From: Perna viridis
Taxonomy: Eukaryota
NCBI GenBank assembly: GCA_037379345.1
Contig: CM074515.1
Coordinates: 7,564,001 to 7,628,000, forward strand
DNA: 64,000 bases
Direction of reading: 5' to 3'
The notes under the pieces are model-generated. The model worked only from the letters and a program-made list of their open reading frames with translations, did no database searches and had not been told where the DNA came from. Below, in pieces: positions 1-64,000 of this stretch; the stretch's first letter is position 1, and every line of letters begins with the position of its first letter. The translations under genes and the position numbers were made by a program.

Positions 1-258
1 AGAAGATACTTTATCATGTTTATGTCTGGACAATAATTTGAGAATAAGTACATGTATATAGATCTTTATGAAGTTATACCACAAGGTGCCATACCACCAA
101 TGGAAGCCTGAGATTGATTTTGGGGGTTGTCCTTAATGAATAATAAGGGACCAAATCAAGCTTGAATTTTGTGCTCAGATTTGCCCCATCTGCGTGGGGT
201 TCAACCTCTTTTGAGTCTATCTAACTGCACTCTGCTCAGTGAAACATTTTATTATTCA

Positions 259-726
259 GGCTACAAACCACTAATGTCAGTTTCCGTAGGCTTCAATGCT
301 AATTTCTTTAAGTTCAATGAGTTATGGAGCTTCTACCTTAAGTTTAACCTGAAGAAGACCATACATCACCTAAAAGCTGCATATGTATACTAATAGCCCT
401 GAAAATATTATGTGGGGTTTGCTACCTTGCAATGAGACACCAGCTCCTAGAAGACAATGGGCTAAAAATAGAATGGGAATTCCCCTACATTTCACAAAAA
501 GGGGTCATCATGCAGAACGCTTAAAAACTATTTAATTCAATAAGTTACAGTGACCATTTTATATAGAAATCAAGGGAATATAATTCCCCGCCAAACACAA
601 GCTCACTTGTGCTGATTTGATGTGCACTTTTTCCACAACAGCATAACACAAGTGCACTAAAACTTGTGTAGGACTATTTTTGTTTACGTTCTAAAAGCTC
701 ATTGGTTGAATTAGTAGTATGTAATC
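259..726. mobile_element. Non-autonomous TIR element (MITE), degenerate copy of the family at 24199-24664
   Basis: Starts GGCTACAAACCACTAAT and is colinear with the 24199 copy at similar length; right TIR is degenerate. Confidence 0.6.
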
Positions 727-1332
727 TAAATTCAGTTTTCATTTATTTACATGTATTGTATGTATAAGTGTTAACTATACTCCCACTCCATAGGAAAGGC
801 GGTGTACTGTTCTACCTGATATAATTCTGTCATTCTGTAATACATTTTTTTTTCATAACAAAACTCTCTGCTTCTGATAATTACATATAGTTGAAATTAT
901 ACATATAGCTTTATATTGGTATACTGTATCATGGGATGTTTTCTCCTACTCCTATGATATATAATTCCTGTATGTGGAAATAACTTGAATTTTCCTTATA
1001 CATTGGTGATATACAAAATTTTCATCTCATTTTTCTTGGCTACTATTAAACACAAGTTGCTGATATATTATACTAAGTTTCCTATAGGAATTTTGTTTTG
1101 TGGGATATGTTTTCATTTCTGTATGACATCTACTTCCTGTATGCTGAAAAATTTTCCTTATATGGTGATGGAAAGCAGCGGTATGACTAGTGAGCTGCTT
1201 CTTTCAGATTTCTTGTTTTGTCTTTAGTAAAAGTTGCACCTATCTTGAGTTCAGGAATTTACAAATTGATGAAAAAAATCATAGCTTTCAGGTTTTGTTA
1301 ATACTATTGAATTAATGTTTAATATATTACAG

Positions 1333-1505
1333 CTGTCCAGCATAAATGAGGAGACTCGAGAGTGTGGCTGTGCTTCATTAGCTAACATTGTTGCTAGTAC
1401 TGAAAATATCAAGACATTGCTTCAAAAGGACTGTATAAAGATTCTAGCCCCGCTGTTTGTTGATCCTAGCCCTCAAGTCAGTGTAAAGGCCCTTGGGGCT
1501 GTCAG
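1333..1505 (+). CDS. HEATR3: HEATR3 exon (LSSINEETRECGC...GAVR)
   Basis: tacag acceptor and AG|gtctg donor, within ORF 1315..1617. Confidence 0.85.
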
Positions 1506-4500
1506 GTCTGTTGTTAAAATCAAGCAAATTTTCATGAATTTTTGCCTTGAATTTGGGCATATACATGTAATTGTATGTGAAAAGAGAAAGATCCATAAGC
1601 ATCTGGTACATATTTGAGACCAGACTTGATTTTCTTCCACTTTAAAGCGGAATTCTAGTATTTCAAATCCATAATTTAGCCTTCACTTTTTACCATATGT
1701 TTCTATTTGATTTTGCCAATTTTCTCTTTTTTGTTCAAAATGAAGGCATCAACCACATACACATATGTTTATGTATCAACTGATTGAACATTTGCTTCTT
1801 CATTTAGTTTTTGCAATGTACTATAAATTAATCCAGAACCATTCATAAAAAAAGAACATTTAAAGCTTACACAGGATGAAAAAAAACATTAATTAAGAAA
1901 TACAGTGACTGAATCAGAGTTTTAGGATTCCAATTTCCCATTAACCAGGGCTAGTGCTATTTTGGTGTGGGAAAGTTGTTTATAATGTTTCACTTTCCCT
2001 TTAGCTAGTAGAAAGCTGAAATTTTTTTAAAGCATTTGTTTAATTCATAAAGCTAACTTTGATTGTGGAAAGTAAATGTTCATGTAGATGTTCCCTGTTG
2101 AAACTAATTTTCCTAGAACAATGCTTAATATAATTTTTTTTAAATCATTATAAAAAAATGGTTTTATAGTGATGTTAATGTGTTGGTTTTGAGATAATAA
2201 TATAATATGTGCTCAATACTATTTGTCTATAAAAGCCAAAGATCTCTGAATTTACTTGTGCTACATAAGTATATAAAAAACATTTTCATTTATAAAATAA
2301 TTTGCCTATAATATGTCAGTATTTTGTGTAAATTTACTTTGTAATGTTTTAATTTTGCAGAAACATTACAGTTGATGGGGGATTAAATGCATGTGAAGTA
2401 TTAATAAAAAAAGATGTGCTGACTCCATTAGTGGCTTTGTTTAAAAAGGTTTGTATTACATAAACCATCTTGTCATTTGTGACCTTGTCAGCAACCTTTA
2501 TATGTATACATTTTACCCCATGGAGAGTACATATGATTCACATTGTCTGTCAGTCTGTAAAACCATTCAATCAATGGATGATTATTTTTCAAATTTTAAG
2601 AGGAGAAAAGAAAATCACATTCTGATGCTCGCAAGGGGAGATAATCCAACTGAATGGTTGCAAGTCAATCCTTTTACTGTTACATGTACACTATTGTATT
2701 TACATGTAGCATGAAAATCTGATTTTGAAACTCCTTCAATAAGGTATTTATTCTTTTGTTTTGAAAACTTGCAAATATGTATTTATTTATTCACAGTTTG
2801 ATATTGGGTGGAAACCAGAAGATGTACCAACAAAAAAGTTGGGGGAACTGAAATTGGAAATTTTTATAGAGGCTACTCACATACTGTGGAATTTATGGTA
2901 ATCTTTACAAATATAACAATTATTATAAAAAAAAACCCACAAAAACACAACTTTTTTTTGCTCCATTTTACATGTCAGACATTTAATTTTTTTTTTGCTG
3001 TTCATACATGTACAGGTGTAAAACATCTTTATTTTCCAAAATTATTGTCAGCTACATATGTATTGTACTTCGTGTGTTGCAGTGCTATTCATGAATTCAC
3101 GCTTGTCATTTTGCTCTGAATAACCCCAGATTTGTCTCCAAATAATCTTTTGACGTCAATGAATCAATGTGATTTTAAATTGTGACGTCATTTAATCTTT
3201 GAGTTGAAGGAGAATTTAGTACAAAAACAACGGAAAAATATATTATTTTCATCAATGCCATCCACTAGTGTAAATGTGTCTATTGTTTCAGTCTCACATA
3301 GACTTGGTCTCTTGGCGTATCAATACATTAATTTATTTATCTTATACATGTATGAAAATTGCATTGTAATTTTATCAATAATTTTGCTTTTGTCTGAACA
3401 TTTTTGTATGTGTTATTTCATTTTTTATAAGACTGCAAAAAGTTTGCACACATATAATGTTACAGTGCAGTCGTCATTGTATGGGGAAACTTTGTTTTCA
3501 TGTGATAACTCAAGTTGTGATTGACCTATTGTTCTGAAATTTCATATGATTTTACTTACAATTGAAGGAGGGTTTCTATTTAATTTGAACCTTGTGGCCC
3601 TTACTGTTATGAAAAAAGGGGTCAAAAAGGGTAAAAATAGGTGTTTTATTAAAACCCTATTACAATGTTTGATTTTTCAAAGTTATAGGGAGTCAAAGTG
3701 TGGCAATACCCAAAAAATTCAGCTTGGTCAGGTTCCGAAAATTATTTTTTTATTGGATTCCTCATAAAAATGCCTTCCTGTAAATTTCAATCTGATTTCA
3801 GTTATCTCTTAAGGTTTTTTTGAATTATAAGGGGTCAAAGGGGCCAAACTCGAAAAAATATACTATTTTATTTTTGGTGATTTTTACATTTTTGATTTAA
3901 AGGAGAAGACCATGTGCAAGTCATAAATATCGAAACTAATCTTTAATGTTAATGAAAATTAAATTGAAACAAAAATGATGTCTTTTTCTTAACTAATTAA
4001 TCATGATTTATAATTAGCAAATTTGAATTTCCCGCGCATATGGGCGCCACCTGATCGGTTTAGCTGTGACATCATGAAGTCAGTTTATAAAGTGAAAAGT
4101 AAATAGTTAATTGATTATGAAGTCCGAAGAAAGCACAAATTTGGCATTTTTCCTCTATAATTTCAACCCAATATATACAGAAGAAGAAATTGAGGTACAA
4201 TGTGTAAGAAATTTTCTGATAATGTTGATGAACAACGGGATTTGCAGCCAGAAAGACTAGTATATCTGAGGAAAATCTAATGGCTAGTTCCAAAGAAAGT
4301 GTGTATTTCCAGTAAAAATACTTTTTTGAATATTTCTTTTTTATCATTTGTGTAATCGTAAGCTTGACAAGACATAATGTTTTGGTGATTAGATAAACAG
4401 GGTCATTGAAATATTTACGGAATATTCTTTGTTTACATATTATATGCAGTACTTGTATCAATACCAAACCGACTTAGTGATGTCACGAGCTAATTGGAAG

Positions 4501-7500
4501 CTTTCGGATAAAACAAAAAAAGTCTGCAAATGATATTCCTTCACATAGGAGAGCTCTGCAAGATGGCCATCCGCATATATTTCAAAGATTAAGAATTTTG
4601 CATAGTCTAAAGCATTTTACAAAAGCGCATTTTAAATTAAAGGTTACTTACTTTTGTTTACATGGGTGTGATATTTCAAAAGAACCTAACTTAATGCAAA
4701 GGTGGTCTTCCCCTTTAATATAGAACTTTGTGTAATATAGTGTCCAAATTATTTGATGTGTCCTTGAGAACTGTTCAGGGTTCTACCACTGTGGTCGTAT
4801 CTTGCTGTACTTGGCGTAGCTTTTTATTTTTGTTATATGTTATTTCTTGATTAACAGAAGGTTATTTATTATTTCTCATTACTTAGATTTATTTTACAGT
4901 GAAGCTTCAGAGGAGGCAGTAAAAGTCTTCAATAAAGAGAATTTAGTAGAAATTCTGTGGCCATGTTTACAGTATAATGTGTATGGCTACAGTGTTGCAA
5001 TTACTGTAGGTAAGTTATGAAACTAGATGTGGTTATATTTTAGTCATTCAGTAGCTTTCTTTCTGTACTTCATGTACCTAAAAAATGGATTTATATGTGA
5101 TGATGATATACTAGCTTTGTGTTTTATTATACCCCCGAATGAAGGGTTTAGGTACATAGAAATCACCCTTTCTGTCCAACCATATATCTTGTATCTGTAA
5201 CTCCTGCTAAACTGCTCAGTGCATTTAATCAAACTTTTAGTATATGGATAAACTGGAAATACTAGTAGTTTGGTCAATGATTGATTTAAATCATTTGTTG
5301 TGCTTGTACATGTACATGTACTTCACTTTTCACAGTACTTCGTAATGTCTTGCATTTCATATCTGAAGATATTTTTTTTTTGTATGTTGTATATCATTTT
5401 TGAAATACTGAATGGCACCGAGTGTTTTAGTGAAATTTCCTTTTTATTTTTTCTATATCAAAAACATCATAGTTCATAACATGCTGCTTTGTTTGATTCA
5501 CAATCAAGAGTATTGTCAAACCATGTGCTCTACAATATTGCAATAAAATTTCAAATTCACTAGCGAAATGAATGTTTCGTTGAAAGACCCTTACTATCGT
5601 CTGTTTGATGTTTCATTTAATAGTCAGATACAATTCAATTCATCTGTATTTTTTTTTTTTAAATTTTCAAAATTTCAAAAATATCCGATATCACTGTTAG
5701 TGTTAATTCCAACGAGTAATTAATAAAATTCGTTTCTTTTAACAACACGCAATTTTAAATTAATTGAATAAACAAATCAAACCATAAAGAGTGTCATCAA
5801 ATTAATTTGAAAACCCACGCTAATCGTTGTTAAAACACACTTCGGTCATGGTTTGTAATAAAGCAATCAGTTTTATGACGAATTAGTTGACTTTGAGACA
5901 TCAGGGTTAATTAAACTTAAAGTCCTATCGAGGGGACTGATTGATTACCTCGAGTTATCCGAGGTTTCGATACATCCAAGTTTGAGTAATCCGAGGTAAA
6001 ATTGTATTGGAGTAAAGGGAGTTTTGCTGGGACTTTGTAATTAGTTTGAGTTATTCAAGATTTTGACTAATTCGAGTTGACACATCGAGGTTCGACTGTA
6101 CTTCAGATATCACATTTGATTTTTTTCATGGTCATAAAAACAAATTAGATGTATCATTTTCGAATTGTTCCAAAAATATCTTAGTACTATGTCCAGTTGA
6201 TTTTACTCATTGTTTTATGTTATTCATTTTCAAATTTTTGTTTGATTCCAGCTCAGTGTCTTCAAACAGTAACTGAGGACAATGCAGATATAAATGCCAT
6301 ATGTAAACAGCAAGATAAATGTCAGTTATTGGAATTTATCATAGCAGACAACACCTTGTCTTCCCACCATGCACTTCTGAAAACTTTGGCTGTGGGTAAG
6401 AAAGTGTCTTGAGATAAACCTGAACTTCATCCTTTTAACCTTATGTAGACCATGTGGTTATGTTTTCTTTTTTGGACCCTCTTTATAATTGTTCTATTTA
6501 TTTTTATATTGATTTTAAGAAAATTTAAACCTGTATGAACAGAACTACTACCATATGAAAAATTTTGGTGAGTCAGAAAGGGGCTCGGCTTAGATAGGGT
6601 TCACTGTATTTGCTTTTTTTTTTAGGTATTTTAACTAATATCACTGATGACTTAGTCTCAGCCAATATCCTGGAGGTAGTTGTGCAGACTTTATCCCAAG
6701 TTCTGGTAATTGATGCTGTTGAGGTCCTGAAAGCTGAGGTACAAGGGAAAGAGGCATCTACTAATGGTGATGTGAATTCTGACCAGGTTAAAATTTTACT
6801 CATGGAATTTATTATACAAGTTGTTTTATTGGTTTCTAGTAGCCTATTGATTTACTCATTGTGCCAAAACTGGGGAGATTTTTCAGAAATAATTTTTTAG
6901 AAAGTTTTGTCTTAAACTTTTTATTTTTAATGCTTTCATTTTTTTATGCGACTGCAAAAATTGCAAAAAATTATTATGTTATGATGCTCATCATTGTTAA
7001 CTTTTTCGTTTCAGTGCAGTAACTTTTGTTGTAGTGAACCAAATGTCATGAAATTTTAACATATTGATACATGTTACTACTGAAAGCTTACTTATGAAAA
7101 TGGGGTCATTGGCCCCTACCTTTCTGCAAAAAGGGGGCCAAAAGGGGGTAAAATAGGTGTTTATTTAAAATTGATGTAGAAGGTTTATTTCTTATTTAAT
7201 TTCAAAAGGAGGCTTGACACAAAAAATATCATTTTTTAAACGTTTATGTTTATAAAAACTATAGTATGTATAGGTAGGAGTGTAACAAACGCTTTCTCAT
7301 CAGGTTAGTGCTAAGTAAAGTTAGAATGATTTATTGGTGTTTTCACAATGACCTTATTAATATGCATAAATGAAAGTGGAAGTAATGCTCAATTACCATA
7401 TATGGAAGTGCTACGTCATTGGTTCTCAATCTCCATTTGGGTGCATTGAAAATGTGTACACATGTCCAAAAAAATTAATAAATCTTCAAAAATAGCTTGT

Positions 7501-10500
7501 ATATATGATGCAGAGTGGTCCACTGATTTGTGTATGGGTGCAAAAGTTCATCTCATTTCTGTCAGCTTTTCATGTTAGTTAGGCATACATCCCTGCATGG
7601 TGAATACACAACTACTTTGCACACTATTTTTAGGACTTGAACTGGAGGGTACAACTAAAATAGTGACACTCTGTGTATTACTCTTTTTTTGCCACTGGGT
7701 TATATTAATAAACAAGCCCAGTAGACTTAATTATGACGGTTCATTCCACCTATTCCCACTTTTTATAAAATAGGTAATAATAAGGTAAATTTTCATGTGG
7801 GAATAGGTGGAAAATAGTGTAGATAAAGGATTATACTGTATAAACAATGTTTGATTAGGTGTTACTTGATTTTGTAATTAATGACAGGTAAATGATATAT
7901 TTTGTCAGTGAATTTCCATTTTGTTGCATAAATATAATAAAAAAGAAACAAGTAAATTTTGAATATTATACTTTTTAATTTAAGGAAATATAAATAAACA
8001 GTTATATATATGAATACATAATGTATATTAATGAATCAGTAGTTTTTGATATACATAAGTCATAAGACATAAGAAAGTAACAATATCAGTTTAAACACAT
8101 TCATTCAACCAGTCTCTACGATATTAAGCACTAGATCATATATATTAAACATACACAATAATTTTGTTTTCACATAACAATTTAACAGTTCATCAATTTA
8201 GTCAAGATGCAGAAGGTATGAAGCTGCATCACCAAACTGGACAGTTGTGACTTCCTGGTTACGATGTCTGGTTTTGAGTGCTGCTAACCTGTTGTTGATG
8301 TCTACATACTTTCTCTTTTGTACTGCTTTTTTACCACCAGCTGTGTATTGAATCATAGTCAAGTCATGGATGGCTTCCTCATGTTTCAGTTGTTTTATGA
8401 GTCTGAATATGTTTGGGTTTGGATGTTGAACATGTTTCTTAAGTTTACTATGTCATCCTTCTAAGTGATTGGTTGTCCTTGGACCTTCTGTTGTGTAGTG
8501 GTTCCATAAGTGTCTGTTCTGCTCTACCCAGTAAGTTGTTACATAGTCAGTGAAGGGAACGTAGTTGGCGTTTGTTTCAACATCATCTATATCAGTAAGG
8601 GCATTAAACCATACGTCTTCGACCTCAGCAGTGGGTATGAGTGGTAACACAGCTGCACGACGTACTAATTGGTGGATGTTGTTGTCTTCTTTGTAAGGCA
8701 CTTGTAGACCTGTTTCCTGAGCTTTTCGCCATATGCTCTGAGTATAGTGAAAAAAAACAGCCCTTTGCGTTGATGCCAGGAAAGATGGAGTATGCTGCGT
8801 TGCGTATGGCGACCTCATAGTCCAGAAAGATAGTAGTAGGTTGAAGTTGCAGTTGATGTTGTTGACATAAATCTTTGAGTAGAGTAAGAAATCTGGTATA
8901 TACAATTTCGCTCTTGGCTGGTAGTAAGCTGTACACTAGCGGATACATTGCGTTGTCAACCATTGCATGGAATGTGTACAGTTGGTAGAATTGAGTAGGG
9001 CATGTATAAAATGTGCCTTCACCATATATAGTTTCTGCAGCTGCTAAGTGTGTTAGATTCTTGTGTGTACTGAATATCAACATGCGTCCAACTGTGTTGT
9101 CATCTACTAAAAGGAAAGGGTCTCCTTTTGTGGTCTGTGTCCAAATACCATCTATGTTGATGTCATCAGCGGTCTTTGGTAAAACTGGTAAAGTTTTCTT
9201 GCGTTTGTTGTACATGGCTGATTTACAAGATGGGAAAGTAGGAATATTTTCCACTAGTTCTTGTGTGTCGTCATTCCAGTCATTAGTTCTGAGTTTTACT
9301 AATTCTTCTTCATAGATAGTGGGAACTGGAGTGAGCTCATCTATGCAACGTTTTTTCATGCTCTGCAGGACTACATCTACCGTCAACTGCACGTTATCAG
9401 ACTCGTGGTTGTGATTTGCTGATACTTTGGTTGGTATATTGTTTAATGTATTAATTGTAGCAGGACAATTTGCAGTAGAACATTTCCAGTAAGTCCTTTC
9501 ACCCCTTCTGTTTTTTGCTTGAAACTTAAAGCCATTGTGTACTAGGTTTTGGTTGCCAAGTCTGTTTGTAACGAACTTCACGTGTAGTATTGCATTAGCC
9601 ATTGTAACTATTTAATGACAAAAACTGGGAATGGACAACAATATATAGCCAAACATTGGCTTGGAGTTCATGAAGCTTGGGGTTCTCAGCTGAGTACATA
9701 TCTGTCAAATCAGTACATCAGCTTGCAATGAAACATTTAATATTTCTCAGCTTTGCCAGTTCATAATTATTTAATCAATTAGAAAGCTGTAATTTAATTA
9801 CATCAAAATGTCTCGATTCTGGTCTAGTTTTTTTTTCAGTTTCTGATAATATTTATATTTTGTTAAATATCATATCACATATTATAATAAAATCTTAAAT
9901 TTATGTTCCATTTGTTTAAATCTCATTCTCTTTCATACTTATGTAAAAATATAAAATATGCACAAAAATTGCAAAATAAAGGTAAACACAGGTAAACAGA
10001 AGGTATCATTTATGTAGGGCTTAATTACTATAAAAACAAATCAAAACATCAAAGAAACTTGTATGTGGGAATAGGAGGAATAATGTTTTTTAAAAAGTGG
10101 GAATAGGTGGAAGACACCATTATGACCAAGAGATAGTGTGGGCCGCTTCTCTTATCTTTACATGGTTCAGCGACCCATGACAGTTGTTGACACAGGTGTA
10201 TGACTTCAATAATAATTGAAAAAGTCATCGAATTTTTTTGTCTTACGGATTTTTAAATAAAACAATTTACATGGAGACTTTGACACAATACACAGTATAT
10301 AATAGATGACCCTAGGTGAGTTGAAGGGAGTTTTTCTAGTACAGACAATATTTGTTTGTAGGTCAGTTAAAATATTTAATTTTAGCAAAAATGATTTAGA
10401 ACGTGAGGAAGCTTCAGCATGAAATCCTTATGGATTATCAAATAGAATTATCAAAAACCAATAAAAAATATCTTCTGTACTTGCAGGGACTTTATATTAC

Positions 10501-13500
10501 TCTCCCTGTTACTGGTACACTTGTCAGGAGTAACATTCCGTAAAAAAAAGGGGTGAAATCAATATTTTCATTGAAGATCGAGATCAAAACAGTTTGAATC
10601 TTAGAATATGAATTTAATTTACTTTATGTAAAAAGATCAATATTACATGACAGAACATAATGAAGTAGTTCTATGTAATCTTCAAACAGCTTGGGTCATC
10701 GTTGATTTTTAAGCTATTTAAAACGCTGTAAGTGACTACAAGGGGCGTGTTTATTATATATTTTACGTGTAATAAATCAAATAAACTAATAATTGATGAA
10801 ATTGATTTTTGTGTCATGCCTCCTTTAACAATTTTTTTTTAATTTGTTTCATTTAAAATTCTGTGTTAGGAATATTTATCAGATTTAAAAGAGCTTTTAT
10901 TATCTTCAGTTTAAAGGAGGGCCTAGTGCACCACACCCTGAAAATCAACTTTTTATTATGCCCTCAGATATTTATCGATAGGGGTGTCTGTCCGTTCTTC
11001 CTTCCATCCTTCCTTCTAGAAACTGATATTGTGTCCACACTTGTCCCAAGTGAAGAGAGTTCAACTTGTTGTGGTTTTATCATGCTGTGCTTAGCAAAGC
11101 TTTTTATATTCAATGAGTTGTGGAACTTTAAGCAACATCAATAATGGAAAAACTGGTACATCATGTGCCTGAGTGCAAATATTAATTGCATTTATTACAC
11201 TGCCATATCGTGAATATTAATCATGAATTAAAATGAATCTATAGACATATTGCTGGTCAGATAGGAACAGCTTACTCCACAAACCAGTAAGAAAATAAAT
11301 GTTATATAATGTGATTGTACTTAAATTTACAGACCCAACCAAAACAACATTCTACAGACAATGTTGTGAATATACTGAAGGCACAACAGACTGCATTGGA
11401 GATTGTCACTAATATTTGCTGTGTAGATGGTATGTATTGCAATTTTTTTTTCTTCTTTAAACTTAAAACTGTTCCATTTAAACATCATCTAATTATTATT
11501 AATTTTATTTCGGTTTTACTGAAACAATCAATGTTATTATATACTTTATAATAGATCCTGCATCAATTTTTTTGTTAGAACAGTAACTCCATATCTAAAA
11601 TATGCATGATTCTGATTCTGTAATTATCATGATTGTGAATGATATGGATCTTTTAGTGACTTATTTAAATTGCTTCCTGATTGTTTGGATCCATAGAATA
11701 AACTAAGAATAAATGCTGAAAGAAACAATCCAATGAGTGTTGAATATATACTAGTAACATATTCCTGCAATAAAAGTGTTTTAATATCACAAGTAAATCA
11801 AAATATTAGGATGCTTTTCCCTTTATTTGTACATTTGGTTCAGTTTTGAAATGGTTAACTTCTTAAATTGTTAAGGTACTTCCTTTCTTGTTTATCAGTT
11901 TATTCTTGAGGTCATTGTTGTTTTTCATAGAGAATATACATATATTGTCAATTATAAAGTCATGGTGTGATCTCTGCTGTTTAACTATACCATGACAACA
12001 ACAAGAATTAGTACCTCAGAAACAATACCTACAACAACAAGAATTAGTAACTCAGAAACAATACCGTGACAACAACAAGAATTAGTAGCTCAGAAACAAT
12101 ACCTTGACAATAACAAGAATTAGTAACTCAGAAACAATACCTACAACAACAAGAATTAGTAGCTCAGAAACAATACCTACAACAACAAGAATTAGTAACT
12201 CGGAAACAATACCTACAACAACAAGAATTAGTAACTCAAAAACAATACCTACAACAACAAGAATTAGTAACTCAGAAACAATACCATGACAATAACAAGA
12301 ATTAGTAGCTCAGAAACAATACCATGACAACAACAAGAATTAGTAGCTCAGAAACAATACCATGACAACAACAAGAATAAGAAGCTCAGAAACAATACCT
12401 ACAACAACAAGAATTAGTAACTCAGAAACAATACCATGACAATAACAAGAATTAGTAGCTCAGAAACAATACCGTGACAACAACAAGAATTAGTAGCTCA
12501 GAAACAATACCATGACAACAACAAGAATTAGTAGCTCAGAAACAATACCATGACAACAACAAGAATTAGTAGCTCAGAAACAATACCTACAACAACAAGA
12601 ATTAGTAACTCGGAAACAATACCGTGACAACAACAAGAATTAGTAACTCAGAAACAATACCGTGACAACAACAAGAATTAGTAGCTCAGAAACAATACCG
12701 TGACAACAACAAGAATTAGTAGCTCAGAAACAATAACATGACAACAACAAGAATTAGTAACTCAGAAACAATACCTACAACAACAAGAATTAGTAACTCA
12801 GAAACAATACCTTGACATCAACAAGAATTAGTAACTCAGAAACAATACCATGACGATAATAAGAATTAGTAACTCAGAAACAATACCATGACAACAAGAA
12901 TTAGTACCTCAGAAACAATACCTACAACAACAAGAATTAGTAGCTCAGAAACAATACCATGACAACAACAAGAATTAGTAGCTCAGAAACAATACCGTGA
13001 CAACAACAAGAATTAGTAGCTCAGAAACAATACCTACAACAACAAGAATTAGTAACTCGGAAACAATACCGTGACAACAACAAGAATTAGTAACTCAGAA
13101 ACAATACCGTGACAACAACAAGAATTAGTAGCTCAGAAACAATACCGTGACAACAACAAGAATTAGTAGCTCAGAAACAATAACATGACAACAACAAGAA
13201 TTAGTAACTCAGAAACAATACCTACAACAACAAGAATTAGTAACTCAGAAACAATACCTTGACATCAACAAGAATTAGTAACTCAGAAACAATACCATGA
13301 CGATAATAAGAATTAGTAACTCAGAAACAATACCATGACAACAAGAATTAGTACCTCAGAAACAATACCTACAACAACAAGAATTAGTACCTCAGAAACA
13401 ATACCTACAACAACAAGAATTAGTAACTCAGAACAATACCATGACAACAACAAGAATTAGTAACTCAGAAACAATACCATGACAATAATAAGAATTAGTA

Positions 13501-16500
13501 CCTCAAAAACAATACCATGACAACAACAAGAATTAGTAGCCCAGAAACAATAATACTTTATCTGTTAGTGTTGTATTATTATCTTACTTTAGATGAGTGG
13601 GAAGAATTAGATACCAGTGAATCCAGTTCTGATGAAATGTCTGTTGATATTGAGATGGATGAATCTAACAATACTTCAGTAAGGTTCTCATTTAACTTTT
13701 TAGTATGGTTTGTTGGTTTAAGAAATTATTGGAATATTTTTTATACCGTACTCTAAGAATGGATAGTATATTGGAACTACCTTGCAGGTCTGACCATTAT
13801 TCCATCAATCCAGATTTCGTCACAATTATGAATAGAATGATTTGGCTTTCTATAGATGTGGAATACATCGTAAGCCATTATTGTTTTTATCTGTTATCAA
13901 CTTCCAATTTGTTTTGGGGGGTATACCTAAAATGACAGTGGAACAGTTATTAATTCGTTCTTGAAGGTTGTTATACCAAAAAATACTGTGCATATACATT
14001 TTGTACACTTAAAATAGAAAAAAATACCACTGTTTTTGCAGTTGCCTGCTTTAATTCAAGTTGAGTTTGCAAATTTCATTGATACAGACATAGCAATCAT
14101 GGGTTACATAACAAAAACACAAACTTATCAAGTGGTTAATAGTTATATTAGTAACACGATGAACTATATCCATACGGAAATATTTCTCAGAATTGAAACC
14201 AGTTCAAGGGAGTATTGAAAAGGGAAGTCAAACTATTGTCATTACTGGTAATTTTTTTGTATAGATTCTTATTACTGTAGTTAAATAGCTGTGGCAGTCT
14301 TCTCTTTCTGAAATTTGATTTTTTCATTTATGTATAAATGTTTTACTTTATGGACTGTTGACCAAGGGCTTCAGTGATTTTCTTAAGTTGTTTTGGTTAA
14401 AAACTCTTTAATCCCCCTTATGTCACAGTACAAAATATAATCATGCACAAGACACCTATATTTGTCTCCCTTTCATTATTTACCATGAACTTTACTACAA
14501 TTGTTCTGCACCAAATTTGAAAATGGGTTTTGTTCCCCTTCTATAACATCATTTATACCCCCACTCAATAAATATGTGGTGTTTTTTAATCACCTTGTCT
14601 AGCTATCATTCCATCCATCAAAATTTCTGATTAATCTTCCTGTTTTGTTGGACTTTGCCATTTTTTTACGATATGGAATGATAAAGAAAAGTTTTGTTAC
14701 AAAAATCTTGGCTTCCACTGATACTGGAAAGATTAGTTTCAAAGAAATTGGTTTGGTAAGGGCAAAATTTTGCCTCAAAAACAAGGTCTACATGAAGAAA
14801 ATTTTATGCTGTTTCTCCAACTCTTTAATGTTTTATAATCGATTTGATTGATTTGTGGTAATAATTTGAACATATACGGTCATATGTGCCCTTCAAACTT
14901 GGCTGATATTAGGAAAATCTGTTTAAAAGGCTGGAAAGCACTTAATTTTGTGCAGTTTTCACTCTTTTAACAATGGCTATATGCGTGTTAACTATCATGC
15001 TTCATATATTTTGTGTATAATTGTCAGTTACAACTGACAAGGTCATCGATCAGGATCAAGTATGTATTTAGTACAGTGGATATTCCTATCAATTGCATAG
15101 AATCTCAAAGAATAAAAACATTTTCCATTTTATCCATGTAAAAAAATCCTCTTATTGGCATAATATAAGGCAAAAAATTAGAAAATTTTTCATATATGCA
15201 TAAATATTTTTCAAAATTTACTAAAAAATGTACCTAAATGGGTAAAACAAAACAATACATCATTAGTAAAATACCTCAGTTTTCTTAAGAAATTTGTTTT
15301 TGCAACAATATTTTCTCTTTCTTTTGACTAGACACTGAGGCATGACTCGAATTAGACATGAGGAAAGAATGTATCCCACTTTTTAAACATTGAAACCCTT
15401 GAAATTACAATTTCTTTTAATTGCATATGTTTTTTCAGACAAATAAATGATGCAATTAACTGGAATCCACTATACCAGTTTATTTTTTTTACTTAGTAAT
15501 GGCCTTTGGACTTGAAAAATTAATGCAAAAAATGTATTTTCAGTCAGTGCTGTCAGAATGCGTGTTGATTGATAAATATTTAATTTTAGCCAGAGGACAT
15601 TTCCAAGGACTTACAGAATGCTATAACATCAAACCATGTCTTCACAAAAGTGAGTAATAGAAAACCTATGTTTTTTTATGTAACAAGAGAACATCCATGT
15701 TCTATAAAGACCAAATTCAGAATACTGTACTATAATTATAATTAAAGATAGAACTTAAAAAGTAAATGTAGGTATTCTTAGAACAACAAAGTTTGATTCT
15801 TGCAAAATTATCTGAAGGTTAGAAAGTTAAAATTTTATTTGTAATATTTTATCCTTCACACTTGTTTATCTTAAATACTAAATCTAGTGAAAATATAGAA
15901 ATGTTGTTTGTTGTTTGTTATATATACAACTTTATTCCTTGGATTCTATAAAAGCATTTATTTTTGTCAGGTTAAAATTTCATGGTTTTGATCAATAACT
16001 GATACTGTGGGAATTATTTTTTGGTGGTATTAACATGATGAAAATATTTATTTTTAAAGGATTTTTAAATTTTTTTGCAACTTCTAATTTTGTTGATAAT
16101 TTTTATCCATGAAATAAATGAAAGTTAATGGTAACTATTTCTGCTTTAACAGATTTGACTTGTAAATTGAAAGATGCTGGATTGCAGATGTACTATTATT
16201 TAAAATAATTATTGAAATATAAATGAAATTTTGTTTGCCTCCTTGTCTTACTATCTACCACCATGGCGGTCTCATGGCAGTGAAGAGGATAGTGGACTCA
16301 TCCCTGGCTTGGTCATACCAAAGACTTTTAAATTGGTAGCCACTGCTTCTTTGTTGTAGACAAGATTAAGAGCTAGAAAGATGATTGGTTTGCTCAGAGT
16401 CAGTATAATATGTCTGTGTTAGGTGACTACCCTTTCTGAGAGTTGTTGCATCTGTGTGCTAGTACATTAAAATTTTGACTTGCAGGATTTTCATGTTCCA

Positions 16501-19500
16501 AGCAGTGTTTAATCAAACTAATACAGTATTTACTATTTACTATTGTAACATATTTTCAGGTATTACAGAAGATAGAACCAGTTAATGTCCTCCCATTGCT
16601 TGTTGGGATTAAAATTCAGAATGTAATTATAAAAAAGTAAGTCCACTCAGTGTATTGCTGTGGAAACTTGAATTTAGGGAGGTGGAGAGTCAGTTTTTTT
16701 TACATAACACAATAAGATTGCTGGGAATGGTTTCTGAAAAAGAGTGTGGAGTTGATGGTACTTTGTATAGTCATCCATGATAATAACATTCTATGAATGA
16801 ATTAGACAGCAAAATGAACAAAAGCATTTTGAGGATGTAAACATTTGTCAGGTGAACTAGACAGCCATTTTTAGAACCTGCTTTGGTTGGCCTGGTTGTT
16901 TTCTGGTCAATATAAATTATAATAGAAACACAGTTGACTTCTGCTCACACATTTTGTAGTAAATATTTAAGTTGAAATATTTTTATTGTAAGTCTTATTT
17001 TTTTTTCATACCCCAACACAGGAAGTATTATATGATTTCATCCCAAAAGTTGCATGTCCATCCTTCTGTCTGTTTACCAGATGGTAACTTGAGAAAGGAT
17101 TATTGAATTTTTTTAATTTTGCAAAATTGTTTAGTACTATATACAAGTGACAGTCAATTTTTGGCAAAATCCAAAATGTAGTTTTCTACTTTAAAACATT
17201 CGCAATCCCCCCTTTTTAATCATTATGATCATTATATTCAATGAATATCCTATTTTTATTTCTTTGACAGCTTTGAACAGTTACAAATTTATGCATTGCT
17301 GTGCTGTAGTAATATAGTAGGAACACTAGACATTGGATGCCTTGGTGGTCAGGATAATCTACATCATGTATGGAGTGGACTTGTGAAACTGTCCACATCT
17401 GATACTGGTGAGATTTTTTTAAAATTTGATTTTCAGCTATTTCTGTTAATATTTAGGATACAATAAAGAAAGGAAGAAATTCAAACTCCTTGGAGCCTCT
17501 TGTCATCTATAATCATATTCTTCAGATGAAAAGGATTTGAATGTCATTTATTTCATGTCTTTTTCAATTTAGTAATGACATGAGTTGTAATTTTCAGCAC
17601 TGAATGATCAGTATTTTTAGTACATGTACTACCTTTTAATATCATTATTTTTTTTCAGTTACAAGAAACTTGAGTTTGTTGGAGGCAGTAACCAGTTGTA
17701 TGAGAGCTGTAGTACAGAGACTTTCTGATGTCCAGTCACCTAAGGTAACTATCCTGCTGCCAGGTACAGACCTTTCAATATTGTCTTAATAATATCATAT
17801 TAGTGAAATGTTTGTAAAATAAAGTTTACAATTACCTTTTAGATTTAATTTTTGCGCATGGTAACTTTACAGGCAGTTAGTGACAAGGTTTCTATTTCTG
17901 TTGATACTCTGAAGTTTTCTTTATTTAACTGAAGGTACTAGTCAGTGATTCCAGTCTGTTACTGTATTCTTTCTTAGATTTTCCCTTTGATATTATTACT
18001 ACCAGTCAAGTGAATAATATATGACATCTTCATTCCATTGTGTTTGTCTTTGAAAGTCCAATATTTAGGTGCATACATTGATGAGATGTTATTCATTTTA
18101 AACATTTCTATTTCATTCCAGTTGTTAGATGTTACCTCTCAGGATCTTCAGTATCTGTATGAGGTAGAACAGAAGAGTCCTCTATCTGACATTAAAGTCA
18201 ATGTTGTTAGAATTGTGGCTACCATAGGATGTGTTTTTGCCAAGATTTCTGAACCTCATCCATTCCTAAAGGTACAAGTTCAGTAGGTTGTAATTTATAT
18301 TAGTGTTTAACAGTTTGTATCAATGAGTTTTGACCAACATTCTTTAAATGTTTTATGGAGTTTAAATGGTCATTTGATATTTACAACCTTAAAGGGCAAT
18401 ATTTTATAAAGGGAGATAACTCAATTCTTTTATTCAAATGCAGGAAGTATTTTCACATAGGCAATAGAACACAGATACTAGTAATTAAACAATTAAAATT
18501 ACAATGATGATTTTCTAGAATCAGAACATGGCAGTTCATATACATTAAAAACAATTGAACTGTCTTATTCTTAGGTGAACAGCTATGACTCATGTACTGT
18601 GCTTTAGACTTAAATTTTGTATGAATTTTTCATGCAGTTTCTGCATACATACAATTAAACAATAAGACATGTCCCAATATATGTGATTTGGTTAAATCTT
18701 TGTCAGGTACAAATGTTTATTACAGTGAAACAACAGCCATATTACATTTTCAAAATTTTTTTTAATTTATTTTATTCATTACTTACAGTAACTGAACCAA
18801 CTAAAATTGGAATTGGTCATTTTCCAATCAGTCATTGATCAGTCCATTAAATCAGTCATTGATCAGTCAAACCAATGCATTAAATCAGTCATTGATCAGT
18901 CAAACCAATCCATTAAATCGGTCATTGATCAGTCAAACCAATCCATTAAATCGGTTATAGCATAACGTGCCAACAGAGAGGTTAATGTATTTTAGCGATG
19001 CCATTGTTTCGTTTTTGAGATTATATTCATGTTTACATAATGCAATATATTTAAACATCATTTAATTATTCTTTTTTTATGTTTTTTTTAAAATTTTTAA
19101 CAAAGTACAACATGCGAATATAACATCTTAAAATTTAAGGTAAATTCAATATGGTAGTATATTGGATTCGTTCCAGTGAAAATTCTTAAATTCACATGAA
19201 CTGATCATCTATCATTTCACATAACAAAACTACAATCCGATTGGTTAGCTGTTACCAATCCATCAAATAGGGGATCCATTCAGGGACTGTATCAGTTCCT
19301 TTCAAAAACTTGCCATTTTATTTATGTTGTTTCGTTCTACAATTTTCTAACAATTGTTTTCTTGTTCTTACCTCAGAGATAGAAGTAATTTCATGTTAAT
19401 TTTTCTATAGTATGATTATACTGTAATGTTCCAATCTTGTTTTTATGGATATTTTGAGATGTTCCCTAATACTTCATAACACTGTGATGGTTCAATAGAG

Positions 19501-22500
19501 AAATTAATATAGAGTTATTTCTATCTCTGAGCTAAGAACAAGAAATAATTGTAAGAGAATTAAATGAAGACTAGTACTGAACAACATGAATAAAATGGCA
19601 AGTTTTTGAAAGTAAAAATAAATACAAAAAACGGCTGAGGTGAATTCGGGTATAAACCAAAGTGAAAAACCAGAAAACCTGTCCAAACCAGACACTGTTC
19701 AAAGTCCCATTATTTCAATTTAAATGTATTTTGAACCTGTCTAAACCAAACACCTGTTTAAACTGAACAAATTTTTAAGTTAAAAAAGGGGTTCAGACAG
19801 TTTTCACTGTACTTGATGAAAAATTTTTAAAAAAAGACTGACTTGCCTATCAAGACAATTCACAAAGGAAAAACTCTATTAAAAATGAACTTAAAGTGGA
19901 TTTTTACATAATTATTTTTATGACCCACAGCACAAGAAATTAGGATTCACAGTGTCCTGTCATAAGTCTGTCACACACTTAGTCTTCAAACTCAAACACA
20001 ATGACCACAAAATACAGGTAAACTCTGTATTATATAGTCACCACTCAGATGAAGATGTAACAGATATTACTCATCTTTTACAGGATGTAGGGATATTCTT
20101 GTTAGAGGTTTGTTGTAAAGAAGAGGATTTACGTGTGATTGCGGAATCTCTTGATGCCATGTTTGATGTATTTGGCGAGGATCATTTAGACCCTATAGTT
20201 AGAGATATTCAAATGGTTGATAGATTAAATTCACTGCTTCCTACCCTTAAGAAGCAGGTAATGTAGTCATTCATAGAAATAAAAAATTTAAATTTGAATG
20301 TCCTATTAAAATGAACTAAAAGATAGTCCTTTTGATACGTCTTGTTACTCTTGTTCATATGTAGTTTTTTGTTTATAAAATTGCTATTTTTTGTAATGTT
20401 AAACCTAACTTGTAAGAGTAACTTGTACTAAACTTATCTCTATGAAAATCTAGTTATGTACATGATGTCTCTCTGGGTAACCAATGGTAGTTGGCCTATT
20501 ATCCACTTGACTAATGTCTGTCCATCTGTCAAGCTTAGGGGTATATGCTTTGTGTAATCTGTCCATCAGTCAAGCTTAGGGGTACATGCTTTGTGTAATC
20601 TGTCCATCTGTCAAGCTTAAGGGTACATGATGTGTGTAATCTGTCCATCTGTCAAGCTTAGGGGTGCATGCTTTGTGCAATCTGTCCATCTGTTAAGCTC
20701 AGGGGTACATGATGTGTGTAATCTGTCCGTCAAGCTTAGGGGTACATGCTTTGTGTAATCTGTAATTCAATCAATATATTTTGACTCCTCTCTTCCTACA
20801 TGGACACCATAACTTGTTGAACTTTAACAATTTTTTATCACTTTATGGTGATTGGGGGATTCATGCTTTTTGTCATCTCTAACTCAATTAGTATAGAGCC
20901 TTCATTATTCAAACATTACACAGTGTTGAAACAGATGTTGAAGGATACACTTCCTATGGAGGACAAATGTGACAAATATTACCCCTTTAATTTAGCCATT
21001 TTCAGCGGTATATGCTATAAGTTCATACTTTGTACTGCACACTATTGTTTATAAATTTGCATAGTGTTTATGTATGTATTGAGACATGTGCTTAAAAACA
21101 AATTGCAGTGACAAAGGTCCAGGCATGTTAGTTGTCTTGTTCCTTGACTAAGGTCGTCTTGTTTCTTGAAGAAATTCCAGGCATGTTATCGATTTAGTCC
21201 TGACACAGGTCCAGGCATGTTATTGATTTTATTCCTCAACGAAGGTCCAGACATGTTATTTGTCTTGTTCCTTGTCCAAGGTCAAAACATGATATTGGTC
21301 TTGTTCCTTTACGAAGGTCCGAACATGTTATTGATCTTATTCCTCAACAAAGGTCCAGACATGATATTTGTCTTGTTCGTTGACGAAGGTCCAGACATGT
21401 TATTTTGTCTTGTTCCTTGATGAAAGTTTGGACATGTTATTGATCTTGTTCCTTGATGCAGGTCCAGACATGTTACTGATCTTGTTTCTTGATGGAGGTC
21501 CAGACATGTCATTATCTTGTTTCTTGATGGAGGTCCAGACATATCATTGATCTTGTTCCTTGATGAAGGTCCAGACATGTCATTTGTCTTTTTCCTTGAT
21601 GAAGGTCCAGACTTGTCATTGGTCTTGTTCCTTGATGAAGGTCCAGACATGTCATTGATCTTGTTCCTTGATGGAGGTCCAGACATGTTATTTGTCTTGT
21701 TTCTTGTCCAAGGTCAAAACACGATATTGGTCTTGTTCCTTTATGAAGGTCCGAACATGTTATTGATCTTATTCCTCAACAAAGGTCCAGACATGTTATT
21801 TTGTCTTGTCCCTTGATGAAAGTTTAGACATGTTATTGATCTTGTTCCTTGATGCAGGTCCAGACATGTTACTGATCTTGTTTTTTGATGGAGGTCCAGA
21901 CATGTCATTGATCTTGTTCCTTGATGGAGGTCCAGACATGTTACTGATCTTGTTTCTTGATGGAGGTCCAGACATGTCGTTATCTTGTTTCTTGATGGAG
22001 GTCCAGACATGTTACTGATTTTGTTCCTTGATGAAGGTCCAGACATGTCATTAGTCTTGTTTCTTGATGAAGGTCCAGACATGTCATTTGTCTTTTTCCT
22101 TGATGAAGGTCCAGACTTGTCATTGGTCTTGTTCCTTGATGAAGGTCCAGACATGTCATTGATCTTGTTCCTTGTTGAAGGTCCAGACATGTATGTCATT
22201 GATCTTGTCCCTTGGTGAAGGTCCAGACATGTCATTGGTCTTGTTTCTTGATGGAGGTCCAAACATGTCATTGGTCTTGTTCTTTGATGATGGTCCAGAC
22301 ATGTTATTTGTATTGTTCTTTGATGATGGTCCAGACATTTTATTGATCTTGTTCCTTGATGATGGTGTAGACATGTTATTCGTCTTGTTCCGTGGTGATG
22401 GTCCAGACATGACATTGATCTTGTTCCTTGATGAAGGTCCAGACATGTCATTGATCTTGTTCCTTTATGATGGTCCTGACATATCATTGATCTTGTTCCT

Positions 22501-25500
22501 TGATGAAGGTCCAGACATGTCATTGATCTTGTTCCTTGATGAAGGTCCAGACAAGTTGTTTGTCTTCTTCCTTGATGAAGGTCCAGACAATGTTATTTGT
22601 CTCCTTTCTTGATGAAGGTCCAGACATGTCATTGGTCTTGTTTATTGATGAAGATCCAGACATTTTATTTTGTCTTGTTTCTTGATGAAGGTCCAGACAT
22701 GTTATTTTGTCTTCTTTCTTGATGAAGGTCCAGACATATCATTGGTCTTGTTCCTTGAAGAAGGACCAGACATATTATTTGTCTTGTTCCTTGATGAAGG
22801 TCCAGACATGTTATTTGTCTTGTTCCTTGGTGAAGGTCCAGACATGTTATTTGTCGTATTCTTCTATGATGGTCCAGACATGTTATTGGTCTTATTCTGC
22901 GATGATGGTCCAGACATGTTATTTGCCTTGTTCCTTGATGATGGTCTTGTAACTAAGGCCCAGATGCATTAATGGTCTTGTGTTTTGACAAAGGTCTCGT
23001 TGCTTGACAAAGGTCCAGACATGTTATGGGTCTTGTTCCTCGATGAAGATCTTGCTTTTTGAATAAGTCCAGACAGGTTAATAATCTTGTTTGCTTTTAC
23101 CAGTATTAAGCTTAGAATATGAGAAGGAATGTTTTGTTAATGTTTATAAATCAGAATATCTGCTATGGCATGTTACAGAAACATGAAAACAGCTTTTGAC
23201 TAGGGATATTTATTTGAAAAGGAAAGATTTTTTGACAATGTTTATATCTTTATTTTGTGCATGCTTATTCCGAGTTATTTTCTGCATATTGCACATTGAA
23301 ACTTGTGTAAACCATATCCCTGTTGGTGGAGGGTTAGTTCAGATGTTTGGTTTACTGAGGCTCAAAATACATTAAAATTCAGAAAAAATTACTTCAGAAA
23401 ACAATGCTTGTCTTACGTATCATTAATCATTTGGCAGTATCTATGTAGACATTGGTTTTATTGATTTTTATCATGTATAAATATTTATGAGAAGAATCAA
23501 AATAAAAATATGAAATGTGATTCACCATCACGATTTAATGGTTGTTGACCTGTATAGTTGTTCCTGTTCAGAATACTTAAAGACTGTAACATTAATCAAA
23601 CAGGTGTCTAAAGACTTCCTGATACCATTTAAAACCAGTTTAGCCCTGATATAACAGCCCTTATCTGTGTATTTGCAAGTTAGGCTGTAGAGTGGTATTA
23701 TCATTTTATATTCACAGAAAAAACTTCGGCCAGGTAAGCAATTGCCATCACTTGGGGTCGTTCGTCGCCTGTCATCATCATTCGTCGTTGTCGTCGTTAA
23801 CAATTTTTCAAAACTCTTCTCCTCTGAAACTACTTGACCAATTTAAACCAAACTTGGTTTATCCTTGGGGTATCCTGCATAGATCCGATGTGGGGATATT
23901 TGATCCATTGAAAACATGGCCACCATTACTAAAAATAGAACATAGGGGTCAGACAGTAGTTTTTCGCATATATCTCCAAACCATTTGGTTTAGCTAAATT
24001 CTGACATGGGTGAAAGTGTTCAGCATGATGAGATCTGTCTGCTGTCAAATTTTCATTTTAATCCATTAAGCCATGTTGGAGTTGTTTCCCCTTTTCAACA
24101 TTTTTTTGCTATTCTTTCAAAAATCTTCTCTTCTGACACTACTTTACCAATTGAAACCAAACTTGGTATGAATGTTCCTTGGGGTATCCTGCAAAGAAGG
24201 CTACAAACCACTAATTCAGATTCCCATTACTCTCTTTGTTAATTTGCTCATTTTCAGGGAATCCTCAGTAGTTTACCTTAAGGTTAACCTAACCAAAACC
24301 ATATATCACCTGAAACATACACATGTACTGCTATGTCACTCAAAATTTCACAAAGGGGTTTACTTCCTTGCAGTGAAGCAGTGACACTGGGAACTCATCT
24401 ACCCTAAAAATAGCCTGGGGAATCCAAAAAATTCTTTATTTATAACATCTTTATTTATAGTTCCACCAAATTAGTTTATTTAAGTTTGAGGTGGCATACT
24501 TTGGGCTCAAAAGTATCAGAATAAAATTCCCTTTATGTAAAAAGTTCATTCATTTAAAAATATTTTCAACTTTTTTATAATGGCTTACTAAAGGGACTAC
24601 TTTGTACCTTGGCGTAGGACTTTTTTTTGTTCCAAATTGATCATGCAATTGATGGTCTGTGGCCAGAACTGATGTGGGGATAATTGATTTGTCGAAAAAC
24701 ATGGCCACCATTACTAAAAATATAACATAGGGGTCAAACAGTATTTTTTCGCATATATCTCCAAAACGGTAAGGTTTAGCTAAAGCCTGACTGGGTGAAA
24801 ATATTCAGCATGATGAGATCTATCTGCTGTCAAATTTTTATTTTAACCATCAAGCCATATTGGAGTTATTGTCCTTTTATCAATGTTTTTTGCAATTTTT
24901 AATGTTATTTCTTTCAAAAATCTTCTCTGACTACTTTACCAATTGAAACCAAACTTGGAACGAATGTTCCTAGGGGTATCCTGCATAGAACTGATTTCGG
25001 GATTTTCGATTCATCAAAAACATGGTTGCCATTACTAGAAATATAACATAGAGGTCAGGCAGTAGTTTTTTGCATATATCTCCAAAAACGTTATGTTTAG
25101 CCAAATTCTTTCAATAGTAGAAATGATCCTTATTTTTAGGACTACAAAAGTCTTCAGGCATTAAAGTTATCAGATGACTCCTTATAAGAGTTATTGCCCT
25201 TGAAAGGGGAAAATGACAGGTTTTGTTTTGTTTACAGTTTTCAGCTAATGTCTTAAACACCATGATAGATAGAAACTCATTTGCTGAAATGATCCTTATG
25301 ATAAGTCCTATCAAAGTTTGATTTGACAACTTCTTGTTTAATTTATTGCCCTTGAAAGGCAAAATTCAACCAGGTGAGCAATTCAGGCTCCTGGGAGCCT
25401 CTTGTTTTTATATAGCTGTGAATTACAGAAGACAGTGTAATTATGTAATTATCTGATTTCCCAACTCAACTATTTCACTAGCCAAAGAAGATAAGGTGTA

Positions 25501-26692
25501 CATTCAGATGTAAAATGATAAATGGTCACTCTCAGGGAACATGTTCAGTGTAGATCAGGTCATGTAGTAGATTACTATTGTTAAAATATAATTTAAAATC
25601 AAAGTAAACAGACAGTCAAATTTATTTTTTTTTATCTGACCTTCAAACTGAATTATTCAATTGCTATCAAAACCCTTTTTAAAGTTCAGTTTGTAGAACA
25701 TTAGAAGAGATTGGTAAAAAGTTCAGTTTTATACAGTATGCAAATACTGAATTATAATTTTAAAAAAATCATAATTTTGTTTTTGTTGTTGCTGTTTTAT
25801 TGGATAATTTTTTTTGTAAAAACTTAAAGTTCTGTACATCAAATTTTAATAATTTGTTTTGTGTAGTAGAATGTTGTCAGACCATACTAAACATGCTTTA
25901 TTCATTCTTTCCATGTGACAGGACAAATGCATAAAACAAGGAAGACAATGAGGTGAAAATATATAGACCTAATTAGGTCCTGAAGATCAAATAATGATAC
26001 CAGTCATTTAAGTGATGCAGCTGTTCAAATATACTTTCAAGAGTGGAAGGTTCAGGTCCTTTCAAAGCTTTAAATGAAGGGACACTGAAAGTCCATAATA
26101 AAGTGTCAGTGGAAAGGCTTGGAGGTCCAGGTCTTAGGGAAATAAAACTTAAAGGGTCTGAGGTCAGAAATTGAGGCTCCTGGACATCGCACCACTACGA
26201 TCTGAACCCTTGGTGATGATGCTTAAGCACTTAATTGGGGGTCACAACATGTAAGGGAAATAACTCTGTAAAAATCAGCAAAACATTTTATTATGTGATA
26301 ATTTGATAACAAAGTCAAAGTATCTTAGTGATCAAAAGTTTTGTTGACGAAGCTACTATGTTCATTAAAATTGTTCCCATGAAACATATGGTTAAAATTT
26401 CTTGAAATTTCTACATTTTGCTTTTTTTATCAAAGTAAAACACTGAATAAAATTTCAAGAAATTTAATCTAACCATATAAATTTTAGAGAAAATGGTAGT
26501 TACCCCTCTGAAGTCATAGTGTCATTTACATAATTCTTATTACTGGTTTTACAGTCATTAGAAAATATGAAACTTAGTATTTTTTTTCTCTTTCAGATTC
26601 AAGGTAAAAAGAAACTATTAGGAGAACATTACCCTGTGATATCCACAGCTCGTATAAACTTGATCAGATTTATAAAATACAAGTCAAAATGA
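1333..26692 (+). CDS. HEATR3: HEAT repeat-containing protein 3 (Syo1-like), 15 exons in window, 5' end upstream of window. Exons: 1333-1505, 2361-2448, 2797-2897, 4900-5009, 6252-6395, 6626-6786, 11333-11429, 13593-13678, 15590-15649, 16560-16636, 17271-17407, 17659-17744, 18122-18271, 20084-20257, 26597-26692
   Basis: All junctions are GT-AG with matching phases; the exons sum to 1740 nt (579 aa + stop). Motifs recognised from HEATR3: RECGCASLANIV, ALGAVRNITVDGG, LTPLVALF, LWNLCE, AQCLQTVTED, AQQTALEIVTNICC..DEWEEL, AESLDAMFDVFGED, ARINLIRFIKYK*. Confidence 0.9.
2361..2448 (+). CDS. HEATR3: HEATR3 exon (NITVDGG...ALFKK)
   Basis: ttgcag acceptor and aag|gt donor, phase-compatible. Confidence 0.85.
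2797..2897 (+). CDS. HEATR3: HEATR3 exon (FDIGWKPE...ILWNL)
   Basis: cacag acceptor and tg|gtaat donor. Confidence 0.8.
3901..4714. mobile_element. TTAA-flanked MITE (Kolobok-like AGG...CCT termini)
   Basis: TTAA|AGGAGAAGACCA ... TGGTCTTCCCCT|TTAA. Confidence 0.7.
4900..5009 (+). CDS. HEATR3: HEATR3 exon (EASEEAVKVFN...AITV)
   Basis: tacag acceptor and g|gtaag donor. Confidence 0.85.
6252..6395 (+). CDS. HEATR3: HEATR3 exon (QCLQTVTEDN...TLAV)
   Basis: ccag acceptor and g|gtaag donor. Confidence 0.85.
6626..6786 (+). CDS. HEATR3: HEATR3 exon (ILTNITDD...NSDQ)
   Basis: poly-T tag acceptor and cag|gtta donor. Confidence 0.8.
7738..10118 (-). mobile_element. Mutator-like DNA transposon (MULE), structurally full-length
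   Basis: ~33-bp TIRs (GGTTCATTCCACCTATTCCCACTTTTTA / reverse complement GGTGTCTTCCACCTATTCCCACTTTTTA) and perfect 8-bp TSD ATTATGAC at 7730-7737 and 10119-10126. Confidence 0.92.
8198..9602 (-). pseudogene. FLYWCH zinc-finger + MULE DDE transposase, disrupted
   Basis: N-terminal YWKC...CPA...HNH; core GEGTF, DYE, GCFF|HY, RTTNHLEG*H. Frameshift in the A-run at ~8750-8757 and TGA in place of Trp at 8453-8455; the frame continues to TAA at 8198. Confidence 0.88.
11333..11429 (+). CDS. HEATR3: HEATR3 exon (TQPK...AQQTALEIVTNICCVD)
   Basis: tacag acceptor and g|gtatg donor. Confidence 0.85.
11990..13553. repeat. Minisatellite with 36/38-bp units (CC[A/G]TGACAACAACAAGAATTAGTA[A/G/C]CTCAGAAACAATA), ~42 copies
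   Basis: Tandem units seen directly; no unique spacers. Confidence 0.97.
13593..13678 (+). CDS. HEATR3: HEATR3 acidic exon (EWEELDTSESSSDE...)
   Basis: ttag acceptor and tca|gtaag donor. Confidence 0.85.
15590..15649 (+). CDS. HEATR3: HEATR3 exon (PEDISKDLQNAITSNHVFTK)
   Basis: ttttag acceptor and aaa|gtgag donor, phase 0-0. Confidence 0.7.
16260..16500 (+). mobile_element. Degenerate tRNA-derived SINE with Meta/MESC-like central domain
   Basis: GGTCATACCAAAGACTTTAAAATTGGTAGCCACTGCTTCT...GATTGGTTTGCTCAGAGTCAGTATAAT resembles mollusc Meta-domain SINEs (from recall). Confidence 0.55.
16560..16636 (+). CDS. HEATR3: HEATR3 exon (VLQKIEP...IIK)
   Basis: ttcag acceptor and aa|gtaag donor. Confidence 0.75.
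17271..17407 (+). CDS. HEATR3: HEATR3 exon (FEQLQIYALLCCSNIV...LGG...SDT)
   Basis: gacag acceptor and g|gtgag donor. Confidence 0.85.
17659..17744 (+). CDS. HEATR3: HEATR3 exon (LLEAVTSCMRAVVQ)
   Basis: ttcag acceptor and aag|gtaac donor. Confidence 0.85.
18122..18271 (+). CDS. HEATR3: HEATR3 exon (LLDVTSQDL...PFLK)
   Basis: ccag acceptor and aag|gtac donor. Confidence 0.85.
18723..19809. mobile_element. Possible TA-flanked Tc1/mariner-type MITE containing a ~33-bp tandem repeat (18826-18955)
   Basis: TA|CAGTGAAA ... TTTCACTG|TA; subterminal ACCTGTCTAAACC repeats near the right end. Confidence 0.4.
20084..20257 (+). CDS. HEATR3: HEATR3 exon (DVGIFLL...AESLDAMFDVFGED...LKKQ)
   Basis: tacag acceptor and cag|gtaat donor. 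Confidence 0.9.
20517..20763. repeat. 41-bp tandem repeat, ~6 copies (TCTGTCCATCTGTCAAGCTTAGGGGTACATGCTTTGTGTAA)
   Basis: Seen directly. Confidence 0.92.
21105..23090. repeat. 36-bp minisatellite (GATGAAGGTCCAGACATGTCATTGATCTTGTTCCTT), ~55 copies
   Basis: Seen directly; explains the many repetitive ORFs on both strands. Confidence 0.97.
23728..25406 (+). mobile_element. Bivalve pearl/DTC84/HINE-like non-autonomous element with internal core repeats
   Basis: 5' CAGGTAAGC..CATCACTT..(GTC)n block, repeated GGGGTATCCTGCATAGA core, 3' CAGGTGAGCAATTCAGGCTCCTGGGAGCCTCTTG hairpin. Confidence 0.7.
24199..24664. mobile_element. TIR MITE with 4-bp TSD (AGAA) inserted in the pearl/HINE-like element
   Basis: AGAA|GGCTACAAACCA ... 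TGGTCTGTGGCC|AGAA; removing it restores the host core GCA.AGAACTGAT. Confidence 0.8.
26597..26692 (+). CDS. HEATR3: HEATR3 last coding exon (IQGKKK...NLIRFIKYKSK*)
   Basis: Long pyrimidine tract, ttcag acceptor and TGA at 26690-26692. Confidence 0.85.
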   Translation: MQGKKKLLGEHYPVISTARINLIRFIKYKSK

Positions 26693-27278
26693 TAGCTGAT
26701 TATAGTGCTTTACATCTACAATATTAATTTGACACATTAAATTTTACAGTTACCTTTGTTGTATGGTTTGTATAAAAATTATATTGTTAAGAGATCACTG
26801 TCAGATAATATCAACCACAAGAAACTTCAGTGATCATTGTAATATGTTCCTATTCTGTTATTTTATCTTTATTTTAACTGGGAAGAAATCAGCTAGCATG
26901 CATTTCAAGATAGGAACTAAATTCATTAGGGCCATTTATTTTCTAGGGGAGCATGGTTAAGGAATCAGTATTTTTCTTACTGTTTCCTACATGCCATCTA
27001 TTTATTTAAAACTGATTGGGAATATGATTTTTTTTATTATTTTCTATACAAGCAGTGTCGTAACCTTAAAGACCAAAATGTATTATTTTTATTTTTGATA
27101 AGAGCGGAAATGTTTATTTTTGGATTATTTTTTTTTGTGTATTTAAAAAACTGCCAAACCCCTTCAGAATCAAATCTTTCTAAATTCTCCATGGTGTGAT
27201 CCTATTGTCGTTTTCATTGGATCAGTTTGTTGAGAAATGTTTATCTTGATAGAATAGATAACAGATATTCTCATCAGA

Positions 27279-27284
27279 AATAAA
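27279..27284 (+). terminator. Candidate polyadenylation signal (AATAAA) of HEATR3
   Basis: AATAAA about 590 nt after the stop codon; motif only. Confidence 0.3.
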
Positions 27285-29841
27285 AAAAAACATTAGTTTA
27301 TATAATGTTACTCTTGAAATTTAAGTTACAATTTTGTTCCTGGTCATGAGTTTTACTTCTTGCTTGGTATTCATACAGTGTATCAATGGATTGCACATGC
27401 ACACTCCTATGTCTTTCTTTTAAACTAAATCCAGCTAGTTTTATAAAGCAGACAGCCTAGGTGTCCACTTTGTTCAGGCAACATCCAAGACTGTTTTGAG
27501 GTTATCCTTTACCTGTCCGAAAACAAGAACATAGTTTTATTATAGTTGTTTGTTGAGTAATCATCTATTGCATCAGAGTTATTTTTGGAGAACTGCTATA
27601 ATTTTTATATGAAGTTCATGATTATTATAATTAAGCATATTTAATAGTTATAGAGACTGACAGGTTATTAGGTACATCATATACATGTATATTGAAGGTA
27701 ATCACTTATCTTGTATTCTGGGTATGTACAAACAGATAGCTATGCCATATTTAATATTTACACGTGTGTGTTTTACAATTTTACAAAAAGTCGTTGGATA
27801 TACTTAAAGATTGAAAAATGTATTAAAAATCTTTTCTAGAATCTTTTTGGTTGGTATAAGTTCCTTCAAAGTTGACTACAAAGCAATGCTCTTATCAGAT
27901 CAATTTAACCAATGTTGACATAAGATACCCGACAGACAATTAATGAACAATACAGGTCCTGTTGTGGCTTCCTAGAACTTCTAAATGGATAACATTATTA
28001 TAAAGAGTCAAACAAAATTGGTAAACACCATCTATAGTGAACTTATCTCATGAGGTATTTTCATTTCTACCTTATCGCACAAGGGCCTTAGGTTTACATT
28101 ATTTAATGACATCGTCTATCTATTAAAAGGCCCATGGTGGCCAATACATTCAAATACAATGATTGTCATGATCAAGAAATACAATGGAGACAGATATCAA
28201 GTTCAAATAAGCCAACTAAAAGCCTGAAAAAAATCACAACAAACATATTGAGCGGCAGTACTCATATACAGTGATGATATACAGTTACAAGTATCATGTA
28301 ACTTAAAGGACTCAAAGACATTGGTAGCTCCATACTCTCGTTTGTCTTAAGCCAAATGAATTTTGATTGTTCATTTAATGTAGAGCATTTCAGCAACGTA
28401 TGGAATGAGATTTTATTGGCCTCGTATTACACAAAAATTTACAAGATGACCGAGGATGGCTGTTTCATTATTAGGGGCGGTTTCACGGTCCAAGGTATCA
28501 TTTGCTCACATTTGGACAAGAAGACAACAATTAGCGAAATTTTCAACATAAAGGTCCCAAACTTCGGTCGTCTACTTGACCCATCGCTTCCTTGTTTGAT
28601 GCTATATGATTATGTGCAGATGAAGCAAAAATAACTGATATAACCCTTCCTCAATTGAGATTTTCATCAAATTTTCATTTTCAACGGTCTATGGCCTTAT
28701 TTCCAGCACATCAGTTAATTCCACAGATGCAGAAAGCTGGTTTCCGTTAGTAATCTGCAATCTTTTCTGTTTTACTCACAAAATCTAGTCTTTTCTGTTT
28801 TATTCACAAAATCTGCATTCGTTTCTGTTTTACTCACAAAATATCTCTATGGTCAACCTTTGCATAGACCAATTTACTGAGCAATTTGTGCGGCAACGTC
28901 GACGTGTTTCGCTGGTTTGAAAACAAAACAAATTTTACCAATTAAATATCCTAAATGAGGTTTCTGTGAACAATTGTGTCGATTATATAGATCAAGCGTA
29001 AAACATGGCAGCCGTTGCTATTTTCAAACCTTTGGGTTTAAGTCGGTAAGAAACTAATATATTAGTGTACTGTATCACACAAAATCTTGTTTAAACTACG
29101 GTATTCTGAAAATATAGAAATAACGGGTGATATACAAGAAGTTCTGAAATTCTGAAAATTTCCCCTTTTACAATTTGACAATAATTGTAACCCCAAAAAG
29201 AAAATCGAAGCACCTGAATTGATTAGATATGTTTAATACATCATTATCTTAATTACGAATGCCTAAAATATGAGTTTTACGGTGTCGGTATGCTGTGAAT
29301 CAAAGGCCTGTTTTTATACCGAGACCAGTTTTCAAGGGGTTGGGATAATATTTTTAACATTTTTTGAAAATTAGTTTTTCCTGGTTTATTTATGTGTGAT
29401 ATTAAATTATCTATCGAATGATACCAAATCTGAGACGTTTTAGTGGAGCAATAGCTTGTAGAGTAGAATTGGTGACTTCTTACGGAAAAATCGAAAATCT
29501 CATTTTTCGCTTTTTTGGGTAAATTCTGACCCAGAAAAGCGCCAAAATTCATTAAAAGTACTCCAGAAGTATTAATTGTGATGATACTAAATGGAAAATA
29601 CCAAATAAGCCATTTTTACTGAAGCATACATACTCTAAGGGTTTTGACATGGAAAATTTTGTCAATTTAAGGGATTTTTCGGTAGGGTAGAGCACATATT
29701 TTTTCATTCGTAAATGGGAGGTATAAGGGGACCTGAGGAATTTTTATCCAAGAAAAAAGGTGACCGCTTTACCAAAATATGTTGTTTATGGAGCCAGGTG
29801 AGCAATTCAGGCTTCTGGAATTCTCTAGTTTTTCTTCGTAT

Positions 29842-30434
29842 TTTAGGTCACCTTGCTAAATGCCAGGTGAGCTAATGCCATCACTTAGCGTCAGTCGTCG
29901 TCGTCCGTCATCGTCGTTAACAAATTTTCAGAACTCTTCTCGTCAAACACTACTTGACTAATTGGAACCAAACTTGGTATAAATGTTCCTTGGGGTACTA
30001 GTATCCTGCATAGAACTGACGTGGGGAATTTTGATCCGTCAAACAACATGGCTGCTGTTACTAAAAATAGAACATAGAGGTCAGACAGTAGTTTTTCGCA
30101 TATTATATCTCTCAAACCGTTAGGTTTAGCCAAACTCTTTCAATTAATGAAATGATCCTTATTATAAGGCCTACTAAAGTCTCCGATGGATCAAGTTTTC
30201 AGACGACTCCTTGTAAGAGTTATTACGATTGGAAGGTGAAAAATTACGTATTTTTACATTTTTCAGCCAATATATTGAAACTATGATAGAAAGAAACTTT
30301 CAATTGCTGAAATGATCCTTATGACAAGTCCTACCACAGTCAAAATTGTTGGACAACTCCTTGTTCAATTATTTCCCTTGAAAGGCAAAGTTTAACCAGG
30401 TGAGCAATTCAGGCTCCTGGAAGCCACTTGTTTT
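29842..30434 (+). mobile_element. Second pearl/DTC84/HINE-like copy (single core unit); another 3' end of the family lies just upstream at ~29794-29830
   Basis: TTAGGTCACC...CAGGTGAGC, (GTC)n, and 3' CAGGTGAGCAATTCAGGCTCCTGGAAGCC; colinear with 23728-25406. Confidence 0.75.
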
Positions 30435-32380
30435 CCGACGCAGTCGGTGTAGTTACGCTTTTAACCCTTTGACCTTTAAGACGTACTTCTATGGAAACGC
30501 AAGTCACCTGATCTCAATTCTGTTTCCCGATTGGCCGAATACTGAAAACTGTATCGAAGATTGAAATTGTGTGCCATGTGTTATTTTCTTGAATGAAATT
30601 TAGAAAATTTTATGTAAAAAGAAAAAAGAATTAACTGCGTCGGCTATCTATTTTAGAGATAGTACTTGTTTCTTTTCTCTTTTTTTGTTTTTGTTTTTTT
30701 AGTGGGGGGGGGGGGCTTGTTGAGTGTGTATTACAAATTCTGGGCCATTTATCATATTTTTGTATCGATTTTTTATTTTAATGATACTCCTATAGGTGTC
30801 GAAATTGGCTGTGTAGTTTAAACTACATACTATGTGCATGTAGTCATTAGTGATTTGATAATCACGTGACGGTAAACAATTTTTTTTCAAATGTAAGAGG
30901 TGATTTCAAACCCCCTTAGGAGTGCGAGTGTTCTTTGTTGCTCCTAATGATATTCATGTAAAGCCATGCTATTTGTCAGGTATACCTAGGGTCACCTAGG
31001 TTAGTTGTCCCGCAATTTCATTCATTGAATGGTTCATTCATATAAACCTTTATAGTAGAATCCTGAAACCAATGTCAAAGATAAGCGCCCACAATGTCAT
31101 ATGTCTGGGTTCCGAACAATCCCACTGTAGACTTTCCCACACAGTGTAGCCTAATATAGAAAACTCGTTTGTATGCGATTTTTGTATGTGCTTCTTTTGA
31201 TAGATTTTTATCGTACATTTCTAATATTACTTTAACTTTTTATTCATTCCATCAAGGAGCATGTAACCTCGACAGAAAGACACAAATCCCGGATTCAAAT
31301 TTCCGTTTTCCCCAAAATAAGCCCTGCATTCTTTTTGCATCATCATCATTAGCACTAAGAGCAAACACAAAGAGAGGGATATAAAACAACCGCTAAAATG
31401 TCTGAAATGAGATAGGTTGAAAGAAAAAATGGGGGGAAAAATCATCAAAAATTTATTTCATAATTTTGTTTATAACGGTTCAAAGGTTTTATGGACATTC
31501 TATGATAATACATTGCCATTTAGCCTATATATTGCTTCTTGTGTGGTTGTGAAAACACAAGGTTACCTGACGGACAAGTTAGAGACCCACCAAAGTTTCA
31601 TAAGAGTTTCATTGTTTGTGAATGGATATCACACATATACCTAAGCTTATACGACTTTTATCTTCAAGGAATGCTACGGAGACAAAATTGTCTTTATTTG
31701 TAGCAACACAGAAACGCTTCTCAATATACAGTATGCTCGGTAAGGACATAAACTGATATAGGACATCAGGTCAAGTTTTTCCCTTTTTTATGTGTATATT
31801 ATACAACGTGACACAGATTACAAGACGCTTAGTACCTTAAACCTCATGTAGATGAACAAGGGGATTCTTTCATCGTTGCATCGTATCATTTGAAATACAC
31901 AGAACTTTCTTGAAAACTAGGTTTAAATACCAACAGTTATCATATACATGTACATATATTCAATAAAATTAAGTCAAAATTGTGGTCATTGTTTAAAAAA
32001 ACGCACAATATCTTGTAGCGAAAATGCTTTGGCGTTTTATTTCATAAGTAGCATTTTCGTCTTTAACCATTTTATTAAATATAATGTATAACCGCTAAAA
32101 TTAAAAGCTCGAATAAAACACAATGAGCCGAACTAAATAGCAAATAACAAATAATTAGTAATAAAAAAAAATCTTAAGCCGTAAATCCAGTGGCTCAAGG
32201 GGTGCGACGGTTTGAACCCCCTTTTCTTTGAGATTTTGTCAGTTTCGTGCATTAGGTGCAAAACATGATAATGACAGCTTTTTAGCCCCGTTTCCAAAAC
32301 GCCTGGATATGAGCCAGATATCTTCCATAGTGGAATCAAATAGAGAGAGAGAAAAAAAAACAATTCGTCGTACTGTAGAA

Positions 32381-32510
32381 TGACGTGCGATGTTTACAGC
32401 CCTCATTGGTTGGACAGAATCCGACCTGTATATGGACACCAATATCTTATCTACTTGACTATTCAAATATTCAAGACCTTTGTATAAATGGACAACTAGG
32501 CTATAAGAAC
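32381..32510 (+). promoter_or_regulatory. Candidate core promoter of gene 2 exon 1a
   Basis: TGACGT (CRE-like) at 32381, ATTGG (CCAAT) at ~32406, and TATAAA at ~32484, about 60 nt before ATG 32544. Confidence 0.45.
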
Positions 32511-32543
32511 CGCTATTCTATTTCGTCATTTAATCAATTCATC

Positions 32544-32628
32544 ATGCGCGAAACCATTTTAGTGGTTTTATGCGCTATTGTAGGAATAAATGTCGTCGAT
32601 GGAGCTGCAACTACAGCAACGCCGTCAA
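32544..32628 (+). CDS. Signal-peptide exon 1a ([28 protein letters not shown])
   Basis: ATC-ATG start context, hydrophobic core, phase-1 a|gtaag donor. Confidence 0.75.
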
Positions 32629-35600
32629 GTAAGTTATACATGTGTGATTCTGATAAGTATAACATTAGTTAATTAGTTGGTCAAATAATCTCTTTGATCT
32701 AAAATGGATTATTTCTTATACGTATTTGCATTAATAAGACAACGATGAAAAGTTTCAAAACTATATGAAAAGCAAGTTTAAAAAAAATGAAGTGTAGCAA
32801 ATGTATAGCCTTCGTTTAAAATGTATCCTTTTTATGCAGTAATTGTTTTATAGAGCTTCGACGGCTTCAGTATCTACTAAAAATACCATCAATATGCTTA
32901 TGTCTAGTACCATAGAGAAATGAGTACATTTTATAGTATAGATGAAATCCCTCGTAAGGAATATCATTGAAATCAACAGATTCTCATATGATCATGATCA
33001 GGTTTTGGTTGTATTGGCTTTATGTTCCTATATTTTGTCTGTTGTTATTTAAACATTTACATAGTGTCTATTATGTCTACATAAATCACATCTTATATTT
33101 CAATGAAGTGCTTTCTCCTTACTGTCATTATTATCTTTTTAATTTTAATTTTTTTTTGTTTTTGTTTTGTTTTTGTTTTTGTTTTTTGTTTTTTTGTTTT
33201 GTTTGTTTTTTTGTTTTTGACACCTTACTGGTAACATTCCATACATAGCTTTTAATCACTGAGACTCGCTCTTTTTTGTCGCATTTCGTGTTTATCATAT
33301 ATTATGTTACTCAGGTCCAAATGTACGTAATGCTAGTAATATGTACCTTTATAAGAACATTATATAGACAATATTACTAAGTATTAAACAAGAAAAACGG
33401 ATTGGTTTTAGTGTATCACACTGATATGAATAATTTTAACATAAACATGTCATTTACAATTTACTTAAATCAAAGAAAGTTTGAAATAGCAAAACGAGAA
33501 TACCTAGTTCAAGGTGATGCACCTAAAGTGCAGTTCTTGTCAGATCTCCATTCATATTTGTCTATCTAGGTTATCATATTATTTTGAACCATAGGTTTTG
33601 ATAAGGAGTCAAATGTAAAGGCAATTGCAGGTGCATACAATCATTAGATATCTATGATTATGCATGAGACAGTGGCGTTACTGGTGGTGTTAGGTCTAAA
33701 TGTGGCCTATGCCGCAGTGACCCAACCACCTATTAGTAAGTCGTTAATTTTCGTGATAACGAGAGTATTTTTGGTTGGCTTTTTGTCTTATAATCCGTTT
33801 TAAATTTGGTGGTAACTAATTATATATTACTTTCCGTTTTAAGGTTGTGGAACAAACCCAGCAGATATTCACTTTCTATTGGACTCCTCGGGTAGTGTAG
33901 GCTCGTCAAACTTTGAGAAACAGAAAGACTTTGTTGCAAGATTTGCTCAGTCATTTTCAATTGGACCTAAAAATGTTCAAATTGGTGTAACGACATTTTC
34001 AACGACAACTCATCCGCAGTTTTATATGAAAGCTCATCCGACACAGTCATCGTTAGTGTCGGCAATAAAAGCTATACCATATCAAACTGGTAACACACAT
34101 ACTGACGAGGCTCTGAAATGGGTCGACCAGCATGCCTTTACGTCAACAGCGGGTGACCGCTCTGGTGTTACCAACATATTAATTGTGATGACTGACGGAC
34201 AATCTGGCAACCCGCCTCAAACCGCCATCGAAGCTAAGAAGATTCATGGCCACAACGTTAAGGTGTTTGCAATTGGTATTGGAAATGGAATTAAACAAAC
34301 AGAGCTAGACGCAATTGCATCTGACCATGCACATACTTTTACTGTACAGAATTTCGATGCGTTGAACACACTACAAGCCGAGCTGAAGAAGACTGCATGT
34401 AAAGGTAAATATACCGTATTGTGACCATTGATGACGCAGTAAGATTGTTATACTGATTTACATACTGACAGGAGCTATTATTTCTGTTTTGTAACAAGCT
34501 TTGTGATTGGATGGTTCTCTTTGAGCAAACTAAGTTATTTTGTATACATTGTATGTAACTTACTTTTGGTATTGTGACGTCATTAATATCGATTAGTCTG
34601 CACTCCGCGATTCAAATAATCCGAAACAAAGTAACGTTTTGAATCCATGAGAAATTATAAGGAATATTTCTAATTTTTGAACATGTTATACCAAATAACA
34701 TGCTTTCGGTCATTTTGAGTTTACAGTTGTATTCATCGCTTCGCGGTTCACAAGGGCAAACTTCCACAAACCATGTTATTTCGTATATCATGTTAAAAAA
34801 TAGAAGTATTCCTTTAAATAATTATACTTTTGTACTCAAAAAATTTGCTGTAAGTTATTTTTACTTTACTTATATCTATATTACTTTTTTATAGGCGGAT
34901 CCAAAGGGATGTGTTGTCCGGGCGCCTTTATGAAATTGATTTTTCAAATATTATAAATTAATCTTTAAGTTAAAACACTGAAACTAATTTAGAAATCAAT
35001 GTACAGTCAAGCAAATTCATCATTTAGCGATGTATTACAAAAATAAGTGAATATGATGCACATTTTCTTCCGCATTCATGCAAAATTTTGACCCGGGTTG
35101 GACTTCCTTGTTATTCTGTGATTCTGCCGTTGTTGTTTTATTTTTTGTCCGTTCATTTATGTAGAACAAATACTAAATGACAATAATACGATATGATACA
35201 ACAACAAGAAATATGTGTACATAATTTTTTAAGGTTGTTTTATTAAGTAAATAGTATTTCTGCATCATAGCTTTATCAGAATACATTTAACACAACTGAA
35301 TTAAGACTATTTCCATTACGGATTTCCGTTGAGAAATATTAAAATAAAATTTGTCGCATTATCGTTTTTCTATCTTGATCTTTGTTGATATACGTGCATA
35401 CTTTGGTGCTTGATAGTCCAGACTAAGGGTTAAATTGCAGCCTTTGTGACATGAAATTCTAAAAATGGGAAACGCACTGATAAGATTTATTATTTTCCAA
35501 CGATTCATTGACAACATTATGTTCCAGTCACGTGCGGTTTAGATCATACGTGTATTTTATTGAAATCCATACTACGCGGGGTGGAAGGTAAATTGGAGTT

Positions 35601-38600
35601 TTATTCTTGTCTCTTCGGTCAACAATAAAACTCAGGTTCACACCGTGTCTTCAGTAATGATTTTTTTCACGCATTTTTACGTATCATCGTTATGAAGAAA
35701 AAAACTCACTTATTAAGCGATGAAGTATTTATTGGAACGAATAAAACTTATACATGTGAAGAAATACAGTGACTCTGAAACTGTCATCTCACCATGTAAA
35801 TAATATCCCTAAACAAAACGAACCCTTTTTGAGGTTGTATTATTTAATTGATATGCAGTTTTCTTTTGCGTTTGTTTTTTATTTGTTATATTTCGTTACT
35901 CTTGATATTTCTTTTCATAGTATCAAAATGAACATGTATGGTCTTTAAATACGTACAGTTTAGTTAATTAAATCACTGACACTAGATATGACCTAGTACA
36001 AACAAAAGCTACGGGTGTATGTATACGTAGCCTAGAACATTCATTTTGGTAACAAAAAGGTCTATTGGGTCGAGTTGGAAAAATGCTGACATACATATAA
36101 TTGATTACTCATGCTTTTGCTCATGTTAATATAACGAATCATTACTTACGCGCACTTATGTATAAAATCGTCTTGTTCGTTGTACAGAGGGATGGATTAT
36201 TCACCGTCCCCTTTGGCATGCCACTCTGCAGAATAACAGAAATATTTCAGTGATTACTATCTGTCCTTAGAACATTTCTACTGTCATTCTTTCTTAAACC
36301 AAACATTTAACTGAGCCAACCCAAATAGTTGATACTTATTGCATTTTTATACCAGTTAGCCTGTACTTACAACAAACAAATAAGGAAAGCCATATTGAAA
36401 GTAAACTGTTTTTAAATCTTCTGTTTTTCAATAGTAACATGATTACATGTACTGTAATCAATAACCATACTTAAAGGGAAGAATTTACATGTAACATAAT
36501 CATAATAAGAATTTTCTTTTTCTTTCTCTCTATACTTGAAGGCAAAATAATAGTTTTTTTTCATTTTTAGTAGGTTGTAAAAAATATATGAATTTAAGAT
36601 GTTTCCGAATTTTTTTTCCATTCGGTACTAAAACAATCTTAATTTTACTTGCTATGTTTTTACATCATTTTTTTCGTATTTAAAAAATATATTGATGTGA
36701 ACAATGTTTACTTCTAGTCGATGGGGGCTGGAGTACTTATGGAAGTTGGAGTAAATGCAGCACGACCTGTGGTGGTGGAACACATCATAGAGACAGAACC
36801 TGCACCAACCCAAAACCTGCTAATGGTGGTAAGACGTGCAGTGGAGCAGCAAGAGAGACACAACCTTGTAATACTCAGGCATGTCCGACTCTCCCACCCC
36901 CTACCACTACAGTACCACCACCACCAACCACCACCGAGAAAGGTGAGTACCCTATGTAATATTTCGATATATCCGACTCTTCCACCTTACCACTACTGTA
37001 CCAACACCACCGACCACCATGAACAATAGTTAGTATCCTATGTAATATTTTGGCATGTCAGATTCTTCCACCCCTACCACTTCTGTACTACACTCCTTAA
37101 GACGTTTAAGTTTCCCGCACGCACGATACCCAAACGCACGCTAAACGCTCACCAAACGCACGATAAACGAACGCTTCTATCGTGCATTTAAACGAACGCT
37201 CCTAACGTGCGTTTAAACGCACGATAGACCAAAGCTTATATCGTGCGGTTAAATGCACGATACACGAACGACGAAAAAATGATAATATTGACATATAATG
37301 AAGACAGAAAAAATAGAAAATAAAATTTATGAAATTATATAAATTGATAATAGCAAAAAATATATAAATAACAGTTAAAGCAAGGAAATAATCAAAGTAC
37401 AAAAATAAACGAACGCTTCTATCATGCGTTTAAACGAAAGCTCCTAGCGCGCGTTTAAACGAACGCTTCTATTGTGCGTTTATCGTGCATTTAACGATGT
37501 GTAAACGCACGATAAACGATGCACGAACGCTTAAATGGGAAACGTGAACGTCTCAAGGAGTGTACCACTACCGACCACTAGTAAGGAAGGTTAGTATCTA
37601 ATGTATAATATTTTGGCATATCTAACTCTTCCACTTCCACCATTACTGTACTACCACCACCGACCATCACTAACGAAGGTTAGTACCTCATGTAATGTTT
37701 ATCGTACGTTTACACATCATTTTGCGTTCGTTTAAACGCACGATAAACGCACGATAGAAGCGTTTGTTTAAAGACACGCTGGTAGCGTTTGCTGTCACAC
37801 TTACCACTTCCGAGTCAAATGGCCACTCCTGCGTAGTACTAAAAACACATTGACTCTAGATCTATGCATTGTAAGTGCATAATATTTGTGCATGCAGATC
37901 AAACTAAAGCTGAGAATGTGTACCTTAAAATCACATTTGTAATTGACTACAAAGGTGAATGATTATTGTTTATATGTGTGAGTAATTTACCTCCGTGCGG
38001 TGAGTTAGCAGAAAAGGTAAAACGGTTAATTTTCAGGATTATTTATTCAAGAAATTTTTGTGAAGAATTTCTACAATTATCGTACCATTAGCATAATGAT
38101 TTTGAAAGCCTTATTTTCCAAGGTTCGCAATGGTGTGCAACATTAAGATGTTATTTGACCAGGGAATTCACAGTGAAACCTTAAAAATTACCTTTTTAAC
38201 ATGTAAAGTAATGGAAACGTTAAAAGTGGTTAGTGAGACCATAGGAGGCTGCCATAGGAGCGTTCAATTAAGGTGGTAGATCTTTGGTAAGGGACACAAT
38301 TCTTACGATTTGAACGTTTGTATTCAGCATTTTACACCAATTTCGTGTAAGCATCAAAGTGGACTGATTTCATTCGGTTTTAAATTGAAAGCTTGATAGG
38401 CGGCGATGAAATTTAATATGATCCAAACATATCACTGATTTAAAGAGTTATGTCCCTTACCCTAGGTCTACCTCCTTAAATGCATGATAGAAGCGTTCGA
38501 TTATCGTGCGTTTGGTGAGCGTTTAGCGTGCGTTTAGGTACCTTGCGTGCGGGAAACCTAAACGTCCAAGTAGTGTAACAAAGTAACTCTCAATTTTGGA

Positions 38601-41600
38601 AATTAATCTTTGATATCAAAATTTGAACAGAATGAAATTATAGCTTGATCATTCAACGCATAATTACCAAATACCCTGTCAGTTGCACACTACTGCATGT
38701 AGATTATTTATATTTTTGTACCAAAACTTTTGATCCCAAACTTGTAATTTGATACGTTATATTTGGCAGTTATATGATAATTTCAGGTTGTGGTCTTGTT
38801 CCTGCTGATATTCATTTCCTGTTAGATGCCTCTGGAAGTGTAGGTTCATCAAACTACCAGAAACAAAAGGACTTCGTTGCCAGATTCGCACAATCATTCA
38901 CAATTGGCCCACAGAACGTACAAATTGGTGTAACCACTTTCTCATCGCAAGTTCATAATCAGTTCTACATGAACCAGTATCATGCCAAGCCCGCATTGGT
39001 CAGTGCTATTAAGGGTATGCCGTACCAGTCTGGTGGTACAAACACTGATACAGCTTTGAAATTTGTAGACGGAAACGCTTTCACTAAACCGCACGGCGAC
39101 AGAGATCATGTGGTCAACATTCTGATTGTCATGACCGACGGACAGTCTGCCCATCCGCCTCAGACTGCTGCAGAAGCTGCTAAACTTCACGGCCACAATG
39201 TCAAAGTGTTTGCCATCGGTATTGGTAATGGTATCAAACGAGCTGAGTTGGAGAAAATAGCAACAGACCCACAACATGTTTTTACAGTTCAGAATTTCGA
39301 CGCATTGAACACACTACAAGCAGAATTGAAAAAGACTGCTTGCAAAGGTAATAATCCGAGTTAATTGGGTTTTAGCTCACAAAGATCAGGTGAGTTGTCA
39401 CCACATGATTTTGGAAATGTTTTGTCAAATGATTTCTAGCATTGTTTTACCTTGAGTAGTGAAACTACCGAATTACCAGTTCTTGGTTAATCCAGAGACT
39501 TTATATTACAGGGACTGGCCACTGTTGAGAAAGTCTATATAATGTATAAAAATAACTGTGCCTCCTTGGTCTTTATACTTTATACTTGGTAAACTTAATG
39601 CCTTTACGATTTACATTTGTTTTCGCATACTGTGGGAAAGAAAATTATTTAGGATTTTAGTTATAAGTTAAAATTGACAATTGGTAATGACAAAGCTAAT
39701 CTGTAAAAATCATTCATTACTTGAATTTATCAGTAATTACTCTAGAGAAAAAAAATGAATTTGGTCAGCTTCTGTTAGTTAAGTATTATGTAATAGCGAG
39801 CACCGCGAAGCGGTGTGAACTCTACGGTTATTACGTGTACTTTCTAAATTCCCTTAAGGTTCCCCAGTATACTAACGAAAAAAAAGTCATGTCCCGGAAG
39901 TAACAAAAAGCGACTGTCCCTACGGAAAAAAATTCATCATTTCCTTCATTACTTGAGATGAAGGATACTACAGACACTGTGAAGTCAGCCTCATATCTTG
40001 ACCTATACTTAGAAATCGATGGTAAAGGAAAACTATTGACCAAACTTTACGACAAACGTGATGACTTTTCATTCAGCATTGTCAACTTTCCTTTCATCTG
40101 TTGCAACATCTCTTTGGCTCCTGCGTATGGAGTGTTCATATCACAACTCATACGTTATGCCACAGCTTGCCGAAACTACGCAGACTTTTTGTATTGCGCT
40201 AGAACTCTAACAAATAGGCTTCTGGAACAGGATTATGTTGCTACAAGATTGAAGTCATCACTACAGAAGTTTTATGGTCGTTATCATGAACTCGTGGATC
40301 GTTATGGTGTATCCATCAGCACCATGAAAACTGATTTATTCAACGGGTCATAATTTTCCTTCCCTCGTTTGTCTACCCCGGACTTGACTTTTTATGAGCG
40401 GGTGTTTCTAGAAAAGCAGAGGACGCTTACCCTACCGGTGCACCTGGTCCATGCTCCCAGTTTTTAGTTGTTACTTTGTATGTATGATTTTAGTTACTTT
40501 ATGTTCTTTGTTGTGTATGTCCGTGGAGAACTGTAATATTTCAGGTATCTGTATAGATTGACCTGACAGGCCAAAACTGAAATGGATGTTGCTAGAGATG
40601 CCCTTAAGGGATAAAAAAATCAAAATATTGCGAAGCGCTATAAAGTTATTGCCCATTTTTAGAGCGAGGGGAAGGGGGTATGGGGTTGGAATTTTTTTTC
40701 TTTGGGGGGATTGTTTAAGTTATTCATTTATTGATATAAAACTCCCCAATTAATTAAATAGACAGATTTTCAAATAGAAATATTTATTTTGCTTGCTGCT
40801 TAAATATAAATACTTGAGATGCAAAAAAATTCATTCTGGTCGACCCCCTCTTTGTAATGTCCTTTCTTATTTTTACGAGTCTCGCTCAGACGGTACATGC
40901 ACGGTAAAGCTCACGATTCTCGCTGATTCAGGCAATGCCTACCCCATATTAAAAATTATATCATTTTAAAGAAGTTTCTATACTCTGTTAATTGGATTGG
41001 TAGTAGATAAATATGTTTAAACAAATGGAAAGATCAATGATCAACAGCTTACTAGGGTATAGTTTGAAAATGAAAATTTTGATATTTCTTTCTCAAGACA
41101 TAGGTACATTCACTTAGTCATCATTTTATTGTTATTCAAAGCACATTAAAAAATGGCCATTGTCATTCAGCAGATTTTTCTCTTTAATTTGATATTAACC
41201 TAATTTTGATAATTGCAATACTTTTCACAAACACTCATTGACAAAGCACACTTTATGACCTTTAAAAAAGTAAATGTTTTTGCTTATTTGTCTGAAAAGA
41301 CTTAATTTTGAACTTAAAAATAATTACATTCCTTTTGTTTTAGATAAATAATAAATACGTGTTGCCATTTTCTAATCATTTATCTTTAATTTGGTTCATC
41401 ACTCATCAAAATCAATCCAGTGGTTTTTATAAACACCCTTAGCAAAGTAACCATAATTTCAACAGAGAAATTTGACTAATATACAGTCAAATAACAATGG
41501 CAGTGTACTGTATAGATTATTACAAGTGACTTCTATCTCTAACATACACTCACTGGTTAGTCTGATACTGTAAAGGTTGAACACAGTGAAAAGTTTACTC

Positions 41601-44600
41601 AATACAATAAATGAATAATATCTTATATTATGCAATTTTCATTGTTATAATTTTCAAAGGAGATAATTTCTCTAGACATGCCAAATCTTGTGGATTTTTT
41701 TACTTATTTGCAAAAGTAGAACAGGAGTAATCATGACAGATTCAGATTCTTTATTGGTTGTAAACTTTTACAGTTCCTCACCATAAGTTGTGATTATAAT
41801 GTATTCATAGCATATGACAAAGATATAATTATGTCTAATGCTAATCGTTAACAATATGTCAAAAAATATTTCTCTCTGACACAAACAGACCATTTAGAAA
41901 TAACTTTGTTTAAATGTTTCTTATGTATTCTGCCTAGAACTAATGATGCCCTTATTTCGATGTTTTTCGCTATTTTTAATATTATTTATTGTAAAAATCT
42001 TCTCCGTAACTACTAGACCAATTAGAACCAACTTGGTTTTGTTGTTTCTTAAGGTATTCTCCTTAAAACAGGAAAAACTTAGCCGCCGTTACTAAAAAAT
42101 ACCAGATAGGTGTCAACCAGCAGTTTTTTCGCATTTATCTTCTAAACCGTTAGGTTTAACCAAATTTTGGCATGTGCATAAAAGTGTTCAGCATAATGAG
42201 AACACTGTGCTCAAATTTTCGTGTAAACCGTTAAGTCATGTTCGAGGTGTTGCCCTTTTATTAACGTTTATTTGTTATGACGAACAAATCTTCTACAAAG
42301 AAACTACTCGACAGAATACAATGAAAGTTGATATGGTTGTTTCTTAGATGTGAGTAATTTTTCCAAGTAACACACATGGCCGTTTTAACAAAAATCAGAA
42401 TGTGGCTTATCAAGACAGGTGACGATTCAAACTCTTTGGATCCTCTAGTTATCCTAAATTTTGCCTTATTTTGTACCAATCAGTTAAGCAGGAACAAAAG
42501 TTGACTATCTTAACTTTATTTTCAGTTGATGGAGGTTGGAGCAAATATGGATCATTCAGTCCATGTTCTAAATCTTGTGGTGGAGGAACTCACTTTAGGG
42601 AAAGGACGTGTTCAAACCCACCCCCTGCAAACGGAGGAAAGAACTGTGTAGGCTCAGGCAGAGATACACAGGCCTGTAATACCCAGCCATGCCCAACTCT
42701 GCCACCCCCAACTACCCCACCACCAACTACAATGATTCCAACAACTCATGTACCAGGTAAGTGACTCACATGAAAGGACGGCGGTAATTACATAAATGCC
42801 TGCTCAACTGAATTTCATGATTAAATTGTGTTTTGTACTTAGTTGCACAATGCCTGACAGCACAAAAATAGTTTGAAATGGAGAATAGGTTTGACCATAA
42901 ACATACAACTGTTCTATCTGACTAGAATTGTATTTACTATATAGTTAGGATACACAGAAAAAAAGTGATGTTACTATATCAATTAAGGATTGATAGAGTT
43001 TTCTATCGAACAATCACTAAATTAAAGTCTTTAATTTTAAGGTTGTATTGCACCAGCTGATATTGTATTCATTCTGGATTCCTCTGGAAGCGTCGGTTTA
43101 CCAAACTTTAACAAAATGTTGGATTTTGTAAAGCAGATGTCACAAGGATTTGACATAGCATCTAACGGTACACATATTGGTGTCGTTACCTTCAGTTCAA
43201 AACCCCATTTAGAGTTCCACTTGAACAAATTCAACAGCAAGAGTGCAGTAAATCAGGGCGTTTCTAATATCCATTACATCTCTGGTGGTACCAATACTGC
43301 TGATGCAATCAAATATGCCCGTCAGACAAGCTTCCTTGCAGCTAATGGTGCTAGGAGTGGTGCTTCAAAGATTGCTATAATTGTAACTGATGGAAAATCT
43401 CAGTCACCTCCTGCCACTGCTGCCGAGGCTCAAAAGATGAGAGACCAAGGAATCACTGTCTTTTCCATTGGTGTCGGAACTGGACCAAATAAACCAGAAC
43501 TTGACGCCATGGCAACCGATCCTGATAATCAACATGTTTTCGTCGTCAGCAACTTTGACGCTCTTAAACAAATCAAAGGCGAATTGCAAAAGAAAGCTTG
43601 TGATGGTATGACATTATTATAGTGTTATTATAATTATAAATTCTAACAATTTGGTATGTCTTATTCTCCAATACTTATATCATTCGTTCTTTAAAAACTG
43701 TTACAAGTGAATAAAATATGCTCATGCGGTTAAATATATATATTTGTATTATCTTTTAATTTGTTATTTTGTCTCCCACTACATACTTAAAACAAAATGT
43801 CCTGCCAAACAAACTTGTTACAAAAATTTGTAACTCATGATATATTCATTTTATTATTTTCAGTCAAAGTTACTCAACCTCCACCACCAAAGAGTAAGTT
43901 AATTTAATAGCTTCAAACATAGTATAGTGAGTATTTAAGAACTAGATATGTGCTATATCTGAAAAAGGATTGTAGGGACATGGAAAACTAGTTAATTGTA
44001 ATTAGAGGTAAGTGTGACACGGACGTTGAAATGTTTTTAACATATATATGTACATCAATAATAAAAGTTGCAAAGGTTTTTTTTTTAAATTGAAGTACGG
44101 TTACTGGCGCATCTCTTTCAGTAGTGATGTAATTCATGTGCCTTTTAATTTAGAATGTTACACCCCCCCCCAGAATTTGTTTATTTTTTAAATATTAGGT
44201 TTTTGAAAATTGCTTTGTAGATTGCGGTGCCAAGGCAGATATTGTTTTCCTGTTGGACTCATCTGGAAGTGTCGGAAATAAAGATTTCCAGAAGATGTTG
44301 ACCTTTGTTGAGGGTGTAGCTGACAAGTTTACCATTGGTCCAAATGACATCCAGATTGGTGTAGATACATTCCAGAGTAGTGTTAAATCTGAATTTAACA
44401 TGAATCGATACACGGATAAGAATGCACTCAAGAAAGCCATCACCAGCATTGCTTATCACACTGGAGGAACAAACACTGGACCTGCTATCAAATTCATGAC
44501 AACGAACAGTTTCAATGCTTCAGCTGGTTAGTACAAAGTCTCTCCTATCTATTTCGTACTATCTGTCTGTCTGTCTGTCTGTCTGTCTTCTTTATCTGCT

Positions 44601-47600
44601 TGTTTATCTGTTATGATTATGCTCCTATAATATTAATTACTACCACAACCACCCTTCCATATGTTTGACTTATCCGATTTGGATTTTTTTATCTTTACTA
44701 TCAAGGGACTGGTATGTTTTTATTTAAAACAAGTTATATTTATATTTTTTTTACAAAAGTTACACTATATAGATGATACCGACAGATTCATGCAGCCACA
44801 TACTAGTACATTAAATTTGACAGGCCGTGAACATTTAAATATTGTCCATCACTTGGCTGATCAGTACATTTGACGTTATTTAAGCGTTGGATCTACACAT
44901 AAGACGAGAAGTTTTCCCTACTTTTTATAAGCTTTCATATTTTCCCGCAGGACACAGGACTGGCGTCCCTAAGATCGCCATTGTCATTACCGACGGTAAC
45001 TCAGCGAACAGGGCAAATACTTTGGCCGAGGCCCAGAAGGCCCGTGCTTCTGGTATTCAGGTGATTGCTATTGGTGTTGGTCATGGTATAAATCAAGCAG
45101 AACTTGAGGGAATAGCCAGCAAACCTAAGAGCCAATATGTTTACAATGCTGAAAACTTCGATGTCTTGAATACACTCCAGGCTTCTTTGTCATCTAAAAC
45201 TTGTGAAGGTAAGTTAAGAGCTGCAACGATATATGGATTGTGCATTGGTAACCCTAATAAAGTATACTTCTGTTTTTATTTTGTTTCATTTCTTCAGTTG
45301 ATTTTAACCTTGTCCTAAAGAATTATTTTAGTTCATAAAAAAGAACTTCGACAGACACAAACATTTGTTTAATGATATCCTATATATCTATATTTATTTT
45401 TAATTCTTTTCCAGCTTCTATACCACAGAAACCTGCAAAAGGTAACATAACGTCATAAATTGATAAAAAAAAATCAAAGCGCCGATAGCGCTGAGCCTCC
45501 GAAGTCATGAGACAATTACATGTACAAGTATTTTATAACTTTTGAAGACGGTAATCATAATCCGCAATTTTATTTTATTTTATTTTATTTATTTTTTTAT
45601 TTTATTTTATTGTTTTTTGCTTTTCCAAAAATATTAACTATTTAGAACGGGATCAGCGCTTTCACCACTACAAAATCACCCATCCACACAATACGCGATG
45701 ATTCAAAATTTCTATTATAATTTCGTTTCCATCTCTTTTTTTTTTGTTTCGTTTCATTTCGTTTTTATTTTGTTCTAGACAACTTACTCATAGGTTAAAC
45801 GTATTCAATCATGTGGAACGAAACCATTTATGGATATCAAAGGCATTGATAAAATATAGTGCAAACATCTATACATGTATTTAAATTTTTCCTAAACAGT
45901 CAGTTATGGAAAATCGCATAATGTAAAAAACGGGCAGTGTATTCATACGAAATAATCAATTTGATACATTTAAATATTCATCCACCAGGTCTCTTTTGCG
46001 GTGGAAGGACTTTTAAGGCGGTTATCAACCGGTTGTCCTTTTGATCGACTTCAGATGATACGACTCGTAAGTCACAAGACTTCCAAGTAAAAAGCGATAA
46101 CGGCGGAATGAAATGCGAGTCTCCGTGTATCGGTATATTGTTTTTCGTCAATATTTCTTTATGCTGCAATCCTAATTATCTCCTTTTCTTCAAATCCGAA
46201 CTTCTTGTTCATTGCTCTTTTCAACTAGTGATAATGGGGTTGTACATGTAAATAAAAATAGAATAGTTATTTTTTTAGTTTAGTTTAAACATATTAATTG
46301 CTAAAATTTACAGGCAATTGGATTGGACATAAGTTATACCAACTTACAAAGGTCCTTTCCACATAATTAATTACAAATATTTTGTGAACATACGTCAGCA
46401 ACAAAACATACTATACAATGTAAACAACTTGTTGTGACAAAACTGAATCAAGAACAGTATATATGGTATCATATGTGATGAACTTGTCATTTCAATATAT
46501 GTGGCAATAGTTATCTGAACTAAAAAAAGAGTATGAAAGAAAGGAAATATGGGAAATATTAACAGTTAATTTTTTAACTTAACGATGATCACAAATGCGA
46601 AAAGAACGCCAAGATTTTTTTTGTGAAATCTCCTGGCGTTCTCAGCACGAGTAGCTATAGATAACCAATTATTATATCAAATGTATACATTTTCAGTAAT
46701 TAGTTGTTTATTTTCAAATACATTTTAATTATTTTCGATCGGCAGATTGACATTCCAAATCATCAATGACGTTAATTAAGTCCATTCTGTGTAAGAATCA
46801 GGCAGTGGGTGGCACATAATATTTCTCAATATGGTCTTTCTTCGCCTCAGATATATTCAATACATATAGGAAACAACTGAACACCTATTTCAATAATTAC
46901 TTTTTTACTGCTTAAATAAAAATTTTCCCGCCATTTTTCCAAAGTGCATTTCAACTGAATTTTAAAAATTAAATTTTACAAACACATTGATGGTTATTTT
47001 TGGAGTTGTAAGGTATAAATACTTGGTTAATGCAATAAAATCTCTGTTTTTTCCCTTCATGTGCCACACCTTATACACATTTTGCCTGATTCTTAGACGG
47101 AGAAGTACTTAAACATTAATATCAGAAGAGAAAAGTTTTGTGAGGTATCTGAGAGTTGAATTACGGAATTGATCTCACATGTGAATGATCGAAATTCTTT
47201 ACTCGGGAAAATTCAATAATTCACTGCTAAATACGTAATGTTTAACTGGACAGTAAAGTATTTTTGGTATAAGTCACGCCTCTAACTACGAAATTACTTC
47301 TATGGTATTCTAATATACTTTTATATAGTACATTTTAATTACAAATGGCGCTAATTATCGATTGATGACATTGACTGTATTTTCATATTTTACGGTGATA
47401 ACTTCATAGCTATAAGATGAATCAATGAAACTTGCTTTAAAAAATTTTCAAAGTAGTTTCCTTAAAGCATTTTTTAATACAACGAAATTAACGACTAAAA
47501 CTTAAATTGTACAAACACAATGTGTATAGCTCTCATTATTATCCATCTATTAATGTGAATATAAACATTTTTGACAGACTGTGGAGCAGTCGCAGACATC

Positions 47601-50600
47601 GTATTCACTCTTGATTCATCCGGAAGTGTTGGAAAAGCTAACTTTGACAAAATGTTGGGTTTCGTCAAGACATTAGTTAAAGGTTTCAACGTCGGACAAA
47701 ACAACATCCGCATTGGTCTTCAGACCTTCAGCAACAGGGCCAATGTTCAATTCAATTTGAACAAATACACCGACAAACAGGCTGTAATGAATGCCCTCGA
47801 CCACATCCCATATAACTCCGGTGGTACTAACACTGGCACTGCCCTCAACACAATGGCTAACAAGATGTTTACACAACCCAATGGCGATCGTCCAGGCATT
47901 CCAAACATTGCTATTGTGATGACTGATGGTCGTTCCAATAACCCACCAAACACCGCCAACGAGGCCAAGAAAGTACAAAAGGCAGGAATCAACGTCTACG
48001 CTGTCGGAATTGGTAAAGGTATAGATAGAAATGAATTGAATACCATTGCCACTGACCCTGACAGTTCTCACGTGATGACTGTTGATAGCTTTGACAAACT
48101 CCAACAAATATCAGCTGGATTCCAGGCTAGAGCATGTCAAAGTAAGTTACTATATTTCACTAGACATGATTATGTTTTTCCTGCATATTACACCTTTTTG
48201 TGGAAAACTTAATAGAGCGAAACCTTTTTCACAACACTAAATAATATTACTTATAATATATTATAAAACAGCGTAAATATCTACACAATATTTTGGTCAT
48301 TTAGGTGTAATTATCACACCATACAAAAACCGCGTGGTAGTAAATTGAAAAAAAGAATATATATTTATTTTCTAATTTTAGCAATACCTCCAACTCCACC
48401 AGCATTTATTCCAACAAGTAAGTAACTGCGTATATTATTATTGTTTTGGAATCATTTAGGATAAATGAAGAGTTATTAAATGAATGTAGAAAAAAAACAA
48501 CTGAAATGTTGACTAAGTGAAAAGGAAGACGCATTGATCCATTATAACATTGCGTTACATTGATCAAAGCTATCATGAATGATAGAAGAGTGAATAACAA
48601 AATAGATCACGAGTGCCTAGAACGCCTAGATATAATGCGTTCTTTGAACGAGTGATGCTATTCTGGTTATTCACGATAACCAGTTGATTAACTTATTCAT
48701 TATACAAATTATCGCCATAATTTGCCGCTATTTACAACACTATTTCCGAAAGTACCGAATTTATTTCACTGTGGAATTATCGACTTTTTAGCATAGGGAA
48801 CATTGGATGAATTACTGTTATATATCTATTTGATAACGTTTGTAAAAAAGTTTGAAACACACATCTGCAATGGCAATAGCTTTTTTGTTTTGTTTTAGAT
48901 ATTAATCAACAATCCAAAATGACTATTAAATTTTCATGTAAGATTTTGTTTTTTGTTTTGTTTTGTTTTGTTTTGTTTGTTTGTTTGTTTTTTTTGTTTT
49001 TGTTGTTTTTTGTTGTTGTTTTTTTGGGGGTTTTGTTTTTATTTTCTTTTTGTTTCGTTAAAAATGCTGAGGTATGTCGATGATCTTTCTGCTCAGCTGC
49101 TGTATTTCGGTATTTAATTTAAACCTTCACAAGAATGATTTTCCTCCTCAGGATCACCTATTCCAAACCCTTTGACTGATCCATGTCAGGACAAACTGAG
49201 TAACTGTCAGCAGTACGGTTTAGGTTCATGTAGTGGTGGATATTTGAAGTGGGCCACTGAGAACTGTGCACGTTTCTGTGGCATTTGTAAACGTAAGTGT
49301 TTTTACGTTTTTATATACATTGTAGCCATTTTCAAAGTATCTTTATTGCAGACTATACAAATAGTATTTCATATTTCCCAACAATTTGTTACATGAACTG
49401 TTTTGTGTTAATTAAGCAAGTTCCATTACGATTAAAATTAGACATGACCTGAAGTACCGAATTGACCAGTTTGACAATATCTTCTAAAGATTTTATTTTC
49501 ATCCATCAGCATATCATATGCTGATATGTACCGGTTTCATTCTGTATTTGATGTTAAATGTTTAATATCTTGTATTCCCCGATCATCAGTTAGTTACCAA
49601 TTCGTTAATTCTGTTAATTACAGCTACCATACCAACTCAACCTCCACCATGTGAGGATAATCCAGCAATCAATTGTTCCAGCTACCAGGCTAACTCATGT
49701 ACTTCTTATGGACAATGGGCACATGATAACTGTAGAAAATATTGTGGATACTGTGGTATGATTTGTTTTTGCATTAACTCTGTTATATTATTTACAGATC
49801 CAAGATGCATTTTTATGTTAATAGAATTTTTTTGCTGATAGAATTGTGCGTTTAATTCTTGATAAGAAGAATTTTATCTATAGGTTCCCCCATCAAAGCG
49901 GGGTAGTTTGTCAAAAAGTGTGCGTTATAACGACCCCATGCATCCTCATTAATGCTTATATTAAGGTATTAAGTGTAATCGATTTTTCAAGTTGTACAGA
50001 TCGTCTGGGAAGGGATGTTTTTTACATGAAGATTATTTAACATGTTTCGATGCGAGGTTGCAAATTTGCGATGCAAACTTTGGTCGCTCCCTCAGTGGGA
50101 TTCGAACCCCTTCTCTTCTCTGACATCTATGGCAACACAGCCTGCACCAAGTCCAACGCTCTAGACCACTCGGCCAGCTAGGCAATATAACAATATAGCT
50201 TTCGTTAAACGAGAGATACTTCCTCGTAAGTAAAAGTAGAGCGCGAACATTAGCACATGATGTATCTGAATAGGACAACCTCTGATGGTATCGAATTAGA
50301 TAACAGAGGATCTGTAACAGTATACATATACAGCCACACCAAGTATATAATACATATGAGAAGTCTAATGGGGTGAGGCAACTCTATCATCTTACTTGCT
50401 AGTACATTACTATATATATAATCAATGGTCAATTCATCTGCATGACAAGTCTTGTCATTTTTATGTTTATACATTTACCAGTCTCTTTGCTGTTGTGACA
50501 AACACATGAAGAACCCAGTCAATTGCTAACATGTAACTGATGAATTCTTACATTTTTTGATTCCATTGTACTATTTAAAGTACTTGATTTTGTAGCACCT

Positions 50601-53600
50601 GGATCCAAAGGTTTAAGTGGATTTTGTGAGTACATTTTTTACTTTTAACATGATTGGTGTAGCAACTTATATAAACGCTTGGCAATTGTTTATGTAGTAG
50701 AAAGTTCAAATAGTTCTAATCACTAAAATTTCCGATATCTGGGACATTTTAAGAATTATACTATTCATTTCACCGCTTTTCTATTTTTGTGGTTAAAATT
50801 AGTTATATAAAATTTATAATAGTTTGTTAATATTCGTATTTAAGGCAAAAGTTGAAATCAAACTCAAATGAATCATTTTGTAGATGGAATGTGTTCATAC
50901 AATGGTAAAAGTTACCAACAGGGACAGAAATGGGATGATGGGTGTGCTTATGAATGTACATGTGATGACGCTAACAGAGGACTTTACAGCTGCTTTAACA
51001 AGTTAGTCCTAGTGTCTTTTTTAATCTCAAAATGCCTTTACTATACAAAGCAGCAAACTGATATGGTCTACAGAAGTTTTAATGTAGAAAACAATAATTA
51101 GCTTTAAGCGGAATGTGAGCCAATTGAATAAATTACCAGGACCTATTTTTGTATTGAAAATAAGAAATCGGGTATACATAGATGATATAAAATATTTGAA
51201 AAATAAACTTATGACAAACGTAATGATTTTGACTTTCCAATTATAAACTTACCATTTCTTTATTATGGAGTATACATTTAACAGTTGAACGTTACTACTG
51301 AGTCTGTGCTCTGTACACATGAACTTTCTTAGTAAAGTACGGGTACTGTTAAATAAGCCAGTGGTATGTTCATCCTTTGTTGACATCATCACTACAGAAG
51401 TTTTATGGTCGTTATCACAATATTATTGACCGAATACCGAATTGATATTCCTCCGAAATTTACACTTAATAGCAATAGTGGTGTAGCTCCTACGGTTTCT
51501 GAGGAGCTACATAGCTATGTCTTATGACTCACAACGTTGTGGTACAAACGGTGCAAACATATTTTGCAAGTTTTCAATCACACTACAATCGTGTAAGGGT
51601 GTTACAATTATACCGAGATCATTTCACCTCTTTTTAAAATCTTAAAAATAAGGACACAATATTGGTTTAATTAATTTTTGCATTATTTATTATTATGCAA
51701 TCATCCAATTAACCGTTCAGTGTTGCTAGCAGAGCAGGAAATGCTCACCATACGGAGCACCTGAGTCATTCATACTTTGACCTTCAAACAATTCTTCATA
51801 AAGTAATTTGATTTTAACTACATTTTCATTAACTTTGAGAGAATAATTTTAAATGACTATCGATAGGATGTTGCTTTCATTATATTTCGTAAAACACTGA
51901 GTCATTCTATATATATTACCAAGACTTTAACTATTAAATGAAGAATAGTGATGAAACTATTATATGCCTTATATCAGATGTAATTGAATTAAAAAAGGCA
52001 TTCATGAGGGTAATTAGAGAATATTACATATTTTAGGTGCCCTGCTTACTACAATCTACCACCACAATGTACACTAACCAAGACACCAGGAAAATGCTGT
52101 CTAGAGCCTGTCTGTAACTTCAATCCAACATTCCAAACAACCACTGGACAGAACGTTGCTACAATTAATGGCATCAGTATGTACAAAATAAATGTCTATA
52201 CAGTTTATCCTATTAATGATGGTTCAATGATCATAGTTTTCCTTTCCTCTTTCGTGTACACCAGACGTTAATTTTTATGAGCAACTCTGCGGTTGTTTCT
52301 AGAAAAGCAAAGGACGCTTACCCTACCGGTGCACCTTGTCTATGCTCCCAGTTTTTAGTGGAGTCCGAGTTGCTAAATTAGTTTTGTTACTTTGAATGTA
52401 TTATTTTATTTATATTATATTCTTTTTTGTGTATGTCTGTTTTCCATGTCTGGTCTTTGTCCCTGGATTACATTCTTTTGATTTCCATTGATTACTCTTA
52501 TAAACTTGATATGTTACTATTACCTCCTTACTTTTTTATTTCTTTATTATGAAACGAATTGCCCGCTATTGTGTAAGTTTGGAAATTAAAAAGGATTAAA
52601 ATGAATAAAGAACATATACAGGCATCAAACTTGTCTTAAAAAAAGAACAAAATGGAGATTAATGGAGCTCAAACATTTATGTATTGCATTGGTTTTAGTT
52701 TGCCTTTGTTTTATCATTTAAGTGAAGGTAAATTGAAATCTTACATCTTTTTGTATAATGAAAAATATACTAGACTCTTTACGATTTATTAAGAGTTATT
52801 AAGTTAAGTAAGAAGACTTTATTCATCCTGATATTTATTTGGTACAGTGAACCTGCTTTCTAAATAAAGATATTTACATGTCTCTTTGTTAAAAATTATC
52901 GTAATGAATATAATCCTACAGATAAATGTGTATACAATGGAAACTCCTATTACCAGAGTCAAACTTGGCAAGTTGGCTGTGAATACGAATGTATTTGTGA
53001 CGATGCCGGCGCAGGGCTGTGGTCTTGTCAATCAAGGTATTTTTGTTTAAGTTTAAAATACATTGAAACATACATTCCTGCGTGCGATAAAAAGTAGGAG
53101 TTTTCACAGTTCTCAGATTTCATTCACATATTCTTCTTGATCAAATCTATTCATTGATATCTGCATGTGCAATATTGCGGTAAATCCGCTTAAAAAAAAT
53201 GTATTTAAATCAAATTATCTGGATATGTATGTTTGTATTTAGCACAAATAAATGTTTTGTATTTATGATTAAATAGGAAAATATGTAGCTCTTATGAATC
53301 GAAATGTTTTATTTTACGAATGTTGTCGCCAGTCTTTTATAACACTACAAGAGTGCTTATTTTATTAAAGATTTTAGATTTATTGCCCTTTTGGAACGAA
53401 TTAAAAGCGACATTTTAAACATTTCATTGGCTTTCAAACTCCTTTCCAAGACAATTGTCTCATTTTAAATCCGTATTACAACATGCGTTCATATTGTCAG
53501 AAAAATGTTTTTTGTAAACGTTTCAGATGTCCCACCTATGCCAACCTTCCATCCGTATGTCACCTAGAACAACAACCAGGAGAATGCTGTAAAAAACCCA

Positions 53601-56600
53601 AATGTGAATTTAACCAACAGTATGGAACATTCAGTGGTAATGGAATGATCAGTGGTAAAGGATCAGGTATGTGATGTACTTTCAGTGGTAACGAAATGTT
53701 AAGTGTTTAAAGTTTGGATAGGTAATGTACTTCATGTGGTAACGAAATAATAAGAGGTTAAGGCTTAAGTAGATAATGCACCTTTATCGGTAACGGAATG
53801 ATTAGTGTATAAGGGGCCAGGTATGTGATATTCAACCCACGGTAAAACTGAGACGCTTTTAAAGAATTGTCTGAGAAATTACTTATCCTATGATATTTGT
53901 GGTGTTCAAGTTGGTATTTCAATGCAGACATAGTTATATATATTGTCAGAAGTTGACTTATATCAGACGAACGGTGAATTTTATTATGCTGTAACAGATG
54001 AGCTGTGTCTAAATTCAAAATATGCATGTCTCCAATAAAATACCCCTTTAATCATACTGATTTTTGTTACTTTAAGTTATAACTCTACGTTTCAACTGGT
54101 TTTGTTTTTTATTTTAAGTCAGTTTGAGTAAAGACTGAGTATCTTTTTCCTGAAGAAGAGTTCGTTATTTTTTTAAGACTGGATGAAATCAAATAATGCA
54201 TATATATGTGTGTAAGACTTAAGAGTATAATAAGCTCTTTTCCAATGTCCAATGTGTGTTAACCTTCCACCTTTGTTTTAAATAGTTTTATTTCTACTTT
54301 AAGCTACTTTTGTACTTATCTTTTAGAAATGTGTTTCATGGGAATGTTTTCAACGTGGAATACTTTATAAGCGGTTTTGGACAGACAAATTAATCGAGTA
54401 AATGAAAATTCAAGAAAACTCTCCTATTATTTCAGGATATACAGTACAACCAACAGAGGCTCCATGTGTGAACAAAATTAATAACTGCGTTCAGTATGGA
54501 GCAGATATATGTAGCAATCCAGATTATGCTGGATGGGTAAAGACTAACTGCAGGAAATTCTGTAATATATGCAGTATGTATTCTAATGAGATGTGTTTGA
54601 TGTATTGATATTAAATTTAAGTATGCTGGTTTGTTTTTTACTTAAAAATGGTCTTCCAAATCTTGTATTAGTAAAGACATGTTATTGACATTCCAGTGTC
54701 ACTAAATTGTCCACACTTTTCAGAAAGGATTGGTTAATTTTCAAACATTTTATTGCTATATATTTCGTATAAAGCAGAATATTTACTCTGACAGACGTAC
54801 CAGGGCCGCATGATCTTTGTATTTACAAGGGTGTATCCTACAAACAAGGAGAAACATGGTTTGATGGTTGCAACTATGAATGCAAATGTGAAAATGCCAT
54901 TTATGGTTACTACAGATGTAACAAACGGTAAATATTTCTCTATATACCAAAATAAAAGAAACCTATGTTTTCAGACGTAACCGGGCCGAATGATGTATGC
55001 ATTTATAAGGGTCAATCTTATAGACAAGGAGATACTTGGTTTGATGGATGTGAATCTGAATGTAAATGCGAAAATGCCAAATATGGGTATTACAGGTGTA
55101 ACAAGCGGTAAATATCGTAGGTCGATAGATTAATGGTGAATGATATATCTTAGAAGCTAGTAACATGTTGCATGTACAATGTATTGGGACCCTTATACTC
55201 CCCTTTATCCTCGACTTTATGTAAGATTCACATTCTCCCTGATAGATGTAAAACGTTTGCTAGACAATCTTTCAGGTGGCTATCACCGGAATTCTAAACA
55301 TTGCAAAAGGGTAAGTTTTACACTGTTCCTAAAACAGTTTGATAGATTTAAAATTGTATTTACTTTTGGCTGTTTAATGCTTTACAGCTGTCCAGACTAC
55401 GTTAATCTTCCACTTAACTGCCAGTTTGTAACAGTACCCGGTGATTGCTGTAAGAAGGTAGAGTGTACAGGAGGTCAAGGATCTTTTGTGGGTTCATCCT
55501 TAACCCCAGGACTAATTGGTAGCCAACCTATACCAAGTAAACAAATGATTCCTTCTCCTCTACCAGGCCAACCAACTCCAGCACCTGGTCAAATTCCACA
55601 GTTGATCCCAAGCAAAGTCGGTAAGTACTGTGAAAAAGCTATTAATCTATACAGTACACTGCATAAAGTCGAGCTGTGTATAAAGTCGATTGATTTTTGA
55701 CACCTTCTCTGGTTAATGCAAAATAGCAGAAAATTCGATCACTTATTAGTTAGAAAATAATGATTTTCAAAAACTACATTGATTTATCTTTACATTGACA
55801 TAAGATATAGCCGTATACCCTCTAGACCCATTGAACTCATAAACTAAATAACTTTTTAAAACTATATCTGCAACCTGTTATTTAGAACATTTGTAACAAA
55901 ATTCTTTAATCCGAAATTATGATTTTTTAACTATGTGATATCTTTTTGAACTTCTCTTAAGTTAAAGTACCATTTTCTTTTTAATAGCTGGCTGTTATGT
56001 AAATGGATCTTTATACCAACAAGGCCAGAGATGGGTTGTTGGGTGCGATTTGGTTTGTAGATGTGACGATGCTTCCGCTGGTCGTTACAGATGTGATCCT
56101 AAGTAAGCCTAGTTATAGGTTATAGTTAACTTCCTACGCAATTGATAAATAAGTATATACTAAAGACAACCCATTCTTTGACTATTGGATTAACTTTTTT
56201 TATGTCCACTGTGCATTGTTTTTTTTTTTCTTGAAGAATGATTTGTTTTGTAATGCATTAGTTTACTTTAAGTTGTTATTCTATTTGATATTACGAACAA
56301 TTTCTTTGTTCTGCAAAAAAAGCAAAACATTGTATCAATCTAACATAAAGAAAAAGTTTGCTCTCAATTTCATCGGATACAAACTTTGAATATCAACTTT
56401 AAACATGAGCAGATGTACTTGGTTAACGCATTTTGATTAATTTTGAACAAAGATGTCCAGAGTTCCAAGGACTTCCAGCTTCGTGTACGTTGGTCGAAGA
56501 TCCAAACGATAGATGTTGTCAAATTCCAAACTGCCCAGCAAATGTGAATGGACAAACACTCATTGTTCCAGTTCCGCAATATGGCCCAGGTTTCTCTGGT

Positions 56601-59600
56601 TATGGCAAAGCCACCTACCAACCAGTTACCGGTACATATGTACCAGGTCCCAGTGGTAATATGACTACTGGTACAGGATCACAATCAACTTTTACAGGCG
56701 GCAATACTGGTCCTCAGGTCACTGGCGGAAGGAGTGAGTTTAGCTACTAGTAGTTGGCTGTGGACGTTTTTGTCCATTTTATGTAGTTCGAAATAATTAA
56801 TAACAACTGTTAAATACGACTTCAACTACAAATAATGCACATTATAAAAAAGGTGATCAGTCAAAGTTTTTTTATAAACTTTCTAAGCATCTTTTAGAAA
56901 GTAATATTTACAGTACAAATACCTTTATATTTTTTGTTAGATTTGGAAAGAAGAGAAGCAAGTTAAACGTTTAGCCGAACTAATAATACTTCCCACCATC
57001 TTGTTTTAGTTCTGATCATTAACTTGTTTTTTCCTTTTTTATTGAATTATTATATCTGATGTTTCTCTGGTAGATTCATGTGTGTACAAAGGAAAGGTAT
57101 ATCAACAGGGGGCTACTTGGGATGATGGCTGTGATTATAGATGTACATGTGTCGACGGCAATCAAGGAAGATATCAATGCAATGATAGGTTAGTACATAA
57201 ATGTTTCATTAGAGGGTTTTGTTTTTTGCAAAAATTGATTTTGTGGAGAGGTTAATTCATCTTCTAAATATACAGAAGGAGATGTTGTAAAAATGCTTGA
57301 ATTTTTTATCATCAAAGTTTTTTGTCAAGTGAGATGGTTGTCATGCCAGTTTGAACGAATTGTGGTTCTTCTCTCTTTTGAAACTGATTATAATATAGCT
57401 GATCTTACTCAAAAGAATGAACATCATTTAGCCAGATCGGTTGATCTCAGTTTATACAGATGCCGTTTAGTCTTTAAACGAAAATATTATACATAGCATC
57501 TACCACAATAAAGGACGTTACAGATACACAGCTTCATATCTCGCCCTACTCTTATAAATCGATGATAAGGGAAAACCCCTGACTTAACTATAAGGCAAAA
57601 ACCGCGATGACTTCTAGTAAACTTTCCTTTATCTGTGGCAACATCCTTTCAACACACGGTTATGGAGTTTTCATATCGCACTTTATATGTCATACCAGAG
57701 CTTGCCGAAACGACTTTTTCTTATCATACTAGACTTCTTACAACAAGGGTTATGAAACAGGACAATGATAATCAGTTTTGTTCACCGTGTCCCAATTTTT
57801 GTCTCCCATCTACCCTGGGCATTTTTAGCAATTCGGCTGGTGTATATAAAGAAATTAAAAAAAAACAGATGACGATAATGTTACCGGTTCAGTCAGCCAG
57901 TTTAGTGGTGTGATTTTGGATTGCTAGTTTACTTTTGTTTCTATGGGAATGTTATTTTGATATTTGTGTGTGTATCTTCTTGGTGAAGTCGTTATGCTTG
58001 TACTATGTGCTTTTTATTATCGTTAGAATCTTGGTTCTTTTGATTCCCTTTTCACCTTAATTCCGTTAGATATTTGGTTAATAACTGGGTAGACGCTGAT
58101 GGGTTTATATGCATTGCCATTTTTTGTAAATGATTAATTATATTTTTACCGAGGTAGCTCAACCTAGAAGTATAGTTTGCTATACCTTTATTTTCAAAGC
58201 ATTGATTGTTCATTGCTGTTTAGATCTATGAGAGTTAATTTTTCGGCTCCTAATGTATGCAAACTATCCATTTTATTATTTTGTTTTCTCTATCTTATTC
58301 TCTTGTTTTTTTTATTATTATTATTTAACATTGATTTAATCGAATAATTGGTTTTAATTCCAGATGTCCTAACTTTATGAATATTCCAGCTCAGTGTAGA
58401 TTGATTCCAGATCCTGCAGATCAGTGTTGTAAGAAAATAAGTTGTGATTTCACTCAGAAGATTACCACTCCAGCTCCTTTTTATGTCAGAACAACACCTA
58501 TTTCAGGTGGAGGTCAGTAATTTTTACCAAACATTGCAAGAATTAATTTTCTTGGTTTTGGTAAATGTTCTATACATTAAAAGAGTTAGTAATTCTATTA
58601 GGTACAAAATTGTAGACTCTAGAACACCATATATCCATTTTTGTGATACTATTTTATTGAATGACGTAGAAGATGATTTACTGTTTCTATAGCTATCATT
58701 TTATACGGTTAACATGGACGTTACTAATAACATCGTTTTTCACATGGATAGTCACTTGATTTGAAACTTTGTTCTTAGTGACATAACGGCTATTTTTTAT
58801 CTTTCAGACTACTGTGTATATAAAGGATCATACTACAGACAAGGTGAGAGCTGGGAAGATGGCTGTAGTTTGAGATGTAGATGTGAGGATGCTGTAAACC
58901 ACTACTATCAGTGTTCAGACAGGTAAAAAAGTAACAATAACCAAATACCAGTTATTTAAGACATGCAGACAGTGTAAGAGTTATAATATACATATATTTG
59001 ATGAATGTTGTTTAAAAAGTTTTAAAATGAGATCACTCGTGGAAACATCTTTAGACTTACTAAAATAATAAAAGCGGTTTCGTTGAATTGGGAACTATAT
59101 TTCTTTCTTGAATCTTTTAAGATAATGACTTTCTATGCGACAAATTCAAAAGGTTCGTTCAGAAGTAAAGATATAAGTTTAGTTTAATGATCTGGATAGT
59201 TCACACCAGCTGAATTGATCCAATATGTATTATAACACGAAGGACAACTGGTGTATCTCACCAGCAACTGGCTATTTAATATTCTCTTTTGTAAGTCATC
59301 AATCAATAGAATGTGTAGGAAATATTATCATTTAATTGATTGCAGGTGTGGAAAATACGATAATATTCCACTTGGATGTCAATATGTTCCTGATCCAAAA
59401 GACCCAACATGTTGCCGTGTGCCACAATGTAGTGTCACAGGAACAATAGGACAAGGAACAAGTGGGTTTAATCCTGCTGGATTCTCTGGTAGTTTTACTG
59501 GATATGGCAGACCGCAATCACTTACAGGAACTGGATCACAAATCTCTAATACTGGATATTCTAGTATGTGTGCAATACATTGCTTCAAAAGTTAATTCCA

Positions 59601-62600
59601 GGAATAATATGTTTATTACAATTTTAAAGAAAAAAAATCATTGTGGTAATTTGTAATTTGTGGTCACTGATTTTTATGGGGTCCCAAAACTAATTTTTTC
59701 CTGAGCTCTATTTTTTCATAACCCGATACTCAGTTAAAATCCCGACTAAAACACATCGTACATCGTTGTTTTTCCAAAAAGATGGTATACCTAGATACAA
59801 ATATAGTTCTTGGTAGATAGTCCTCATATTTTGTAAGAAATAATTCAAAATCATCTTCTAAATATACAGAAGATGTTTACAAAATACCGGAATTTTTAAT
59901 CGACAACATATTGGTCCAGTGTGGTGGATGCGTTTTCCAACAAACGGTCGGCATTACAATGGTAACAAATTCTGCTCCTCTACTTTCTGTCCTATTCCTT
60001 CACTCTTATCAGGCTGAATTTCCGAAAGAAAGAATATCGTTTAGTTAGATCCTTTAATCTCACTTATCTTTAAACAATCCTAATTTCGTGGATTTGATAC
60101 ATCGCATCTACCCCAAAAAACTTGAAGTAAAGGATACTACGGACACTATGAAGTCAGCCTCATATCTTGACCTACATTTAGAAATCGATGGTAAGGGAAA
60201 CTTTACGACAAACGTAGATAACTTTTCATTCAGAATTGTCAACTTTCCTTTGATCTGAGGCTTCAGCACCTGCGTATGGAGTTTCATGTCACAACTCATG
60301 CTTTAAGCCAGAGCTTGCCGAAACTACGCAGACTTTTTGTAACCGGCTAGAGTTCTAACAAGTAGACTTCTGGAACAGGGTAATATTGCTACAAGATTGA
60401 AGTCATCACTACAGAAGGTTTATGGTCGTCATCATGAACTCGTGGATCGTTACGGTGTATCTATCTATCTGCACCATGAAAACTGATTTGTTCAACGTGT
60501 CATAGTTTTCCTTTTTCTTTCGTCTACGGACTTGACTTTTTATGAGCAACTCGGTGGGTATTTCTAGAAAAGCAGAGGACGTTTACCCTGTCAGTGCACC
60601 TAGTCCATGTTCCCAGTTTTTAGTGGAATCCGAGTTGCTCATTTGCTTTTGTAACTTTTTATGTATTATTTGAGTTACTTTATGTTTTTTGTTGTGTGTA
60701 TCTGTTTTCCATGTCTGGTATTTGTCCCTGGATTCCCTTGGTTCCATTGATTATTCTTTCAATTATTTTCAAGTCAAATCATTAACTCATTGATGAAATT
60801 TGAGTCTACAAATTAATGCGCAGTGATAATGTATTAATATGATAAACAAATGAACATTGATTGAGTCTTTATTTGGAATAATTTTAGACTTGGTTCATTA
60901 CTTCCATCGCTTTTAAGCTGTCAAGGGAATCCAGTTTATTTGTTGTCGTTACGTCTGTACATTTGTCTCATAACCTCAGCCACACCTCATTTTGACGATT
61001 TGAAACTCCAACTTAATGGGTTTTACTTGTGTAAGATTATTTTCTTGGTAGCATGTCAACTTCCTATTTGTCATGTACTGTATTGAACTTCTTCTTTGAA
61101 AAACTTTGCAAATAACTATCCATTTTTTTGTATATACGTTTAAAGCTTCAGTCTGCTATTTTTAATCATTGTAAGTTTTATTGCTTGATTGCCCGTCAGT
61201 GCCATGATAAGGACAGAAGTTTTGAAGGCACCAGTAAATGTTCGTCACAAAAATTCTCAACCATCATTCATGAGAACGCATTCAAATTGTGTGTATAGCT
61301 TTAACTTGATTAGTAATATAAGTGGTAATTAATATTTCATATGGATAGTAATCTTTTTATTTCTAACTAGTTCATTTCAGTCGATGAACAATGAATAATA
61401 ATGGATGTCAAAAAAGTTTCCATTGCAGGGTCGGGCTATTAGGAGCTGTATTTGAGAATCAACGATATAAAAACAATATTATTTATTTAGTTAAAAAATG
61501 AACAAACCTTATCATGTTTAATTGACTATTTCTGTTTTGTAGATGCTTGTATCTACAAGGGCAAAATTCACCAACAGGGTGACACATGGCATGATGGATG
61601 TGATTATGATTGTGAATGTATTGATGCTAAATCAGGACAATACAGGTGTTCTGACAGGTAAAAATCATTCTGATATACATATTGTAAAAAAGGTTAACTT
61701 CTTAGATATTGGTAAAATTAAGAAAGAATAAACGGAAATGCAAGGAGTTGACAATTTAATAACCAATATTCAGATAACATTGTTTTATGCCAAGACAAAA
61801 CACTATTTACATAAACAGACAGGTAAAGTTACCTAGATATATTTTTACAACAAACTTTTTCACTGATGGCATTTAAGTCCGCTCATGGAGGCTTGTAATC
61901 CGGCTACCCCCCCCCCTCCGAAGTCCGCTCATGGAGGCTGATAATCCGGTTACCTCCCTAATATTTTTTTAAAAGAAATACGGGTTAGGTTGGTAGGTTG
62001 GTACTCTAGTTATTTCTATGAATTTAAGTTGTCTTTTCATTATATTATGCATGTCCGTCTGAGTGAGCTCATTTGCTATATGAATTTTTATGCATCGTTT
62101 TGGTATTATTGTATGAGTGTTTATGGGAATGTTCGTTAAAGGGTAGGACTGAGTTCGTCGTCATCGTTTTCCTCTTTCGTGTAACTATCCACCCTAGGTT
62201 GTCGACAAGTTATTTTTATCTACTTATATGTATTCGCACATTTCATTATTTTTCATATATTTTCCTAAGGGGTGTGATTGTAATGGGCTCAGTTTCCACA
62301 ATATACATGTAAGCGATCGAAGGTCCTTCCTTCAAATTGAACCTGTATAAAGTAATGATAAGATGCAGTATGATGCAGTATTAGTATTAACTATCACCTG
62401 ACCTAAATAGCCCGTTTTGAGGGACCTACGTTTTTACACAGTGTTCACAGGAATGATTTTTCTATTTGCATTTGCTTTCAACCAGTGAGTAAAAGTGTGG
62501 TGAAGGTACCCGAGGTTATCTTTGAATGGAATGTAACCCAATGTCTTAGTTTTGTCAGTAAGGATACCTGAGATAAACACAGATTTTGCAAACGCCTCCA

Positions 62601-64000
62601 GGAGTGATCCACCAGCAACTTTGACTGCTTTGCAAAACAATCATGCCAATGAATAAAGAAAGATCATTCTGTAGCTTAACAAATGTATCACAGTCTATGT
62701 TGGCCATTTTTAACCGTTTTCATAGTGTATGTTTATACCCGAACCGCGTTTTTTTTTTAAATTTGTCCTATCTTATCAGTTAAAGTTCACTCCTGGATGT
62801 CAGTCATTATTGTAAGTAATAATAATGAATTTTGCCAAATAGATGCCCAAGATATGGTGCTCTACCCTCGAACTGTCGCTTGGTACCCGATGTTGCTGAT
62901 CAGTGTTGTCAAAAGGCAGAATGTGACCCACCATCCAGTAGTACATGCGTTGACAAGAATCCCTCATGTAGCCAATACGGTCAATACGCTTGCTATAAAC
63001 CATATGATGGATGGGCAAGAGACAATTGTGCTAAATACTGCGGATTTTGTGGCGGTGCTGGTAATAATTTTAATTTTTGCTGAAACTCTGTAAACATCGT
63101 AACATTTTTCTGGGGAAGGTTTTGTTTGGATTTTTATATATGTAAGTCTTGTGTAGAAAATACTAGTAATGCTTTTCATAAGAGATAGTTTTATATGATC
63201 TTTTATAAGTAGTATCATATTTGTAAAACCTTGTAAGAAATTTTATCTTTACGTATTATCATTTCTTTATATAGGACGTGTGACAACCCAAGCACCTTCA
63301 GGTGTTTGTGCTGATCAGATTCCAAACTGTAAGGACTACACGACTAGCGTCTGTAGTGGGCAGTATGCTAGCTGGGCTCAGTACAACTGTCCTAAGTTCT
63401 GCAATTTGTGTGGTAGGTCAAGTTTATAAATATGTCGATACTCTCTAAAATACAAACCACCGGAGAACATAATGGGAACGCACATAACATACACGAGCAA
63501 AATTATTTACATGAAGTGCACGACTTTCACATAAATTGGATTGGAGTTATCTTTGTGAAAGTTAGTTCTTTTAGGGTATTATGGATGCTTATGCTTGTGT
63601 AGGCTAGGTATGCCATTAGATGCCCTATTTTAAAGTTTGACATGCAATGCAAGAATCTTACTATCTGCCTTGTGTATAAAATTTGTAAATCTGTACCTTT
63701 TTTCTCTACTCGTATAGAAGGTCAAGGCTGCAATCATCTTTTTCTGTCGTTTGTTAGTTCTTGAAAATTTTTCAGTTTCTAGAGCATGATATTTGTTTAT
63801 ATGGAGTCTTGCCATGATTAGATGTATGTGAGTTCTAAACTCTTTTCTGTCGATATTTTGGTACATTGTGTAGCATTCTTCTTATCAATATTTTGACGGT
63901 ACCTACACTTCTTCAACATAACACTTTGGATTATATTAAGTTTTGTGCCAACTTTCATATTCAGTATACAGCAGCACAATAGTATTGTATTTTCAGTTCT
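32544..64000 (+). CDS. Large secreted VWA/TSP1/ShKT/VWC mosaic protein (collagen VI/matrilin-like VWA), >2,070 aa, 3' end beyond window
   Basis: 31 phase-compatible GT-AG exons (6232 nt using exon 1a and one of the 54795/54975 pair); 5 VWA with DxSxS, 2 TSP1, 5 ShKT and 7 split VWC modules. Confidence 0.9.
33150..33219. repeat. (TTTTTG/TTTTG)n microsatellite
   Basis: Seen directly. Confidence 0.8.
33654..33735 (+). CDS. Signal-peptide exon 1b ([27 protein letters not shown])
   Basis: Hydrophobic core, AYA cleavage motif, phase-1 a|gtaag donor 108 nt before the VWA1 acceptor. Confidence 0.75.
33844..34404 (+). CDS. VWA domain 1 exon
   Basis: [13 protein letters not shown]...GNTHT...MTDG; phase 1-1. 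Confidence 0.92.
36718..36942 (+). CDS. TSP1 domain 1 + Pro/Thr linker exon
   Basis: [37 protein letters not shown]; phase 1-1. Confidence 0.9.
37091..37562. mobile_element. TA-flanked MITE (Tc1/mariner-type) with AAACGCACG-rich internal repeats
   Basis: TA|CACTCCTTAAGACGTTTAAGTTTCCC ... GGGAAACGTGAACGTCTCAAGGAGTG|TA (26-bp TIR, 3 mismatches). Confidence 0.88.
37697..38575. mobile_element. Second, inverted and interrupted copy of the same MITE
   Basis: 38477-38575 is the reverse complement of the 37091 left arm; 37697-37790 matches its right arm; ~690 bp of unrelated sequence lies between. Confidence 0.65.
38787..39347 (+). CDS. VWA domain 2 exon
   Basis: [13 protein letters not shown]; phase 1-1. 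Confidence 0.92.
39952..40521 (+). mobile_element. 5'-truncated Penelope-like retroelement (RT C-terminus + 3' tail)
   Basis: ORF 39958..40353 with [41 protein letters not shown]. Confidence 0.85.
42526..42756 (+). CDS. TSP1 domain 2 + Pro/Thr linker exon
   Basis: [37 protein letters not shown]. Confidence 0.9.
43042..43605 (+). CDS. VWA domain 3 exon
   Basis: [13 protein letters not shown]...VTDG. Confidence 0.92.
43864..43893 (+). CDS. 30-nt Pro-rich linker micro-exon (KVTQPPPPK)
   Basis: ttttcag acceptor and a|gtaag donor. Confidence 0.7.
44221..44526 (+). CDS. VWA domain 4, 5' exon
   Basis: [13 protein letters not shown]. Confidence 0.9.
44563..44590. repeat. (CTGT)n microsatellite
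   Basis: Seen directly. Confidence 0.85.
44951..45208 (+). CDS. VWA domain 4, 3' exon
   Basis: [15 protein letters not shown]...KTCE. Confidence 0.9.
45415..45441 (+). CDS. 27-nt linker micro-exon (SIPQKPAK)
   Basis: ttccag acceptor and g|gtaac donor. Confidence 0.65.
46780..47108. mobile_element. TTAA-flanked MITE
   Basis: TAAGAATCAGGCA (46792) is inverted to TGCCTGATTCTTA (47083); TTAA on both sides. Confidence 0.6.
47578..48141 (+). CDS. VWA domain 5 exon
   Basis: [13 protein letters not shown]...MTDG. Confidence 0.92.
48382..48417 (+). CDS. 36-nt linker micro-exon ([11 protein letters not shown])
   Basis: ttttag acceptor and a|gtaag donor. Confidence 0.7.
48944..49055. repeat. (TTTTG/TTTG/TTG)n low-complexity tract
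   Basis: Seen directly. Confidence 0.8.
49152..49292 (+). CDS. ShKT domain 1 exon
   Basis: [32 protein letters not shown]. Confidence 0.88.
49624..49755 (+). CDS. ShKT domain 2 exon
   Basis: [24 protein letters not shown]. Confidence 0.88.
50035..50183 (-). mobile_element. tRNA-derived SINE
   Basis: Minus-strand A box TGGCCGAGTGG and B box GGTTCGAATCCC, with an over-long spacer and a non-tRNA tail. Confidence 0.7.
50596..50625 (+). CDS. 30-nt linker micro-exon (PGSKGLSGF)
   Basis: tgtag acceptor and t|gtgag donor. Confidence 0.6.
50884..52176 (+). CDS. VWC module 1 (exons 50884-51001, 52037-52176)
   Basis: [24 protein letters not shown] / [22 protein letters not shown]. Confidence 0.85.
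51205..51765 (+). mobile_element. Degenerate Penelope-like RT fragment plus tail motif
   Basis: AAACTTATGACAAACG..., CACTACAGAAGTTTTATGGTCG; tail AGCAGGAAATGCTCACC..GGAGCACCTG. Confidence 0.65.
52235..52500 (+). mobile_element. Penelope-like 3' tail only
   Basis: Near-identical to 40350-40520 and 60500-60760. Confidence 0.8.
52922..53666 (+). CDS. VWC module 2 (exons 52922-53036, 53527-53666)
   Basis: [24 protein letters not shown] / [20 protein letters not shown]. Confidence 0.85.
54436..54573 (+). CDS. ShKT domain 3 exon
   Basis: [29 protein letters not shown]. Confidence 0.88.
54795..54927 (+). CDS. VWC module 3 first-half exon, variant A
   Basis: 133 nt, phase 1-2, [24 protein letters not shown]. 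Confidence 0.85.
54975..55107 (+). CDS. VWC module 3 first-half exon, variant B (putative mutually exclusive)
   Basis: 133 nt, phase 1-2, open frame, [24 protein letters not shown]. Confidence 0.8.
55388..55620 (+). CDS. VWC module 3 second half + Pro-rich linker
   Basis: [20 protein letters not shown]. Confidence 0.85.
55988..56733 (+). CDS. VWC module 4 (exons 55988-56102, 56453-56733)
   Basis: [24 protein letters not shown] / [20 protein letters not shown] + G/T/S linker. Confidence 0.85.
57074..58512 (+). CDS. VWC module 5 (exons 57074-57188, 58364-58512)
   Basis: [24 protein letters not shown] / [20 protein letters not shown]. Confidence 0.85.
57257..57760 (+). mobile_element. Degenerate Penelope-like RT fragment
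   Basis: Colinear with 59850-60380 (TCATCTTCTAAATATACAGAAG..., CCAGAGCTTGCCGAAAC). Confidence 0.7.
58808..59563 (+). CDS. VWC module 6 (exons 58808-58922, 59346-59563)
   Basis: [24 protein letters not shown] / [19 protein letters not shown]. Confidence 0.85.
59836..60760 (+). mobile_element. Longest Penelope-like remnant (RT with indels + full 3' tail)
   Basis: [16 protein letters not shown] (RT motif), [24 protein letters not shown], and the tail. Confidence 0.85.
61543..63060 (+). CDS. VWC module 7 + ShKT 4 (exons 61543-61657, 62843-63060)
   Basis: [24 protein letters not shown] / [35 protein letters not shown]. Confidence 0.85.
63275..63412 (+). CDS. ShKT domain 5 exon
   Basis: [26 protein letters not shown]; the next acceptor appears at 63996. 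Confidence 0.85.

Follow-up and report, generated by a model that had tools for sequence, protein, structure and literature searches.

In the IgLON genes Lsamp, Ntm, and Opcml, twin promoters 1a and 1b precede alternative signal peptides, promoter-specific expression has been measured, and the processed N-termini are described as identical; the accessible part of that report reads the role of the arrangement as regulatory (PMC5288359). Among human tandem duplicated exon substitutions, most of which are ancient, 40 of 236 events are N-terminal, according to the excerpted text of the respective survey (PMC9741552). Drosophila hydra, as presented in the available portion of its description, is a young gene with nine duplicated first exons, many near copies, and a DINE-1 link (PMC1904467).

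The gene considered here begins within a window of 64,000 nt from the mussel Perna viridis (contig CM074515.1, positions 7,564,001 to 7,628,000, forward strand), and it can be set against these systems as far as the excerpts describe them. As in the IgLON genes, two 5' coding exons with alternative signal-peptide-like sequences, each having an ATG and a same-phase donor, are each spliced to the same downstream exon at the start of a common body; unlike the IgLON products, the two Perna proteins are predicted to differ by about 8-9 residues, and one of the exons is common to the gene and a neighbouring paralogue. As in the human events, the exons are N-terminal, mutually exclusive, and homologous, the homology being modest here, whereas the human events are mostly ancient and exon 1b looks lineage-restricted. 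With hydra the locus shares first-exon duplication leading to alternative starts, beside a duplication of the locus; in contrast, the Perna gene is ancient, its two exons are strongly diverged, and no transposon link was seen. We consider it probable that 1a and 1b serve as alternative first coding exons before the same VWA exon, each with a likely promoter of its own and a likely cleaved signal peptide, and that they give rise to nearly the same secreted protein.

The coding part of exon 1a (32544..32628, plus strand; 85 nt, ATG at 32544) and that of exon 1b (33654..33735, plus strand; 82 nt, ATG at 33654 and a second in-frame ATG at 33660) both encode signal-peptide-like sequences and end in a phase-1 GTAAG donor. 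Both are in frame with the common exon 2 encoding the first VWA domain (VWA1, 33844..34404, plus strand; Pfam PF00092, E 2e-46; covered by contigs), whose acceptor AG ends at 33843; the coordinates, peptides, and splice compatibility given in the preliminary description are thus right. The intron after exon 1b (33736..33843, plus strand), across which contigs join, has 108 nt, exactly as in the paralogue. Joining 1a to the AGs between 33400 and 33735 produced a stop in 18 of the 21 tested, including the AG at 33630, for which a stop had been claimed; the three open AGs (33672, 33693, and 33717) all lie within the coding part of 1b and have weak pyrimidine tracts. Within 26000-33843, exons 1a and 1b were the only hits of a scan for hydrophobic ATG-to-GTRAG phase-1 exons. 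Such exons seldom arise by chance: when the 7.8 kb before exon 2 was simulated with a Markov model, one appeared in 3 of 400 cases and two in none of 400.

For this locus 24 runs are listed, and eight were examined: five as contigs (X1, X2, X4, X8, and X18, each from a different study) and three as raw reads (X21-X23). None of the five contig runs is recorded as RNA and four were guessed to be RNA, the library type being absent from the record of X18; an RNA origin is likely, because the contigs join at exact GT..AG ends. Both junctions that the preliminary description had proposed to look for are present: 33735>33844 in four of the five contig runs (X1, X2, X4, and X8; four studies), and 32628>33844, also GT..AG, in the remaining one (X18). 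What these junctions show is a pair of alternative first coding exons that lead into one body. The X18 contig (345 nt) joins 32345-32628 to 33844-33904 (284 + 61 nt) with 0 mismatches and skips all of 1b. The first 16 nt of exon 2 contain seven differences from the paralogue, and since this contig agrees there with the window, 1a is joined to the window's own exon 2 and not to that of the paralogue. A contig of 4,438 nt from X1 starts at 33620 and connects 1b, VWA1, TSP1, and VWA2, and the 1b contig of X2 begins at 33603; because both cross the AG at 33630 unspliced and without additional 5' letters, 1b behaves as a first exon. The skipping of 1b in X18, the stops in most of the alternative joins, and this unspliced passage bear out the earlier proposal that 1a and 1b are not used in series.

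Two other routes for 1a were examined and rejected. A processed copy of 1a elsewhere was sought by a DNA search of the 723-Mb genome, which matched only the locus itself. Direct splicing of 1a to the second VWA exon is allowed by phase and would restore the layout of the orthologues; no loose end at 32628 was seen in four runs.

No single run contains both junctions, exon 1a being uncovered in X1, X2, X4, and X8 and exon 1b in X18. We rejected such run-exclusive cover as proof of a switch, since real 5' ends drop out of contigs: X18 and X2 contain VWA variants of the paralogue (22 of 22 listed differences agree with it) while its 5' end was not seen joined, which indicates that true 5' ends get lost. 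Contigs of this kind give neither start sites nor levels nor proof of absence. A rough apportioning of contig depth was discarded, as it hinges on assumed values. The raw-read RNA runs X21-X23 (one study; 19-25% of each read) have zero depth over 1a, 1b, and VWA1 and have no bearing on exon choice.

The unequal recovery of the junctions, four runs to one, would suit an arrangement in which 1b serves as the working first exon throughout, with 1a a minor or decaying ancestral exon of little regulatory weight, or in which both are used in the same cells with no switch; the duplicated first exons of hydra left tissue specificity unchanged, according to the available text of that study (PMC1904467). 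We regard this arrangement as unlikely, since 1a keeps an intact frame, a donor, and the orthologue-type motif, which argues for selection, and since its junction survived contig simplification in X18. The two junctions come from different studies, so genotype could in principle replace regulation as the cause, with haplotypes lacking 1a or 1b, or with promoter variants, explaining the run differences; presence/absence variation is described for Mytilus genes in the accessible part of one paper (PMC10138031). This account appears very improbable to us, as both exons stand in cis on a single 51-Mb contig of the assembly and two runs contain 0.96 of the words of 32450-34420, although these runs may be source data of the assembly and so not independent of it. 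Against our preferred reading, alternative first exons with separate promoters, it must be said that the 1a junction comes from one contig of one run.

That 1a and 1b are paralogous, as had been suggested, is probably correct, with modest support. Their peptides align with a score of 33, a value matched by 1 of 5000 shuffles and exceeding all scores of 1b against 95 other signal-like N-termini (maximum 28.5); at the DNA level the similarity has z 5.9, with the ATG and donor anchors included. A caution is that signal peptides are alike in composition anyway. The comparison makes it likely that 1b descended from a 1a-type exon. In a heuristic analysis, the hydrophobic cores of 1a and 1b peak at 3.7 and 3.2, respectively, with a small-residue site at position 20 in both, and by the small-residue rule cleavage is predicted after residue 20 in both peptides. 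Instead of the essentially identical mature protein expected beforehand, the two forms are predicted to differ by about 8-9 residues at their mature N-termini.

The relation of the two exons to other molluscs was examined with a profile built from 13 orthologue first exons, excluding isoform duplicates, models without a normal N-terminus, Aplysia, Lingula, Argonauta, and unnamed fragments. Exon 1a scored 24.2 bits and ranked 2 among the 97 scored sequences, behind a Dreissena relative, whereas 1b scored 2.1 bits (rank 32 of 97); 1a resembles the orthologous first exons of oyster, scallop, clam, and snail, and 1b does not. Because the profile fits 1a and not 1b, 1a is, on this comparison, the ancestral exon and 1b the derived one; that the exons are not equal twins is a new finding. 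Among the isoforms read, a non-exhaustive set, each species had one N-terminus (Ruditapes, two isoforms; Mercenaria, three; Lingula, two). Exon 1b, absent from the named orthologue proteins compared, looks lineage-restricted; among the matches listed (82; the best 120 of 281; 42) there is no named Mytilus orthologue, so that 1b is not dated.

The large gene has, in Pfam order, VWA, TSP1, VWA, TSP1, VWA, and one further VWA domain, followed by ShK-like exons and a weak VWC match below the cut-off, the scan having taken in 10 of its exon ORFs; its probable end is near 7637900 on CM074515.1. Exon 3 (36718..36942, plus strand) encodes the first TSP1 domain (Pfam PF00090) and is joined in X1, and exon 4 (38787..39347, plus strand) encodes VWA2, an older duplicate of VWA1 with 75% amino acid identity. 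The VWA-TSP1 unit is doubled within 33844-42764, synonymous sites between VWA1 and VWA2 being saturated. Homologues of 1,700-2,600 amino acids with the same layout occur in oysters, scallops, clams, abalones, Aplysia, and Batillaria, named relatives being Magallana gigas LOC105329078 (XP_011428534), Mizuhopecten LOC110457477, Ruditapes LOC132753729, and Aplysia LOC101848762. The Perna gene resembles these mollusc VWA-TSP1-VWA-ShK-VWC proteins in domain order, in the first VWA domain (58-70% identity), and in having a 1a-type first exon, and differs from them by its two VWA-TSP1 units and its second first exon. Most full-length orthologues have one VWA-TSP1 unit, the exceptions being Potamilus with two TSP1 domains and Lingula with three; Potamilus may have a similar doubling.

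Upstream of the large gene lies a HEATR3-like gene, which one oyster model shows fused to the orthologue, and this shared neighbour supports orthology. The HEATR3/SYO1-like gene occupies 1285-20266 on the plus strand, the neighbour order being the same in the oyster gene model. One of its introns contains transposase-like reading frames in pieces (8198-9611, minus strand), which we take to be of the MULE type, and a long tandem repeat, both strands of which contain open frames, extends over 21150-22970. Domain order, first-exon motif, and the HEATR3-like neighbour together place the gene in the mollusc LOC105329078-type orthogroup; on the domain tree its domains lie outside the oyster, scallop, and clam clades. 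From its domains, the large protein may have a secreted matrix or adhesion role. Our literature search found no paper on the first exons or function of this gene, which supplements may list. A Babylonia protein annotated as LOC101848762 is listed in the part seen of a proteomics paper (PMC5908917), and the portion available of a limpet paper (PMC7333891) held nothing relevant. A TSP1 search of representatives returned only generic repeat proteins.

The 5' leader of exon 1a, as delimited by the spliced X18 contig, extends over 32345..32543 (plus strand) and holds four upstream ATGs, which counts against the main reading. The TATA-, CCAAT-, and CRE-like motifs reported before this exon are all present (TGACGT at 32381, ATTGG at 32405, CCAAT at 32439, and TATAAA at 32483, with TATAAA and CCAAT each occurring about once per kb in the window), but all lie downstream of the contig start at 32345, which likewise weighs against the main reading. 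Because every motif falls inside the contig, some 1a molecules start further upstream; the motifs may yet form the main promoter. The 5' leader of exon 1b (33603..33653, plus strand) is defined by spliced contigs (from 33603 in X2 and from 33620 in X1) that run unspliced through the AG at 33630. Upstream of 1b lies a cluster of three WGATAR motifs (33562..33606, plus strand), a candidate promoter element. The motifs stand at -92, -83, and -55 of 1b and are kept at -90, -81, and -54 of the 1b-like exon of the neighbouring paralogue. Triple WGATAR clusters number three in the window and one in the next 40 kb, the simulated expectation being 0.8 per 64 kb. The possibility that the element is a repeat was discarded, as a pattern built from these two copies has only two exact copies in the genome. 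The 1b region had no other DNA match in a genome search that was insensitive, missing the paralogue too. A GATA motif may stand in for a TATA box; our literature search found no paper on GATA in place of TATA. We infer that 1a and 1b likely have separate promoters. The GATA cluster alone does not track with the runs showing the 1b junction, since the paralogue, which has the same cluster, yields contigs both in X18, the run with the 1a junction, and in X2, X4, and X8, runs with the 1b junction.

This small transcribed paralogue (CM074515.1 7639834-7644042, minus strand) consists of a 1b-like signal exon, a VWA exon, and two ShK-like exons, and lies about 46 kb downstream on the opposite strand, running from 7643952 downwards; contigs from X18, X4, and X8 show its splicing. 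Its first exon has 82 nt, as in 1b, and is followed by the 108-nt intron. No simple small-residue cleavage site was found in its signal peptide, and there is no 1a-like exon within 40 kb around it. Ungapped, 51 of 82 nt are identical between its first exon and 1b (z 12.5), and the similarity continues in the 150 nt upstream (z 7.2) and in the intron (z 4.5), whereas the upstream region of 1a matches neither that of 1b nor that of the paralogue (z 1.2 and -0.8). The VWA exon is 89-90% identical to VWA1 (90% in DNA; dN 0.06, dS 0.29), and on the tree the two are sisters (100/99), the paralogue having the longer branch (0.088 versus 0.03). Unnamed relatives exist for both the VWA1-type and the VWA2-type domains, so the VWA1/VWA2 duplication is older. 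Differences between VWA1 (33844-34404) and the paralogue cluster towards the two ends of the exon (7 within the first 16 nt and 8 within the last 23), the core being about 92% identical. Gene conversion between them is possible (p 0.07), but the signal is non-significant and is not claimed. One interspersed repeat with copies at 39950-40524, 52222-52499, 57529-57761, and 60120-60734 of the window has a further copy about 430 bp before the first exon of the paralogue. Further ShK-like and VWC-like exons past the probable end of the large gene (CM074515.1 7656245-7661450, plus strand, and 7666909-7667064, minus strand) suggest that additional partial paralogues are clustered there.

Exon 1b resembles the first exon of the neighbour far more than it resembles 1a (peptide scores 53 and 33; DNA z 12.5 and 5.9), as would be expected if 1b had arisen in the small VWA-ShK gene, from which promoter, signal exon, and VWA sequence had then entered intron 1 of the ancient gene by copying or gene conversion. 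Divergence is also lower in the VWA exons (at 14 of 77 four-fold sites) than in the introns (28 of 90), which at p 0.07 hints at later exchange. We judge this promoter capture rather improbable, because the neighbour's VWA is nested in the VWA1 lineage, of which other data sets contain unnamed relatives, and sits on the longer branch, and the conversion signal is non-significant; it would change the origin of 1b alone and leave the alternative use of the first exons untouched.

According to the preferred reading, a 1a-type exon would have been duplicated and one copy would have diverged to 1b, with the GATA-rich element upstream of 1b providing a second regulatory input; the block of 1b and VWA1 was then most likely copied in inverted orientation, giving the small VWA-ShK-ShK neighbour. 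The consequence is likely to lie in regulation; only about 8-9 residues would differ at the predicted mature N-terminus. A bolder version, in which the ancient matrix gene captured a GATA-driven promoter and signal exon from its inverted daughter, and in which a tissue or stage switch between the ancestral and the captured start would allow co-regulation of the large protein and the small VWA-ShK protein, strikes us as distinctly doubtful.

The alternative first-exon arrangement as such is already well known. As an invertebrate example this locus is clean: its ancestral first exon can be distinguished from the derived one, and the derived promoter-exon block is common to a daughter gene. The analysis yields a corrected gene model for an uncharacterised protein found across the molluscs and provides a testable model for the way in which secreted-protein genes may acquire a second regulatory input.

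Follow-up and report, generated by a model that had tools for sequence, protein, structure and literature searches.

Results

Organization of the exon pair

The window, i.e. the whole stretch of Perna viridis DNA analyzed here (64,000 nt, with no N bases anywhere), contains on the + strand a large gene that occupies 32.5-64 kb and runs past the window end. Within this gene, two exons of identical length, hereafter A and B, lie in tandem between two constitutive exons:

54436-54573, + strand: constitutive upstream exon with the ShK domain; its last base is base one of a split Asn codon, and its donor serves A and B
54574-54794, + strand: intron 5' of exon A, 221 nt, GT..AG
54795-54927, + strand: exon A, 133 nt, encoding the predicted first half of the third VWC domain; reads N-V-P
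54928-54974, + strand: spacer of 47 nt between the donor of A and the acceptor of B
54975-55107, + strand: exon B, 133 nt, encoding the predicted alternative first half of the third VWC domain; carries the N-V-T sequon
55108-55387, + strand: intron 3' of exon B, 280 nt; it makes up the 3' portion of the 460-nt intron spliced out downstream of A
55388-55620, + strand: constitutive downstream exon with the predicted VWC second half (CP...C...CC...C) and a Pro-rich linker

An earlier note, made from the sequence alone, had described two 133-nt exons with a CAG acceptor, a CG|GTAAAT donor, open frames and a 47-nt gap, and its coordinates and translations were reproduced exactly. On sequence reading the donors are identical in A and B (CG|gtaaat), and the acceptors, preceded by ctgacag| in A and ttttcag| in B, are both AG with short pyrimidine tracts. 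The two exons also share their phase, since each takes one base from the exon ending at 54573 and leaves two bases for the exon starting at 55388; a script check given the carried-in base found the reading frame open through A and through B. At the nucleotide level 27 of the 133 positions differ (106/133 shared, ~80% identity), and outside the exon the similarity is confined to 3 nt on the 5' side and 8 nt on the 3' side, giving 144 nt at 81% in the repeat search (family D3). At the protein level 9 of the 45 residues differ (36/45 shared, ~79-80% identity). These substitutions are mostly conservative (K/R, E/D, L/V), and all 5 Cys, the Trp and the Gly are conserved in both exons. Our script returned the same nine differences with the 5 Cys and the Trp kept as the earlier note, and the many synonymous changes that it had mentioned amount to 13 codons. 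The sequon that it had placed across the junction is likewise limited to B, which reads N-V-T-G where A reads N-V-P-G.

The exon length is 3n+1, so that an mRNA with both exons or with neither would be out of frame, as the earlier note had claimed. According to a local script, the frame stays open with A alone or with B alone, a stop is reached 5 codons into B when A and B are joined, and a stop follows after 14 codons when both exons are skipped. Read-through of either donor gives an immediate TAA; because both donors read CG|GTAA, intron retention would terminate the protein precisely where the exon ends.

Host gene and VWC domain

The host gene is collinear with the gene of the abalone protein XP_071091672.1 (Haliotis; P0005), a 2,067-residue "uncharacterized protein", with exon identities of 50-80%; like its Haliotis counterpart, the host protein is uncharacterized. 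The Haliotis ortholog is laid out as four VWA domains, TSP1 and ShK (Pfam), then VWC units. The full-length Haliotis protein gave no Pfam VWC match at E <= 0.1, its single units resembling VWC. All domains of the host protein are of extracellular types, and the B-only sequon would thus lie in a predicted secreted protein.

From ~50.8 kb the gene is made of a string of cysteine-rich units, each split into a first-half and a second-half exon. A tblastn search of the window gave two first-half exons (A and B) and one second-half exon for VWC unit 3, while the other VWC units in the gene have one first-half and one second-half exon each. The exon upstream of the pair (54436-54573) matches Pfam ShK above the cut-off (E = 4.6e-07, 30.7 bits). 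When searched alone against Pfam VWC (PF00093), exon A matched positions 1-32 of 57 (E = 0.004, 17.8 bits) and exon B positions 1-31 of 57 (E = 0.003, 18.2 bits), both below the gathering cut-off of 27.6 bits, as expected for half a domain only. Whole-domain homologs exceed this threshold over positions 1-57 (P0028 with 38.4 bits, P0034 with 32.6 bits), and residues 58-124 of the family member P0027, a homolog and not A/B themselves, match the CCN3/NOV VWC structure 5NB8 (E = 8e-06). The unit has a ten-Cys pattern split 5 + 5, A and B each carrying 5 Cys with G-x2-W and the second-half exon carrying CP, C, CC and C. From its sequence, the unit containing A/B is recognizable as a VWC domain, and the claim that a VWC half-domain is toggled agrees with the matches of A and B to profile positions 1-32 of 57 and with the whole-domain homologs.

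Two side observations concern the surroundings of this unit. Three 51-nt copies are arranged in tandem at 53627-53779, with identities of 100, 73 and 67%. The first of them spans the 3' end of the preceding VWC second-half exon together with its donor; loose ends of RNA show that this donor is the one used. Farther downstream, reads or contigs of runs X21, X1 and X8 cover an intronic repeat at 55755-55874; they carry numerous variant letters and loose ends, and the repeat is probably a dispersed one, transcribed elsewhere.

RNA evidence for the use of one exon at a time

The RNA data consisted of Logan contigs of three expressing runs (X1, X7 and X8) and of the raw-read run X21, in which the gene had no coverage and is not expressed. 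The contigs show GT..AG joints and therefore derive from RNA; being assembled, they lose rare variants and yield no junction counts, and they show presence, not absence. Four joints, all GT..AG, were found in them, namely 54573>54795 and 54927>55388 for A, and 54573>54975 and 55107>55388 for B. These are the four junctions that the earlier note had proposed to compare, present here as contigs without read counts.

The clearest picture came from X8, where A and B lie on separate 186-nt contigs (depth 45.2 for A vs 25.5 for B), each flanked by 25-29 nt from identical upstream and downstream exons. Such a contig pair is the bubble expected for two equal-length alternative exons, and the summed depth of A and B (~71) is near the 58-65 of the upstream exon. 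The B contig of X8 is fully spliced with zero intron coverage, and the joint 55107>55388 was seen in this run only. With A and B each joined on both sides in X8, the possibility that only one exon is ever spliced in can be set aside. In X1, A is spliced on both sides at a depth of 315, and B is joined upstream (54573>54975) at a depth of 50.6 with the 280-nt downstream intron retained; the contig in question spans 54975-55416, is the sole B-containing contig of the run, and no B>55388 joint is listed there. X1 also holds a minor form unspliced in the intron upstream of A (54544-54824; depth 17.9 vs 236-315 for the spliced form). In X7 a single 2,885-nt contig was found, with A only, at a depth of 849. 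It may be noted, as a separate observation, that in each of the unspliced A and B forms of X1 the intron holding the other exon has already been removed.

The joint 54573>54795 is present in X1, X8 and X7, RNA contigs cover 54432-54573, and those of all three runs cover 55387-55620 and continue into the next VWC exon. A is the major form in all three runs, B accounting for 0%, ~14% and ~36% of the A+B depth across the three studies. Neither an A>B joint (54927>54975) nor a joint skipping both exons is listed in any run, in contigs that drop rare variants, and the 47-nt spacer has a depth of 0 in X1, X8 and X7, being neither excised alone nor retained in the contigs. In these assemblies each messenger carries A or B, with the same flanking exons. 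The mutually exclusive use that had been proposed from the sequence is thus supported by the four joints it requires, with no A+B or skip-both joint listed.

Selection on the two copies

The comparison of A with B by the method of Nei-Gojobori gave a dN/dS of 0.076 (bootstrap 95% interval 0.03-0.29), with dN ~0.12 and a saturated dS of ~1.5. Third codon positions hold 18 of the 27 differences, and the contrast between synonymous and non-synonymous change is strong (Fisher p = 8e-8). For the introns flanking A and B, the alignment is barely above that of shuffled sequence, and most of it comes from the shared donor and acceptor motifs. The low dN/dS at saturated dS, the third-position bias and the unalignable introns together indicate that both copies have long been kept as coding sequence. 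A and B are both under strong purifying selection, which is what the earlier note had supposed when it suggested the dN/dS calculation.

The 501-nt region of the pair has one match in the 723-Mb assembly. An independent Logan contig from another read set (L003, 3,323 nt, 99.8% identical) has the same A-47 nt-B layout, and none of its 7 mismatches falls in A, B or the spacer. Beside this, position 55505 is C in the assembly and A in L003 and in all three RNA runs, a synonymous difference (ACC to ACA, Thr); the assembled individual would therefore carry a minor allele or an error at this site.

Distribution and age of the pair

Orthologous loci were found in Haliotis cracherodii (L002) and in three other taxa in ENA assemblies (L004, L015 and L016-18). 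In L002, L004 and L015, which have both flanks on the contig, the ShK exon is followed by a single first-half exon and then by the second-half exon. The contigs L016-L018 end ~0.6-0.9 kb past the first-half exon, and no second copy occurs before their ends. In Haliotis, a search for the remnants of a second copy gave nothing above shuffled controls. The likeness between A and B (79%) exceeds the likeness of either to the exons of the orthologous loci (at most 72%), and the nearest foreign exons, P0029 and P0154, share 77.5% identity with A and with B alike. A maximum-likelihood tree of the 43-residue exons had no supported branch and leaves the duplication undated. Given its absence from four orthologous loci, the pair appears restricted to the Perna viridis lineage; by the same token, conservation across species lends no support to a function of B.

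In word-indexed protein searches, exon B matched only the window's own ORF and the Haliotis region 1170-1340 matched only itself. Elsewhere in the genome there are at least 128 VWC first-half-like exons, in several large arrays:

C5: 2.69-2.74, 8.18-8.19, 18.65-18.72, 19.30-19.32 and 47.28-47.36 Mb
C9: 44.20-44.27 Mb
C11: 25.0-25.2 Mb

These arrays point to multiple multi-VWC genes in the genome. Among the 128 exons listed, no other pair closer than ~600 nt was seen on inspection by eye, which makes the A/B spacing unique among them.

An observation on the Haliotis gene model should also be reported. In the RefSeq model, the first residues of the domain (DAYLPGPN) come from a 27-nt mini-exon (L002:23980-24006) located 1.2 kb upstream, and the model enters the main exon (L002:25210-25368) at an internal CAG, skipping the in-exon NVVGSVPD. 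The version bypassed in this way has the same acceptor context, acag|acgt, as the exons of the Perna viridis window.

Discussion

Proposed mechanism

Taken together, these data make it probable that A and B are tandem-duplicated mutually exclusive exons in the gene of a large secreted VWA-TSP1-ShK-VWC protein, providing two versions of VWC domain 3. In the mRNA the upstream ShK exon would be followed by either A or B and then by the second-half exon common to both, and one gene would in this way code for two alternative N-terminal sub-domains of VWC domain 3, 9 residues apart. A would be the default form and B a variable minor form, whose usage may be regulated by tissue. The two isoforms might have third VWC domains with different binding or glycosylation properties, the N-V-T of B being a predicted sequon that could be glycosylated.

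Mutual exclusion may be enforced in two ways. The 47-nt spacer would block the joint use of the A donor and the B acceptor; it is short compared with the other RNA-defined introns of the gene (221-770 nt), and no yTnAy branch-point match was found in it. A branch point usually lies 18 nt or more from the AG. The spacer would then leave at most ~30 nt between the A donor and any branch point for the B acceptor. In human mutually exclusive exons the reported steric limit is a distance of under 50 bp from donor to branch point (PMC5740500), and in C. elegans introns under ~40 nt are not excised (PMC4165533). The spacer would thus be too short, with a donor-branch point gap below the roughly 40-50 nt limits of worms and humans. 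An intron of 47 nt may still be spliceable in Perna viridis. The second barrier would be the 3n+1 length, through which double inclusion or double skipping would produce a frameshifted NMD substrate. Competing RNA structures were considered as another possible switch. The inverted-repeat scan gave three perfect 10-mers, about chance level in 1.25 kb of AT-rich sequence; two of them pair exon B with its downstream intron, and their order is not nestable. We propose no structural switch from these repeats, since their number is no more than chance gives and they cannot be nested.

Alternative readings

It could be argued that B is mostly an unproductive side route, in which retention of the 280-nt intron puts a TAA after B and lowers the output of the gene via NMD or through a truncated half-VWC protein. 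The only B contig of X1 is of this kind, joined upstream at a depth of 50.6, unspliced through 55107-55387 and without a B>55388 joint; the retained intron gives an immediate stop, and B is always minor and absent from X7. We nevertheless find this reading unlikely. The B contig of X8 is fully spliced at a depth of 25.5 with no intron coverage, and a dN/dS of 0.08 at a dS of ~1.5, with Cys, Trp and Gly kept, reflects long-term selection along the whole of B, which is more in keeping with a folded VWC half than with a poison exon. Moreover, the unspliced upstream intron found beside A in X1 points to pre-mRNA in that library. The intron-retaining B contig could therefore be pre-mRNA or a real truncating route. 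Should the latter hold, the choice might be coupled, B slowing or blocking the removal of the 280-nt intron in some tissues and creating a three-way switch between full-length A, a full-length glycosylatable B and a truncated form without the C-terminal VWC/ShK array; this speculation we consider rather improbable.

Another reading accepts the use of both exons but attributes the choice to unregulated splicing noise between near-equivalent duplicates, with isoforms that are functionally alike. The identical donors, the two AG acceptors with short pyrimidine tracts, the mostly conservative nature of the 9 substitutions (K/R, E/D, L/V) and the lineage-restricted distribution of the pair would all fit. 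On the other hand, the share of B varies strongly among studies (0, ~14 and ~36%), and both copies have stayed intact through saturating synonymous divergence, during which a redundant copy would probably have decayed, so that we hold this to be very unlikely. That the duplicate is an artefact of assembly or haplotype collapse, or that A and B are alleles, has a negligible probability and was rejected: the pair has a single match in the genome, the independent contig holds both copies, the differences are biased towards third positions, and RNA contigs of A and of B occur within the same runs. The haplotype-collapse artefact that the earlier note had raised against its own proposal is excluded by the single locus and the independent contig. 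Tandem mutually exclusive exons thus remain our preferred reading.

Significance

An uncharacterized multi-VWC matrix-type protein would, under the preferred reading of mutually exclusive exons, be diversified at one domain through exon choice, with VWC domain 3 singled out as the site of functional tuning. Orthologs of the host protein occur in abalone, and homologs are present in other gastropods and in a brachiopod. The natural A/B pair, which differs by 9 residues and one sequon, is suited to identifying the binding partners of VWC beads. In splicing terms, the pair is an ordinary, textbook case. For mollusc annotation, it adds one lineage-restricted, RNA-supported example of short tandem exons, which are easily missed or mis-joined.

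Comparison with known systems

With regard to the domain itself, the unit resembles the VWC of CCN3/NOV (5NB8) in its 10-Cys pattern, A/B corresponding to the N-terminal sub-domain (positions 1-32). It differs in its cysteine spacing, which in Perna viridis is C-x3-C-x-C and CC-x4-C. The textbook VWC motifs are C-x2-C-x-C and CC-x2-C. A full-text search of the literature combining mutually exclusive splicing with "VWC domain" gave nothing relevant.

With regard to splicing, exons 2/3 of alpha-tropomyosin form a tandem mutually exclusive pair with a too-short intervening intron. The same arrangement is found in C. elegans for exons 9/10 of let-2 and 5A/5B of egl-15, where the introns are of 14-30 nt (PMC4165533). 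A and B share with these three pairs their adjacent exons of equal length and phase derived from tandem duplication, with one exon per mRNA, and a very short intervening intron (47 nt in A/B) that is never seen excised. The A/B spacer is somewhat longer than in the worm pairs, and the steric block is deduced from its length alone; A/B also differ from the worm and tropomyosin pairs in belonging to a mollusc and to an uncharacterized extracellular matrix-type protein. Clusters of non-3n exons backed by NMD represent 60% of human mutually exclusive clusters (PMC5740500), and 14 of the 19 non-3n clusters of C. elegans rely on NMD (PMC4165533). A/B resemble them in their 3n+1 length and in the stop met within 5-14 codons if both or neither are included. 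Unlike in those clusters, the joined or skipped forms of A/B are absent even at low level from the contigs, and the part played by NMD is presumed.

Among molluscs, mutually exclusive exons have been described for coq-2 (PMC7434440), muscle myosin heavy chain (PMC3912159) and Biomphalaria TEP (PMC7016707), and these cases belong to the same splicing class and phylum as A/B. The coq-2 and myosin heavy chain switches are described as common to several animal groups, whereas A/B is absent from Haliotis and the three other loci, and A/B differs from the three mollusc cases in sitting inside a VWC domain. The pair is therefore best seen as a classic tandem-duplicated mutually exclusive exon design, in a phylum in which mutually exclusive splicing was already known.
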